A DNA stretch of 62,773 nt, from assembly GCA_948469815.1 (NCBI GenBank), contig CAOKMR010000002.1:1-62773 (forward strand), in the 5' to 3' direction. Both the position numbers and the translations under genes were made by a program. The notes under the pieces were generated by a model. The model saw only the letters and a program-made list of their open reading frames with translations. It searched no databases and was not told the DNA's origin. Of this stretch, positions 1-62,773 are shown in pieces. Source of the stretch: an uncultured Clostridiaceae bacterium. GTDB lineage: Bacteria; Bacillota; Clostridia; TANB77; CAG-508. Numbering within the stretch: position 1 is the first letter of the stretch; every line of letters begins with the position of its first letter.

Positions 1-362
1 TTAAAGATTTTTAAATTTTTAATAAAAAACGTGCAATTAATATTGCAATTTTCAACAGAGATGGAAGCATTAATGTGTGAATATACTGGCAGACAAATAT
101 TGCAAGAAGTAAAGAAACTCTAAAAAAACAGAAAATTAGAGGATTATTAAGTGAACCCCAAATCCTCTAAATTACACAAGATTTTTAAAACTATTGACAG
201 TATATCTAAACATTTGGTAAAATTTACAAAATGTTAAAATTTAATTATTAAAATTTTGTCATCAATCGGAAGGAAATCCGATTTACACAACTTTTACGAT
301 AGTCTCAAGAAAATATGATGTAAATATTATAGCAGAATGATTAAAAAATGGAGATGATTTTA

Positions 363-1188
363 ATGAACGACATAGATAAAAATGAAAACTATACTAATCA
401 AAGTTTTGAAGATATAAAACATATTGATGAAAATGGAATTGAATATTGGTATGCAAGAGAATTAATGAAAGTCTTAAGTTATAAAGATTGGAGATATTTT
501 GATGCAGTAATTGAAAAAGCAAAGATAGCTTGTCAAAACTCTGAAATAACTGACATTGACCATTTCGTTGTTGACAACAAAATGGTAGAAATAGGTTCTG
601 GTGCTAAAAGAGAACAAAAAGATTATAAATTAACACGATATGCTTGCTATCTTATAGCTCAAAATGCAAATCCAAGATTAAAAATTGTAGCTCTTGCACA
701 AACATATTTTGCAATTCAAACTAGAAAACAAGAAATTAGTGAAAAAGAATATAATTCATTAACAGAAGATGAAAAGAGATTTTATCAAAGAAACTTAACT
801 AGAAAAGGTAATTATTCACTTAATCAAACAGCTAAAAATGCAGGAGTTAAGAATTTTGATAAATTTCATAATGCTGGGTATAAAGGTTTATACAATGGAG
901 AAACAGCTGATGACATTGCTAAAAGAAAAGGATTAAGATATAGAGAAGATATTTTAGACAATATGGGAAGTGAAGAACTTGCAGCTAATTTATTTCGCAT
1001 AACACAAACAGAATCAAGATTAAAAAGAGATAAAGTTGATACTGAAAAGAAAGCTTGTGATACTCATAATAAAATTGGAAAAATAGTCAGAAAAGCAATT
1101 AAACAAGCAGGACGGAACTATGCCAGAAGAATTACCTACACCTAAAAAGAGTTTGAAACAACTAGAAAAAGAAAACAAGAGAAGTTAA
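363..1188 (+). CDS. DinD-family DNA-damage-inducible protein; frame changes +1 at in-frame CGG 1113-1115 (0-frame ORF stops at 1145)
   Basis: N-terminal and central region resemble DinD (..YACYLIAQNANP..AQTYFAIQTRKQE..ELAANLFRITQTE). Skipping C1113 gives GGTMPEELPTPKKSLKQLEKENKRS, ending at TAA 1186-1188 just before a hairpin terminator. ATG 363 has a GGAG 8 nt upstream. Confidence 0.7.
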
Positions 1189-1216
1189 AAAAATAAATAG
1201 CATTATAATTTATATA

Positions 1217-1250
1217 AAGAAATTTGCCACTGGTGGCAGATTTCTTTTCA
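1217..1250 (+). terminator. Rho-independent terminator after the DinD-like gene
   Basis: 13-bp stem aagaaatttgcca / tggcagatttctt with a 4-nt loop and a T-rich tail. Confidence 0.6.
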
Positions 1251-1524
1251 AAAAGTATTGCCAAACTTAAAAAATTATGTTAAATTAAAAACATAGTAAT
1301 AGACAAAAAAATACTGATATGGGTATACATATCTTTGAAACTATTGCTATAACTGATTTTGAAACGGATAATAGAGTGCTTTTATGCAAGGTATTTTTCG
1401 CATACGTCCTTTGCTAAGGCACCAAACAAAAAAGCGAACAGAAAATCACCAAGTTTTCTGTAACATCTAAAAAAATATCTAAAAAATTTGAAATTGGAGT
1501 AGTTTTTAGCAGGCTACTTCTTTT

Positions 1525-1755
1525 TCATTCTTTATAGAAAGTATATAGATATTGCAATACACTTTGTTGCATACTACTACTATCTAAATGTGCATAGATA
1601 TTTGCAGTAGTGTTATAATTAGAATGTCCTAGCCATACTTGAATTTGTTTATATTCTTCAATCTTTGGTAAATCAACTTTATCAGCAGAGTTAGATAAAA
1701 TAACATCTGTTTTCATAGCATATTGTAATGCTTTTCTTATATTTGCGTGATAATT
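1525..1755 (-). pseudogene. C-terminal fragment of a tyrosine recombinase/integrase
   Basis: Translation ..VWLGHSNYNTTANIYAHLD.. matches the LGHs..tT..iYaH C-terminal box of tyrosine recombinases. The frame closes ~13 codons upstream of the Met, and no N-terminal or catalytic Arg regions are present. Confidence 0.55.
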
Positions 1756-2028
1756 CTATCATTTTTTACTCCTTCCTTTTCTATAACAGCTTAAATTTAA
1801 CTTACTATTGATATTGTCTGTATAATATCATGTAATTACATTTAAGTCTAGTTAATTTGTGTAATAAAAATAGAGCCATTGCTCAAATAAATGGCAATGA
1901 CTTAATTTTGATTTGTTAAATAACAAATAATATTTCTTTATAAATATTGTAGATTTAATAATTTTGAGTTGCTAATTATATTATTTTATGATATTATATC
2001 AATACTATAAAAAATTTTAGGAGAAAAA

Positions 2029-4731
2029 ATGAAAAGATTAGTTGTTATTGACGGAAATAGCATTATGAATAGAGCCTTTTATGGAATTATCGGAAATAGA
2101 GTATTAAGAACAGAAGATGGAACATATACAAATGGAGTATATGGATTTTTAGCAATAATGTTTAAGATATTAGAAGATTTAAAGCCTGAATATTTAGCAG
2201 TAGCATTCGATTTAAAGGCACCTACAAAAAGACATCTTATGTATGCAGAATATAAAGGAACAAGGCATGCAATGCCAGAAGAACTTGTAGCACAAATGCC
2301 AATAATAAAGGAAATTCTAAATGCAATGAATATTTCTATAATTGAAAAAGAAGGATATGAAGCAGACGATATTTTAGGAACACTTGCAAAAAGAGCAGAA
2401 AAAAAGGGAATAGCAACAACCATTCTTTCTGGAGATAGAGATACACTTCAACTTGCAAGTAAAATGATTACCATAAGAATTCCACATACAAAAGCAGGTA
2501 AAACAGAAGAAGAAGATTATAACTCAGCAAAAGTCTTAGAAACTTATGGAGTAACACCAAAAGGAATGATTGAAGTAAAAGGATTAATGGGAGATAAATC
2601 TGACAATATCCCAGGAGTTCCAGGAGTAGGAGAAAAAACAGCAATAGGATTAATAAAAAAATATAAAAATATAGAAAACTTATACAAAGCAATAGAAGAA
2701 GGAACAGCAGATGAAAAAGGAAAATTAAGAGAAAATCTTGAAAATAATAAAGAACTAGCAATGCTTTCAAGAACTTTAGGCACTATAGATACAAAAGTGC
2801 CAATTGAAAAAAGACTAAAAGATTTACAAGTAAAAGAATGGGATAAGCAAAAAGTATTAGAAGAATTTAAAACACTCAAATTCAAAAAATATATAGAAAA
2901 ATTTGAACTTGATAAAATTGAAAACGAACAAATAAAACCACAGAATATAGAGGAACTATTTAATAAAAAGAACATAACAAGTGCTACAGAAATAGAAGAA
3001 TTAAAAAATAATATAATTAAACAAAAACAAATGATATATCTTTTTGAAACTAAAGAACTATTCAACTATCAAAGTATAATTAATATGGAAATTAGTAATA
3101 TATATATATTTAACGAAGGAACTTCATACAAAATAGAAAAAAGCCTTTTAAATAATCTTAAAGACATATTTGAAGATGAGAGTGTAAAAAAGATAGGATA
3201 TAAGCAAAAAACAGATTATATTCTACTTAAAGAACAGAATATAGAAATAAATAATATCTACTTTGATGTAGAAATATCAAGTTATTTATTAGATGCAAAT
3301 GTTGGAAAATATGCGCTAGAAAGATTAGCAGAAAAATATCTAAACATAGACATAAACAATATAACCCAAAACGATAATAGTGATGTACAACTGAATTTAT
3401 TTGATAATATTCAAGAAGCGAATAAAAATGATAATATAGAATACCTATTAAAAGTATATATAATATCAAAATTATATGAAATAACAAATAAGCTATTAAT
3501 AGAAAAAAATCTTATTGATTTATTTAATAATATAGAAATGCCATTAGAAAAAGTATTAGCAGATATGCAATGTAATGGAATACTTGTTGATAAACAAGAA
3601 CTTATAAATTATGGAGAATTATTAAAACAAGAACTAACAAAATTAACAGAGGAAATATACAAAATATCAGGACAAGAATTTAATATTAATTCACCAAAGC
3701 AACTAGGAAAAGTTTTATTTGAAGATTTAAAACTTACAACATATAAGAAAACTAAAAGTGGATATTCTACAGATGTAGAGACTTTAGAAAAAATCAAAAA
3801 TGAGCATCCAGTAATTGAAAAGATTTTAGAATATAGGCAAATAGCAAAATTGCTTACAACATATGTTGAAGGTCTTTTACCATATATTAACACTAATACA
3901 GGAAGAATACATTCATATTTTCATCAAACAGTCACAGCAACAGGGAGACTAAGTAGCTCTGACCCAAATTTACAAAGTATACCTACAAAATTTGAATCTG
4001 GAAAAAAACTTAGAGAAGTATTCAAGCCACAAAAAGGATATATATATGTTGATGCAGACTATTCGCAAATTGAACTTAGAGTTCTTTCGCATGTGGCTCA
4101 AGATGAAATTTTAATAAATTCATTTAAAAATGGAGAGGATATACATAAACAAGTAGCTTCTCAAGTATTCAATACACCACTAGAAGAAGTAACAAAAGAA
4201 CAAAGAAGTCATGCAAAAGCAGTAAACTTTGGAATAGTGTACGGTATTAGTGATTATGGACTATCTGAGCAAATTGGAGTTCCAGTAAAAGTCGCAAAAC
4301 AATATATACAAAACTATTTTGAGAAATATCCGCAAATAAAAAAATTTGAAGACGAAATAATAGAAAAAGCTAAAAAAGAAGGATATGTAGATACTTTGTA
4401 TGGAAGAAGAAGATATATTCCAGAAATAAATTCAAATAGTTATATGGTAAGACAATTTGGGATTAGAATTGCGACTAATACACCAATACAAGGAACAGCA
4501 GCAGATATAATGAAAATAGCAATGATAAATGTATATAATAGAATAAAAAAGGAAAAATTAAAAACAAAAATAGTATTACAAATACATGATGAATTGCTTT
4601 TAGAAGCACCAATAGAAGAAAAAGATAAAGTAAAAGAACTATTAAAAACAGAAATGGAAGAAGCTGTAAAATTACTTGTTCCGCTAACTGCAGAAGTTTC
4701 AGAAGCAAGCAACTGGGAAGAATGTAAGTAA
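2029..4731 (+). CDS. polA: DNA polymerase I
   Basis: 900 aa with a 5'-3' exonuclease N-terminus (DGNSIMNRAFY, GDKSDNIPGVPGVGEKTA). Pol A motifs DYSQIELRVL, KAVNFGIVYG and QIHDELLLE are present. Strong RBS. Confidence 0.97.
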   Translation: MKRLVVIDGNSIMNRAFYGIIGNRVLRTEDGTYTNGVYGFLAIMFKILEDLKPEYLAVAFDLKAPTKRHLMYAEYKGTRHAMPEELVAQMPIIKEILNAMNISIIEKEGYEADDILGTLAKRAEKKGIATTILSGDRDTLQLASKMITIRIPHTKAGKTEEEDYNSAKVLETYGVTPKGMIEVKGLMGDKSDNIPGVPGVGEKTAIGLIKKYKNIENLYKAIEEGTADEKGKLRENLENNKELAMLSRTLGTIDTKVPIEKRLKDLQVKEWDKQKVLEEFKTLKFKKYIEKFELDKIENEQIKPQNIEELFNKKNITSATEIEELKNNIIKQKQMIYLFETKELFNYQSIINMEISNIYIFNEGTSYKIEKSLLNNLKDIFEDESVKKIGYKQKTDYILLKEQNIEINNIYFDVEISSYLLDANVGKYALERLAEKYLNIDINNITQNDNSDVQLNLFDNIQEANKNDNIEYLLKVYIISKLYEITNKLLIEKNLIDLFNNIEMPLEKVLADMQCNGILVDKQELINYGELLKQELTKLTEEIYKISGQEFNINSPKQLGKVLFEDLKLTTYKKTKSGYSTDVETLEKIKNEHPVIEKILEYRQIAKLLTTYVEGLLPYINTNTGRIHSYFHQTVTATGRLSSSDPNLQSIPTKFESGKKLREVFKPQKGYIYVDADYSQIELRVLSHVAQDEILINSFKNGEDIHKQVASQVFNTPLEEVTKEQRSHAKAVNFGIVYGISDYGLSEQIGVPVKVAKQYIQNYFEKYPQIKKFEDEIIEKAKKEGYVDTLYGRRRYIPEINSNSYMVRQFGIRIATNTPIQGTAADIMKIAMINVYNRIKKEKLKTKIVLQIHDELLLEAPIEEKDKVKELLKTEMEEAVKLLVPLTAEVSEASNWEECK

Positions 4732-4743
4732 GGAGAAAGAATA

Positions 4744-5304
4744 TTGAACAAAAAGAAGAGGACAATATTGATAATTATATTAATAATTTTATTAATATTG
4801 ATAACATTAAAAGCAATAAATATTGAAAACATAGTATTAAGAAACATATATACAAAGCAATATGAAGAATGTATTTATAAGTGTTCAGAAGAATGTGAAA
4901 TTGACCCCTTATTAATATTTGCCATAATAAGAGTAGAAAGTAATTTTAAAGAAGACAGCATTTCATTAAGTCAAGCAAAAGGATTAATGCAATTAATGGA
5001 TTCAACAGCAGACGAATTAGCAACAAAACTAAACATGAACGAAGACTATGATATATTCAATGCAGACACTAATATAGAACTAGGAACAACATATATGTCT
5101 AATCTATTAACATACTACAACAACAATTTATATCTGGCATTAGCTGCATATAATGCAGGAATAGGAAATGTAAACAAATGGATAGAAAATGGAACAATAA
5201 AAAAAGATGGTTCAGATATAGAAAATATACCATTCAAAGAAACAAGAAATTATGTTAGAAAGGTGTTACGAGATTATAGAATTTATAGTAAGTTATATGG
5301 TTAA
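4744..5304 (+). CDS. Membrane-anchored lytic transglycosylase (SLT domain)
   Basis: N-terminal TM helix followed by ESNF..S.A.GLMQLM..TA..AYNAG motifs. TTG start. Confidence 0.8.
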   Translation: MNKKKRTILIIILIILLILITLKAINIENIVLRNIYTKQYEECIYKCSEECEIDPLLIFAIIRVESNFKEDSISLSQAKGLMQLMDSTADELATKLNMNEDYDIFNADTNIELGTTYMSNLLTYYNNNLYLALAAYNAGIGNVNKWIENGTIKKDGSDIENIPFKETRNYVRKVLRDYRIYSKLYG

Positions 5305-5327
5305 TGTAGAACGAAAATATATTTATG

Positions 5328-5353
5328 TTGTAGGGGCAGGCCTTGTGTCTGCC
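5328..5353. repeat. REP-like GC-rich palindromic element (tgtaggggcaggccttgtgtctgccc)
   Basis: GC-rich hairpin-forming unit in an AT-rich spacer. Two related copies occur at 9028-9100. Confidence 0.5.
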
Positions 5354-5482
5354 CAATAAGAGGAGCGTGAAAAATTTGCGAAGCAAATTTTACTCGCCCT
5401 AATAATATAAGAGAAAACAAATTTCAAATATAGTATTATAAATAAAAAAGTAAATGGATTTAGTTTTAAGAAGGGCGAGAAA

Positions 5483-6052
5483 ATGGATAATTTAGAGGAA
5501 CAAATAAATAGAGATATAAAAGAAAGATTAACAGAGCATAGATATAATCATTCAATAGGAGTAATGAAAAAGGCAGAGGAGTTAGCAAAATTTTATGGAT
5601 TAGATAGTAAAAAAGCAAGAGTAATAGGATTAGTACATGATATAGCAAAACAGATGAAACCATCAGAAATAGAAGAATACATATCAAAATATAATGTAGA
5701 ACTTGATGAGATAGAAAAGTCTAATACAGAACTCATACATGCAAAAATTGGTGCAGATATAAGTAAAAGAAAATACAATTTTGATGATCAAATGGTAAAT
5801 GCAGTAAAATATCATACAACAGGTCATCCAAATATGGATATGATGGCAAAGATTATATTCATAGCAGATAAAATAGAAGAAAATAGAGATTATGAGGGAG
5901 TAGAAGAAAAAAGACAATTAGCATACCTAAATATAAATAAGGCAATAATAGAAACAATAGATTATACAACAAAAGACAGTATAAATAGGGGAAAAATGAT
6001 ACATACAGACTCAATTGATACAAGAAACTATTTATTAAAGAAAATCTATTAA
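5483..6052 (+). CDS. yqeK: HD-domain hydrolase, YqeK family (bis(5'-nucleosyl)-tetraphosphatase-like)
   Basis: 189 aa with H..HS.GV near the N-terminus, LVHDIAK, and the YHTTG motif typical of YqeK. Confidence 0.75.
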   Translation: MDNLEEQINRDIKERLTEHRYNHSIGVMKKAEELAKFYGLDSKKARVIGLVHDIAKQMKPSEIEEYISKYNVELDEIEKSNTELIHAKIGADISKRKYNFDDQMVNAVKYHTTGHPNMDMMAKIIFIADKIEENRDYEGVEEKRQLAYLNINKAIIETIDYTTKDSINRGKMIHTDSIDTRNYLLKKIY

Positions 6053-6249
6053 CGGACGCCAAAAGGGCGCCACTACATTTCTCTACAATTCTAAATTTAC
6101 CTAAAAATTTATCATCCATGTAACCCCCAAATTTTTATATTAGGATAGCTGTAAATTGGAACTTTAAATAATTATAAATTAATAGAATAAAACCTCAAAT
6201 TACGAATAAAATAATAAGAAAAACAAATGGACATGTAAGAGGTAAATTT

Positions 6250-7347
6250 ATGATTATTGATATGGGTTATTGGAATAAAGTTATAAGAAGAATTATAGGA
6301 CTAGCATTAACTATTGTAGGAATATGTTTAGCGATTAAACTATCGGTATTTTATACCCCTTTTTTAATTGCAGTAGTAATAGCAATGCTAATAGAACCTT
6401 TAATAAAATGGACATCTAAAAAAACAAAACTAGAAAGAAAAAAGACTGCAATAATCGTATTGGTTTTAGTATTTGCAATAATTATAGGGATATTAGTTTT
6501 AGGAATAACAACTCTAATTTCTGAAGCTTCCAATCTATTATCTGGTTTAAATGGATATATAGATATTGCATATGCAAAAGTGCAAGAATTAACACAATAT
6601 GTTAAATTTGATGGATTTGAAAATAAAGAAGAAATAAATACAATACTTCAAAATGCAACAAGAAATTTACTAGATACAGTATCAAATATTATTACCAGTT
6701 TTTTACAGTCCATATTAAGTGCAGTAACATCACTTCCAGAAATAGGAATTTATACGGTAATCACAATCATTGCAACATATTTTATGTGTACAGATAGATT
6801 ATATATGTTAGACCAATTAGAACATCATTTACCTAGGAACTGGGTAAGAAAAATAGGAATACATGTTAGAGAGATAGCGTCATATTTAGGGAATTATTTA
6901 AAAGCAGAATTTATATTAATAGGAATTGATTTCCTAATAGTTTTGGTTGGTTTAGTTGCAATGAATCTTTTTGGTTTTAACATTAAATATCCTTTACTGG
7001 TAGCATTAGGAATTGGATTTGTAGATGCTTTGCCTTTAGTAGGGTCAGGAACTGCAATGGTTCCTTGGGCAGTAGTATCTGCATTAAATGGAGACTTGAA
7101 ATTGGCAATATCAATATTAGTGCTATTCGCAATAATAATAATAGTAAGACAATTATTAGAACCTAAAATTGTAAGCTCACAAATAGGAATCCATCCTATA
7201 TTTACATTAATATCAATGTATACAGGATATAAATTTATAGGTGTATTAGGAATGTTAATAGGACCTATTATACTTATTATATTAAAAAGTATTTTTGGAA
7301 GATTAATTGATAAGGGGATACTAAAAACAATTTTTGATAGAAGATAA
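6250..7347 (+). CDS. AI-2E family transporter / YtvI-like integral membrane protein
   Basis: 365 aa with multiple TM segments and the conserved G..DALPLVGSG....PW block. Confidence 0.75.
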   Translation: MIIDMGYWNKVIRRIIGLALTIVGICLAIKLSVFYTPFLIAVVIAMLIEPLIKWTSKKTKLERKKTAIIVLVLVFAIIIGILVLGITTLISEASNLLSGLNGYIDIAYAKVQELTQYVKFDGFENKEEINTILQNATRNLLDTVSNIITSFLQSILSAVTSLPEIGIYTVITIIATYFMCTDRLYMLDQLEHHLPRNWVRKIGIHVREIASYLGNYLKAEFILIGIDFLIVLVGLVAMNLFGFNIKYPLLVALGIGFVDALPLVGSGTAMVPWAVVSALNGDLKLAISILVLFAIIIIVRQLLEPKIVSSQIGIHPIFTLISMYTGYKFIGVLGMLIGPIILIILKSIFGRLIDKGILKTIFDRR

Positions 7348-7408
7348 ATTTTAAAATTTGAAAAAAGTTAAAGGGTAATTGTAATGTATTTCAAACCATT
7401 AATGAATT

Positions 7409-7443
7409 GAGTAGGAAATAAATAAGATAAATATTTCCTACTC
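7409..7443. terminator. Bidirectional hairpin terminator between convergent genes
   Basis: 12-bp stem gagtaggaaata / tatttcctactc, lying between the + gene ending at 7347 and the - gene ending at 7457. Confidence 0.55.
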
Positions 7444-7456
7444 GATTTTAGTCTTT

Positions 7457-8995
7457 TTATTCCCACTCAATTGTTGCAGGAGGTTTTGATGTTATATCAT
7501 AAACAATTCTATTTATATGTTTAACTTCATTTACAATTCTTGAAGATACTTTTTCTAAAATATCATAAGGTATTTTTGCCCAAGTAGCAGTCATAAAATC
7601 TGAAGTTTCTACAGCTCTTAAGGCAAGAGTGTAATCATAAGTTCTTTCGTCACCCATAACTCCAACAGAGCGTAAATTTGTAAGTACAGCAAAGTATTGA
7701 TTTAAATTTCTATCTAATCCTGCATTTGCAATTTCTTCTCTAAATATAGCATCTGCATCTTTTAAAATTTCTAATTTTTCATCTGTAATATCTCCAATTA
7801 CACGAATTGCAAGTCCTGGACCAGGGAAGGGTTGACGATATACTAAGTAATCAGGAATGCCCAATTCTAGACCAGTTTGTCTCACTTCATCTTTAAATAA
7901 ATCTCTTAATGGCTCAACTATTTCTTTAAAATCAACGTAGTCAGGAAGTCCTCCAACATTATGATGGCTTTTTATAGTTTGTCCTTGACCTGCGCCACTT
8001 TCAATAACATCTGGATAAATAGTTCCTTGAACTAAGAAATCAACCTTTCCAATCTTTTTAGCTTCTTCTTCAAAAACTCTTATAAATTCTTCACCAATAA
8101 TTTTTCTTTTTTGTTCAGGATCAGATATACCTGCAAGTTTAGCTAAAAAACGTTCTTTAGCATTAACTCTAATTAAGTTTATATCATATTGTTCTCTAAA
8201 AATTTTTTCAACTTCATCACCTTCATTTTTACGAAGAAGACCATGATCAACAAAAATACAAGTTAAATTTTTTCCTATTGCTTTATTTAATAATACAGCA
8301 GCAACAGAAGAATCAACACCACCAGATAGAGCACAGAGTGCTTTACCATTACCAATTTTATTTCTTAATGCTTTTACAGAATCTTCTACAAATGAAGCCA
8401 TATTCCAATCACCAGAACAATTGCAAATATTATATACGAAATTTTTAATAATTTCTGTACCGTTTTTTGTTAAGTTTACCTCTGGATGGAATTGTATTCC
8501 ATATATTTTTTTATTATCATCAGCAATAGCAGCATTAGGACAATTAGAGGTATGTCCTATATTTTTAAATCCTTCTGGTAATTTATTTACAAAGTAAGTA
8601 TGACTCATAAGACATACATTTTGATTTTCAATTCCAGAAAATAGAGGAGATGTATTATCTATATCTACTAAAGTTTCTCCATATTCACGTTTATTAGATT
8701 GTTCAACAGTTCCTCCAAGTATATGAGTAATCAATTGCATACCATAACAAATGCCAAGTACTGGTATACCTAGATTAAAAATTTCTTTATCGCAAATTAG
8801 AGCATTTTTTTCAGAAACACTAGATGGACTACCAGTAAAAATAATTCCTTTTGGATTTTTCTTTTTAATTTCTTCAATTGTTATATTATGAGGCACAATT
8901 TCTGAATAAACATTACATTCACGAACACGTCTTGCAATTAATTGATTATATTGTCCATAAAAATTTAAAATTAATATAGTTTCTTTATTTTCCAT
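7457..8995 (-). CDS. guaA: GMP synthase (glutamine-hydrolysing)
   Basis: 512 aa with a GATase domain (GICYGMQ), PP-loop SGGVDSS and the C-terminal ..PPATIEWE. Confidence 0.97.
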
Positions 8996-9027
8996 ATTTT
9001 CCTCCTAATAAAATTTATTAATTCTAT

Positions 9028-9100
9028 TGTAGGGGCACATTGCATGTGCCCACCTCCAATTTATTGCAAATTTCATTGGGCACATGCAATGTGCCCCTAC
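9028..9100. repeat. Two inverted copies of a REP-like palindromic unit (potential cruciform)
   Basis: tgtaggggcacattgcatgtgccca at 9028-9052 and tgggcacatgcaatgtgcccctac at 9077-9100 are reverse complements. Each unit is itself a hairpin. Confidence 0.6.
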
Positions 9101-9233
9101 GTAAAATTATGCATATATTTTATCATAATGCCTACGAAATGTAAATAAAATAAGTAAATTTTGATATAGTGTGTCGAATAATGTCAGCAAGTTAAAAAAT
9201 AAGAATCGCTAAAAATAAGACTTTTAGCGATTT

Positions 9234-9255
9234 TTTGTTACTAATTTGTTACTAA
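9234..9255. repeat. attL core (tttgttactaatttgttactaa)
   Basis: Identical 22-mer at 49380-49401. Imperfect similarity (16/21) continues for 21 more nt. Confidence 0.8.
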
Positions 9256-9265
9256 CAAGGTGTAA

Positions 9266-10420
9266 TTAGTGGAAATTTACAGCCTTTAAATAGGTAATTT
9301 TTTCATGTTTTTTCTTTCTATAATTTATTAATTCAATAGTAGATTTTAATTCCTCAATTGTTCTTTGATTATATACTTTATTTCCAGTATTACCATTTTG
9401 ATGTCCCATAAGAAGATCCATACATTTATCATCTGCTCCCATTCTATCTAACTCTGAACGAAATGTATATCTTGTTTCGTGAGTTGTGTAATCATCTTCT
9501 AATTCTAATTTATTCATAAATTCAACATACATTAATCTATATTTATCATAATATAATCTTTCTCCATTATCCATCATAAAAAGATACATATTATTTTTAT
9601 TATAATATTTTTTTACTATTGGAACAATGTCGTGATGTAGAGGGATTAATCTGTTTTTACCAGCTTCTGTTTTTAATCCACAGATCCAGTATTCATCTTC
9701 CATATTAATACTTGCTATGTCTAAAAATAAAAGTTCTTCAATTCTCATTCCTGTATAAAGAAGAATAAGTTGTATATCTGCAACTAGATTCCCTTCATAT
9801 TCCCATATTTTTTCTATTACTTCATAAGTATATGGGCTTCTTTGTTCATCCGATTCCTCATATTCAATTTCCAATAATGCTCCATATCCTTTTATAATAA
9901 TATCCTCTCCAAGTGCATAATCATCTAATTTCATTATTAAGTTACGCATATCTACAATTTTTGTTTTCTTTCCTTCTGTAGCATAAATAATTTGTTGAAA
10001 ATCATTCTTTTTTAAGGAAGCATATTTTTTATTATATAGTGGTTTGAATTTTTTAGCTGCAGCTAATAATCCCATTGAATTTGAAAGACCAAGTTTCCCT
10101 TTTATAGTTTCGTGTGTCTTTCGCATTCTTTTTCGTTCCTCTTTAGTAGGTATAAATATTTCTTCCCATTCATCTAATAATTGTTTAAAGGTATAAGTTA
10201 ATTTGTTTACATTTAAATTACTATGGTTTTTATTCCACCAAATCAAAGCTTCTTCAGCTTCAGCTCTTGAAGCAAAATATTTTTCTCCTTTTTCATTACA
10301 TATTGCTTTTTGAATAGGTTGTCCATTTTCTTTATATCCCACGGTTGCTTTTGCAAACCAGGGTTTTCTACGATTACCTTTTAATTTAACAATAGTACCT
10401 GTGCCATTTGCTCTTTTCAT
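9266..10420 (-). CDS. int: Phage integrase, tyrosine recombinase
   Basis: 384 aa with TGMRIEEL (Arg I), HETRYTF, LLMGH and ..KVYNQR (Tyr) boxes. Lies directly next to attL. Confidence 0.95.
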   Translation of the reverse strand: MKRANGTGTIVKLKGNRRKPWFAKATVGYKENGQPIQKAICNEKGEKYFASRAEAEEALIWWNKNHSNLNVNKLTYTFKQLLDEWEEIFIPTKEERKRMRKTHETIKGKLGLSNSMGLLAAAKKFKPLYNKKYASLKKNDFQQIIYATEGKKTKIVDMRNLIMKLDDYALGEDIIIKGYGALLEIEYEESDEQRSPYTYEVIEKIWEYEGNLVADIQLILLYTGMRIEELLFLDIASINMEDEYWICGLKTEAGKNRLIPLHHDIVPIVKKYYNKNNMYLFMMDNGERLYYDKYRLMYVEFMNKLELEDDYTTHETRYTFRSELDRMGADDKCMDLLMGHQNGNTGNKVYNQRTIEELKSTIELINYRKKKHEKITYLKAVNFH

Positions 10421-10516
10421 TAAAAAACCTCCATTTTTCTTTTAATAACACTTGAAAAATGAAAGTTTTTTGTATATAATACAAAAGTAATCACTTTTCA
10501 AAAGTGTTTGCGTCTT

Positions 10517-10557
10517 GGATAATGTGTGTCGTCTCGCAAAGTTGAAACACATTATCC
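10517..10557. other. 11-bp-stem hairpin (ggataatgtgt / acacattatcc) followed by a T-run on the + strand
   Basis: Seen in sequence. Lies between two minus-strand genes and contains one arm of the 16-bp inverted repeat noted in findings. Confidence 0.5.
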
Positions 10558-10562
10558 GTTTT

Positions 10563-10775
10563 TTATGTTTTTGTAATCTTGCCACAATCTTGACAAACTA
10601 TAACTGATTTTGTTTTGCTTCCCTTTTTAGTAAGCAATGGAATTAATAAAATAAGTCCACAAGTACAAACAGCAAGTATAATCCAAATTAAGGACATTAT
10701 AATTCCTCTTTTCTTTTGCTTTTCCACAGCTTGAACTGTTATATTAGTGCTACCACAATGTTTACATTTTAGCAT
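10563..10775 (-). CDS. Small membrane protein with split zinc ribbon (CxxC..TM..CxxC); lysogeny-module accessory
   Basis: 70 aa: CKHCGS, a hydrophobic helix, then CQDCGK. Its position between int and the repressor is typical of superinfection-exclusion genes; that role is inferred only. Confidence 0.55.
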   Translation of the reverse strand: MLKCKHCGSTNITVQAVEKQKKRGIIMSLIWIILAVCTCGLILLIPLLTKKGSKTKSVIVCQDCGKITKT

Positions 10776-10789
10776 ATAAGAACTCCCTT

Positions 10790-11308
10790 CTAATTAAAAG
10801 CTGATTCATTCTCTGCTTTTATAACTCTTCCCAATATTTTTATTCTTTTTAATTCATCTACAGGTATATTAATAGTTTTATATGATGCATTCATAGCAAG
10901 TAGTTCATAATTCTTTTTATCTTCTGTTAATCGTATTTTTCGTATTGTTTTTCTATTATTTAGTTCTATTAAATATGTTGCTGTTTTTGTAAATGTTTCT
11001 TCTTTATATATAAGAGCAATATCTCCAGTATCTAATAAAGGATACATTGCATCATCTTCAGATACAAATTCAAAATAATTTGAACTAATAGAATTTTCAC
11101 TTAATAAATCTGAAATATTTATATGTAAGTAATCTGCTACTTCTTGTACTTTATCCATTTTAGGAATACGAGTACCATTACACCAACTTGAAATAGTAGA
11201 TTTATTTATATCTAAATCTCTTATAAAATCATCTTGTATTTTATGCCTTAAGTCCATATAGTAATTTAGATTTTTTGAAAATATTTTTTTATATTTATCA
11301 TTAGCCAT
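10790..11308 (-). CDS. CI/LexA-like phage repressor (XRE HTH plus S24-like C-terminal domain)
   Basis: HTH ..INKSTISSWCNGTRIP.. at the N-terminus. The C-terminal S24-like fold has DDAMYPLL..GDIALI, ..IRKIRL.. and ILGRVI. Divergent from the cro-like gene. Confidence 0.85.
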   Translation of the reverse strand: MANDKYKKIFSKNLNYYMDLRHKIQDDFIRDLDINKSTISSWCNGTRIPKMDKVQEVADYLHINISDLLSENSISSNYFEFVSEDDAMYPLLDTGDIALIYKEETFTKTATYLIELNNRKTIRKIRLTEDKKNYELLAMNASYKTINIPVDELKRIKILGRVIKAENESAFN

Positions 11309-11397
11309 GAAAAGACTCCTTTCCCTTTACTCTTCCTATTTTAACACCATAATTAAAAAAAAGCAATAAAAAAGTTAAAAAAATTCTACTTTTAGTA

Positions 11398-11426
11398 TTG
11401 ACATTCTACAAAAAGTAGAATATAAT
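11398..11426 (+). promoter_or_regulatory. Consensus sigma-A promoter (TTGACA-17-TATAAT) for the early rightward operon
   Basis: ttgaca at 11398-11403 and tataat at 11421-11426 with exactly 17 nt between them. The spacer is a perfect palindrome. Confidence 0.7.
11404..11420. promoter_or_regulatory. Operator palindrome TTCTAC-N5-GTAGAA inside the promoter spacer
   Basis: ttctacaaaaagtagaa; an identical 17-mer lies at 11653-11669 and a degenerate copy at 11384-11400. Confidence 0.55.
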
Positions 11427-11450
11427 GCAAACAATAAAACAAGAAAGGAG

Positions 11451-11672
11451 ATGATCCAAGTGTTGAAAATTACATTAACTGCAGCAAGAATAAATGCAGG
11501 ATATAGCATCGATGAAGTCGCTAAGATACTAAAGAAAGCAAAACAAACTATTATATCTTGGGAAAAGGGAAAAACTAGTATGAGGGTATCTGATTTTCAG
11601 GAATTATGCGACCTTTATAAGATACCTATGGACAATATTAATTTGCCTAGAGTTCTACAAAAAGTAGAATAA
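11451..11672 (+). CDS. Cro-like XRE-family HTH regulator
   Basis: ..GYSIDEVAKILKKAKQTIISWEKGKT.. HTH. The start may instead be GTG 11460, which has better spacing from the AAAGGAG RBS. Confidence 0.8.
   Translation: MIQVLKITLTAARINAGYSIDEVAKILKKAKQTIISWEKGKTSMRVSDFQELCDLYKIPMDNINLPRVLQKVE
11653..11669. promoter_or_regulatory. Second exact copy of the 17-bp operator palindrome
   Basis: Identical to 11404-11420; overlaps the last codons of the cro-like gene. Confidence 0.5.
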
Positions 11673-11744
11673 AGAGAAAGGAAGGAAAAATGAAAAGTAA
11701 AGAAAAAATGCGAGACGACACACAAATTCAAGGAGGAAAGGTAA

Positions 11745-11951
11745 ATGGTAGAAATAAAAAAGTTATCACCAGAACAGACAGGCAAAATAATTAAAATGCG
11801 ACCACAGGCAGTAAGATTAGGATTACAACAGCAAAGATTTCCTTTTGGTGTAGCAGTTCAAAAACCAAATGGGAGATGGACATATAACATAATAGCATCA
11901 AAAGTATATGAATATGCAGGGATAAAGGAGGGAAATCAAAATGAAAATTAA
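11745..11951 (+). CDS. Small phage protein, possible HTH/excisionase-like
   Basis: 68 aa with a strong RBS (aaggagg). Weak resemblance to small DNA-binding proteins only. Confidence 0.5.
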   Translation: MVEIKKLSPEQTGKIIKMRPQAVRLGLQQQRFPFGVAVQKPNGRWTYNIIASKVYEYAGIKEGNQNEN

Positions 11952-12159
11952 CAAAAAGAAATTTATTATAAGAATTTTAGAATTATTAGTTATTATAGCA
12001 ACAATTGTATTAACACCAATTGCAATAAAATATGCAAATGCAGCAAGAGGATATGAAGCAGTAGGAGGAGAATATTTAATTCCATTATTAGGGCTAGTAA
12101 TAATAATGATAATAGAAACAGTTTACGAAGAAAGCGAGGCTGAACAAAATGAACATTAG
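11941..12159 (+). CDS. Small membrane protein
   Basis: 72 aa with two hydrophobic helices; overlaps the upstream stop codon. Confidence 0.5.
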   Translation: MKINKKKFIIRILELLVIIATIVLTPIAIKYANAARGYEAVGGEYLIPLLGLVIIMIIETVYEESEAEQNEH

Positions 12160-12390
12160 AATTTATGTGAAAAGTTTATTTATCATATATAGATACAACA
12201 ATATGCTAATTACATTAAGACTTATGAAGAATAATTTAAAACTTTTGAAAGGGGGAATATAGGTATGCTGCACAATCAAATAAAAGAACCATCTACCAGC
12301 AACCAAACTGAAAATAGATAGTTCATAAAAATATTTATATAAATACTTTTTGTTTATATTCTAACACAGAAAGTTAGAAAGGACAAGAAA

Positions 12391-12594
12391 ATGGATAGAA
12401 TTTTTTATAATATGAATGGAAATTCCTATTACATTTTGTTTGGAGGAAAAGGCAAAAGATCCTTTTTATGCAAAATAACTGATAATGGATGTGCTCAATA
12501 TGTAATATGTGCAATATTAGAAGAAAATTCTTGGTGGCAAGGAAATTATTATGAAAGCTTTGAAGAAGCTTATGAAGAATGGAGGAAAAATTAA
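12391..12594 (+). CDS. Hypothetical phage protein
   Basis: 67-aa ORF with an RBS (aaaggacaag). Confidence 0.45.
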   Translation: MDRIFYNMNGNSYYILFGGKGKRSFLCKITDNGCAQYVICAILEENSWWQGNYYESFEEAYEEWRKN

Positions 12595-12595
12595 A

Positions 12596-13084
12596 ATGAG
12601 TAATTTATACCAATTAACAAATAATTATGAAACTGTACTTAATATGTTATATGACGAAGAAGTAGATGAACAAATGATACTTGATACATTAGAAGGAATC
12701 GAAGGAGAAATTGAAGATAAGGCAGATGGATATGCAAAAATTATAAAGGAACTTGAAGCAAAGAAAAACGCAAGAAAAGAAGAAGCCAAAAGACTAACAG
12801 AAAGTGCAAAAGTATTTGAAAATAGAGTAAATACCTTAAAACAAAATTTATTTAATACTATGAAATCTACAGGAAAAACAAAATTCGCAACAGATTTGTT
12901 TACATTTAATATTGCAAAAAATGGTGGAAAACAAGCACTTACTATTGATGGAGATGTACCTGAAGAATATACAAGAACAATTATTGAAAATGACACAGAA
13001 AAAATAAGAGCCGTTTTAGAGGCAGGAAAAGAATTACCTTTTGCTCATCTAGAGCCAAGAGGAGAAAGTTTGAGGATTAAATAA
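12596..13084 (+). CDS. Siphovirus Gp157-like protein
   Basis: MSNLYQLTNNYETVLNML.DEE.DEQ N-terminus typical of the Gp157 family. ATG 12596 has a GGAGG 10 nt upstream; the track start at 12551 overlaps the previous gene. Confidence 0.65.
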   Translation: MSNLYQLTNNYETVLNMLYDEEVDEQMILDTLEGIEGEIEDKADGYAKIIKELEAKKNARKEEAKRLTESAKVFENRVNTLKQNLFNTMKSTGKTKFATDLFTFNIAKNGGKQALTIDGDVPEEYTRTIIENDTEKIRAVLEAGKELPFAHLEPRGESLRIK

Positions 13085-13335
13085 TGGATGAAAACAAAGT
13101 AACTTTATCATTAGATAAATACATGGAAATGTATGAAAAAAGCAAAAAAATGGAAAATCAATTAAGTCAATTATGTAGTTTAATTTTAAATTATACAGAA
13201 CTAAACGATAAAAAGGACAATTTGAGAATCGACGGTTATAATATGAAATACGGAAGAACATTAGATTTAATTAAAGAGATATTTCCTCAGGAGTATGAAA
13301 CAAGACTTAAAGCATTAAAGGAGGATGAGGAATAG
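13084..13335 (+). CDS. Hypothetical phage protein
   Basis: 83-aa ORF, start overlapping the upstream stop (TAATG). Confidence 0.45.
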   Translation: MDENKVTLSLDKYMEMYEKSKKMENQLSQLCSLILNYTELNDKKDNLRIDGYNMKYGRTLDLIKEIFPQEYETRLKALKEDEE

Positions 13336-13680
13336 ATGAAAAAGAAAATTGAAACTCTTAATTTAGATAGTGAATTATTAAAACCTATGAAAACAAAACT
13401 GGAAAGTTCAATTGACACATTAACTAAAAATGCAATTTTAACAGGCAAAGAAGCAGAAATTACATTAAAGATAAATATTAGTGTAACCAAAAAAGACAGA
13501 GAATTTAACGACGAAATTCAAGAATATTTACAACCAAACTATGATTATCAAATAGCAGAAAAAATAAAAGAAGCAAAAGGATCTTATAAAGGATTTGTTG
13601 GATTCAATTATGCTGTAATAATTAATGATAATAGCGAAGTAGTAGTACAGGATGTAAATGAACAACAAAGTTTGTTTTAG
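13336..13680 (+). CDS. Hypothetical phage protein
   Basis: 114-aa ORF in operon context. Confidence 0.45.
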   Translation: MKKKIETLNLDSELLKPMKTKLESSIDTLTKNAILTGKEAEITLKINISVTKKDREFNDEIQEYLQPNYDYQIAEKIKEAKGSYKGFVGFNYAVIINDNSEVVVQDVNEQQSLF

Positions 13681-13690
13681 GAGGTAAGTT

Positions 13691-14338
13691 ATGGGAATAC
13701 CAGTATTAATTTTAGGAGAATCAGGTTCAGGAAAAAGCTGCAGCTTGAGAAATTTTGAAAAGGAAGATGTCGCAATTTACAATGTTGCAGGTAAGCCATT
13801 ACCTTTTAAAAAGCAACTAAACAAAGCAGACAACGTTACATATACACAGATAAAGAACAATATGCAAAAAGGAACTTTTAAAACTTATGTAATAGATGAT
13901 TCACAATACTTAATGGCCTTTGAAATGTTTGATAGAGCAAAAGAAGTAGGTTACAACAAATTTACAGATGTTGCATTAAACTTTAGAAGCCTTATAGATT
14001 ATGTAATAAAAAATACACCTGCAGATACGATAGTATATTTCTTACATCATACAGAAACAACAGATACAGGAAAGATAAAAGCTAAAACATCAGGTAAAAT
14101 GCTAGATAATCAATTAACATTAGAGGGATTATTTTCAATAGTATTACTTTGCAAAACAGATGGCCAGGAACATTATTTTGAAACACAAAGTGATGGATAT
14201 ACAACCTGCAAAAGCCCAATGGGAATGTTTGAAGCAAAGATTGATAATGACTTAAAAATAGTAGATCAAACAATTAGAGAATATTACGAATTAAATAAAA
14301 AGGAGGTAAAGAAAAATGAGCTTCCAAAGAAAAATTGA
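13691..14338 (+). CDS. AAA_24 / Sak4-like recombination ATPase
   Basis: Walker A GESGSGKS at the N-terminus, ~215 aa. The usual neighbours Gp157 and DUF669 are present. Confidence 0.75.
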   Translation: MGIPVLILGESGSGKSCSLRNFEKEDVAIYNVAGKPLPFKKQLNKADNVTYTQIKNNMQKGTFKTYVIDDSQYLMAFEMFDRAKEVGYNKFTDVALNFRSLIDYVIKNTPADTIVYFLHHTETTDTGKIKAKTSGKMLDNQLTLEGLFSIVLLCKTDGQEHYFETQSDGYTTCKSPMGMFEAKIDNDLKIVDQTIREYYELNKKEVKKNELPKKN

Positions 14339-14456
14339 AAGAAACCAATTAAAAAAACAATGGAAAGAACATAACAAAGGAGTGGCCAAAAAATATAGAT
14401 CAGACTTTAGAGGATTTTGGAAATGGTTTCAAAAGAAGAAAAGAGGTGAGAGATAA
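14316..14456 (+). CDS. Small basic protein (46 aa), not in ORF track
   Basis: AGGAGG 9 nt upstream of ATG 14316. Its stop overlaps the next ATG (TAATG). Confidence 0.3.
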   Translation: MSFQRKIERNQLKKQWKEHNKGVAKKYRSDFRGFWKWFQKKKRGER

Positions 14457-14701
14457 TGGTCGTAATGATAACTAGTGAAGAATACAAAGAATTAGTAATT
14501 AAAGCAAATAAATATGATGAGTTACAAAAGCCAAAAATGTGTGCAGCAGAAAATAAAACTGAAGAAACAAAAAGTGAAGGCAAACATTGTAAAAATGAAG
14601 ATGATGCCGACATAACAATTGAAGTAGGAAAACTTGAAGGAGATAGGGCAAAAGAGTTTATAAATTTTATTAAAAAAGTTACAGGGGAGGACAAGAAATA
14701 A
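14456..14701 (+). CDS. Hypothetical phage protein
   Basis: 81-aa ORF, translationally coupled to its neighbours. Confidence 0.45.
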   Translation: MVVMITSEEYKELVIKANKYDELQKPKMCAAENKTEETKSEGKHCKNEDDADITIEVGKLEGDRAKEFINFIKKVTGEDKK

Positions 14702-14883
14702 TGAGTACAAGAAATACACTTTTTCAAAAACCAACTGTTGAAATAGATCAAGACAGATATGAAGAGTTAATCAGACACGAAATGCAATATGAACAATATA
14801 AACAAGCTGCAGATGAAGGAACAAAAACTATTATTGAAACAAATATTGATATTAAATTAATAAATGAAAGTGAGGAAAAATAA
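14701..14883 (+). CDS. Hypothetical phage protein
   Basis: 60-aa ORF with ATG overlapping the upstream stop. Confidence 0.4.
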   Translation: MSTRNTLFQKPTVEIDQDRYEELIRHEMQYEQYKQAADEGTKTIIETNIDIKLINESEEK

Positions 14884-14885
14884 TT

Positions 14886-15440
14886 ATGGAAAAACCAAGT
14901 GATTATGAAAATGTACAACCAATAACAGATTTTGAAACATTAGAACCAGGAGCATATAAATGTAAAATATTAAAAGTAGAGGAATTAAAAGCTAGTAATG
15001 ATAAGATATATTTAAAAATTAGCTTTGATATTGCAGAAGGAGAAAAAACTGATTTTTACAAGAAAAAATATCAATCAGACACAAGAGAAGATAAAAAATG
15101 GGGAGGAGTTTTAGTAATATTTGTACTAGACTTTGAAAATAAAACAAATAGATACTTAAAAACACTAATAACTTGTGCTGAAGCATCAAATGCAAAATTC
15201 AAATTTGACTGGGATCATCCTGAAAAATTAAAAGATAAAAAAATCGGTATTATATTTAGAGAAGAGGAATTTGTAGATACATTTGGAACAACAAGAACTG
15301 CAACAAAACCTTTCAGAGCCTGCGTATATGATAAAACAGAAGAAGCAAAAATACCAAACAAAAAGTTATTACCACAAAAGGGAGAAGCATTTGATAGTTT
15401 TGAAGCTACATCATCAGACAATGATGATCTTCCTTTCTAG
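14886..15440 (+). CDS. DUF669-type phage single-strand DNA-binding-like protein with SSB-type acidic tail
   Basis: 184 aa, positioned after the Sak4-like gene. C-terminus is ..SSDNDDLPF. Confidence 0.65.
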   Translation: MEKPSDYENVQPITDFETLEPGAYKCKILKVEELKASNDKIYLKISFDIAEGEKTDFYKKKYQSDTREDKKWGGVLVIFVLDFENKTNRYLKTLITCAEASNAKFKFDWDHPEKLKDKKIGIIFREEEFVDTFGTTRTATKPFRACVYDKTEEAKIPNKKLLPQKGEAFDSFEATSSDNDDLPF

Positions 15441-15450
15441 GAGGTAAGCT

Positions 15451-16059
15451 ATGAGTTTGATCAGAGAAGTTAAGGAAAGGGCAAATATAGTAAAAGTAGC
15501 AGAACTTTATGGATTAAAACTGAATAGGGCATATAAATGTGTATGCCCATTCCATAAAGAAAAAACAGCTAGTCTTTCAATATCACCACAAAAACAAATA
15601 TGGAAATGCTTTGGATGTGGGAAAGGTGGCGACTCAATTTCTCTTGTATCAGAATTATTAAATATAAATGCTTTAGAAGCAGCAAAAAGTATAAACTACA
15701 CTTTAGGATTAGGACTAGATCCAAATCAAAAAAGTAATTATTTTGAAATCAATAAATATAAGAATAAGCAAAAAACAGAAGAAATATTTAAACAATGGGA
15801 AAATAAAACATTTCAATTATTGTGTGATTATTTACATTTGCTTTGGAAATGGGAAGAAGAAAAAGCACCGAAAAATATGGAAGAAGATCCTGATGACCTA
15901 TTTGTAGAAGCAATGCACAATAAAGATTATATTGACTATTTAATAGAGACAATTTTTATAAATGGAACAAATGAAGATAAAATATGGTTTTGGAAACACG
16001 AAAAAAAGGTGGTGAGAAGAATTGAATCAAGAGTTAGAACTTTCAGAGCAATTAATTGA
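15451..16059 (+). CDS. CHC2 zinc-finger protein (DnaG-type primase zinc-binding domain)
   Basis: CPFHKEKTASLSI...WKCFGCGKGGD motif. Confidence 0.75.
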   Translation: MSLIREVKERANIVKVAELYGLKLNRAYKCVCPFHKEKTASLSISPQKQIWKCFGCGKGGDSISLVSELLNINALEAAKSINYTLGLGLDPNQKSNYFEINKYKNKQKTEEIFKQWENKTFQLLCDYLHLLWKWEEEKAPKNMEEDPDDLFVEAMHNKDYIDYLIETIFINGTNEDKIWFWKHEKKVVRRIESRVRTFRAIN

Positions 16060-17926
16060 TGAAGGGTTTACACCTTTTGGAGAGATTAGTGAATTAACAA
16101 AAGAACAAATTTTAGATAAGGAAATATTTGAACATATTTTTTCAATAGATAACCAAATAGTAAGAACAACACTAATTATACAATTACAAGATAAGGCTAG
16201 GGAACTTGGAAACATAAGGAGTTTTGACAAACTTTTAAAAGCATACCAAACAGAATTTGCACAAAGATTTAAACAGAAAGGTAGCAATACAATTCAATTC
16301 ACACAACCACCAATTGAAAAACTAAAGTGTGGAAAGTGGGAATGTGAAGATACAGGAGTTACAAAAAGTATTATGGGTGCAGGTATGATTCCACAAACAA
16401 TAGTAGCTTGTTCACATCCTATATTACCAGTAGAAAGATTAATTAATGTTGACTCCGAAACGGAAAAAATAAAATTAGCATTTTTCAAAGATAATAAATG
16501 GCAGTACATAACAATTGAAAGAAGTATGGTAGCAAATAAATCTAATATTATCCAATTATCAGACAGGGGAATAGAAGTAAATTCAGAGAATGCAAAGGAT
16601 CTAGTTTCATATATTGCAGATGTAGTTTCCTTAAATGCAAAAGAAATTCCAGTAAATCGTAGTACAGACAGGTTGGGATGGATAGAAAATGAATTTGCAC
16701 CTTATGTAAGCGACTTAAAATATGATGGTGATATAGCATTTAAAGATGTATATGCAAGCATAAGAGAAGTTGGAGAATATGAAGAATGGAAAGAAGTATG
16801 TAGGAAAGTTAGAAAAGAAAGCAAAATTGCACATTTACTTTTAGCATCTTCATTTGCTAGCACACTAAATCAAATGTTAGGAGTATTGCCATTTGTAGTA
16901 CATATATGGGGTGGAACAGGAACAGGTAAAACAGTAGGATTAATGCTTGCAATGAGTGTTTGGGGTAACCCTGAAGTAGGAAAATTAGTAAGAACATTAA
17001 ATGCAACACAAGTAGCATTAGCAAGATATGCAGCATTCGTACACGATATACCATTTGCAGGAGATGAATTACAAACAATTAAAAGTAGATGGGATAGTTT
17101 TGACAACCTAGTAATGTATTTGACAGAAGGTGTTGATAGAGGTAGGGGCAAGGCTTATGGTGGAATAGAACTTTTGAAAGAATGGAATTGCTGTTTCCTA
17201 TTTACAGGAGAAGAACCAATAACAAAAGCAACTTCAGGTGGAGGAGTAAAGAACAGAGTAATTGAAGTAGAAGCAACAGAAAAAGTAATTGCAGATGGTA
17301 ATTTTGTAAGCAACTTTGTTAGAAAAAATTATGGATTTGCTGGTAAAGAGTTTATAAATAATATTCCTAAACAAGAAGAATTACAACAAAGGTATAGAGA
17401 GATATTTCAAAATATACTACAAAAAACAGACACTACAGATAAGCAGGCAATGGCAATGGCCACAGTATTACTTGCTGATGAAATATCTACAGATTTAATT
17501 TTCAAAGATGAAAAATTAACAATAGAAGATGTAAGTGGATGGCTTACAAGTGCAAAAGAAGTTGATGTTTCTACAAGAGCATATGAATGGACAATGAACT
17601 GGATTTCACAAAATATAAACCGATTTAGGGAAAATGAAAACGGAGAAATTTGGGGCAAATATGTCGAAAATGAAGATATTTGTTTAGTAAATAAAAGTTT
17701 ATATGCTGAAGCATTAAACAAAGCAGGTTTTGATTTTTCAGCAGTAATAAGAAACTTTGCAGATAGAAATCAAATAGAACGCAATTCACAAGGTAAATTT
17801 ACACATTCTACTAAAGCATTTGGTATAAAAGCAAACTACATAAAATTTAGATTAGAACCAGAAAAATCAGATCTTGCTTATGAAGAAGAATATAAACAAC
17901 AAGAAATGGAGGATCTACCATTTTAA
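16022..17926 (+). CDS. Phage replicative helicase/primase-associated P-loop NTPase (DUF927/VirE-like)
   Basis: 634 aa with Walker A WGGTGTGKT and Walker B-like FAGDEL. TTG start. C-terminus is ..EMEDLPF. Confidence 0.75.
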   Translation: MNQELELSEQLIDEGFTPFGEISELTKEQILDKEIFEHIFSIDNQIVRTTLIIQLQDKARELGNIRSFDKLLKAYQTEFAQRFKQKGSNTIQFTQPPIEKLKCGKWECEDTGVTKSIMGAGMIPQTIVACSHPILPVERLINVDSETEKIKLAFFKDNKWQYITIERSMVANKSNIIQLSDRGIEVNSENAKDLVSYIADVVSLNAKEIPVNRSTDRLGWIENEFAPYVSDLKYDGDIAFKDVYASIREVGEYEEWKEVCRKVRKESKIAHLLLASSFASTLNQMLGVLPFVVHIWGGTGTGKTVGLMLAMSVWGNPEVGKLVRTLNATQVALARYAAFVHDIPFAGDELQTIKSRWDSFDNLVMYLTEGVDRGRGKAYGGIELLKEWNCCFLFTGEEPITKATSGGGVKNRVIEVEATEKVIADGNFVSNFVRKNYGFAGKEFINNIPKQEELQQRYREIFQNILQKTDTTDKQAMAMATVLLADEISTDLIFKDEKLTIEDVSGWLTSAKEVDVSTRAYEWTMNWISQNINRFRENENGEIWGKYVENEDICLVNKSLYAEALNKAGFDFSAVIRNFADRNQIERNSQGKFTHSTKAFGIKANYIKFRLEPEKSDLAYEEEYKQQEMEDLPF

Positions 17927-18186
17927 GGTCTAACCTAAAACAAAAAGGTTAGACCAAGGTTAGACTATTTGAAAACATAGAAACAAGCGACTTATATAAA
18001 ATAAAAATATAAAAGTCTAACCTCTAACCAAATAATAATATACATATGGGAATTTTTATTAGAAATCTCAAAATAAAAAATTCATAAAAAATATAAATAT
18101 ATTCACAGAAAAAGGTTAGACAGGTTAGACCATTTGAAAAATAGCATATTTGAGATGTGCAAAAAATGTAAGACGGAGGTTAGACC
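17927..18186. repeat. Iteron array GGTTAGAC(C), putative phage replication origin
   Basis: Copies at 17927-35 (inverted), 17947-55, 17958-65, 18015-22 (inverted), 18114-21, 18123-31 and 18178-86. The non-coding, AT-rich spacer sits directly after the helicase gene. Confidence 0.65.
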
Positions 18187-18189
18187 ATA

Positions 18190-18606
18190 ATGAAAAGTAA
18201 AGAAAAAATTATAAATGATTCTATAAAACTTGAAACACCTCCTGGAGATTATAACTTATTAGAAATACATTGTTTTCTAGCATTAAAGCAGTTATTAGTA
18301 ATGTTTCATAATAAGCAGATAACTACTGAAAATGCTAGTAAAACAAAGCAACTAATATTAGCAGACTATGAAAAAAGATGTAAGGAATATGAATTTCAAA
18401 CATCAATGTTTCAAGAACACATAGATCATATAAAAAATACTGAAGCACAAAGGATTAGATTAAATAAAATGCTTAATGGAAAAGATGAGGAATTAAAGAA
18501 AATTCCTTTTGAAGAAGGGTTATGCCAATCATTAAATTTAGCAGTAGAAATACTTGATACTGTATTTAAGGGGGAATTTATAAATGGTAATAGTGAGTCA
18601 AGATAA
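18190..18606 (+). CDS. Hypothetical phage protein
   Basis: 138-aa ORF with RBS GGAGG. Confidence 0.5.
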   Translation: MKSKEKIINDSIKLETPPGDYNLLEIHCFLALKQLLVMFHNKQITTENASKTKQLILADYEKRCKEYEFQTSMFQEHIDHIKNTEAQRIRLNKMLNGKDEELKKIPFEEGLCQSLNLAVEILDTVFKGEFINGNSESR

Positions 18607-18856
18607 AAAAGAAATTACAAATTTTGATAATATAATGGCTATAAATATTTTAGATTGCGAAGAAGATGGATTTTTACTTTCTGCAGCTTTCTTAATAGGA
18701 ATAGATGATATTTATAGAGAGTTAAGATATTACAAAACAGAAAAAAGAGCACAAGAAGTATTACAAGAAATAATAAGCAAATATAGGCAATACAATTTGG
18801 ATAATAACAAAGCAGTAACAATACTTCCAAAAGTATATGAAATGCCAAAGGAGTGA
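18584..18856 (+). CDS. Hypothetical phage protein
   Basis: 90-aa ORF in operon context. Confidence 0.45.
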   Translation: MVIVSQDKKEITNFDNIMAINILDCEEDGFLLSAAFLIGIDDIYRELRYYKTEKRAQEVLQEIISKYRQYNLDNNKAVTILPKVYEMPKE

Positions 18857-18860
18857 AAAT

Positions 18861-19085
18861 ATGTCACAAAATGAACTTTTAGATAAAGTAATAGAATATT
18901 TACAAAGCCTAAAAAACAATTCAGAGGTTAGTATAAATATTAATCCACCTCATATTGAAGAAATTGCATCATGTTGCAGTGGACAAGTATATGGAAAAAG
19001 CAGATGTAGTATAGAAATTGAAGCAAAAACTCTATACACAAAAGATAATTTTAAGGTATTCGACAATTGGAAGGAGGTTAAATAG
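18861..19085 (+). CDS. Hypothetical phage protein
   Basis: ATG 18861 is preceded by AAAGGAG. It is in frame with the track ORF starting at 18837. Confidence 0.45.
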   Translation: MSQNELLDKVIEYLQSLKNNSEVSININPPHIEEIASCCSGQVYGKSRCSIEIEAKTLYTKDNFKVFDNWKEVK

Positions 19086-19489
19086 TGGAAAAGCCAACAA
19101 TATGTAGATATTGTGGAAGCCCAGTTGTTTATACATCAAATGCAGAAATATATGGCCGAGAATATGGTGAAGGAAAGTGTTATTTATGCAGAACTTGCAG
19201 GGCATTTGTTGGAGTACATCCAGGAACAGACACACCACTTGGAACATTGGCCAATGAAGAATTAAGAAGATATAGAAAGGCAGCACATTACTGGTTTGAT
19301 CAGATATGGAAGAAACCATTAAGAATTACAACAAGATATAAGGCATATGGATGGTTAGCTGAACAATTAGGACTTCCAAGAGAAAAAACACATATGGCCA
19401 TGTTTGAAAAAGAAGAATGTGAAAAAACAATTAGACTTTCACGAGAAAGAATAGAAAAATATCAAACGAAAAGAGGTGAGATATTTTGA
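19085..19489 (+). CDS. Zinc-finger protein (DUF3268-like)
   Basis: CRYCGS..(n)..CYLCRTC four-Cys motif followed by a conserved W..IW region. GTG start. Confidence 0.55.
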   Translation: MEKPTICRYCGSPVVYTSNAEIYGREYGEGKCYLCRTCRAFVGVHPGTDTPLGTLANEELRRYRKAAHYWFDQIWKKPLRITTRYKAYGWLAEQLGLPREKTHMAMFEKEECEKTIRLSRERIEKYQTKRGEIF

Positions 19490-20988
19490 AATTAGAATTA
19501 AGAGATTATCAAAAAGAGTGTTTAGATCTAATAGATAATTTACAACCAGGATCATACTTAATACAAATGGCGACTGGATGTGGAAAAACAGCAACATTCA
19601 CAAATATAAAAAGAAAAGGTCGTGTACTAGTCCTAGCACATAGAGAAGAACTAGTAACGCAACCAGTTAAATACTATGACTGCCCTGTGGGAATTGAAAT
19701 GGCGAATCACAAATCACACGGAGAACCAGTCGTAATAGCATCAGTACAAAGTATAGTACATAGATTAGAAAATTTCAAGCCTACAGAATTTGACACAATA
19801 ATAACAGATGAAGCACATCATGCTGCAGCATCTACTTATAGGAAAGTATATGAATATTTTAAACCAAGGTTACATTTAGGATTTACAGCAACACCAAACA
19901 GGGGAGATAATGTAAGACTTGATGATATATATCAGGACATTATATTTGAAAGAGATATTAAGTGGGCTATAAAAAATAAATACTTAACAGATATCTATTG
20001 TATGAGAGTAAATATTGGATATGACATAAGTAAAGTTGCAAGAAGGATGGGAGATTTTGCACCAGGAGAACTTGAAGAAGTAATGAATCAAGAGGTATTA
20101 AATAATGCAATAGCTGAAACTTATAAAAAATATGCAAAAGGACAAACCTTAATATTTGCTTGTAGTGTAGAACACGCAAAAGCAATAGCTGGAAAAATAC
20201 CAGGTGCAGTTGCAGTAACTGCAGAAACAAAAAACAGAGAAGAACTTATAAAGAAGTTTACAAATAGAGAAATACCTGTACTTGTAAATTGTATGATTTT
20301 CACAGAAGGGACTGATATGCCACTTGTTGAAACTGTAATGATAGCAAGGCCAACAAGTAATAGTAGTTTATACACACAAATGGTAGGGAGAGGCTTAAGA
20401 CTTTATCCAGGAAAAGACAAGCTTACTTTGATAGATTTAGTTGGAACTACAGGAAGAGCAAATTTATGCACAGCACCAACTTTAATAGGAGTTGACCTAA
20501 ATGCAGTACCTGCAAACAAACAAGATGAAATACAAGGAGACTTATTTGAATTACCTGATCTAATTGCAGAAAAAGCAGATTGTCCATCATCTTGGATAAG
20601 AAATATTGAAATTGTAAATATATGGGCTAAAGAGCAAAGCTACAAAACTCACGATGTAAACTATTTCAAAATGCCTAATGGTAATATGGTGGTATTTATT
20701 CCAAAAAGAAAAATAGTAATTCCAGCACAAGACGAATTAGGGAAAACAATATGGAATGGCCAAAAGGTAAGTATGCAAAAAGCATTTGATGAAGTGTATT
20801 TATATTTAAAAGAAAACCACGCAAACGAAGAATATATATGGAATGTAAAAATGATGAAACAATGGGGAAAAGTGCCAGCAAGTGAAAAACAAGTTAGTAT
20901 GATCAAAAGATTTATGAAAGACTTTGATACGGAAAACTTAAACAAAATGCAAGCAACACAAATCTTAAATAGATTGTTTTATAAGTAG
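19486..20988 (+). CDS. Superfamily-2 DEAD/DEAH-box helicase
   Basis: Motif I MATGCGKT, motif II DEAHH, motif III FTATP and motif VI QMVGRGLR. Confidence 0.85.
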   Translation: MKLELRDYQKECLDLIDNLQPGSYLIQMATGCGKTATFTNIKRKGRVLVLAHREELVTQPVKYYDCPVGIEMANHKSHGEPVVIASVQSIVHRLENFKPTEFDTIITDEAHHAAASTYRKVYEYFKPRLHLGFTATPNRGDNVRLDDIYQDIIFERDIKWAIKNKYLTDIYCMRVNIGYDISKVARRMGDFAPGELEEVMNQEVLNNAIAETYKKYAKGQTLIFACSVEHAKAIAGKIPGAVAVTAETKNREELIKKFTNREIPVLVNCMIFTEGTDMPLVETVMIARPTSNSSLYTQMVGRGLRLYPGKDKLTLIDLVGTTGRANLCTAPTLIGVDLNAVPANKQDEIQGDLFELPDLIAEKADCPSSWIRNIEIVNIWAKEQSYKTHDVNYFKMPNGNMVVFIPKRKIVIPAQDELGKTIWNGQKVSMQKAFDEVYLYLKENHANEEYIWNVKMMKQWGKVPASEKQVSMIKRFMKDFDTENLNKMQATQILNRLFYK

Positions 20989-20996
20989 GTGATGTA

Positions 20997-21686
20997 ATGA
21001 AACATATAGTTAGTTTTTCAGGTGGTAAGGATAGCACAGCGATGTTATTAAAAATGCTTGAAGATAATTGGAAAATAGATGAAATAATATTTTGTGATAC
21101 AGGCAAAGACTTTCCAGATATGATTAAACATATATCAGAAGTTGCACATTACATTTGGTATAGATATGGAAAGAGTATAACTACATTAAAAGCAGAAAAA
21201 AGTTTTGATTATTATATGTTTGAACACGAAAAAACTCGTGGCAAAAATAAGGGCAAAAAAGGGTATGGCTGGGCAACAATGCGTTGTAGATGGTGTACGA
21301 GTAACTTGAAAAATAGAGTTATTGATAATTATTTGAAAAAATATAAGATAGAGGGATATGTTGAATATGTAGGAATTGCAGCAGATGAAAAAAAACGAAT
21401 AAAAGATAAATGTTATCCGTTAGTTGAGTGGAAAATGACAGAAGCGGATTGCCTAAAATATTGCTATGATAGAGGATTTACTTGGAATGGATTATATGAA
21501 CATTTTGATAGGTTAAGCTGTTGGTGTTGTCCACTAAAAAACTTAAAAGAACTAAAAATATTATATACATATTATCCTAAATTGTGGAAGCAACTAAAAG
21601 AAATGGATAAAAAAGCATATAACCAATTTAGAGCTGATTATAGCGTAGAGCAATTAGAAGAAAAATTTAAAAAAGAAGGTGATTAA
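20997..21686 (+). CDS. PAPS-reductase-family PP-loop protein (DndC/IbrA-like)
   Basis: PP-loop SFSGGKDS plus a C-terminal Cys cluster RCRWC...CWCCPLKN. Confidence 0.8.
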   Translation: MKHIVSFSGGKDSTAMLLKMLEDNWKIDEIIFCDTGKDFPDMIKHISEVAHYIWYRYGKSITTLKAEKSFDYYMFEHEKTRGKNKGKKGYGWATMRCRWCTSNLKNRVIDNYLKKYKIEGYVEYVGIAADEKKRIKDKCYPLVEWKMTEADCLKYCYDRGFTWNGLYEHFDRLSCWCCPLKNLKELKILYTYYPKLWKQLKEMDKKAYNQFRADYSVEQLEEKFKKEGD

Positions 21687-21876
21687 AATGTTAAGAATAT
21701 TTTTACAATACATTACTTTATTAAATAAAATAAGAAAATCAAAACAAAAAGGATATGAAGGAATACAAGTTTCTTTAATATATCCAGTAAATCAAGAACG
21801 ATTAAGAAAAAAAGGATATTCAGTATATGAACCCAGTTTATTTAGATCAAATTATGTAATAAGGTGGGTGGATTAA
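21679..21876 (+). CDS. Hypothetical phage protein
   Basis: 65-aa ORF; weak support. Confidence 0.3.
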   Translation: MIKMLRIFLQYITLLNKIRKSKQKGYEGIQVSLIYPVNQERLRKKGYSVYEPSLFRSNYVIRWVD

Positions 21877-22122
21877 ATGGAAGAAATAAATATTGCAGTA
21901 TTAATGAGAAATATAAATGAACAAATATGGAAATTTGAGCAAAAATATCATACAAGGCCAAAATTTTTAAAAGTAGGAACTTATGTATGTTATGCATTAA
22001 AAAATATAACTAATACAAATTTTAGATATTTAGAAACAAAAGAAGGTAGTATCAGCACATTTATGGGACTATTAGTATGCGATACACCAGCAATAGAAGA
22101 TTTTAGTGTGGAGGTGTTTTAA
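21877..22122 (+). CDS. Hypothetical phage protein
   Basis: 81-aa ORF, coupled to its neighbours. Confidence 0.4.
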   Translation: MEEINIAVLMRNINEQIWKFEQKYHTRPKFLKVGTYVCYALKNITNTNFRYLETKEGSISTFMGLLVCDTPAIEDFSVEVF

Positions 22123-22544
22123 TGCCAAGAAGAGGATTTCAATTTGAAGAGCAAATTCAAAAAGTATGTGATTATGTAGAAGCCATAGGTGGGCATGCAC
22201 ACAAAAATCATCCTGAAAGAACTGTTGATGGAATCTATAAAAAAGGAGAGCCGTTTGACTATGAGATATTTCTTCCAAATTATAAAGCTGTATTTGATGC
22301 AAAAGAGTGCAAAACAACAAAGTGGCATATGGTCGATAAAGATATTAGGCAATGTGATGAAATGAAAAAATGTAAAAATGCAGGTCTCAAAGCATATTTT
22401 CTTATATGCTTTAAAGGCCACGATGTAAGAATGATAGATGTTGACACAGCAATAGCAACTTTAAAAAACGGAAGTAAAACAATATCTGCAGCAGGAAATC
22501 CAAGCTGGGATTTAATAAAAATATTAGGAGGTACACAAAAGTGA
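22122..22544 (+). CDS. RecU-like Holliday-junction resolvase (PD-(D/E)xK)
   Basis: ..GEPFDYEIF....AVFDAKEC.. arrangement resembling RecU catalytic motifs; 140 aa. Confidence 0.6.
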   Translation: MPRRGFQFEEQIQKVCDYVEAIGGHAHKNHPERTVDGIYKKGEPFDYEIFLPNYKAVFDAKECKTTKWHMVDKDIRQCDEMKKCKNAGLKAYFLICFKGHDVRMIDVDTAIATLKNGSKTISAAGNPSWDLIKILGGTQK

Positions 22545-22969
22545 AATGTGGTGATAAAGAGTGGCAACACTGCCAAGTAGAAAAAATGGGATGTCCTGGA
22601 TGTTATTATGATGAAATAGAAATTAAAGAGTATATAAGAATACATGAAGAAATAGCACAAATAACTAAAAAGGGGAAAATAGACAATCATTATATTTATA
22701 GTGCAATATATGGAGATGGAAAAGAATATACAAATATTTCAAGAAAAATGATAACTAAACATAGTAAAAAAATATCTGAAGTATTAAAAGAAGGGGATGT
22801 AATTTTCTATACAATAAACAATTCTCCTCAAATATATATGGGAAAAGTAAGAAAATATAAATTAGGATTAGGATCAAACTATTATAGTTTAGAACAATTA
22901 AATATTATAAAAGTTATAACAAAAAAAGAGATAAAGGAAGTAGGATTTGAAATAAATGAAAGTATTTAG
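22541..22969 (+). CDS. Hypothetical phage protein (N-terminal Cys-rich)
   Basis: 142-aa ORF. Confidence 0.4.
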   Translation: MKCGDKEWQHCQVEKMGCPGCYYDEIEIKEYIRIHEEIAQITKKGKIDNHYIYSAIYGDGKEYTNISRKMITKHSKKISEVLKEGDVIFYTINNSPQIYMGKVRKYKLGLGSNYYSLEQLNIIKVITKKEIKEVGFEINESI

Positions 22970-23393
22970 ATTTATGAGTAAAGTAGAATTTGAAAAGTAT
23001 AAACACAATTTTACTTTACAAAACAATACAAAACACGATGGAAAAACAAATTCAGTAGGATTTTGTTTCCTAGATATAGAAGAATTTACACCTGAAGAAG
23101 CAATGCATTTTTTAAGTGGAATAGTAACATTTGATGTATGTGCAGTATTTGAAACAAAAGAGAATTTACATAAAACTTATGGAATATATGCAAAACCAAT
23201 AAAAAGTACAGGAAATTCTATGGAAGATTTATTAAATATATTTAGTGGGTTTACTGATAGATTTACAGCTAATGAATATTGCACAACTGAATATAACAAA
23301 GAAACAATGAAGCTATTGAAATATAGTGAGGAAATTTGGAAACAATGGAATCCAATTGAAGAACAAACAAAATTAAAATGGGTGGAGGTATAA
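22956..23393 (+). CDS. Hypothetical phage protein
   Basis: 145-aa ORF. Confidence 0.4.
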   Translation: MKVFRFMSKVEFEKYKHNFTLQNNTKHDGKTNSVGFCFLDIEEFTPEEAMHFLSGIVTFDVCAVFETKENLHKTYGIYAKPIKSTGNSMEDLLNIFSGFTDRFTANEYCTTEYNKETMKLLKYSEEIWKQWNPIEEQTKLKWVEV

Positions 23394-23397
23394 AAAA

Positions 23398-23901
23398 ATG
23401 AAAACTTGGGAAGAAATGACAAAATTAGAAACTAAAATAAAAGTGAGAATAGCATTACATATTTTATTAGCAATATTAAGTATAACAGATGCAATAATAA
23501 GCAAAAACTTTGCGTGGGGAATGTGTGGCCTATTATGGATATTAGTTGCAGTAATGGAATATTGCGATACTAAATTATTAAAAAGTAGCGATGCACTAAT
23601 AGCATTGCAAGAAAGACATATTGATATACAAGATAAAATGTTAGATGATTTATTAAAAGAACTAGCAACACCAAATATTGTAATAGAAACAGACTTAATA
23701 AAAATACCTAAACATTTTACAAAACCAGGAAAGAAAAAATTAAATAAAAGAATAGAATTTTATAATAAAAATAAATATTTTGAAGTACCTATTATAATTG
23801 ATTCAAGCAATACATTAGTAGATGGATATACTTCATATTTAATTGCTAAAAAATATAATTTAAAAACAGTACAAGCAAAAGTAAAGATAGGAGGAAAATA
23901 A
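23398..23901 (+). CDS. Membrane protein with weak ParB-N-like C-terminal region
   Basis: Two N-terminal TM helices. The C-terminal ..IIIDSSNTLVDGYTSYLIAKK.. resembles the ParB-N DGxxR..A box but lacks the Arg. Confidence 0.4.
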   Translation: MKTWEEMTKLETKIKVRIALHILLAILSITDAIISKNFAWGMCGLLWILVAVMEYCDTKLLKSSDALIALQERHIDIQDKMLDDLLKELATPNIVIETDLIKIPKHFTKPGKKKLNKRIEFYNKNKYFEVPIIIDSSNTLVDGYTSYLIAKKYNLKTVQAKVKIGGK

Positions 23902-23903
23902 AA

Positions 23904-24695
23904 ATGATAGAAAAAGTTAATCCAAAACATCCTGATAAAGTAGCAGACAGAATTGCAGGTGCAATAGTAGATTTAGCTTATGAAAAAGAAGAAAATCCTA
24001 AAATTGCAGTAGAAGTCTTAATAGGACACGGACATTGTATGATTGTAACAGAAACAAATGTAAAAGTATCTTTTGAAGAGGTTGAAAATGCTGTACATAG
24101 AATAGCAGGTAAAAATATAGATGTTCATATACTACCGAACAAACAAGATGAGTATTTAGCAAACAACCAAAATGGAAAAATAAGGTGTGGAGATAATGGA
24201 ATATTTAAAGGTGTACCATTGACTGAAGAAGATAGGCAAATAAGTTATTTAGCACATCAAATATATGATAAATACAATAGTGATGGTAAATATATATTAG
24301 ACCAAAAAACAAATAAATGTATAATTTGTCAAAGTAATGCAAAAACTGAAGAACTAAAAGAATTATATCCAACAGCAATAATAAATCCATTAGGAGAATG
24401 GACTGGTGGAATAAATGTAGATACAGGAGCAACTAATAGAAAATTAGGATCTGATATGGGAAATGCAGTAACAGGTGGAGGATTACACGGAAAAGACCTA
24501 TCAAAAGCAGATGTGTCAGTAAATATATATGCACATATAAAAGCACAAGAATTACAAAAGCCAATAGAATTATTTTGTGCAATAGGTGATGAAGAAATAG
24601 ATGGAAAACCTTATGAAGAAATAGTAAAAATAGCAAAAGATTATATAAATAAATTAGGTGGATTTGAGAAATTAGCAGAATGGGGATTATTTTAA
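23904..24695 (+). CDS. Compact S-adenosylmethionine synthetase (MetK)-like protein
   Basis: 263 aa with HPDKVADRIAGAIVD (MetK GHPDK..D.isDaiLD box), GDNGIF (GAGDQG-like), DTGATNRK (D.G.TGRK) and GGGLHGKDLSKADVS (GGGAFSGKD.sKVDRS). Confidence 0.65.
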   Translation: MIEKVNPKHPDKVADRIAGAIVDLAYEKEENPKIAVEVLIGHGHCMIVTETNVKVSFEEVENAVHRIAGKNIDVHILPNKQDEYLANNQNGKIRCGDNGIFKGVPLTEEDRQISYLAHQIYDKYNSDGKYILDQKTNKCIICQSNAKTEELKELYPTAIINPLGEWTGGINVDTGATNRKLGSDMGNAVTGGGLHGKDLSKADVSVNIYAHIKAQELQKPIELFCAIGDEEIDGKPYEEIVKIAKDYINKLGGFEKLAEWGLF

Positions 24696-24743
24696 AAGAT
24701 AAAAAACAAACTCAATAACCAGGAATAGGAGGTGGAACTTAAA

Positions 24744-24908
24744 ATGGTAATAATTAAAGCAATATTTATATTTTTTATAGGATTTTATGCTTTGGCCAAG
24801 ATAGTGGATGGAATGAATAATAAATACATAAACACCAAAGATAAAATTGTAAATTTGATAGAAATAGTTGTTAGTGTAGTATTAACATTTATTATATTTA
24901 AAATTTAG
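24744..24908 (+). CDS. Small membrane protein (54 aa), not in ORF track
   Basis: AGGAGGTGG RBS and two hydrophobic segments. Confidence 0.35.
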   Translation: MVIIKAIFIFFIGFYALAKIVDGMNNKYINTKDKIVNLIEIVVSVVLTFIIFKI

Positions 24909-24920
24909 GAGGTGCAAAAG

Positions 24921-25346
24921 ATGAATGTTCAAGAGGTACTTGAAGGTTATAATTCGCTTAAAGCAAGCATAAGCATTGTAGAAGGGGAAATACAAGAACT
25001 AGAGAATGATATATTGGATTGTAAAAGTTCTAATTTAGATGGTATGCCAAAACCAAAAGGGTTTGTAAGTTCTAATATAGAAAATTATATTGCAGAAAAG
25101 CAAGAAAAAATAGAACAAAAACAAAGGTACATAGAAAGAACAAAAACAAAAATAAAAATAGTGGAAGATTTGGTAAAAACACTAAAAAAATATAATCAGG
25201 ATATAATTGATATGAGATATTATCAAATGTTAAGTATAGAAGAAATTGCAGTAAAGAAGGACAGAGGTTATGGAGCAATACAAAAAACTATTGATAGATC
25301 AATAAGAATAATGCAAAAAGAATATAATAAAAACAAAATGTCGTAG
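24921..25346 (+). CDS. ArpU/sigma-70 region-4-like late-gene transcriptional activator
   Basis: C-terminal ..DMRYYQMLSIEEIAVKK..GAIQKTIDRSIR.. HTH. ATG 24921 lies 8 nt after AGGAGG. Positioned just before the packaging genes. Confidence 0.6.
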   Translation: MNVQEVLEGYNSLKASISIVEGEIQELENDILDCKSSNLDGMPKPKGFVSSNIENYIAEKQEKIEQKQRYIERTKTKIKIVEDLVKTLKKYNQDIIDMRYYQMLSIEEIAVKKDRGYGAIQKTIDRSIRIMQKEYNKNKMS

Positions 25347-25500
25347 TTTTGTATATAAAATTTATATATTTTGTCTGTATTTTTTCAAAATATACTATGT
25401 TATAATTATAATCGAGAAAATTGTAATTACCTTTTCATTTTTCTTTCCTTCTTATAATAGATGTGGATCACTGATACAAATGTCAGTGGTCTTTTTATAT

Positions 25501-25578
25501 TGCAGAATAGCTTAATTGGTAAAGCAGCCAGCACACATGGGCTGTAATATGTGGGTTCAAATCCTACTTCTGCAACCA
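25501..25578 (+). tRNA. tRNA-like gene with encoded CCA and an aberrant, enlarged anticodon arm (anticodon not assignable)
   Basis: Acceptor stem tgcagaa/ttctgca, D-arm gctt-aattggta-aagc, T-arm gtggg-ttcaaat-cctac, discriminator A plus CCA. The anticodon region agccagcacacatgggctg only folds with an 8-10-nt loop lacking U33. Confidence 0.5.
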
Positions 25579-25674
25579 AATGATAAAGGAATATGCCTAT
25601 GAATTTAAGTAGATGTATGTTAAGAGAATGTAAAAATTGTAGATATGAATCCAGTTGTTTTAAGGAGTATAGAA

Positions 25675-26865
25675 ATGAATATTCAAAAAATAGGCATAGA
25701 AAAACTAAAGCCAGCAGAATACAATCCAAGAAAAGACCTAAAGCCAGAGGACGAGGAATATCAAAAAATCAAAAAAAGTCTAATTGAATTTGGATATGTA
25801 GCACCTGTTATAGTTAATGCAGATATGACTGTTATAGGTGGACACCAAAGACTAAAAGTATTGAAAGAATTAGGTTATACAGAAATAGAATGTAATATTG
25901 TTGATTTAGACAAGGATAAAGAAAAAGCCTTAAATATAGCATTAAATAAAATAACAGGTGAGTGGGACAATACTAAACTAGAAGAATTACTTGCAGAACT
26001 AAAAGAAACAGAAATTGATATGGATGCAACAGGATTTAGTTTTGATGAAGTAGATAATATGCTGAAGGATATAACAGGTTCAAAAGAAGATGACTTTGAT
26101 GTAGATCAAGCATTAGATGAAATAGAAGAACCAATAAGTAAAACAGGAGATGTTTGGGTATTAGGTAGACATAGATTAATGTGTGGAAATAGCACGCAAA
26201 AAGATGATGTTATGCGTCTTATGAATAATCAAGATGCAGATATGATTCTTACAGATCCACCATATAATGTTGACTATGTTGGAAAAACATCAGAAGCATT
26301 AAAAATCGAAAATGACAATATGAATGAGACTGAATTTTATAACTTTTTGCTGGATGCTTTTAGGAATATGTTTGAAAGTATAAAGTATGGTGGCTCTATA
26401 TATGTATTTCACGCAGATACAGAAGGACTAAACTTTAGAAATGCTTTTAAAGCAGTAGGTTTTAAATTAGCACAATGTTTAGTATGGGTTAAGAATACTT
26501 TTGTAATGGGTAGACAAGATTATCAATGGAGACACGAACCAATTTTATATGGATGGAAAGAAGGTGCAGGACATTACTTTGTAGCTAATAGAAAACAAAG
26601 TACAGTATTAGAATTTGACAAACCAAGTAGAAATGCAGAACATCCAACAATGAAGCCAATAGATTTATTAGTGTATTTGATTAAAAACTCTAGCAAAGAA
26701 AATGACATAATATTAGATTTATTTGGTGGAAGTGGATCAACTTTAATTGCTGCAGAACAAATACAAAGAACCTGCTATATAATGGAATTAGATCCTAAAT
26801 ATTGTGATGTAATAATTAAACGATGGGAAAACTTAACAGGACAAAAAGCAATATTAGAGAAATAA
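25675..26865 (+). CDS. ParB-N domain fused to DNA N6/N4 methyltransferase
   Basis: IEKLKPAEYNPR and GGHQR (ParB-N), then DPPYN (motif IV) and FGGSGST (motif I). ATG 25675 has AAGGAG 7 nt upstream. Confidence 0.9.
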   Translation: MNIQKIGIEKLKPAEYNPRKDLKPEDEEYQKIKKSLIEFGYVAPVIVNADMTVIGGHQRLKVLKELGYTEIECNIVDLDKDKEKALNIALNKITGEWDNTKLEELLAELKETEIDMDATGFSFDEVDNMLKDITGSKEDDFDVDQALDEIEEPISKTGDVWVLGRHRLMCGNSTQKDDVMRLMNNQDADMILTDPPYNVDYVGKTSEALKIENDNMNETEFYNFLLDAFRNMFESIKYGGSIYVFHADTEGLNFRNAFKAVGFKLAQCLVWVKNTFVMGRQDYQWRHEPILYGWKEGAGHYFVANRKQSTVLEFDKPSRNAEHPTMKPIDLLVYLIKNSSKENDIILDLFGGSGSTLIAAEQIQRTCYIMELDPKYCDVIIKRWENLTGQKAILEK

Positions 26866-26884
26866 TGGAGGTGGGTGATATGTA

Positions 26885-27541
26885 TTGAATGAATCTAATG
26901 TAGAAAATATAAAAAACGATTATTTACAAGGAATGAAATACAACGATATTATAAATAAATATAATATCACTCTACCTGAATTAAGAAGTATTATTCGTAG
27001 AAATAAACTAACTAGAAGCAGAAGTGAAATACAAAAAGGAAATACAAGTTCAATAGGAAACAAAGGTGGTTATGCACCTGAAGGAAATAAAAATGCTGTT
27101 GTTACTGGAGAATATGAAAACATATTTGCTGGTTGCTTCTCTGAAGAAGAAAAAGAAATATTTAATAATAAAGAACTTAATGAAAAAGAAGAATTATTAT
27201 TTGAATTACAAGTATTAAAAATAAGAGAAGGCAGAATGCTTAAAAGAATAGAAGAATTAAAACAACGAGGTAAAGACATGACGATAAATTTTATTAGAAG
27301 TAAAAAAAGTAAATCAGAAACAGAAACTGTAACAGATGCAGAACCAACTTTAAATATGATACAAAGAATAGAAGATGGACTTACAAGAGTACAAGAGGCA
27401 AAAAGAAAAGTATTAGAAAGTCTGGCCAAGTTAAACATTACTGAAGATGACAGAACACTAAATGTAAATTTGGTAAGTAATAACTCTATATTGGAAAGCA
27501 TAAGCAGACAATTAGGTGGTGGTGACGATGGAACAAAATGA
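26885..27541 (+). CDS. Terminase small subunit
   Basis: N-terminal HTH-like ..GMKYNDIINKYNITLPELRSIIRR.. and a coiled-coil centre. Lies directly upstream of the large subunit. TTG start. Confidence 0.7.
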   Translation: MNESNVENIKNDYLQGMKYNDIINKYNITLPELRSIIRRNKLTRSRSEIQKGNTSSIGNKGGYAPEGNKNAVVTGEYENIFAGCFSEEEKEIFNNKELNEKEELLFELQVLKIREGRMLKRIEELKQRGKDMTINFIRSKKSKSETETVTDAEPTLNMIQRIEDGLTRVQEAKRKVLESLAKLNITEDDRTLNVNLVSNNSILESISRQLGGGDDGTK

Positions 27542-28958
27542 GGAATTTCCACTATCTGAAAAATATATTGATTTTTTCAAACACGAGTGTAGTACAGAGT
27601 TTTTGGAAGGAACAACATTTGCTGGTAAAACAACAGTTGCTGTTCCTAAATTTATGTTTAAAGTTGCTCAAAGTCCTAAAAAGTTACATATAATTGCAGG
27701 GTTAGACCTTGGAACAATTGAAAAAAATATAATAAATAAAGATAAAGGCTTAATTGAAATATTTGGAGAATATAGTCAAGGTGGCTGTATAGAATATAAC
27801 GCAAATGGTAAAGGTGTACATTCATTACCACATATTTTATATCATACTCCAAATGGTGTAAAAGTAATATACATTGTTGGATATGATAACAAAACAAGAT
27901 GGAAAAAGGTACTTGGTGGTCAATATGGATGTATTCTTATAGATGAGTTTAATATTGCAGATATGGACTTTGTAAGAGAAATCTTTATGCGTTGTGATTA
28001 TAGAGTATGTACAATGAACCCTGACGATCCAAATAAAGAATGCTATAAACAATATGTTAATAAATCAAGGCCAACTAAAAAATATGAAAATGATGCTCCA
28101 CTAGAATTGTTAAATATGCTGAATGAAGAACAAATGGATGATTGGACTTGGTGGTATTTTTCTTTTGATCACAATAAAAGTTTAACACCAGAGAAAAAAC
28201 AAAGTATTATAAATTCCGTTCCAGTAGGTACAAAACTATGGAAAAACAAAATAAAAGGATTACGAGGCAAGTCAACAGGACTTGTTTTTCTTAATTTTGA
28301 TAGAAGAAAACATTGCATTACTAAAGAAGAAGCAAAGCAATATTTAAGAGCACCAGGAAACGAAAAAGTACAATTAACAACAAAGCCAATAGCAACAAGA
28401 CAAACAGATGAGCATTTTATAATATTTACTGCAGCATTAGACACAGCATACAGTTCATTAAGCCCTGATACCATTGCAATGTCATTTGCAGGAATAACAA
28501 ACAAAGGTAAATACATCCTATTAGATGAAAAGGTTTATAATAACGCAAACTTGGATCAGCCACTTGCACCAAGTGACACAGTAAAGAACTTTGTTGACTT
28601 CCTAGAAAGAAACAGAAAAGAGTGGGGGCTAGCAAAAAATGTGTTTATAGATTCAGCAGACCAAGCAACAATAAAGGAATTTGCAAAATATAAACGACAA
28701 ACAGGATGTATATATGTGTTTAATTCAGCTTGGAAGGCTAAAATGCTAATAATAGACAGAATAAATACACAATTAGGATGGTTCAAAGATAATTGTTATT
28801 TTATAGTTGATACTTGCACAAATTATTGTGACGAACTAGATGTGTATAGTTGGAAAGAGGACAAAGACAATGAACCTGAAGATGGAAACGATCATATGGT
28901 TAATAGTTGTCAGTATAGTTGGATTCCATATGTAAGTAAAATAGGAGTGAAAAAATAA
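27516..28958 (+). CDS. Terminase large subunit
   Basis: 480 aa with Walker A-like GTTFAGKTT, Walker B-like CILIDEF and a C-terminal nuclease region with acidic motifs. The start may be ATG 27528. Confidence 0.9.
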   Translation: MVVTMEQNEEFPLSEKYIDFFKHECSTEFLEGTTFAGKTTVAVPKFMFKVAQSPKKLHIIAGLDLGTIEKNIINKDKGLIEIFGEYSQGGCIEYNANGKGVHSLPHILYHTPNGVKVIYIVGYDNKTRWKKVLGGQYGCILIDEFNIADMDFVREIFMRCDYRVCTMNPDDPNKECYKQYVNKSRPTKKYENDAPLELLNMLNEEQMDDWTWWYFSFDHNKSLTPEKKQSIINSVPVGTKLWKNKIKGLRGKSTGLVFLNFDRRKHCITKEEAKQYLRAPGNEKVQLTTKPIATRQTDEHFIIFTAALDTAYSSLSPDTIAMSFAGITNKGKYILLDEKVYNNANLDQPLAPSDTVKNFVDFLERNRKEWGLAKNVFIDSADQATIKEFAKYKRQTGCIYVFNSAWKAKMLIIDRINTQLGWFKDNCYFIVDTCTNYCDELDVYSWKEDKDNEPEDGNDHMVNSCQYSWIPYVSKIGVKK

Positions 28959-30515
28959 TGAAATTTGGAGAAAGAGTGAAAAATATGATTAAATCGTGGT
29001 TAGATATTAGACCAGCACAAGGTCAAACATTTATAATCAATGAGAATATGGATTTTCAAGCTAATTGCATAAAAAATAAAATATGGTATAGAGGCGATAG
29101 TAGAGAATTATCTGAATTTTATGGCCAATTAATGTTTGCTGAAGATACTTTTTGGGGTGCAGCACAAACAGCAGATATTAGGATGAAAAAATCACATTCA
29201 GGATTACCAAAACTAATAATAAAAACTATTATAAATACAGTTATGACAGATTATGCAGGTGATGATGTAGAAAATGAATATTGGAAAGAAGTTAACAAAG
29301 AAAATGAATTTGATAGTAAAATGTTAAAGGCTTTGTTAGCAGATTTATTACATATAGGTGATGGTGCAATAAAAATAAATTATGATGCTGATATATCTGA
29401 TAAAGCAATTCTTGAATGGGTAGATGGTTCAAAAATCGATTTTATTTATAAAAGAGGTAGATTAGTAGAACTAGTATTTAAATCTTTTTACGAGGAAGGA
29501 AATACAACATATTTATTAGAAGAACATTATGGATTTCGGATATATAACTTATAAGTTATTAAAAGATGGACAAGAAGTAAGTTTAAATAAAGTACCTGCA
29601 TTAGCAAAACTTAAAAATATAACTTTTGATAAGTCAATAATGTGGGCAGTACCAGTAATGTTAAGTGAATCAGTAAAATATAAAGGAAGAGGAGAGTCTA
29701 TTTTTGAAGGAAAATATGACTCTTTTGATAGTTTAGATGAAATTATATCTCAATGGCTAGAAGCAGTTAGAGCAGGAAGGGCAATAAAATATATTCCTGA
29801 GAGTATGATTCCAAGAGATCCTGAAACAGGAGAATTTTTATTAAATAGTAATCCATTTGATAATAAGTATATTTCTCCTGAAGGAAATATGTCAGAAAAT
29901 GGACAAGATACTATTGAAATAAAACAAGCAGAAATACCAACAGAGAACTACTTACAATCATACATAACATTTTTAGATTTATGCTTGCAGGGAGTTATAA
30001 GTCCATCTACACTTGGAATTGATACAAAAAAATTAGATAATGCTGAAGCACAAAGAGAAAAGGAAAAAACTACTTTATATACTAGAGGTTTAATAATTGA
30101 TACATTATCAGAGTTTATTCCAAAAGTTATCAATACAGTCTTAAAATCAAGAAACCAAATGGAAAACAAAGGTTTAACTGAAGATATAGAAGTAAGTTTA
30201 AAATTTGGAGAATATAGCAACCCTTCATTTGAAGCACAAGTGGAAACAGTTAGTAAGGGAAAACAAGGGGGCATAATGTCAATAGAAGCCTGTGTAGAAG
30301 AATTATATGGAGATTCTAAAGATGAAGAGTGGAAATTAGAAGAAATCGCAAGATTAAAAGCAGAACAAGGGATTGTTGATATAGAAGAACCAGCAGTAAA
30401 CTTTGATTTAGAAATGGAAGAAGATACAACAAAAGAGCAAAAACCAAAAAAAACAGAACAAAAAGTAGAAGGTCAAAAAGAAGAAAAGAAAGACCAGGAG
30501 AAAGTAAATGAATAA
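28958..30515 (+). CDS. Portal protein (SPP1 gp6-like), split by a +1 frame change at in-frame CGG 29537-29539
   Basis: Two overlapping ORFs (28958-29554 and 29529-30515) of 198 + 328 aa together give a normal portal length. Junction is gga ttt C gga tat. Position is between terL and the head-morphogenesis gene. Confidence 0.8.
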
Positions 30516-31731
30516 TGAATATGATGTTTCAAAAGCATTTCAAAGAATAGAAGAAACTCTTATAAAATCAATGAAAAGAAATCTTACAAGGCACTTAAAC
30601 GAAGAAAAAGATCTCAATATGAATTGGAGTGCTTGGCAAACAGAACAATTAAAATCATTAGAACATTTTAAAAGAAGTAACAAACAACTATTCAAAAATG
30701 ACTTTTCTACAATAAATAATGATGTGGAAGCGTTGATAAAACAAAGTTTTGAAAATGGAAAGCTAGATCAAGAAAGAGTAATATTAGAAGCTATAAAAGA
30801 AGGTAACTTTAAGAGTAATGACAAGGAAATAAATAAGTTATGGCATATTTATAAAAACACTAAAAATAAAAGAATAAAGAAAAAACAGCTTACTAGAATA
30901 TATGAAAAAACAGAACAAGCAGAATCAAACTTTTTTAAAATAAATGACAGAAAACTTAATGCACTAATAAATGAAACAAAAGAGAATTTTCAAAAAGCAG
31001 AACTTTCAATATTAAGATATACTAATGATCAGTATAGACAAATAATATACGATGCTCAAGTGTATGCAAATACAGGTTCAGGAACAATAAAACAAGCAGT
31101 TGATATGGCCACAAAAGATTTTCTTTCAAAAGGTATAAATAGTATAGAATATTCAAATGGTGCTATGGTAAATATAGCATCCTATGCAGAAATGGCCATT
31201 AGAACAGCAAATAAAAGGGCATATTTACAAGGTGAAGGAACAAAAAGGGTAGGATGGGGAGTACATACAGTTTTAGTTCCAAATCGTGGTGGAGGATGTC
31301 CTTATTGCATAAAGTTTCAAGGTAAAGTATTTATTGATGATGTTTGGAGTGGTGGAACAGAAGCAGAAAGTAAAGAAACAGGTTATCCTTTATTAAGTAC
31401 AGCAATAAAAGCAAAATTATTTCATCCTAACTGCAAAGATACAATTGTTACTTACTTTCCAGGTATTAATACACAGCCAATTCCACCAACAAAAGAACAA
31501 TTAGAAATGAAGAAACAAAAATATATTATAGAGCAAAAACAAAGATATAATGAAAGGCAAATAAGGAAATACAAAAGGTTAGAATTAGGAAGTACAGACG
31601 AAGAAAATATAGAAAAATATCATAAAAGAAGATTAAAATGGCAGCAGTATAATAAAGAATTTTGCGAAAAACACAATTTAAAAAGACAATATGATAGAGA
31701 AGAAGTAAAAGTAAAAGTAAGCACTAAATAA
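30508..31731 (+). CDS. Head morphogenesis protein (SPP1 gp7 / Mu F-like)
   Basis: 407 aa with ..NRGGGCPYC.KFQGKVF.. motif; follows the portal gene. Confidence 0.75.
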   Translation: MNNEYDVSKAFQRIEETLIKSMKRNLTRHLNEEKDLNMNWSAWQTEQLKSLEHFKRSNKQLFKNDFSTINNDVEALIKQSFENGKLDQERVILEAIKEGNFKSNDKEINKLWHIYKNTKNKRIKKKQLTRIYEKTEQAESNFFKINDRKLNALINETKENFQKAELSILRYTNDQYRQIIYDAQVYANTGSGTIKQAVDMATKDFLSKGINSIEYSNGAMVNIASYAEMAIRTANKRAYLQGEGTKRVGWGVHTVLVPNRGGGCPYCIKFQGKVFIDDVWSGGTEAESKETGYPLLSTAIKAKLFHPNCKDTIVTYFPGINTQPIPPTKEQLEMKKQKYIIEQKQRYNERQIRKYKRLELGSTDEENIEKYHKRRLKWQQYNKEFCEKHNLKRQYDREEVKVKVSTK

Positions 31732-31762
31732 TAGTACGTTAATATGAAAGGGGTGAGAATAT

Positions 31763-32056
31763 ATGAAATTAATGATTAGTCAGCCTATGAAAGGAAAAAC
31801 AAATGAACAAATACGAGAAGAAAGAGCAGAATTAGTAAAAAGACTACAAGAAGAAGGACACGAAGTAGTAGACACAGTATTTGAAAATGCTCCAGCAGAT
31901 GAAGATGTTGCAATTTATTGTTTATCTCAATCAATAAGATATATAGGAAAAGTAGATGCGTTATATTTTATGAAAGGTTGGGAAAAAGCAAGAGGTTGTA
32001 AGATAGAACATCAAGTTGCAGTTGAATATGGAAAACAAGTATTTTATGAAAATTAA
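31763..32056 (+). CDS. DUF4406-like small protein (nucleoside 2-deoxyribosyltransferase-like fold)
   Basis: 97 aa: ISQPMKGK.. N-terminus and ..ALYFMKGWEKARGCKIEHQVA.. C-terminus, resembling DUF4406. Confidence 0.45.
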   Translation: MKLMISQPMKGKTNEQIREERAELVKRLQEEGHEVVDTVFENAPADEDVAIYCLSQSIRYIGKVDALYFMKGWEKARGCKIEHQVAVEYGKQVFYEN

Positions 32057-32086
32057 TTAAAAAATAATATTAGGAGGTAAATTAAA

Positions 32087-32368
32087 ATGGCTAAAAAGAA
32101 AGAAGAAGTCAAAGAAGCAGAAAAATTAACAGAAGAGGTTACTACAGAAGAAACAACAGAAGAGGTAAAGGAAGTAAAAAAAGAAACTAAAAAAACATTA
32201 GTTGCTAATACTTCTTTTAATGATAAATATACAGGAGAAAAATACACAGAAAAGACAGAATTTATTGTTGTAAATGAAGATATTACAACAACAAAAGTAA
32301 AAGACAACCAATACAAAATATCAGCAAAAAGAGCAGAAGAAATAAAAGCAAAAGGATATATTGATTAG
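32087..32368 (+). CDS. Lys/Glu-rich hypothetical phage protein
   Basis: 93-aa ORF with RBS AGGAGG, followed by a terminator. Confidence 0.5.
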   Translation: MAKKKEEVKEAEKLTEEVTTEETTEEVKEVKKETKKTLVANTSFNDKYTGEKYTEKTEFIVVNEDITTTKVKDNQYKISAKRAEEIKAKGYID

Positions 32369-32377
32369 TCTGATTAT

Positions 32378-32399
32378 TAAGAGCCGTAAGGCTCTTTTT
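32378..32399 (+). terminator. Rho-independent terminator
   Basis: aagagcc-gtaa-ggctctt followed by TTTTT. Confidence 0.7.
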
Positions 32400-32473
32400 T
32401 AATGCTCCAAACACTGAAGAGGGTAAAAGCTTGTGTAATATAGTCATTTCAAGACTTAAAAAAGTAGGAGGTA

Positions 32474-33118
32474 GTGATTATGGATGGAGATAATAACGCA
32501 AATAATAATGCAAATAACAATGTGAATCCAAATGCCCAAAGCACTACAGGGCAACAAAACAATAATGCAAATCAACCAAATAACAATTCTAATGCGATTG
32601 ATTATAACAAAATCCAAGAAATGATAGATGGTAGAAATGCAAAAACAGAAGATAGTGTTTTAAAAAGCTATTTTCAAAAGCAAGGCTTAAGTCAAGAGGA
32701 AATAGAAAGTGCAATAAATACTTTCAAAACTCAAAAGGCCAACCAAGCCAATGCACAAAACAAGGAACTTACTGATGCACAAGCATCTTTACAAAAATCA
32801 CAATTAGAAAATCAAAGATTAAGAATAGAAAAGAAAGCGTACGATTTCGTTGATGAACTTAATGTTGATATTAAGACTATGCCATATCTATTAAAAATGG
32901 CAGATCTAAACAATTGTGCAGATAAAGATGGAAATGTATTAGAAGATACTTTAAAAACTGCACTACAAAAAGTTATAGATGATGTACCAGGATTAAAAAA
33001 ACAAGTCCAAGGAATAGTAGGAATAACAGTAGGTGCAGATACAAATAACGGAACGAACTCTAATAATGGAGTATTTGATTTCGGATTTACAGGTGTAAGA
33101 CCTAAAAAACAAAATTAA
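32474..33118 (+). CDS. Capsid scaffolding protein with Asn/Gln-rich N-terminus
   Basis: 214 aa with a coiled-coil centre, directly upstream of the major capsid gene. The N-terminus has low-complexity NNANNNANNN... Confidence 0.6.
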   Translation: MIMDGDNNANNNANNNVNPNAQSTTGQQNNNANQPNNNSNAIDYNKIQEMIDGRNAKTEDSVLKSYFQKQGLSQEEIESAINTFKTQKANQANAQNKELTDAQASLQKSQLENQRLRIEKKAYDFVDELNVDIKTMPYLLKMADLNNCADKDGNVLEDTLKTALQKVIDDVPGLKKQVQGIVGITVGADTNNGTNSNNGVFDFGFTGVRPKKQN

Positions 33119-33148
33119 AAATAAAAAAAGAAAGGAAGGCGATTTATT

Positions 33149-34186
33149 ATGCCATTTGAAAAAACAGGATTAAATTATGCTAAAGAATATTCACAAGCAT
33201 TAGCACAAGCATATCCATATACATTATTCTTTGGTGCTTTATGGAATGCAACAAAACCAGATGTTAAATTTTTAAGAAATGATACAGTAATTCTACCAAG
33301 TTTATCAGTAAAAGGTAGAAAAAACGGAGATAGAGATTCAATAGGAAGCTTTGGAAGAAACTTCAATAATGATGAAGAACCAAAGAAATTGAAAACTCAC
33401 AGAACTTGGGATACACTTATTCATCCAAGAGATATTGATGAAACAAATCACGTTGCAACAATACAAAATATCACTAAAGTTATGAATGAGGAACAAAAAT
33501 TTCCTGAAATGGATGCTGAAATGATTACAGCATTATATAAACTAAAAAATGAAATCGAAACTATAACAGAAGATGATGTTCTTACATTAGCAAATGTATT
33601 AACAAAATTTGATGCTATGATGGACAAAATGGATGAAAAAAGAGTTCCTGCAGCAGGAAGATTACTATATGCAGATACTCCTACAAAAACTCTAATTGAT
33701 ACAGCAAAAGAAGCTGCTAGAAACTTGTCAGCACAAGACACAGCAGTTGCTAGATCATTAGACAGAATTGGAGAAGTTGAAGTAATTGGTGTTCCAAAAT
33801 CTGCAATGAAATCTGCTTACAAATTTACTGATGATGGATTTGAAGTTGCTGTAGATGAATATGAAAAAACTGCTGATACAGATGTAGTAACAGGAAAGAC
33901 TTATTATACAAAATCAGGAAATACATATACTGCAGTTACAAACCCAACAAAAGCAGATATTGCTACATATTATGAAAAAGTACAGGAAGGTGCAAAAGAT
34001 GTAAAAATGATATTAATTCATACATCTGCAGTTATTCCAGTAATAGCATACGATTTTGCTCAATTAGGTGCTCCAAGTTCTTTATCACAAGGAAAATGGA
34101 CATACTTTGAAGAGTCATTTGAAGATGTATTCATCTACAACAAGAAACACGATGCTATTCAATTCTATATTGAAAGAACTGCCTAA
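33149..34186 (+). CDS. Major capsid protein
   Basis: 345 aa with a strong RBS. Called from position after the scaffold gene and from size. Confidence 0.75.
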   Translation: MPFEKTGLNYAKEYSQALAQAYPYTLFFGALWNATKPDVKFLRNDTVILPSLSVKGRKNGDRDSIGSFGRNFNNDEEPKKLKTHRTWDTLIHPRDIDETNHVATIQNITKVMNEEQKFPEMDAEMITALYKLKNEIETITEDDVLTLANVLTKFDAMMDKMDEKRVPAAGRLLYADTPTKTLIDTAKEAARNLSAQDTAVARSLDRIGEVEVIGVPKSAMKSAYKFTDDGFEVAVDEYEKTADTDVVTGKTYYTKSGNTYTAVTNPTKADIATYYEKVQEGAKDVKMILIHTSAVIPVIAYDFAQLGAPSSLSQGKWTYFEESFEDVFIYNKKHDAIQFYIERTA

Positions 34187-34200
34187 ATTGGAGGTAAGAT

Positions 34201-34584
34201 ATGAGTAATTATGTAGATATTACTTATTATCAAGATACCTATAAAGGAACGGTAATTCCTAAAGATAAAATTGAAGAAAAATTAAAAGAAGCAAGTATGC
34301 ATATTGATACTTTAACTTATAATCGTATAGTTGGAAGAGGTTTTGAAAATCTAACAAAATTCCAACAAGACATTATAAAAGAGGTTGTATGCAAACTTGC
34401 TGATTTTGAATATGAAAATGAGGACTTGATAAAGTCTGTATTATCCAGTTATGCAATAAATGGTGTATCAATGAACTTTGGAACAAGTTGGAATATTCAA
34501 GTTCAAAATGGTGTTGCTATACCTAAAGATTACTATTGTTTATTGAGTCAAACAGGGTTAACTTGTAGAAATATGAGGTGTTGA
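34201..34584 (+). CDS. Head-tail connector (gp6-like) protein
   Basis: 127 aa; called from position and size. Confidence 0.55.
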   Translation: MSNYVDITYYQDTYKGTVIPKDKIEEKLKEASMHIDTLTYNRIVGRGFENLTKFQQDIIKEVVCKLADFEYENEDLIKSVLSSYAINGVSMNFGTSWNIQVQNGVAIPKDYYCLLSQTGLTCRNMRC

Positions 34585-34585
34585 T

Positions 34586-34924
34586 ATGAAATATCCAAAA
34601 CTAGTAAGAAAAGAAAATTGTAAAACAGATATTCATATTGTTTTATATGGTGAAGGGATAACAGAAGATGGCGAACCAATAATTGCATTAGATACTAATC
34701 TAAAGTGTAATTATCAGGACAAAGCTAAAAGAGTATTAACTGCAGAAAAAGTAATAATTCAATTAACTGCAAAAGCATACTTTGTTGGAGATATTGCTCC
34801 TGATTTGGCAGTTATTTCTGGTGGCCAAGTTACTGTATTTGGAGAAACAAGATCAATATATCAAGGAACTAAAGCAAGAAATCCTGATGGAACTGTTAAT
34901 TTTACAGAATTGGAGATAATGTAA
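34586..34924 (+). CDS. Head-closure/head-tail adaptor protein
   Basis: 112 aa; called from position. Confidence 0.5.
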   Translation: MKYPKLVRKENCKTDIHIVLYGEGITEDGEPIIALDTNLKCNYQDKAKRVLTAEKVIIQLTAKAYFVGDIAPDLAVISGGQVTVFGETRSIYQGTKARNPDGTVNFTELEIM

Positions 34925-35304
34925 TGAAAACTGTAACTTCAAAAATAAAATTAAATGCTCCTAAAATAAAACAATTAGATCGTGCAACCATAACTTCACT
35001 TGAAAAGACTATTAGTGCTTTGCATACTGAAGTGGAAAATGCACAAGTAATGCCATTTAAAAGTGGAAATATGCAGAATGACAATACATATGAAGATTAT
35101 TCAAACAGCAAACAAGGAAAAGTAAGTTTAATTACTTCTACACCTTATTCAAGAAGAATGTATTTTCATCCTGAATATAATTTCTCGAAAGAGGAGAATC
35201 CAAACGCTAGAGGAAATTGGTACGAGCCTTGGACTACTGGAAAAGAAAAAGATTTTTGCAAGAAGGCATTTTCACAATTTTATAAAAAGGAGGCAGGTTT
35301 ATAA
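34924..35304 (+). CDS. Head-tail joining protein
   Basis: 126 aa; called from position. Overlapping start/stop. Confidence 0.5.
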   Translation: MKTVTSKIKLNAPKIKQLDRATITSLEKTISALHTEVENAQVMPFKSGNMQNDNTYEDYSNSKQGKVSLITSTPYSRRMYFHPEYNFSKEENPNARGNWYEPWTTGKEKDFCKKAFSQFYKKEAGL

Positions 35305-35729
35305 TGAGTAAACTGTTAGGACTAGCAGATATAAGAGATTGGATAAAATCTTTAAATTATACTGCTTCAGAGAATTGTTATATAGGAAAATTAGATAATA
35401 AGAAAGATAAGTCTATTGGCATATATCAATTAAAAACTAGCAACGAAGCAAATGTTGCAATAGGTGGAAGTGATAATACCAAAACCCTAGAAAAATCAGT
35501 TAGTATTTTAATTCATTGGAATAAAAATGCAAAAGAAACTGAAGAAATTTCAAACAAGATTTATAGCAAGTTTTTAGAATCAAAAGAATTTGTTATAAAC
35601 AACATAAAAGTAAATTATATAAGATTGCTTGTACCTGAAGCTGTTGATGTTGGAACAGATGATAAAAACATCTATGAAAGGGTTATACAGGCAATTTTTT
35701 ATTATGAAAAAAAGGAAAAGGAGGAATAA
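35304..35729 (+). CDS. Tail-completion protein
   Basis: 141 aa; called from position. Confidence 0.5.
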   Translation: MSKLLGLADIRDWIKSLNYTASENCYIGKLDNKKDKSIGIYQLKTSNEANVAIGGSDNTKTLEKSVSILIHWNKNAKETEEISNKIYSKFLESKEFVINNIKVNYIRLLVPEAVDVGTDDKNIYERVIQAIFYYEKKEKEE

Positions 35730-35732
35730 CTC

Positions 35733-36182
35733 ATGGCAACTGTAACAAGTGGAGTATATCCAGTATTTAATAATGTATTTAAAATAGGTACAAAAGGCAG
35801 AACATCTACAACTGAAGATATGAAAACAATTGCAGATTGTGAGACATTTTCTTTGTCAATGGATAACAATGTAGAAGAGTGGACACCAATGACAACAGAA
35901 GGATGGATCAGAAGAATGCAAACAGGTAAAGGTTTCTCTATTAGCATTTCAGGTAAAAGAAATGTTGGAGATGATGGAAATGATTATGTTGCAAGCAAAT
36001 TATTTTCAACAGGACAATCAGTAGAAACCAAATTTGAATGGGAATTTGCAGACGGAACAACAGTTAGTTTCGATTGTATTATTTCTGTATCAAACGCTGG
36101 TACTGGCGATAGTACAAATGTCGCACCTTTAGAATTTGAGGTTATGTCAGATGGAAAACCAACTGTAACACCAGCAGCATAA
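35733..36182 (+). CDS. Major tail protein
   Basis: 149 aa, followed by a strong terminator and then the chaperone pair and tape measure gene. Confidence 0.7.
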   Translation: MATVTSGVYPVFNNVFKIGTKGRTSTTEDMKTIADCETFSLSMDNNVEEWTPMTTEGWIRRMQTGKGFSISISGKRNVGDDGNDYVASKLFSTGQSVETKFEWEFADGTTVSFDCIISVSNAGTGDSTNVAPLEFEVMSDGKPTVTPAA

Positions 36183-36185
36183 AAC

Positions 36186-36222
36186 AAGCCTCGGTAGTTA
36201 TCTACTGGGGCTTTATTTTTTT
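36186..36222 (+). terminator. Rho-independent terminator after the major tail gene
   Basis: 12-bp stem aagcctcggtag / ctactggggctt followed by a T-run. Confidence 0.7.
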
Positions 36223-36251
36223 ATTTATAAAAAGAAAAGAGGTAATTTAAA

Positions 36252-36557
36252 ATGGCAAGTATTGATATTAGTTCAAAATTAGGAAAAGAAAAAGCCACTA
36301 TAAAGTTGGCAGAAGATAAAGTTTACGAAGTTGATACTAGTGCAGACAACTATTTATTAGTACAAGAAAAAATTAAAGATCAAGATTTTTCTATTGAAGT
36401 TATGTATCAAATGATTGAAATGCTAATTGGAGAAAAAGCATTAAAAGAAATAAAAGAAATGAAACTTACTATACCTGGATTAAAAGCAGTAATAATTGCT
36501 TTATCAGCAGTTGTAAACGAAGTAGAATACGAGGAAATGGAGAAACGATTTCAATAA
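36252..36557 (+). CDS. Tail assembly chaperone (gpG-like)
   Basis: 101 aa, directly upstream of the tape measure region. Confidence 0.6.
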   Translation: MASIDISSKLGKEKATIKLAEDKVYEVDTSADNYLLVQEKIKDQDFSIEVMYQMIEMLIGEKALKEIKEMKLTIPGLKAVIIALSAVVNEVEYEEMEKRFQ

Positions 36558-36606
36558 TACTTCGACATACGATCCAGGATATGACTTATTTGAAGATTGG
36601 GATTTA

Positions 36607-36909
36607 GTGGCCTCAAGTTTGAAAACACAATATGGTTATAGTGTTAGAAAAGAAATCGATAATTTAGACTGGGGAGAATTAATAAGTGATATTTCAGGGC
36701 TAAAAGGAGATACACCACTTGGAAACATTATAAGAATTAGAAAAGAAAAAGATCCTGAAGTATTAAAAAAGTTTACTCCTGAAGAAATTAAAATACGAAA
36801 TGAATGGTTAAATAAATCAGCATCTCAAATAAGTGAAGAAAATTATAAACAAGCTATGGAAAGCATAAAAAATATGTTTAAAACTATGGCACAAAGTGAG
36901 GTGAGATAA
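36607..36909 (+). CDS. Tail assembly chaperone extension (gpT-like); frame open from 36526 in +1 relative to the upstream ORF
   Basis: No SD or ATG; the only start is GTG 36607. The frame overlaps the last 30 nt of the gpG-like ORF. Confidence 0.5.
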   Translation: MASSLKTQYGYSVRKEIDNLDWGELISDISGLKGDTPLGNIIRIRKEKDPEVLKKFTPEEIKIRNEWLNKSASQISEENYKQAMESIKNMFKTMAQSEVR

Positions 36910-39900
36910 TGAGTACAAATGTAGGAGAAATTGATCTTAGTTTAATATTAAATAGTGGTAAATTTAGTTCACAATTGAAAAATATTGATGCACAAGCAAA
37001 TACTGCTTCTTCTAAAATCTCATCATCATTGTCTAAAATTGGTAAGGCTGCACTCGCAGCTTTTTCTGTTGCTGCAGTAGTTAAATGGGGAAAAGAATGC
37101 TTAAATGTGGCAACCGAAACTTCTAATGCTTGGATAGGGTTAAATTCAATATTAACTGGCCAAGGAAAAAGTTTTGATAAGGCAAAACAATTTATTAATG
37201 ATTATATATCAGATGGTTTAGTTCCTTTGAATAATGCTGTAACAGCATATAAAAATTTGGCAGCAAGAGGGTATAACGAAGATCAAATCAAAAAAACAAT
37301 GATAGCATTAAAAAATAGTGCAACATTTGGTAGACAGAGCACATATACCCTTGGCGAAGCAGTACAAACTGCATCTGAAGGTTTAAAAAATGAGAATAGT
37401 ATATTAGTTGATAATGCAGGTGTTACAAAGAATGTAGCAAAAATGTGGGAAGATTATGCAAAATCAATAGGAAAAACAACAAATAATCTTACACAGCAAG
37501 AAAAGATACAAGCAGAAGTAAATGGAATTTTACAAGAAACAAAATTTCAAAGTAATGATGCTGCGATTTATGCAAATACTTATTCAGGAAAAGTAGCACA
37601 ATTATCACAAGCATTTACAACTATGAAAACAGCAATAGGAAATGTAATACAGCCAATTGCAAAACTATTTATACCAATTGTTACAAGTGCAATAAATGTA
37701 GTTACAAAATTATTTACAGCAATTTCAGGTCTACTTGCATTATTTGGATTAAAAGCTGATAGTGTTGAAACAGTATCAAGTGGGATGGGAGATTTAGCAA
37801 CTTCGGCGAACAATGCTTCTGATGCAGTATCAGGAGTAGGAGATAGTGCAAAAAAAGCAGGAAAAGATGCAAAAAAAGCTTCAAATAATTTGGCAGCATT
37901 TGATAATTTAAATGTACTTCCAAAAGATACATCTTCTTCAGGAAGTGGAGGTGCTGGAAGCAGTAATGTAGGTGCAGGATTAAAAGATTCGCTAGATGTA
38001 TCAAGTAAAATTACTGAAGATACATCTGCATTTGATAGTTTAATTGGTAGAGTAAAAGAATTAGCAAGCATATTCAAAGAAGGATTTGATATTAGTTTTG
38101 GAAATACAAACTTTGATGGCATAATAAGTCATTTAAATGGAATAAAAAACACACTTATTGATATTTGGACAGATCCTGATGTGTTAAATTCAGCAAAACA
38201 ATGGGCTGATACTATGTTATATTCATTAGGACAAACAGTTGGTGCTGTTGCAAGAATTGGTACAAATATCATTGAAGGTTTTGTTGGAAGTATAGACAAA
38301 TATTTGTCACAAAATGTAGACAGAATTAAAGGGTTTATTTGTAAAATGTTTGATATTTCAAGTGCTGATATGGCTTTGACAGGTAACCTTTGGCAAGCAC
38401 TAGGAGAAATTTCTGATGTATTTAAAAGTGATGTGGCAAAACAAATAGGTGCTGATATTATTGCAATGTTTGCAAATCCCTTAATGAGTGCATTAGAATT
38501 ATGTAGTAAATTTGCACTTGATGTAAAAAGTGTATTGTTTCAGCCAATTATAGATAATGCAGAAAAAATAAAAACCACTATTGAAAATGTAATGAAACCA
38601 ATACAAACATTTACAGGAACTTTAGCAGAAGCAATGACTTATGTAGGTGATAAATGGAACGAAGTTTATGATCAACATATACATCCTTTTATGGAAAGCC
38701 TAAAAACAGGATTAAGTGATACTTTTGGAAAGTTTTTAGATGTATATAACACTTATGTTGTTCCTTTTCTACAAAATATGGCAAATAAGTTTAACGAATT
38801 ATGGAATACACATTTAAAACCATTTGTAGATAAAGTTGGAGAACTTATTGGAAGTATAGCAGATGCATTGACAGCTTTATGGGAAAATATTTTAAAACCA
38901 GTTGTAGATTGGATTATTCAAAATATTATACCAGTTTTAGTTCCAATATTTGAAAGTTTATGGAATACGATATGCAATGTTTTTGGAGCAATAGCTGACA
39001 CAATAGGAGGAATAATTGATACTTTTAGAGGATTAATAGATTTTATTGTAGGAATTTTTACAGGAGATTGGAATAAAGCTTGGGAAGGTATAAAGACTTT
39101 CTTTGGTGGAATTTGGGATGCAATAAAAGGTATTGTATCAGTTGTATGGAATGCAATTAAAGGAATAATTGAAACAGTTATAAACATCATAAAAGGAATT
39201 ATAACAACAGTATTTAATGCAATAAAGACTGTTATAACTAATATATGGAATGGAATTAAGACAACAATTTCTAATGCGATAAATGCAATTAAGAACACAA
39301 TAACAAATATATTTAATGCAATAAAGCAGTTTTTTACAGATGTATGGAATAGCATTTCAAATACTATTAAAAATTTAATAAATGGTATTAAAAATACAAT
39401 TTCAAGTGTGCTAAATACTATAAAATCAATATGGTCAAATATATGGAATGGCATTAAATCAACAGTAACAAATATATGGAACAATATTTCAAGTACAATT
39501 TCAAATGTTATAAACAATATAAAGAATACAATTTCAAATGTTATAAATAGCATAAAATCCGTATGGGATAATGTTTGGAATGGAATGAAAAATACAATTA
39601 CAAATGTCTTTAACGGAATATGGAATACCATAAAAGGAGTCATTAATTCGATTTTAGGTGGCGTTGAAAAAATGGCAAATGGAGTTATAAATGGAATTAA
39701 TGGAATGATTAGAGCATTGAACAATTTGAGTTTTGATGTACCTGACTGGGTTCCTGGATTAGGTGGCAAAAAATTTGGATTTAACATAGGAACAATAGGC
39801 AATGTCTCATTACCAAGACTTGCTGAAGGTGGATATGTAAAAGCCAATACACCACAATTAGCAATGATAGGAGATAACAAAAATCAAGGAGAAATTGTTG

Positions 39901-40115
39901 CTCCTGAAGATAAGATAATCGAAAATGTAATAGAGGCATTAAAATTATTCTTTAAAGAGCAGGCCAATAGCAGTAGAAGCAATAATAATAAAGAAAATAC
40001 TATTGTTATAAACTTTGAAGGAAGTTTAGCACAACTTGTTAGAATACTAAAACCAGAACTTGACAATGAGAGTTTAAGAAGAGGAACAAAATTAGTTATA
40101 GGAGGTACTTCATAA
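36909..40115 (+). CDS. Tail tape measure protein
   Basis: 1068 aa with hydrophobic/Gly-rich segments and a long repetitive W/N/I/K-rich region. Called from position. Confidence 0.9.
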   Translation: MSTNVGEIDLSLILNSGKFSSQLKNIDAQANTASSKISSSLSKIGKAALAAFSVAAVVKWGKECLNVATETSNAWIGLNSILTGQGKSFDKAKQFINDYISDGLVPLNNAVTAYKNLAARGYNEDQIKKTMIALKNSATFGRQSTYTLGEAVQTASEGLKNENSILVDNAGVTKNVAKMWEDYAKSIGKTTNNLTQQEKIQAEVNGILQETKFQSNDAAIYANTYSGKVAQLSQAFTTMKTAIGNVIQPIAKLFIPIVTSAINVVTKLFTAISGLLALFGLKADSVETVSSGMGDLATSANNASDAVSGVGDSAKKAGKDAKKASNNLAAFDNLNVLPKDTSSSGSGGAGSSNVGAGLKDSLDVSSKITEDTSAFDSLIGRVKELASIFKEGFDISFGNTNFDGIISHLNGIKNTLIDIWTDPDVLNSAKQWADTMLYSLGQTVGAVARIGTNIIEGFVGSIDKYLSQNVDRIKGFICKMFDISSADMALTGNLWQALGEISDVFKSDVAKQIGADIIAMFANPLMSALELCSKFALDVKSVLFQPIIDNAEKIKTTIENVMKPIQTFTGTLAEAMTYVGDKWNEVYDQHIHPFMESLKTGLSDTFGKFLDVYNTYVVPFLQNMANKFNELWNTHLKPFVDKVGELIGSIADALTALWENILKPVVDWIIQNIIPVLVPIFESLWNTICNVFGAIADTIGGIIDTFRGLIDFIVGIFTGDWNKAWEGIKTFFGGIWDAIKGIVSVVWNAIKGIIETVINIIKGIITTVFNAIKTVITNIWNGIKTTISNAINAIKNTITNIFNAIKQFFTDVWNSISNTIKNLINGIKNTISSVLNTIKSIWSNIWNGIKSTVTNIWNNISSTISNVINNIKNTISNVINSIKSVWDNVWNGMKNTITNVFNGIWNTIKGVINSILGGVEKMANGVINGINGMIRALNNLSFDVPDWVPGLGGKKFGFNIGTIGNVSLPRLAEGGYVKANTPQLAMIGDNKNQGEIVAPEDKIIENVIEALKLFFKEQANSSRSNNNKENTIVINFEGSLAQLVRILKPELDNESLRRGTKLVIGGTS
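39110..39660 (+). repeat. Degenerate tandem coding repeats inside the tape measure gene
   Basis: Recurring ..IWNGIK..I.N.IN.IKNTI.N.. units, more than 10 copies at the protein level. Confidence 0.6.
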
Positions 40116-40501
40116 TGGCAATTACATATGATTTTATAATAATTGATGGACAACAATATAATATTGATGTTTATATAGGAATCAAAGAAACAGCAGATTT
40201 TTTAGATAAATATGCAAATAGAACAGACGATGGAGACCTCCAAAGAGAATTGATTGGTGTTTATTTTAATTATTCTGATATTAAGTTCGAGCCACAAACA
40301 GACAATAATTATGATGAATTTGAAAGGCTATGGAATAAGCTAACAGAAGCAGAGGAATTTCATACAGTTAAGATTGCTAATCTTGAATTTAAGGCATACT
40401 TCAATAATGTTTCAAGAGTAATTTACGATTTTAGAAATAATAAAGCATATAAAAAAGATATGACTGTAAACTTCACAGCTAAAAAGCCAGCAAGGAGTTG
40501 A
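40115..40501 (+). CDS. Tail protein (distal-tail position)
   Basis: 128 aa, immediately after the tape measure gene. Confidence 0.5.
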   Translation: MAITYDFIIIDGQQYNIDVYIGIKETADFLDKYANRTDDGDLQRELIGVYFNYSDIKFEPQTDNNYDEFERLWNKLTEAEEFHTVKIANLEFKAYFNNVSRVIYDFRNNKAYKKDMTVNFTAKKPARS

Positions 40502-40507
40502 TAGAAT

Positions 40508-42217
40508 ATGAAAACAAAAGCAAGTATAACATTTGGATTAGTTGATGTTACAGCAAAAGAAGATAGTACCATAACAGTTAATGATAAGCAAAATTTTGTA
40601 GATATTATGGATTTAAAAAAAGATAATATTGAAGAAATTAAATATGGTACTTGTGAGAAAAATCAATTTGCATTAAATGGAACATTTCAGCTAATGCCAG
40701 ATTATGAACAATTAGAAAATATGTGCTGGTGGTCAAATAAAATGAGTAATGAAAAAGGCGAATTTGATACGCCTCTAGTTATGGAAATAAATTTTACAGA
40801 AGCACATAGCAGTTTAGGTATTACTTTAATATTTAGTTCTGCGAATGATTATTGTAGCAAGCTAAATTTAAAATATTATGATATAAATAATAATTTGTTA
40901 AGTGATTCTGATTATTATCCTACAAATTACTATACTATATGCAATAATATTTGTGAGAACTACCATAAAATTGTTATTACATTTTATAGTACCAATAACC
41001 CATATAGATATTTAAAATTATATAAAATCTTGTATGGTGCTGAAAAGGTCTTTGAAGGTGATAGTTTAATGAGTGCAAAGCTATTAGAGGAAACAAGTCT
41101 AATCAGTGATGAGCTTACTATAAATACTTTAGACTTTACTTTATTTTCTGAAAATGATGAGTTTAACATTGTAAATCCACAAGGATTTTATAGGTTGCTT
41201 CAGCAAAGGCAAAGATTAAATGTAAAGGAAACATTATTAAAAGAAAATAAAGAAAAAGATATGGGAGTGTATTATCTGAACTCTTGGAAAAATAAAGAAG
41301 ATAAAATAATGGAAATGAGTGCAACTGATATTATTGGGGTATTAGACAAAACAAGCTTCAATGGAGGTATGTATAAAAAAATCAAGTTCAAAGATCTGAT
41401 CAAAGAAATCTTGGAATCAGCTAGATTATATAATGATGAATATAGTATAGAAGATAGTTTAAAAAATATTGAACTTACAGGATACATTCCTATTTGCAGT
41501 CATAGAGAAGCATTACAACAAGCTGTATTTGCTGTTGGTGCGATTGTTAATTCTACACGAGGATCAGTCATAAAAATGTATCCACTTAATACAGAAGCAG
41601 AAATTGTAAATACAATGGATAAAACTAATGTATGGCAAAATACAAAAAAATTCACACAAATGGATATAGTAACTGGAGTAGAAGTAACAGCACATGAATA
41701 TGTTGCTGATACAGAAGAAACTAAATTATATGAAGCAAATTTAAAAGCAGGAAATTCAAAAGTTGTATTTAATGAACCAGTAGCAAGTATGACCTGCGAA
41801 GGTGGAACAGTTATTGAAAGTAATTGTAATTATGCTATTATTTATTGCTCTAAAGATAGCAATGTTGTTATTAGTGGATATAAATATAAAGATAATATGC
41901 AGACTTATTTAGTGGAAATTAAAAATTTAGATCCAACATTAAAACAAAACACTTTAAAGGTAGAATCAGGATATTTAATAGATAGAAATAATGCTGAAGA
42001 AGTAGGGGCAAGAATATTAGCATATTATGAAAAAACTTATAAAACAGAATATACTAATGTATTGAAAAATGAGGAACTTTCTAACTGTGTGGATGTTGAA
42101 GGATATGCTGGACAAAAACTAAAAGGAGTTATAACAAAACAAGATATTGATTTGACTGGTGGATTTATATCAGATACAGAAATAATTGCTAAAATAAAGG
42201 AGGACGAAGATGGATAA
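40508..42217 (+). CDS. Tail-tip/baseplate protein
   Basis: 569 aa; called from position. Confidence 0.55.
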   Translation: MKTKASITFGLVDVTAKEDSTITVNDKQNFVDIMDLKKDNIEEIKYGTCEKNQFALNGTFQLMPDYEQLENMCWWSNKMSNEKGEFDTPLVMEINFTEAHSSLGITLIFSSANDYCSKLNLKYYDINNNLLSDSDYYPTNYYTICNNICENYHKIVITFYSTNNPYRYLKLYKILYGAEKVFEGDSLMSAKLLEETSLISDELTINTLDFTLFSENDEFNIVNPQGFYRLLQQRQRLNVKETLLKENKEKDMGVYYLNSWKNKEDKIMEMSATDIIGVLDKTSFNGGMYKKIKFKDLIKEILESARLYNDEYSIEDSLKNIELTGYIPICSHREALQQAVFAVGAIVNSTRGSVIKMYPLNTEAEIVNTMDKTNVWQNTKKFTQMDIVTGVEVTAHEYVADTEETKLYEANLKAGNSKVVFNEPVASMTCEGGTVIESNCNYAIIYCSKDSNVVISGYKYKDNMQTYLVEIKNLDPTLKQNTLKVESGYLIDRNNAEEVGARILAYYEKTYKTEYTNVLKNEELSNCVDVEGYAGQKLKGVITKQDIDLTGGFISDTEIIAKIKEDEDG

Positions 42218-42935
42218 TTTAATATTTGATAGATTATCAAGTGATGTTGATAATGCACTGAATAATCCAAACAGCACTCAAGATTTAAAAGGTGCTTATA
42301 ATTATTCTGACCTAAATAGGGTTGAATCTTGGTGTGAATATTTGCAACATTTTTTAGAAATATGGGGATTTAAAAAAGAATTAATCGTAAAAAAAGACTG
42401 GAATATTAGAGATTATCCAACAAGAACAGAAGTAGACAGAATAAGAAATAACATTAACACACTAAAAAGTTTTTGCCAAGCAATTCAAACAGAAAATATA
42501 TTATATAACAACACATTAAATTATGAACAAGCAAATGCATTAGAAAAAATAATGTATGATATAGTTCAGCATATTGAAACCAATAGTAGAACTGATGATT
42601 TTGACTATTATGTGGCCATATTTTCAATGTGTGAAAAATTTTACGATATGAATATAAACGAGGATGTATTATATAAATACAGAGAAACCAAACAAAATAA
42701 TGAAATAGGAATCACAGTAACAAAAAATAGTTTCTGTGATTTTAATTTAGATGTACATAAGTGGGAAAAAGATTCAAAGACATCTATGTTTTTAGCTGCA
42801 GCATTAAGAGCAATTGTAAAGGTAGAAACTACTTTAAATCAAGAGTCTTATGATGTAAATAGAAATATAGAAAATAGTTATAATTATGGATTATATATAA
42901 CTACAAATAAATTTATAGATATGGAGGTAATTTAA
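42210..42935 (+). CDS. Hypothetical tail-associated protein
   Basis: 241 aa; called from position. Confidence 0.45.
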   Translation: MDNLIFDRLSSDVDNALNNPNSTQDLKGAYNYSDLNRVESWCEYLQHFLEIWGFKKELIVKKDWNIRDYPTRTEVDRIRNNINTLKSFCQAIQTENILYNNTLNYEQANALEKIMYDIVQHIETNSRTDDFDYYVAIFSMCEKFYDMNINEDVLYKYRETKQNNEIGITVTKNSFCDFNLDVHKWEKDSKTSMFLAAALRAIVKVETTLNQESYDVNRNIENSYNYGLYITTNKFIDMEVI

Positions 42936-42936
42936 T

Positions 42937-44082
42937 ATGAGTACAGGTGTATGTTACATAACAACACAGGGAGCAATTTTATCAGCAAAAACCTTGCAAG
43001 GCAAAAAATTAGAAATAACAAAATTTACTGCAGGAGATGGATATTTAACAGATGATAGCGTTGATGCAATAAAAGCTCTAACAAATTTAGTTAGTTCAAA
43101 AATATCATTTCCTGTAACAAATATTGTTAGAGATACAAATACAAGAGTAAAAGTGCAAGGTACTTTTAGAAATATTGATATTGCAGAAGCATTTTATTTT
43201 AGAGAATTAGGGTTATGGGCAATAGATCCTGATACAGTTTCTTTTGCATTAACTACAGATACAGAAATAAACAGTACAAAAACATATTATACTTATAATT
43301 CTTCTACAGGAGAATATACAGCAGTTTCAAGTCCAGCTTTAGCAGATATTGGAACATATTATGAAAGATCATATACAGAAGTGCTATTTTCATATATTAA
43401 CTATGGAGATGTAGCAGAGTATATAAATAATTCAATTTCAGAGGTTCAGGAAAGGTTTTATACACAAAACATTGTTGTTGATAATGCAAGCAATGTTACA
43501 ATTACAATAGATCCTTATGCTTCTTATGCTACAATAAGAGATTTACAACAAGCAGTTGATGATTTAGAGGAAGAAATAGACACTAAAATATCATCAGTTT
43601 ATAAATATAAAGGTAGTGTAAATGCTTATAGTAATCTACCCACAACAGGACAAAAAGTAGGAGATGTATATAATATTGAAACAGCAGACTCAACACACGG
43701 AATTAAAGCTGGAGATAATGTTGCTTGGAATGGTACAAGCTGGGATTCGCTTGCAGGAACAATTGATCTATCTGCATACATTACATCAGAAACTGCAGCA
43801 AATACTTATGTTTCAAAATCAAGTTTAGCACCAAACGCAATGAATTTAACGCCTAATATGTTTATCCAAGATGGTGATTTATATAAATGCACTGTTACAA
43901 ATACACAAGTAACAGCTTCAAGTTCCGTTTGGGTAGATATTTCAAAAGATACAATGTCTATTGCAGAAGAGGCAGGTGTAAAAAGTTATGTTACAATAAA
44001 TGCAGGAAGTTTTGAAATTTATGCCGATGCAGTTCCAAGTGCTAATATTACAGGAAGTTATATCATATTAGGAGGTGCATAA
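42937..44082 (+). CDS. Tail fibre protein
   Basis: 381 aa. N-terminal ..YITTQGAILSAKTLQGKKLEITKFTAGDG.. resembles tail-collar/fibre N-termini. Confidence 0.6.
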   Translation: MSTGVCYITTQGAILSAKTLQGKKLEITKFTAGDGYLTDDSVDAIKALTNLVSSKISFPVTNIVRDTNTRVKVQGTFRNIDIAEAFYFRELGLWAIDPDTVSFALTTDTEINSTKTYYTYNSSTGEYTAVSSPALADIGTYYERSYTEVLFSYINYGDVAEYINNSISEVQERFYTQNIVVDNASNVTITIDPYASYATIRDLQQAVDDLEEEIDTKISSVYKYKGSVNAYSNLPTTGQKVGDVYNIETADSTHGIKAGDNVAWNGTSWDSLAGTIDLSAYITSETAANTYVSKSSLAPNAMNLTPNMFIQDGDLYKCTVTNTQVTASSSVWVDISKDTMSIAEEAGVKSYVTINAGSFEIYADAVPSANITGSYIILGGA

Positions 44083-44083
44083 T

Positions 44084-45208
44084 ATGGGCTATGGGAGAAC
44101 AAATTTAGCATTAGGGCCAATAAATGTACTAGCAAATAGAGTTAGACCTATTATAATGGGTGTAAAAAGACAAATTTCATCTTCAGCTACAGCTTGGGAA
44201 AGAACAGATGGATCTATTGGGATGGTGGCCAATGCTACTCACGATGGAACAGCAGTACAAAACGACTTTGATACAGCACCAATTTATGCAGATATCTTAA
44301 CAATGGATATATCAGCAAATGGCAATATTAATAGAAAATACGGAGATGCAGATTTTTCTTTCACGAATCCAGTAGGTTATATTGTAACTTATTTCCCAGA
44401 ATTTTGGTACAAAAGATGGCAAGCAGATGGTTGGGAATACATACAAATAAGCAATGTAGAACAAGAAGGTTTTGAATATTCAGAGCCTTTTTATATAGGA
44501 AGATATACTACAGGTGGTAATAGTTCGGCTGTTACTTGTAAGAGTGGCGTTTCAAGTTTTGTAAATATTTCTATTACTAATTTGAGAACATATAGTAAAA
44601 ATGTTGGAGCAGGTTGGGGACTAATGGACATATGGAGATGGTCAATGCTTCAGCTTCTTTATTTAGTTGAGTATGCAGATTATAATAGTCAAGCAAAATT
44701 AGGATATGGAAATTGTAGTACATCAGCAGCTATAAATACAGGAAGTTGTGATGCTTTAGGTATGAAGTCAGGATGTATAAAAAACGATAAAAAATCAGGT
44801 GTTATTTATAGAGGAGTAGAAAATATATTTAGTAATATATACCAATGGCTTGATGGAATTAATATAGGTACAGGTCCAAAATCTTGGGTGTGTAAAGATA
44901 GAAGTCAATATGCATCAGATAAAACTGCAAGTCCATATGTTCAAGTAAGTTATACAGAGGCATCAGGAAGTAGAATATCAAAAATGGGATACGATCCTAA
45001 TAACCCAGCAGTACAAAGAGCGATTGAATGTAGCGGCTCTGATACGACCCACTGCCCAGACTACTTCAGCTCGAGTTCTGGTTGCGCTGTGTTTGTTGGT
45101 GGTGATTGGAATGATGGTTTGAATTGTGGCTTGTGGTGCGCTAGTTGCAACAGTGCTTCGGGCACTCACACGAGCATCGGCGGTCGCCTTCTTTTCATAC
45201 CAGTATAA
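44084..45208 (+). CDS. DGR target: receptor-binding tail protein with C-terminal C-type-lectin/FGE-sulfatase-like variable region
   Basis: C-terminus ..GGDWNDGLNCGLW..SIGGRL contains the VR. ATG 44084 lies 8 nt after GGAGG; the track start at 44075 is GTG. Confidence 0.85.
   Translation: MGYGRTNLALGPINVLANRVRPIIMGVKRQISSSATAWERTDGSIGMVANATHDGTAVQNDFDTAPIYADILTMDISANGNINRKYGDADFSFTNPVGYIVTYFPEFWYKRWQADGWEYIQISNVEQEGFEYSEPFYIGRYTTGGNSSAVTCKSGVSSFVNISITNLRTYSKNVGAGWGLMDIWRWSMLQLLYLVEYADYNSQAKLGYGNCSTSAAINTGSCDALGMKSGCIKNDKKSGVIYRGVENIFSNIYQWLDGINIGTGPKSWVCKDRSQYASDKTASPYVQVSYTEASGSRISKMGYDPNNPAVQRAIECSGSDTTHCPDYFSSSSGCAVFVGGDWNDGLNCGLWCASCNSASGTHTSIGGRLLFIPV
45061..45191 (+). repeat. DGR variable repeat (VR)
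   Basis: 131 bp aligned without gaps to TR. There are 11 mismatches, all at TR adenines. GC-rich 3' end catcggcggtcgccttc (IMH-like). Confidence 0.9.
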
Positions 45209-45209
45209 C

Positions 45210-45236
45210 GGGGGTTTGGGGGTGGTCAACCCCCAT
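45210..45236 (+). other. GC-rich hairpin immediately downstream of VR and the stop codon
   Basis: gggggtt...aaccccc (or ggggg-tggtcaa-ccccc), starting 2 nt after TAA 45206-45208. Confidence 0.55.
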
Positions 45237-45334
45237 AAAGATTAACTGAAATACAATGGAGTTATATTTTCTTTAGATTTCTTTTATAATCATCATAGGG
45301 GATTTGATGTGCGACAGCCCATTTGTGTTGTTTA

Positions 45335-45465
45335 CTACTTCAACTCGAGTTCTGGTTACGCTGTGTATGTTGGTGGTAATTGGAATGATGGTTTGAATTG
45401 TGGCTTGTGGTACGCTAATTACAACAGTGCTTCGAACACTAACACGAACATCGGCGGTCGCCTTC
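45335..45465 (+). repeat. DGR template repeat (TR), part of the TR-RNA
   Basis: The invariant copy, carrying AAC/TAC codons where VR is substituted. Lies 136 nt upstream of the RT gene. Confidence 0.9.
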
Positions 45466-45601
45466 ACTTATATCAAAATATAAAGAACTTGCACATCATT
45501 TTCCTTGCCACTCGGCAAAAATTAATCGCTCTGGATTAGCTTAGTAGTCCCATTATGGATCGAAAAGTTGGTAGATGATATAAAAGAAAAGAGAACCAGG
45601 T

Positions 45602-46657
45602 ATGAAAAGAAAAGGAAATATTTACGAAAAAATATGTACTTTTGAAAACTGCAAACTAGCAATAATTAAGGCATCAAAAAATAAAAAGTATAGAAATGAT
45701 GTAAATTGTATTTTGAATAATATAGACAATTATGCAATGAACTTAAGTAAAATACTAAAAAACAAGACATATGAACCAAGTCCGTATATTGAAAAGAAAA
45801 TATATGATGGAGCAAACAAAAAAGAAAGAGTAATATATAAACCTAAATTCTATCCTGACCAATGTGTACATTGGTCTTTGATGTTGCAAATAGAGGATAT
45901 CCTAAAAAAAGGAATGTATGACTGGAGTTGTGCGGCAATCGAGGGAAGAGGTGTACATTATGGAGCAAGGCATATTAGGAAAATACTTGTTAGGGATAGA
46001 AAAAATACAAAATATTGCTTGAAATTAGATATCAAGAAATATTATCCCTCTATAAACAAAGAACTACTAAAAAAGAAATTTAGAAGAATAATAAAAGACT
46101 ATGATGTTTTAAATTTAATAGATTCAATTATAGATAGTTCTGCAGATGGACTACCAATAGGAAATTTTACTTCACAATGGTTTGCAAATTTTAATCTTCA
46201 AGATTTGGATCACTATATAAAAGAACAATTAAAAGTAAAATATTATATTCGCTATATGGATGATATGGTTTTATTCCATAGGAACAAAAAAGAACTTCAC
46301 AAAATAAGAATAGCTGTAGATGAATTTTTACACAAAGAAGGTTTAAGAATAAAAGAAAATTGGACATTATTCAAAGTAGATAGTAGGCCAATAGATTTTA
46401 TGGGCTTTCGTTTTTACAGAGGATATACAACTTTAAGGCGAGGCATATTCCTACGAATGAAACGCAGAATCAAAAGAATATATAAAAAAGGGAAAATAAC
46501 ACAAAATGATGCAGGTGCAGTAATGAGCTATCATGGATGGATAACTAACTCTAATTCATATAAAATACATCAAAAATATGTAAGACCATACATAAATATG
46601 AAAGAATGTAAGCAAGTATTGAAAAATCAAAAGAAGATTCTAAAAAAAGACTTTTAA
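45602..46657 (+). CDS. DGR reverse transcriptase
   Basis: 351 aa with LPIGNFTSQWFAN (DGR-type SQ motif), YIRYMDDMVLF (YxDD) and FMGFRF. Confidence 0.93.
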   Translation: MKRKGNIYEKICTFENCKLAIIKASKNKKYRNDVNCILNNIDNYAMNLSKILKNKTYEPSPYIEKKIYDGANKKERVIYKPKFYPDQCVHWSLMLQIEDILKKGMYDWSCAAIEGRGVHYGARHIRKILVRDRKNTKYCLKLDIKKYYPSINKELLKKKFRRIIKDYDVLNLIDSIIDSSADGLPIGNFTSQWFANFNLQDLDHYIKEQLKVKYYIRYMDDMVLFHRNKKELHKIRIAVDEFLHKEGLRIKENWTLFKVDSRPIDFMGFRFYRGYTTLRRGIFLRMKRRIKRIYKKGKITQNDAGAVMSYHGWITNSNSYKIHQKYVRPYINMKECKQVLKNQKKILKKDF

Positions 46658-46694
46658 TAGTCTTTTTTTTATTGAATCAGAAAGGATGGGTACA

Positions 46695-46940
46695 ATGGAA
46701 CAAAATTTTGAAACAGAAGTATTAACAAGATTGACTAAAATTGAAACAAAACTTGATGATTATAAATCAGTAAAAGATAAATCTGATACAGCTTATACAA
46801 TAGCAATCGAAAATCAAAAAGAAATAGAAGAAATTAATGAAAGAATAAAATGGATCACAAGGACTGTAGTAGCTGCAGTTATAACTGGAGTAATTGGAAT
46901 AGGAATTGCACTATTAAAAAGTGGAATTGGAATCCATTAG
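46695..46940 (+). CDS. XhlA-like lysis accessory protein
   Basis: Coiled-coil N-terminus and a single C-terminal TM helix (VVAAVITGVIGIGIALL). ATG 46695 has better RBS spacing than 46686. Confidence 0.65.
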   Translation: MEQNFETEVLTRLTKIETKLDDYKSVKDKSDTAYTIAIENQKEIEEINERIKWITRTVVAAVITGVIGIGIALLKSGIGIH

Positions 46941-46955
46941 AAAGGAGGATTTGCT

Positions 46956-47156
46956 ATGAGAAAAGCTTGGGATGATGTAAAATCGTTTGTAACAGTAGTA
47001 ATGACAATAGGATTAGTGTTGTTGCTATTTATACCAAACTTAAATCCACCTACAGAAATAATTGCATTATACTGTACAAGTTATGGATCGATAATGACAT
47101 ATTTCTTTACTAAAAAAGATGGTGGAAATACTGAAAATGCTGATAAAAGTGAGTAA
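46956..47156 (+). CDS. Holin
   Basis: 66 aa with two TM helices and a charged C-terminus. Lies between the XhlA-like gene and the endolysin gene. Confidence 0.65.
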   Translation: MRKAWDDVKSFVTVVMTIGLVLLLFIPNLNPPTEIIALYCTSYGSIMTYFFTKKDGGNTENADKSE

Positions 47157-47181
47157 ACAAACTATACTAACTTAAAATAAA

Positions 47182-47218
47182 AATGGCTTAAAACGCAACA
47201 TTGCAAGCCATTTTTTTA
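47182..47218 (+). terminator. Rho-independent terminator after the holin gene
   Basis: aatggctt...aagccatt followed by TTTTTTT. Confidence 0.65.
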
Positions 47219-47248
47219 ATACCAAGATAAATTTCTGGTATTTATATA

Positions 47249-47285
47249 AAACAGGAAGAAAATTTAAAAATCTTCCTGTTTTTCA
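47249..47285 (+). terminator. Second hairpin terminator
   Basis: aaacaggaaga-(11 nt)-tcttcctgttt followed by TTT. Confidence 0.6.
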
Positions 47286-47312
47286 TTTTATAAAAGAAAG
47301 GAGCGATTTTTT

Positions 47313-47387
47313 ATGGAAGAAGAAATCGAATTGACTGAAGAAATGAAACAAGAATTAACAAATGGAAAGGAAGAAGGTGAAGAATAA
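47313..47387 (+). CDS. 24-aa highly acidic leader-like ORF coupled to the endolysin start (TAATG)
   Basis: AAAGGAG RBS upstream. Sequence is MEEEIELTEEMKQELTNGKEEGEE. Its stop overlaps the endolysin ATG. Confidence 0.3.
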   Translation: MEEEIELTEEMKQELTNGKEEGEE

Positions 47388-48391
47388 TGGGAACAATGTC
47401 AAGTTTAGCACAAGGTGCTTATATTGCTCATTCTAACAATTATCAAAAAGGAAGAAATGGGCATAAAATTTGTAAATTTACTCCTCATATTATGGCAGGA
47501 ATTTTAACAGGAAAACAATGTGCAGTTAATATTTTTCAAAAACCTAATAGGATCGCATCAGCAAACTATTGTATAGGAAATGATGGAGATTTAGTATGCA
47601 ATGTTTACGAAGAAGATAGAGCATACACATCAAGTTCAAGATCAAATGATAATCAAGCAATTACAGTTGAAGTTTCTAATTGTGAAATTGGTGGAGAATG
47701 GAAAATTTCTGATGCTGCGTGGAATACTTTAGTTAAATTAGCAGTTGATGTATGTAGAAGATATAATTTTAGGTTAGTTTATGATGGAACACCTAATGGA
47801 AGTCTAACAAGACATAATATGTTCGCCAATACATCTTGTCCTGGTAAATATCTACAAAGTAGATTCCAAGAACTCGCAGATACAGTAAATGCTCAATTAG
47901 ATGGTGGAAATATACCAGTTTCAAATCCAAATACAAGCAAAAAATCAAATGAAGAAATTGCAAACGAAGTTATTGCTGGTAAATGGGGAAATGGATCTAA
48001 CAGATTTAATAGATTAGCACAAGCAGGTTATGATGGAAATGCTATTCAAAATATTGTAAATCAAAAATTAGATGGATCAGTTTCAGCACCTAAACCAAGC
48101 AAAAAGTCTAATGAAACTATTGCACAAAAAGTAATAAATGGTGCTTGGGGTAATGGAGAAGATCGCAAAAATAAATTAAGTGCAGCAGGATACGATTACA
48201 ATGTAATTCAATCAATAGTTAATCAAAAATTAGGGACAAAACCTGTTTCAAATAAAGAATCAAACGAAACAATAGCGAATGAAGTTATCCAAGGCAAATG
48301 GGGCAATGGACAAGACAGAAAAAACAAACTTATTGCAGCAGGGTATGACTATAATGCTATACAAGCAATTGTAAATAGAAAATTGAAATAA
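47387..48391 (+). CDS. Endolysin: N-acetylmuramoyl-L-alanine amidase (amidase_2/PGRP-like) with three Cpl-7-like cell-wall-binding repeats
   Basis: N-terminal catalytic region (..NQAITVEV.., ..H..F..TSCPG) plus three ~43-aa repeats SNE.IA.EVI.GKWGNG..R.N.L..AGYD.N.IQ..VN.KL. Confidence 0.9.
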   Translation: MGTMSSLAQGAYIAHSNNYQKGRNGHKICKFTPHIMAGILTGKQCAVNIFQKPNRIASANYCIGNDGDLVCNVYEEDRAYTSSSRSNDNQAITVEVSNCEIGGEWKISDAAWNTLVKLAVDVCRRYNFRLVYDGTPNGSLTRHNMFANTSCPGKYLQSRFQELADTVNAQLDGGNIPVSNPNTSKKSNEEIANEVIAGKWGNGSNRFNRLAQAGYDGNAIQNIVNQKLDGSVSAPKPSKKSNETIAQKVINGAWGNGEDRKNKLSAAGYDYNVIQSIVNQKLGTKPVSNKESNETIANEVIQGKWGNGQDRKNKLIAAGYDYNAIQAIVNRKLK

Positions 48392-48415
48392 TATAAAAGG
48401 GAGATTGTTTCTCCC

Positions 48416-48589
48416 TTATTGTATATTTTTTAATTTTTGTTGTATATTATTAATAGAACTATAAAGTTCTGAAACAGAAGTATTTAATAAGTCTATATTC
48501 TTGATTTCATTAACACAGCTTTCAACAATATTTTTCTTATTAATCTTCTGTTTCTTTTTACTTTTGTATTCAATTAAAAAATTGCTCAT
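48416..48589 (-). CDS. 57-aa ORF translationally coupled (ATGA) to the upstream XRE gene; not in ORF track
   Basis: Its ATG (48589..48587) overlaps the TGA of the XRE gene. Lys-rich N-terminus. Confidence 0.35.
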   Translation of the reverse strand: MSNFLIEYKSKKKQKINKKNIVESCVNEIKNIDLLNTSVSELYSSINNIQQKLKNIQ

Positions 48590-48798
48590 TTTTTTGACTT
48601 TTCCTTTCTTACAATAATATCACCAGGTTCACATCCTAAAATCATACACATTTTATCTAATGTATCAAATTTTATTCCAGTAGTAGTATTATCCATTAAA
48701 TGAGACAGTGCTTGATAACCTCCTTCCATATTTTTTATAAACCAATATTTTGTTTTCTTTTGTTCTTTTAGTATTTCATTTACTCTAACATATATCAT
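48586..48798 (-). CDS. XRE-family HTH protein
   Basis: MIYVRVNEILKEQKKTKYWFIKNM...LDKMCMILGCEPGDII HTH. GGAGG lies 7 nt upstream of ATG 48798. Confidence 0.75.
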   Translation of the reverse strand: MIYVRVNEILKEQKKTKYWFIKNMEGGYQALSHLMDNTTTGIKFDTLDKMCMILGCEPGDIIVRKEKSKK

Positions 48799-48951
48799 CT
48801 CATCACCTCCCTTCATTATAGATATTGTAAAACAAACTATAATTTATTTTAACTGCAACATATTTGACTTAAAGCAGTTATACCTAATTTACAAAATAGG
48901 TGTGAAATGATATAATAATGCTGAATCAAAAAACAAAAGAGGTATTGTTAT

Positions 48952-49113
48952 ATGGAGAAAAATATTATTGAATCGTTGGATAATATAAATAAACTTATAG
49001 AAGAAAGAAAATATCAAGAGGCAAAAAACTATATAAAAAAGACAAAAGCAGAGATGTCAAATAAAAACAATCCATCCAGTTATATAGATGATCTAGTTGA
49101 TAATTTAAAGTAA
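48952..49113 (+). CDS. 53-aa hypothetical ORF (prophage-end moron region)
   Basis: ATG with AAAAGAGG upstream; helical, charged sequence. Confidence 0.3.
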   Translation: MEKNIIESLDNINKLIEERKYQEAKNYIKKTKAEMSNKNNPSSYIDDLVDNLK

Positions 49114-49274
49114 AAGAATGTTAAGAAAAGTAGAAAAAAGTTGAACCTTAAAACTTATATGGGACAAGGAATGTATGTATTGATACCTAACACACATTAT
49201 AGTTAATTTTATTTACATAATATGGTATAATTAGATAAGAGATATCTCCAAATTAAATTATAAGGAGGTTCAAT

Positions 49275-49379
49275 ATGGAATTAAATATATTTGACAAAAT
49301 ATTGTCACAGATATTCAAAAGATATACATATAAAATATATAGATGTGGTGTCCGAGATGGGTTTAATTGGAATGAATAA
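49275..49379 (+). CDS. 34-aa hypothetical ORF ending at the attR core
   Basis: AAGGAGG lies 6-7 nt upstream. The stop at 49377-49379 abuts attR. Confidence 0.35.
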   Translation: MELNIFDKILSQIFKRYTYKIYRCGVRDGFNWNE

Positions 49380-49401
49380 TTTGTTACTAATTTGTTACTA
49401 A
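49380..49401. repeat. attR core
   Basis: Identical 22-mer to 9234-9255. Confidence 0.8.
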
Positions 49402-49630
49402 TAGGTTGTAATTAGTAGGAATTAGATGTAATGAAAAACAAGTCGCAAACCATTGAAAAATCAATAAAAATTTGATTTTGGGCGACTTGTTTAATTTTAT
49501 GCTAAAAATACTAAAAGTCGAATTATGTCGTACGATTTTTCTTGCATTTTGTAATTTAGGCGAGTATAATGGAAACATAACATGAGTTACATAATCATGC
49601 TAAATAATTTAAGGAAGGAGGATAAACTTT

Positions 49631-50233
49631 ATGAATAAGAAAAGGATAATTGCAATTTTTACAATTATTGCATTAATTATTTTATCTTTTTTAACAGGTA
49701 GTACATTTGCTAAATATTTAACCGAATATAAAACAACAGCTTCATTACAAATAGCAAGATGGTCAGTATCGGAAGAATTTTTAGTAAATGGAGTGAGTAA
49801 CGAATCTCAAAAAATAAATCTTGCAACAACTTATAATCCTGAAACTTTAGTAAATGGCAAAATTGCACCAGGTACATCTGGAACTTTTGGAGTACAAATA
49901 GATGCAACTGGAACAGAAACTGGAATTAATTATGAAATTAAATTTGATAGAATTTTAGGAGCAATAATTAATAATTTAGTATTTACTTATAACAATAATA
50001 CTTATTCCAATTTATCAGAATTATCAAATATTATAAGTGGTAATATTGCAGCAAATGCAGAAAACAAAATTGTAGATTTAGAAATCGGATGGTGTTGGCC
50101 ATATGAAACAGTAGAAAATGGAAATTCTCATGATGGAGATATCCAAGATACTTTAGATGGTTCAACTATTTATAATTCTAAATACAGCTTTGATGTTACA
50201 ATAACATGCACTCAAGATATTCCAAAAGTTTAA
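49631..50233 (+). CDS. Secreted TasA/camelysin-like protein with SipW-type signal peptide
   Basis: N-terminus MNKKRIIAIFTIIALIILSFLTGSTFAKY. Motif KIAPGTSGTF.VQID, and EIGWCWPYE...DIQDTLDG is shared with the paralogue at 51148. Confidence 0.55.
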   Translation: MNKKRIIAIFTIIALIILSFLTGSTFAKYLTEYKTTASLQIARWSVSEEFLVNGVSNESQKINLATTYNPETLVNGKIAPGTSGTFGVQIDATGTETGINYEIKFDRILGAIINNLVFTYNNNTYSNLSELSNIISGNIAANAENKIVDLEIGWCWPYETVENGNSHDGDIQDTLDGSTIYNSKYSFDVTITCTQDIPKV

Positions 50234-50374
50234 AAACTTTAGAAAAGTCAAGTTTATTTTGAAATTCTAATTTGTTCTTAATTTTATAAAAAATCATTAT
50301 TTAGGTAAGAACTAATTATATGAATTTTAATTAGTTCTTACAATTAAATTTTTATTCATAAAGTTCATATCACG

Positions 50375-51151
50375 ATGAAAAGTTTTATCAAATTTATTAT
50401 TTATTCACTAATTCTATCAATTATAATCAGTTTTATATTTTTGAAATTTATAAATAAATCAGAAATTAGTCAGTTATTTGGATATAGTTGTTTAAAGGTT
50501 ATAACAGGTAGTATGGAACCTGAGATAAAAACTGGTGAAAATGTGCTAATAAAAAAATGTAAAGATTATAAAGTAGGAGATATTATAACTTATATTACAA
50601 AGGATTTAGAAATAATAACTCATAGAATTGTTGCAAAGGAGGAAGGAGTTTATTATACAAAAGGAGATGCTAATAATGTAGAGGATTCAGAGCCAATATC
50701 AAACAATCAGATTTATGGTAAAGTTATTTTTCATTTTAATTCATTTTTGCCTAATTCATTTTTTTCTTTGGCAAAATATATTAATTCTAATAAAACTTCA
50801 ATAAATGCTAAAATTGCAAAGCCAATTTTTATAGTAAATGGTGATAAGGAAATTCTAATTGAAAAGTATGGGAGTGTAAATGATTATAATTTCTCAGTTA
50901 AAAATTACGATGCTAACAACCATACAAGTGAAGTCAGCCTAAATTACAAAATAGAAATTATTGCTACTGAAAATATAAAATATCAACTATTTTGTAATGA
51001 TAATTTAGTAGATGTAAATAGTATCTTTACTTTACCTCATAGTAATCCTAAAGAAGATAATTATACATTAAAAATAGAGGCTCCAGAAGATTATAAAGGG
51101 AGTGTAAAAATAAATGTATATGCCTATCAAATGAAGGAGGGAAAAAGTTGA
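50375..51151 (+). CDS. sipW: Archaeal/ER-type signal peptidase I (SipW-like) with a ~110-aa C-terminal extension
   Basis: TM helix, then GSMEP (catalytic Ser box), ITHRIV (His box) and KGDANN. 258 aa. Confidence 0.75.
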   Translation: MKSFIKFIIYSLILSIIISFIFLKFINKSEISQLFGYSCLKVITGSMEPEIKTGENVLIKKCKDYKVGDIITYITKDLEIITHRIVAKEEGVYYTKGDANNVEDSEPISNNQIYGKVIFHFNSFLPNSFFSLAKYINSNKTSINAKIAKPIFIVNGDKEILIEKYGSVNDYNFSVKNYDANNHTSEVSLNYKIEIIATENIKYQLFCNDNLVDVNSIFTLPHSNPKEDNYTLKIEAPEDYKGSVKINVYAYQMKEGKS

Positions 51152-51870
51152 TATTATTTAATAATAAAGAGGCTGATTTAGAGCATAAAAAAACTTATAG
51201 AGAAAATATCAAGTTTAAATTTGAGGGATCTGCACTATTGTTAAAACGTAATAAAAACGGAAGAATAAAAAAAGTATTACAGATTCGTTCTGGATATAAA
51301 TTAAAAAATAATGGTATTTACGAATTAATACTTAATGATGATTATTTAATTCATTTTTGTTTAAAGAAGAGATTATTTATAATCTTACTTCTAATAGGAA
51401 TTATTCTATTTGGCTCATTTTATTTTGGTTTTAAATCTCAAAACTTTTCTTATACCCCCAATGATAATATCTACATATTTACTACTAATGATGTAGAATT
51501 CAGAAATATAGATTTAATGGAAAACTACAGAAAATCTACAGTTTTAAATGATAAAATTGCACCAGGTAGTGTAGGTAACTTTACTATAATGATTGATAAT
51601 AATACACGTGATGATTACAAATATTCATTTATATTTAAGGAAAAAAATTTAAAACCTGAAGGATTATATTTTAAATTCAAAGGAATTAAATATTATGAGA
51701 TTAAAGATTTAATATCTCAACTTAATGGCTCATTAAGACCTCATGAAACAAATATTTTAGAAATTGAATGGTGTTGGGATTATCAAGGAGATGATATTAA
51801 AGATACATTAGAAGGTATTTTAGCATTAGATTATTCTTTTGAAATATCATTAGTATCTACAAAATTATAA
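51148..51870 (+). CDS. Membrane-anchored paralogue of the TasA-like protein
   Basis: ~75-aa N-terminal region, a TM helix, then DKIAPGSVGNFTIMIDN and EIEWCWDYQGDDIKDTLEG matching 49631-50233. Confidence 0.5.
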   Translation: MILFNNKEADLEHKKTYRENIKFKFEGSALLLKRNKNGRIKKVLQIRSGYKLKNNGIYELILNDDYLIHFCLKKRLFIILLLIGIILFGSFYFGFKSQNFSYTPNDNIYIFTTNDVEFRNIDLMENYRKSTVLNDKIAPGSVGNFTIMIDNNTRDDYKYSFIFKEKNLKPEGLYFKFKGIKYYEIKDLISQLNGSLRPHETNILEIEWCWDYQGDDIKDTLEGILALDYSFEISLVSTKL

Positions 51871-51885
51871 AGGAGAGGGGAAAAA

Positions 51886-52563
51886 GTGTATAAAAAATAT
51901 GTAATTGTATTAATATTAAATATATTAATTCTGATTAATAATAATCAAACATTTGCTAAATATGTATTTAATGATACATTAAATGTTGCAACACTTAATA
52001 CAGGAGGTAATTATTATCTAATTAAATATACCGAAAAAGGTAATTCTAATGAAAAAATAGAGAAAGTATATAAAGGAGATAATCATGACTCAGATGGAAC
52101 AATATTAAAAAAGTGGATAATCGATAAAAGAACTACTTTAGAAACAATTAAGATTGAAGATAATAGTGGAGATATAAGAGATTGCTCATATCTTTTTGGA
52201 GGAAGTAATGAAATTTTAGTATGTGTATTTCTTAAAAAGATTGATTTAAGTGGATTTAATACAGAAAATGTTACTGATATGAAATTCATGTTTTATGATT
52301 GTGTTAGTTTGGTTGATTTAAATGTTTCAAACTTAAATACTAGTAAAGTTACAGATATGTCTTATATGTTTAAGAACTGTCAATCATTACCAACAATTGA
52401 TTTAAGGAGTTTTGATACACATAATGTTACTAATATGGATGCTATGTTTGGAAATTGCAGAATAGCAAAAGAGATAAAAGCTTCTTCAATGTGGACAAAT
52501 GAAAAAGCTACTACAAAGAATATGTTTGCTAATTGTGGTGTATCTTCTATAAGTTTTTATTAA
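51886..52563 (+). CDS. DUF285/BspA-type leucine-rich-repeat surface protein
   Basis: Repeats NTENVTDMKFMFYDC, NTSKVTDMSYMFKNC and DTHNVTNMDAMFGNC. The signal peptide ends in ..QTFAKY, as in 49631. Confidence 0.7.
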   Translation: MYKKYVIVLILNILILINNNQTFAKYVFNDTLNVATLNTGGNYYLIKYTEKGNSNEKIEKVYKGDNHDSDGTILKKWIIDKRTTLETIKIEDNSGDIRDCSYLFGGSNEILVCVFLKKIDLSGFNTENVTDMKFMFYDCVSLVDLNVSNLNTSKVTDMSYMFKNCQSLPTIDLRSFDTHNVTNMDAMFGNCRIAKEIKASSMWTNEKATTKNMFANCGVSSISFY

Positions 52564-52581
52564 ATGCATTTATATAAAAAC

Positions 52582-52624
52582 AAAGGGCGCATGGTATAAC
52601 CTAACTACCATTGCGCCTTTTGCA
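52582..52624 (+). terminator. Hairpin terminator after the SipW/TasA-like cluster
   Basis: aaagggcgcatgg...ccattgcgccttt (bulged stem) followed by TTTT. Confidence 0.55.
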
Positions 52625-52793
52625 ATCTTATTTACAAATAAGATCGTAAATAAAGGATATTACTACAATAATTAAGCTTAGAAAAAAGCTAAGACAATTT
52701 TAGATAATTTGCAAATTTAGAGAAATATAGTTTCAAAAATTTACATAATTACATAATATATTATATATTCAAAATGGTTAGGGGGATAATATT

Positions 52794-53373
52794 TTGGAAC
52801 TAAAAGGGAAGAAGATTGGTTTTTGTTTAACAGGTTCTTTTTATACATTTAAAAATATCTTTGATGAAATGAAAAAAATCATAAAAAAAGGTGGAGAAGT
52901 TATCCCTATTATGTCTTATTATGCTTATAACACTGATAGTAAATTTGGAAAAGCTAAAGATTTTGTTAGTGAAATAGAGAATATAACAGGGAAAAAGGTT
53001 ATACATAGTATGCAAGAAGCGGAATATATTTCCAATTATTATGAATTAGATATAATGATTATTGCTCCATGCTCACGGAAATACAGTAGCAAAACTTGCA
53101 AATTCTATAACAGATACACCAGTATTAGTTGGAGCAAGAACTCATTTAAAAGATAGTAAGCCATTAGTTTTAGGACTTTGCTGTAAAGATGGATTAAGTC
53201 TTAACGCTGAAAATATAGGAAAATTACTTAATAGAAAGGATTTATTTTTTGTTCCTTTCAGGCAAGATAATCCAATAACTAAGCCATATTCAATATGTTT
53301 TGATTACAAATACATAATAAAAACTTTAGAAAATGCACTAGATAAGGAACAAATACAGCCATTATTAAATTAA
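52794..53373 (+). CDS. dpaB: Dipicolinate synthase subunit B-like flavoprotein, split by a +1 frame change at in-frame CGG 53076-53078
   Basis: KGKKIGFCLTGS..DIMIIAPCS | GNTVAKLANSITDTPVL...FFVPFRQDNP is collinear with SpoVFB/DpaB as I recall it. Two overlapping ORFs in the track (52794-53156 and 53062-53373). Confidence 0.75.
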
Positions 53374-53469
53374 AAGTTACAATTCACAGCCAATTTCGAA
53401 TAAAAGGTATAAATTAAGTTTAAAACTAAAATTTATACCCTTTACAAATTATATTTTAATATCTGAGTT

Positions 53470-54948
53470 TTATAATATTATACAGATTAATCCACCACTT
53501 CCTTCATTTACAATGCGTTCTAGAGTTTCTTGTAATTTTCCTTGAGCATCTTCTGGCATACGAGATAATTTATTTTGTAAACCTTCATTTACAAGTTCAT
53601 GTAAATTTTTTCCAAAAATATTAGATTCCCAAATTTTTTGAGGATCACTTTCAAATTCTGAAAGTAGGTAATTAACTAATTCTTCAGATTGTTTTTCTGA
53701 ACCTACAATAGGAGAAACCTCAGTTTCTATATTAGCTTTTACGATATGAAGACTTGGAGCAGTAGCTTTTAATTTTACACCAAATTTAGAACCTTGTTTT
53801 ACCATTTCTGGTTCATCTAAAATTAAATCTTCCATTCCAGGTGTTACAATACCGTATCCTGTAGCTTTTGCAGATTCTAATGCATAAGATATTTTATCAT
53901 ATTCTTTCTTAGTTTGAGCAAAAGAAGTAAGTACAGAGAATAAATCACCTTCATCAGATATTGATACCCCTGTCATATCACTTAAAATTTGATAGAATAA
54001 ATTATCTTTTAACTCAATAGAAATATTTATATTACCATTACCAAGATTAATCTCTTGTAATACACTATTATTTATTATATCAGTAGAACTTATATTATCA
54101 ACACAAGGTTTTACTTCTTTAAGTACTCGGATATTACTAAAAGAGTTTTTGATATCAGAGTAAAGTGATTGTTTTAGCCAATGTGAATCATCAAGAGTAT
54201 TAACCCATTTTGGAAGACTTAAATTAATTTGTTCAATAGGGAATTCATAAAGAATTTTACTAAACATATTATTAATATCTTCAATATTTAATTCTGAGCA
54301 ATTTAGAGGTAATACAGAAACACCATATTTTTCCTCAAGTTTTTCAGAAAGTTGAGTTGTATATTCAGAAGAAGGTTCAGAACTATTTAGAACTATTACA
54401 AAAGGTTTATTTAATGCTTTTAATTCATTTACTACACGTTCCTCAGCCTCTATGTAATCTTCTCTTGGAATATCAGAAAAGCTTCCATCAGTAGTAATTA
54501 AAATTCCAATAGTAGAATGTTCATCAATTACTTTTTTAGTACCTATCTCTGCTGCTCTTTCAAAAGGGATTTCTTCATCAGACCAAGGAGTTTTTACCAT
54601 TCTAGGAACATCATCTTCTAAATATCCAATAGCATTATTTACAAGATAACCAACACAATCAACAAGTCTAGCTTTAAATTTCAAATTATCACCAAGATTA
54701 ATTTGAACAGCTTCATTAGGAACGAACTTTGGCTCTGTAGTCATAATAGTTCTACCACCAGCACTTTGAGGTAATTCATCTTTAGCCCTTTCTTTTTTAT
54801 ATTCATTTTCAATATTTGGAATAACTAATAAATCCATAAAACGCTTAATAAAAGTTGATTTACCAGTTCTAACGGGACCTACAACACCTACATAAATATC
54901 TCCATCAGTTCTAGATTGTATATCCTGATATAAATTTGAATTTTCCAT
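53470..54948 (-). CDS. spoIVA: Stage IV sporulation protein A
   Basis: MENSNLYQDIQSRTDGDIYVGVVGPVRTGKSTFIKRFMD... is the typical SpoIVA N-terminus with Walker A. ~492 aa. The second ATG (54948) follows GGAGG. Confidence 0.95.
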   Translation of the reverse strand: MENSNLYQDIQSRTDGDIYVGVVGPVRTGKSTFIKRFMDLLVIPNIENEYKKERAKDELPQSAGGRTIMTTEPKFVPNEAVQINLGDNLKFKARLVDCVGYLVNNAIGYLEDDVPRMVKTPWSDEEIPFERAAEIGTKKVIDEHSTIGILITTDGSFSDIPREDYIEAEERVVNELKALNKPFVIVLNSSEPSSEYTTQLSEKLEEKYGVSVLPLNCSELNIEDINNMFSKILYEFPIEQINLSLPKWVNTLDDSHWLKQSLYSDIKNSFSNIRVLKEVKPCVDNISSTDIINNSVLQEINLGNGNINISIELKDNLFYQILSDMTGVSISDEGDLFSVLTSFAQTKKEYDKISYALESAKATGYGIVTPGMEDLILDEPEMVKQGSKFGVKLKATAPSLHIVKANIETEVSPIVGSEKQSEELVNYLLSEFESDPQKIWESNIFGKNLHELVNEGLQNKLSRMPEDAQGKLQETLERIVNEGSGGLICIIL

Positions 54949-55124
54949 ATTAACCTCCATAAACTATATACAAAATGTTTGTACTATAAACTTCATTTGT
55001 TAATGTATATTAGGCAAAAATGAAAAATATTACAAAAGAATTAAAATAAAGATAATTTCCATAAACTAACATTGCTTACATCTATCATATTATTATATAA
55101 TATTGGTAAGTAGGTGTTGTATAT

Positions 55125-56366
55125 ATGAGATTTGTTAAATGTTATGGAAAAAAACTTATAATGAAAGAACTTAAAAGAAGTTATAAATTTTTTATAGATG
55201 AAACAAATACTAATAAAAACAGCAAAGGATATGGATTAACAAGAGATAAAACAATACTTGCAAATCATATAGCAAGTATTGCATCAGTTGGATATGGATT
55301 AGCAGCATTAATTGTTGGAGTAGAACATAATTGGATAAAATATGAAAAAGCATATGATAGAGCAAATAGAACATTAGATACATTTATTAAAAATGTAGAA
55401 GGAAAAAATGGTTTCTATTATCATTTTGTAAATATTGAAACAGGTAAAAGAGAATGGAATTGTGAAATTTCTATAATAGATACAGCAATCTTTATATGTG
55501 GAGCACTAACCGCAGGCGAATACTTTGGAAAAGAAGTAAAGGAAAAAGCAGAAATTTTATATAAAAGAATAAATTGGGAATGGTATAGAAATAAGGAAAC
55601 AAATTATTTTTATATGGGATATACTCCAGAAAAAGGTTTTTGGGGACATTGGGATATGTATGCAGAACAATTAATGTTATATGTTTTAGGAGTAGGTTCA
55701 GAGACATACCCAGTTGATAAAAGTATGTATAATGATTTTAAAAGGAAAAAAGGAAACTATAAAAACATAAAAGATATAATATATACATATTGTGGAACAT
55801 TATTTACATATCAATTTTCACATGCATGGATAGATTTTAGAGATATAATAGATAAAAACTCTATTAATTGGTTTGAAAACTCTATAAAAGCTACAAAAGC
55901 TAATAGGCAATATTGTATAGATAATAAAGAAAGATTTAAAACATATGGAGAAAATTCATGGGGATTAACATCATGCCTTGGACCAAAAGGATATTGTATA
56001 TTTGGTGCTGAGCCATGTAATGCAGATTTAAAATTAGAAAATGATGGAACAGTAACACCATGTGGAGCAATAGGTTCGATAGTATTTACACCGAAAGAAA
56101 GTATAAAAGCAATGGAATATTATTATAATACATTTCCTAAACTATGGGGAAAATATGGATTTAAAGATGGATATAACTTACAAAAAGAAAAACCATGGTT
56201 TGCAAAAGAATATATAGGAATTGATAAAGGGATAGAATTATTAATGATAGAAAACTACTTAAATGGTACAATATGGAGATACATGATGAAAAATAAATAT
56301 GTTAAAAAAGGATTAGAACAACTAGAATTTATACAAATTAAACAAAAGGAAGAGATTTTATTATAG
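55125..56366 (+). CDS. Glucoamylase-like / beta-glucan glycosidase family protein (DUF3131-type)
   Basis: 413 aa with (alpha/alpha)6-like motifs ..GYGLTRDK..ASVGYGLAAL..GFYYHFVN...IDTA.. Family recalled from memory, not searched. Confidence 0.5.
   Translation: MRFVKCYGKKLIMKELKRSYKFFIDETNTNKNSKGYGLTRDKTILANHIASIASVGYGLAALIVGVEHNWIKYEKAYDRANRTLDTFIKNVEGKNGFYYHFVNIETGKREWNCEISIIDTAIFICGALTAGEYFGKEVKEKAEILYKRINWEWYRNKETNYFYMGYTPEKGFWGHWDMYAEQLMLYVLGVGSETYPVDKSMYNDFKRKKGNYKNIKDIIYTYCGTLFTYQFSHAWIDFRDIIDKNSINWFENSIKATKANRQYCIDNKERFKTYGENSWGLTSCLGPKGYCIFGAEPCNADLKLENDGTVTPCGAIGSIVFTPKESIKAMEYYYNTFPKLWGKYGFKDGYNLQKEKPWFAKEYIGIDKGIELLMIENYLNGTIWRYMMKNKYVKKGLEQLEFIQIKQKEEILL

Positions 56367-62773: not shown

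Follow-up and report, generated by a model that had tools for sequence, protein, structure and literature searches.

A diversity-generating retroelement lacking avd in the tail module of a temperate Clostridia prophage, with signs of recent activity

Genomic context and target gene

The 62,773-nucleotide stretch of contig CAOKMR010000002.1 analysed here (hereafter the window) contains a temperate, siphovirus-like prophage of approximately 40 kb that carries a diversity-generating retroelement (DGR) within its tail module (Table 1). The prophage extends for ca. 40.2 kb between two att repeats (9234 to 49401), is inserted next to guaA in the genome of a low-GC, spore-forming member of the Clostridia, and encodes an integrase, a CI-like repressor, a terminase, a tape-measure protein and a lysis cassette. 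In the tail module, the stop codon of the tail-fibre gene lies 1 nt before the ATG of the DGR target gene, which is followed by the template repeat (TR), the reverse transcriptase (RT) gene, and then directly by XhlA, holin and endolysin genes, with no accessory gene in between. A first-pass annotation of this DNA had assigned the element to the prophage tail-fibre gene; the association with a prophage tail protein holds, while the target proved to be a separate gene downstream of the fibre gene.

Table 1 Coordinates of the features of the prophage and its retroelement (positions in the window)
Feature	Position	Strand	Evidence and details
attL, left copy of 22-nt exact direct repeat TTTGTTACTAATTTGTTACTAA	9234..9255	.	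repeat match
Tyrosine integrase gene, adjoining attL	9266-10420	-	
Tail-fibre protein, N-terminal collar domain	42937..44082	+	Pfam PF12571, phrog_7037
DGR target gene, tail protein, 374 aa	44084..45208	+	phrog_5302 'tail protein' 3e-51; AF2; Foldseek
Mosaic core module	44690..46095	+	identical to L031 except at VR A-sites; phage otherwise ~35% divergent
VR (variable repeat)	45060..45191	+	132 nt
A-free, GC-rich VR 3' end, IMH-like block (TCGGCGGTCGCCTTC), 15 nt	45177..45191	+	repeat comparison
G-run GGGGG, just 5' of hairpin	45210..45214	+	conserved in nearly all related loci
GC-rich hairpin, 25 nt past VR	45217..45235	+	fold, conservation, compensatory changes across loci
Putative -10 element TATAAT of TR-RT transcript promoter	45285..45290	+	identical in 16/17 diverged loci
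Conserved RNA leader GGGAUUUGAUGUGC, 5' strand of TR-enclosing duplex	45299..45312	+	conservation, pairing
TR (template repeat)	45334..45465	+	132 nt, 30 adenines
AU-rich linker between TR and duplex strand, 25 nt	45466..45490	+	poorly conserved; 13 nt in L033
GCACAUCAUUUUCC, 3' strand of long-range duplex	45491..45504	+	pairing in 17 loci, shuffles
Rfam RT-18 RNA (RF03021)	45506..45586	+	58.0 bits vs gathering score 41.3, E 4.8e-10, full-length model
DGR reverse transcriptase, 351 aa	45602..46657	+	RVT_1 2e-17; phrog_1423 4e-110; bRT 8UB7 4.6e-29
attR, right copy of 22-nt repeat	49380..49401	.	repeat match

The variable repeat (VR) covers the C-terminal ~50 residues of the target. PHROG 5302 was the sole family matched by this protein, as no family was found in Pfam and NCBIfam, where the FGE-sulfatase, DUF1566 and Mtd models remained unmatched. 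When PDB sequences were searched with a profile of the target family, the best match was sub-threshold (5VF4, E 0.11), and it took a fold search to settle the fold. With an AF2 model of pLDDT 93, the top Foldseek matches were TaqVP (E 1.4e-8, probability 1.0; whole-protein TM-score just 0.43-0.46), then Mtd and TvpA, with the FGE-like PvdO and EgtB also present after TaqVP. These model-based matches support the C-type-lectin/FGE-like fold that had been suspected from the sequence, with the variable residues located in the C-terminal segment. The same placement is found in TaqVP (PDB 5VF4), Mtd (1YU0) and TvpA (2Y3C), although sequence identity to the target is 11-14% and TM-scores range from 0.3 to 0.46. 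The target stands alone, whereas in its homologues this domain is joined to an N-terminus of tail-fibre, BppU or prepilin type, and the target would probably act as a receptor-binding protein.

Template and variable repeats

VR and TR are homologous over 132 nt without gaps, at an offset of 274, and the homology ends abruptly after the GC-rich block. Upon recomputation, the alignment is one base longer than first noted (132 vs. 131 nt, with 30 rather than 29 TR adenines), and the mismatches are exactly as first described: 11 in number, each opposite a TR adenine (nine A>G, one A>T, one A>C), with no difference at any other base. The probability that 11 randomly placed mismatches would all land on the 30 TR adenines is ~1.6e-8. 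The resulting codon changes from TR to VR (N>S, Y>C, Y>F, N>D, Y>C, N>S, Y>C, N>G, N>H, N>S) agree with the AAY-type design and the VR residues listed in the first-pass annotation. TR adenines occupy codon positions 1 (14) and 2 (16) and never position 3, in contrast to the remainder of the target gene, in which 137 of 356 adenines are found in position 3. A stop codon cannot arise from any A>N change in TR, and the 21 variable codons allow for ~6e17 possible proteins. A search for further VRs across the window, including remote ones, returned none besides this single copy.

Reverse transcriptase and absence of avd

The RT open reading frame is intact and contains the motifs LPIGNFTSQ and RYMDDM, in accordance with the DGR-specific IGNFTSQ and YMDD motifs reported initially; IGNFTSQ conforms to the DGR RT signature [I/V/L]GxxxSQ (PMC7826257). 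The best match in the PDB is the bRT of the Bordetella phage (8UB7, residues 2-299), while group II and retron RTs match far more weakly (~1e-10). Close relatives sought in the phage GenBank collection were limited to weak RT-only matches, namely the crAss-like cr55_1 and the Psychrobacillus phage Perkons.

Avd is encoded by 74% of DGRs, and Architecture A, which lacks it, accounts for 29% of the 372 DGRs of Wu et al. 2018 (PMC5758913). No avd was detected in Pfam/NCBIfam scans of 49 small ORFs (Pfam to E ~1e-3; NCBIfam within the best 25 of 64 families), no match to PF05635 at E<=1 was obtained when 20 small prophage ORFs were scanned one by one, and no four-helix-bundle match was found in the window. 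The compact target-TR-RT order is shared by the whole RT lineage and was seen in ~50 related loci, in which the spacing leaves no space for an avd gene. By its gene layout, the element falls under Architecture A, the known avd-less type. It shares with Architecture A1/Lineage 3 the TR-RT core, the target immediately upstream, and the lack of accessory genes (avd, HRDC, MSL and CH1 are absent from the A1 core; PMC5758913), while the long-range duplex, RT-18 and post-VR hairpin consensus reported below are not described there. The element, which the first-pass annotation called complete, is so for an avd-less lineage; measured against the majority of DGRs, it lacks the avd gene.

RNA elements between TR and RT

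The TR RNA seems to be transcribed from a promoter of its own. A TATAAT hexamer precedes the conserved leader by 8 nt, being replaced by TATACT in a single related locus (L066), and the putative transcription start of the TR RNA is at the leader; a consensus promoter scan did not call the TR promoter, whose -35 element is weak. The leader and the segment 3' of the linker form a duplex of 12 bp plus two U.U that brackets TR. This long-range duplex is 100% paired in 17 loci and was matched by 0 of 500 shuffles; it has two covarying pairs, its pairs being mostly invariant and hence neutral as covariation evidence. The whole-region MFE fold of TR and spacer has a z-score of ~0, so energy alone is uninformative and the argument rests on conservation and covariation.

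The spacer that follows matches the Rfam RT-18 RNA. It opens here with a small stem-loop (UGCC-ACUC-GGCA), continues as an A-rich unpaired stretch, and ends in a long stem interrupted by two interior loops (UAGUAG / CGAAA). It also scores above the gathering threshold in 11 of 14 related loci, at the same position and in every case immediately ahead of the RT start codon. RT-18 was originally described merely as 'near RT genes', with only RT-10 being tied to a DGR, that of BPP-1 (Weinberg et al. 2017, PMC5737381); in the avd-less DGR lineage studied here, its place is precisely the interval that separates TR from RT. The duplex, the short stem-loop, the A-rich strand and the long stem are collinear with the 'cPRT Stop', 'thumb ring' and bRT-binding elements of the BPP-1 RNA (bioRxiv 10.1101/2023.10.23.563531), and the functions that we assign to the individual RNA elements are putative ones following this analogy.

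The priming site presumably lies within the AU-rich linker. A conserved stem-loop like the Avd-binding one of BPP-1 was sought in this linker and none was found. A priming nucleotide could not be designated by analogy with Sp A56, as no conserved template:primer fold-back was found, and the sole priming candidate, a fold-back of 45468-73 with 45478-83, is not conserved.

VR 3' end and downstream hairpin

VR and TR both carry the GC-rich block CATCGGCGGTCGCCTTC, as the initial description of an IMH-like block conserved in both copies had it. The last adenine seen mutated is at position 45176, and cDNA transfer must therefore start at or 3' of the A-free block. Since this block is identical in VR and TR, it cannot by itself tell acceptor from donor, a distinction that must reside in the divergent sequence and the hairpin downstream of it.

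This hairpin (stem TGGGGGT/ACCCCCA of 7 bp, loop GGTCA of 5 nt) starts 9 nt after the stop codon of the target gene. It is conserved across related loci, with three covarying pairs among sequences that were chosen for their ability to pair. The distance to VR, the GC-rich 7-9-bp stem, the loop and the upstream G-run are all kept among RTs that are 40-60% identical. An alternative hairpin, in which the upstream G-run would pair with the C-run, was rejected, as covariation gives it no support. In BPP-1, the equivalent hairpin is needed for homing and can be located 4-34 bp from VR (PMC3240598), a range that includes the 25 nt seen here; its loop, however, is a 4-nt GRNA needed for function, as opposed to the 5-nt GGNCA loop of our lineage, which also has the additional G-run upstream. 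By analogy, the hairpin is likely a target-recognition hairpin or cruciform.

Related prophages and VR turnover

Cognate copies of the element were retrieved from ENA assemblies via a protein index and from GTDB genomes, the sister loci L001 and L002 originating from two other ENA metagenome assemblies. Exact-pattern scans with the VR 3' end and its downstream sequence gave no matches in JGI metagenome contigs or IMG/VR. Between L001 and the window, 16 of 9,017 aligned bases differ, all of them in VR and opposite TR adenines, with no differences in TR, spacer, RT and ~9 kb of flanking phage DNA. The VR changes are thus younger than any background mutation, which points to recent retrohoming in the window and sister prophages, as far as sequence comparison can tell. 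The apparent activity claimed at first is borne out by this sister prophage. On essentially the same TR, VR has accumulated 11 changes in the window, 15 in L001, 10 in L031 and 14 in L032, so that all 50 VR-vs-TR differences in the four cognate copies are at TR adenines. Among 14 proteins of the sister lineage, 18/18 A-containing TR codons are variable vs. 0/23 non-A codons, and only 2 of 325 residues upstream vary. To judge from the identity with L031, the 1.4-kb core is a module exchanged between phages.

Discussion

We consider it very probable that this is a functional DGR, acting in the tail module of a temperate Clostridia prophage in the following way. An RNA comprising the leader, TR and the RT-18 spacer and running into the RT gene would be transcribed from the dedicated promoter. 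The leader would pair with the segment 3' of TR and hold TR in a closed loop, with RT-18 immediately after it. RT would then copy TR into cDNA, misincorporating opposite adenines, and the cDNA would replace VR in the target, guided by the GC-rich 3' homology and by the downstream GC hairpin, whose role in homing is proposed by analogy. Randomization of the 21 codons on the ligand-binding face of the C-type-lectin-fold tail protein would alter the host or receptor range.

The repeats could also have arisen by chance or recombinational duplication, with VR alleles being shuffled by homologous recombination and no reverse transcription taking place. Mosaic recombination around the cassette is clear, but the adenine-only differences of the four cognate copies, the lack of adenines in codon position 3 of TR, and the adjoining DGR-clade RT leave this explanation effectively refuted. 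That the element was once active and is now a silent relic in this lysogen, the VR differences between prophages being old, is very unlikely. The evidence for activity comes from the comparison of prophages, and copies do die, given that the RT of L083 in the sister lineage has an in-frame stop; the RT of the window is, however, intact and identical to that of L001, and the 16 VR differences contrast with none in TR, spacer and the 9-kb flanks. The hairpin, in turn, might merely terminate transcription or stabilize the mRNA of the tail operon, in line with its closeness to the target stop codon and with the G.T pairs of several loci, which are tolerated only in the sense strand and fit an RNA hairpin. 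We regard this as unlikely for a hairpin that has no T-run and was not called by a terminator scan, has RT and lysis genes downstream on the same strand, keeps its VR distance, stem, loop and G-run across diverged RTs, and has a BPP-1 counterpart required for homing (PMC3240598).

The weightier question is what takes the place of Avd. With neither Avd nor an Avd-binding RNA stem-loop, the element most likely works with RT and RNA alone, or with some other factor, and would as such be Avd-independent. Our tentative reading, to which we give slightly less than even chances, is that the lineage represents a minimal DGR of natural origin, with RT and its own RNA as the only requirements; that this RNA keeps the 'cPRT Stop' duplex, the stem-loop, the adenosines and the RT-binding stem of RT-18, the Avd-binding stem-loop having been lost together with avd; and that the functional unit is a ~1.4-2.6-kb cassette which, to judge from the natural mosaics, can be carried from phage to phage. 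Alternatively, an accessory protein, Avd-like or other, could be supplied in trans, either by a very divergent phage protein or by a host factor, in which case there would be no true two-component system. This is possible, if rather doubtful: the bRT of BPP-1 alone makes no cDNA from DGR RNA, and Avd positions the template:primer duplex (PMC6182149; bioRxiv 10.1101/2023.10.23.563531), Avd proteins are poorly conserved (PMC5758913), and many small prophage ORFs are unannotated, but PF05635 found no match even at the permissive threshold in the 20 small prophage ORFs scanned, the RNA has no counterpart of the Avd-binding stem-loop, and no other gene travels with the 1.4-kb module when it passes between divergent phages. 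Wu et al., moreover, detected no avd elsewhere in genomes that harbour avd-less DGRs and already proposed Avd-independent retrohoming (PMC5758913).

The BPP-1 DGR (mtd-avd-TR-brt) likewise diversifies a receptor-binding protein of the phage tail, whose VR is C-terminal and lies on a C-type-lectin fold, and shares the adenine-only TR/VR differences, an RT with [I/V/L]GxxxSQ and YMDD, and the GC-rich VR 3' end with a GC hairpin downstream. It differs in having avd and the Avd-binding stem-loop, both missing from the window element, in the spacing between TR and the duplex strand (58 nt vs. 25 nt in the window), in the upstream duplex strand, which is the 3' end of avd in BPP-1 and a non-coding leader in the window, and in the spacer RNA (RT-10 vs. 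RT-18). The Faecalibacterium phages Lagaffe and Roos are also temperate phages of gut Clostridia with DGRs on tail/adhesion proteins, whose activity was likewise deduced from the comparison of cognate genomes, although phages and hosts differ from those of the window (PMC11792537).

Implications

DGRs on phage tail proteins are abundant and well catalogued in gut Clostridia, and the element described here is an ordinary instance of this known class, albeit one with clear signs of recent activity and without the usual Avd helper gene. To our knowledge, the mechanism of avd-less DGRs has never been studied experimentally. The window provides an unusually clean natural case, in which otherwise identical prophages of separate samples are distinguished solely by VR positions that correspond to TR adenines, and it supplies concrete, testable elements for the avd-less class, i.e., a promoter, a duplex around TR, the sub-domains of RT-18, and the hairpin after VR together with the G-run preceding it. 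The RNA architecture of BPP-1 is retained in the absence of Avd, making the question of what replaces this protein addressable on a 2.6-kb fragment that may also be of interest for engineering DGRs toward targeted mutagenesis. If the lineage is indeed a minimal DGR, it would answer the question raised by Wu et al. 2018 of how avd-less DGRs work, and would offer a smaller chassis for DGR-based directed evolution.

Repeat pair and template design

Recomputing the alignment between the variable repeat (VR) and the template repeat (TR) of the diversity-generating retroelement (DGR), with the region 43900–46900 re-read, gave 132 ungapped nucleotides at an offset of 274 nt, one base more than the 131 of the first-pass annotation, and the homology stops abruptly at either end. 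The count of 11 differences reported there was exact; at every one TR has an adenine, which is replaced in VR by G nine times and by T and C once each. Non-adenine mismatches numbered zero, and the probability that 11 random positions would all fall on the 30 adenines of TR is 1.6e−8. In the frame of the target (the DGR-diversified tail gene) the TR codons hit are AAC, AAT, TAC, and TAT, and the residues at the changed VR codons (S, C, F, D, C, S, C, G, H, S) match those listed previously. All 30 TR adenines occupy codon positions 1 or 2, compared with a 38% share of adenines at position 3 in the remainder of the target gene. No stop codon can be reached by an A>N change, and the 21 variable codons allow for ~6e17 possible proteins. 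The GC block described as IMH-like is common to VR and TR as stated, but cannot by itself define directionality.

Positions of the DGR components and of other prophage features
Feature	Position	Remarks
Direct repeat, 22 nt, exact	9234–9255 and 49380–49401	Bounds the ~40.2-kb prophage
Tyrosine integrase		Prophage, adjoining guaA
CI-like repressor; terminase		Prophage
Tail tube gene; tail terminator gene		Prophage
1,068-aa ORF	36909–40115	Tape-measure candidate by position
Collar-domain gene	42937–44082	Directly upstream of the target
Target gene (+)	44084–45208	374 aa
VR	45060–45191	132 nt
Second G-run	45210–45214	5′ of the hairpin
Hairpin TGGGGGT-GGTCA-ACCCCCA	45217–45235	25 nt after VR, 9 nt after the stop codon
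TATAAT	45285–45290	Identical in 16/17 loci; TATACT in L066
Leader GGGAUUUGAUGUG(C/U)	45299–45312	Near-invariant in 17 loci; 8 nt 3′ of TATAAT
TR	45334–45465	132 nt
(G/A)CACAUCAUUUUCC	45491–45504	Near-invariant in 17 loci; 25 nt 3′ of TR
RT-18 (Rfam)	45506–45586	TR-RT spacer
Reverse transcriptase (RT) gene (+)	45602–46657	351 aa
Lysis cassette: XhlA, holin, amidase/CW_7		Immediately 3′ of RT

VR turnover in related prophages

At 90% identity the target clusters with a protein 97% identical to it, which is located on contigs of two other ENA metagenome assemblies. When positions 40084–49100 were compared with the sister prophage L001, all 16 differences over 9,017 aligned nt were placed in VR opposite TR adenines, and TR itself was identical. 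The VR of L001 differs from TR at 15 positions, adenines only, and the two VRs combined hit 20 of the 30 TR adenines. Essentially the same TR is present in loci L031 and L032, whose VRs have 10 and 14 changes, respectively, again at adenines only. In a sister lineage with a target 87% identical to that of the window (21 cluster members, 14 proteins compared), variable codons comprised 18/18 A-containing TR codons vs. 0/23 non-A codons, with variation at just 2 of the 325 initial target residues; many of the more distant homologue clusters at 90% identity hold hundreds to > 1,000 members. Therefore, VR rewriting outpaces background mutation, an indication of recent retrohoming as strong as sequence alone permits. 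The earlier wording "apparently active" stands for recent VR turnover between prophages, which does not prove activity in this very lysogen. One prophage of the sister lineage (L083, 4525–5600, ENA ERZ14864800) has an in-frame stop at RT codon 273 (GFRFY*GYTTL, R in the window) and appears to be a DGR inactivated lately within a lineage of otherwise highly diversified VRs.

The target protein

The target matched PHROG 5302 "tail protein" (3e−51) and no family in Pfam or NCBIfam. An AlphaFold2 model based on 50 homologues (pLDDT 93, pTM 0.92) was searched against the PDB with Foldseek, and the top match was TaqVP, the DGR variable protein of Thermus aquaticus (E 1.4e−8, probability 1.0), followed by PvdO, Mtd, TvpA, and the FGE-like enzymes EgtB/SenA. 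Because of these results the proposed C-type-lectin/FGE fold is upheld, supported by predicted structure and not by sequence models. The target codes for a separate tail protein and is distinct from the fibre gene itself; the gene directly 5′ of it has the N-terminal collar domain of tail fibres. In homologues elsewhere the variable domain is fused to tail-fibre, BppU, or prepilin N-termini. Four of them (P0086, P0094, P0111, and P0114) are cellular proteins in which this variable CLec-type domain is joined to the prepilin-type N-terminal methylation domain PF07963, which suggests DGR-diversified pilins akin to the phage tail protein. In P0130, a 388-aa protein in the P0002 cluster, the ORF runs from VR directly into TR-downstream sequence (...IGGRLILYQIKYKYLHIIFHSPC), either an assembly collapse over the VR/TR repeat or a true VR-TR deletion.

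Reverse transcriptase and absence of avd

The RT is intact, matches RVT_1 and PHROG 1423, and has the motifs LPIGNFTSQ and RYMDDM; the signature of DGR RTs is [I/V/L]GxxxSQ, as opposed to QGxxxSP in other RTs (PMC7826257). Its closest solved structure is bRT, the 328-aa RT of the Bordetella phage BPP-1 (8UB7 series; E 4.6e−29, residues 2–299), with group II and retron RTs at about 1e−10, in agreement with the DGR-type RT recognized initially.

The gaps between the target stop codon and TR (126 nt) and between TR and the RT start (136 nt) are short, and the lysis genes follow RT without an intervening gene. No Avd-type family (accessory variability determinant, the usual DGR helper) was detected among the 49 small ORFs of the whole window by Pfam and NCBIfam scans: PF05635 was absent at E < 1e−3 in Pfam, no four-helix-bundle family occurred among the best 25 of 64 NCBIfam families, which rules out strong matches only, and 20 unannotated small prophage ORFs scanned singly gave no Avd at E ≤ 1. 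An RT-based scan of GTDB genomes recovered 80 loci, chiefly from gut Clostridia and Bacilli MAGs, ~50 of which had adenine-biased TR/VR pairs in a repeat scan. In these ~50 loci TR ends ~135 nt before RT, VR lies 55–245 nt 5′ of TR, and none leaves space for avd between target, TR, and RT. The same TR-RT arrangement without accessory gene is Architecture A of Wu et al., 29% of 372 DGRs, who noted that one lineage "notably lacks avd" and suggested Avd-independent homing (PMC5758913); a full-text search of later literature did not find the term "Avd-independent". Described as complete, the DGR is intact but avd-less, and is of an already known kind, the Architecture A type.

Candidate cis-elements

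The sequence between the hairpin and the start codon of RT was aligned in full for 17 loci. In it the leader pairs with the post-TR segment over 12 bp plus two U.U; this duplex is paired in 17/17 sequences, with two compensatory pairs (C-G/U-A/U.G and G-C/A-U) and a covariation score reached by 0/500 shuffles. The AU-rich linker between TR and duplex is unconserved and shortened to 13 nt in one related locus (L033). Downstream follow UGCC-ACUC-GGCA, AAAAAU, and a long stem interrupted by two interior loops (UAGUAG/CGAAA). According to the cryo-EM structure of the BPP-1 RNP, TR is followed there by an Avd-binding stem-loop, the primer strand and, after the third element ("cPRT Stop"), a short stem-loop, unpaired adenosines, a single-stranded "thumb ring", and a long stem that binds bRT and has two interior loops (bioRxiv 10.1101/2023.10.23.563531), the survey in that paper covering Avd-bearing DGRs only. 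From the duplex onward the window RNA is collinear with BPP-1 elements 3 to 7; the sole element absent is the Avd-binding stem-loop, and TR is 25 nt from the duplex compared with 58 nt in BPP-1. The priming nucleotide was sought and not located.

The spacer scored 58 bits for RT-18 (gathering score 41.3), which was also found in 11/14 diverse related loci, always ending right before the RT start codon. Among the RT motifs of Weinberg et al. only RT-10 was linked to a DGR (the BPP-1 spacer), a DGR role of the others being merely speculation (PMC5737381). An inverted repeat (TAACT-N12-AGTTA, 45243–45264) kept in many related loci overlaps the putative promoter of TR-RT at its −35 region and could be an operator through which transcription of the DGR RNA is regulated.

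The hairpin arrangement recurs across the lineage with compensatory stems (GAGGGC/GCCCTC, GGGGGAG/CTCCCCC, AGAGGGAGA/TCTCCCTCT). In 17 distinct sequences in fixed register, chosen for their ability to pair, double changes occurred in 3/7 pairs, a score reached by 0/500 shuffles. Homing in BPP-1 depends on the counterpart, a 7–10-bp GC hairpin located 4–34 bp past VR (PMC3240598), whose 4-nt GRNA loop differs from the 5-nt consensus GGNCA of this lineage. Recurrent G.T pairs, which are C.A mismatches on the opposite strand, hint that the functional form is the hairpin of the sense strand. A consensus terminator was ruled out, as there is no T-run. The G-run 2–3 nt 5′ of the hairpin is kept almost everywhere in the lineage; its pairing with the C-run of the 3′ arm was unsupported and does not explain it.

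Mosaicism and tandem templates

The flanking phage genes of L031 and L032 are ~35% divergent from the window, yet across 44690–46095 L031 is identical except at VR A-sites and L032 has three further differences (one each in TR, spacer, and RT). Locus L003 is the reverse mosaic, 10–30% divergent within 44200–46100 and nearly identical outside. All three share a right breakpoint at ~46095–46100, in RT at ~residue 165, and what is exchanged extends from the target's C-terminal half (CLec domain) through VR, hairpin, putative promoter, TR, and RT-18 to the RT N-terminal half (~165 aa), with no other genes. This DGR core block behaves as an exchangeable module.

Between target and RT, 3–4 TR-like copies per locus were observed in L007 (5024–5860), L006 (4881–5860), L005, L008–L011, L013, L019, and L039. 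In L007, the copy at 5261 acts like a template for that at 5571 (11/13 mismatches at 5261 adenines), and the real VR at 5024 looks chimeric, with a 5′ half similar to the TR nearest RT (5747) and a 3′ half similar to copies 5261/5571. Such patterns point to alternative templates in tandem or to switching of cassettes.

Prophage context and significance

The window has a GC content of ~28%. The prophage flanks code for SpoIIM and a DpaB-like protein, for which reason the assignment to a prophage in a spore-former holds. The endolysin (47387–48391) has Amidase_2 and three CW_7 repeats for cell-wall binding; the XhlA-like protein and the holin-like ORF (66 aa) are encoded between it and RT. ARAGORN predicted a tRNA-like gene with a two-base anticodon "(ca)" inside the prophage (25501–25578, +).

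Judged by its sequence, the element is a real DGR, intact and active in the recent past. It offers a clean natural case of the mechanistically unstudied avd-less class, for which explicit candidate cis-elements are now defined.
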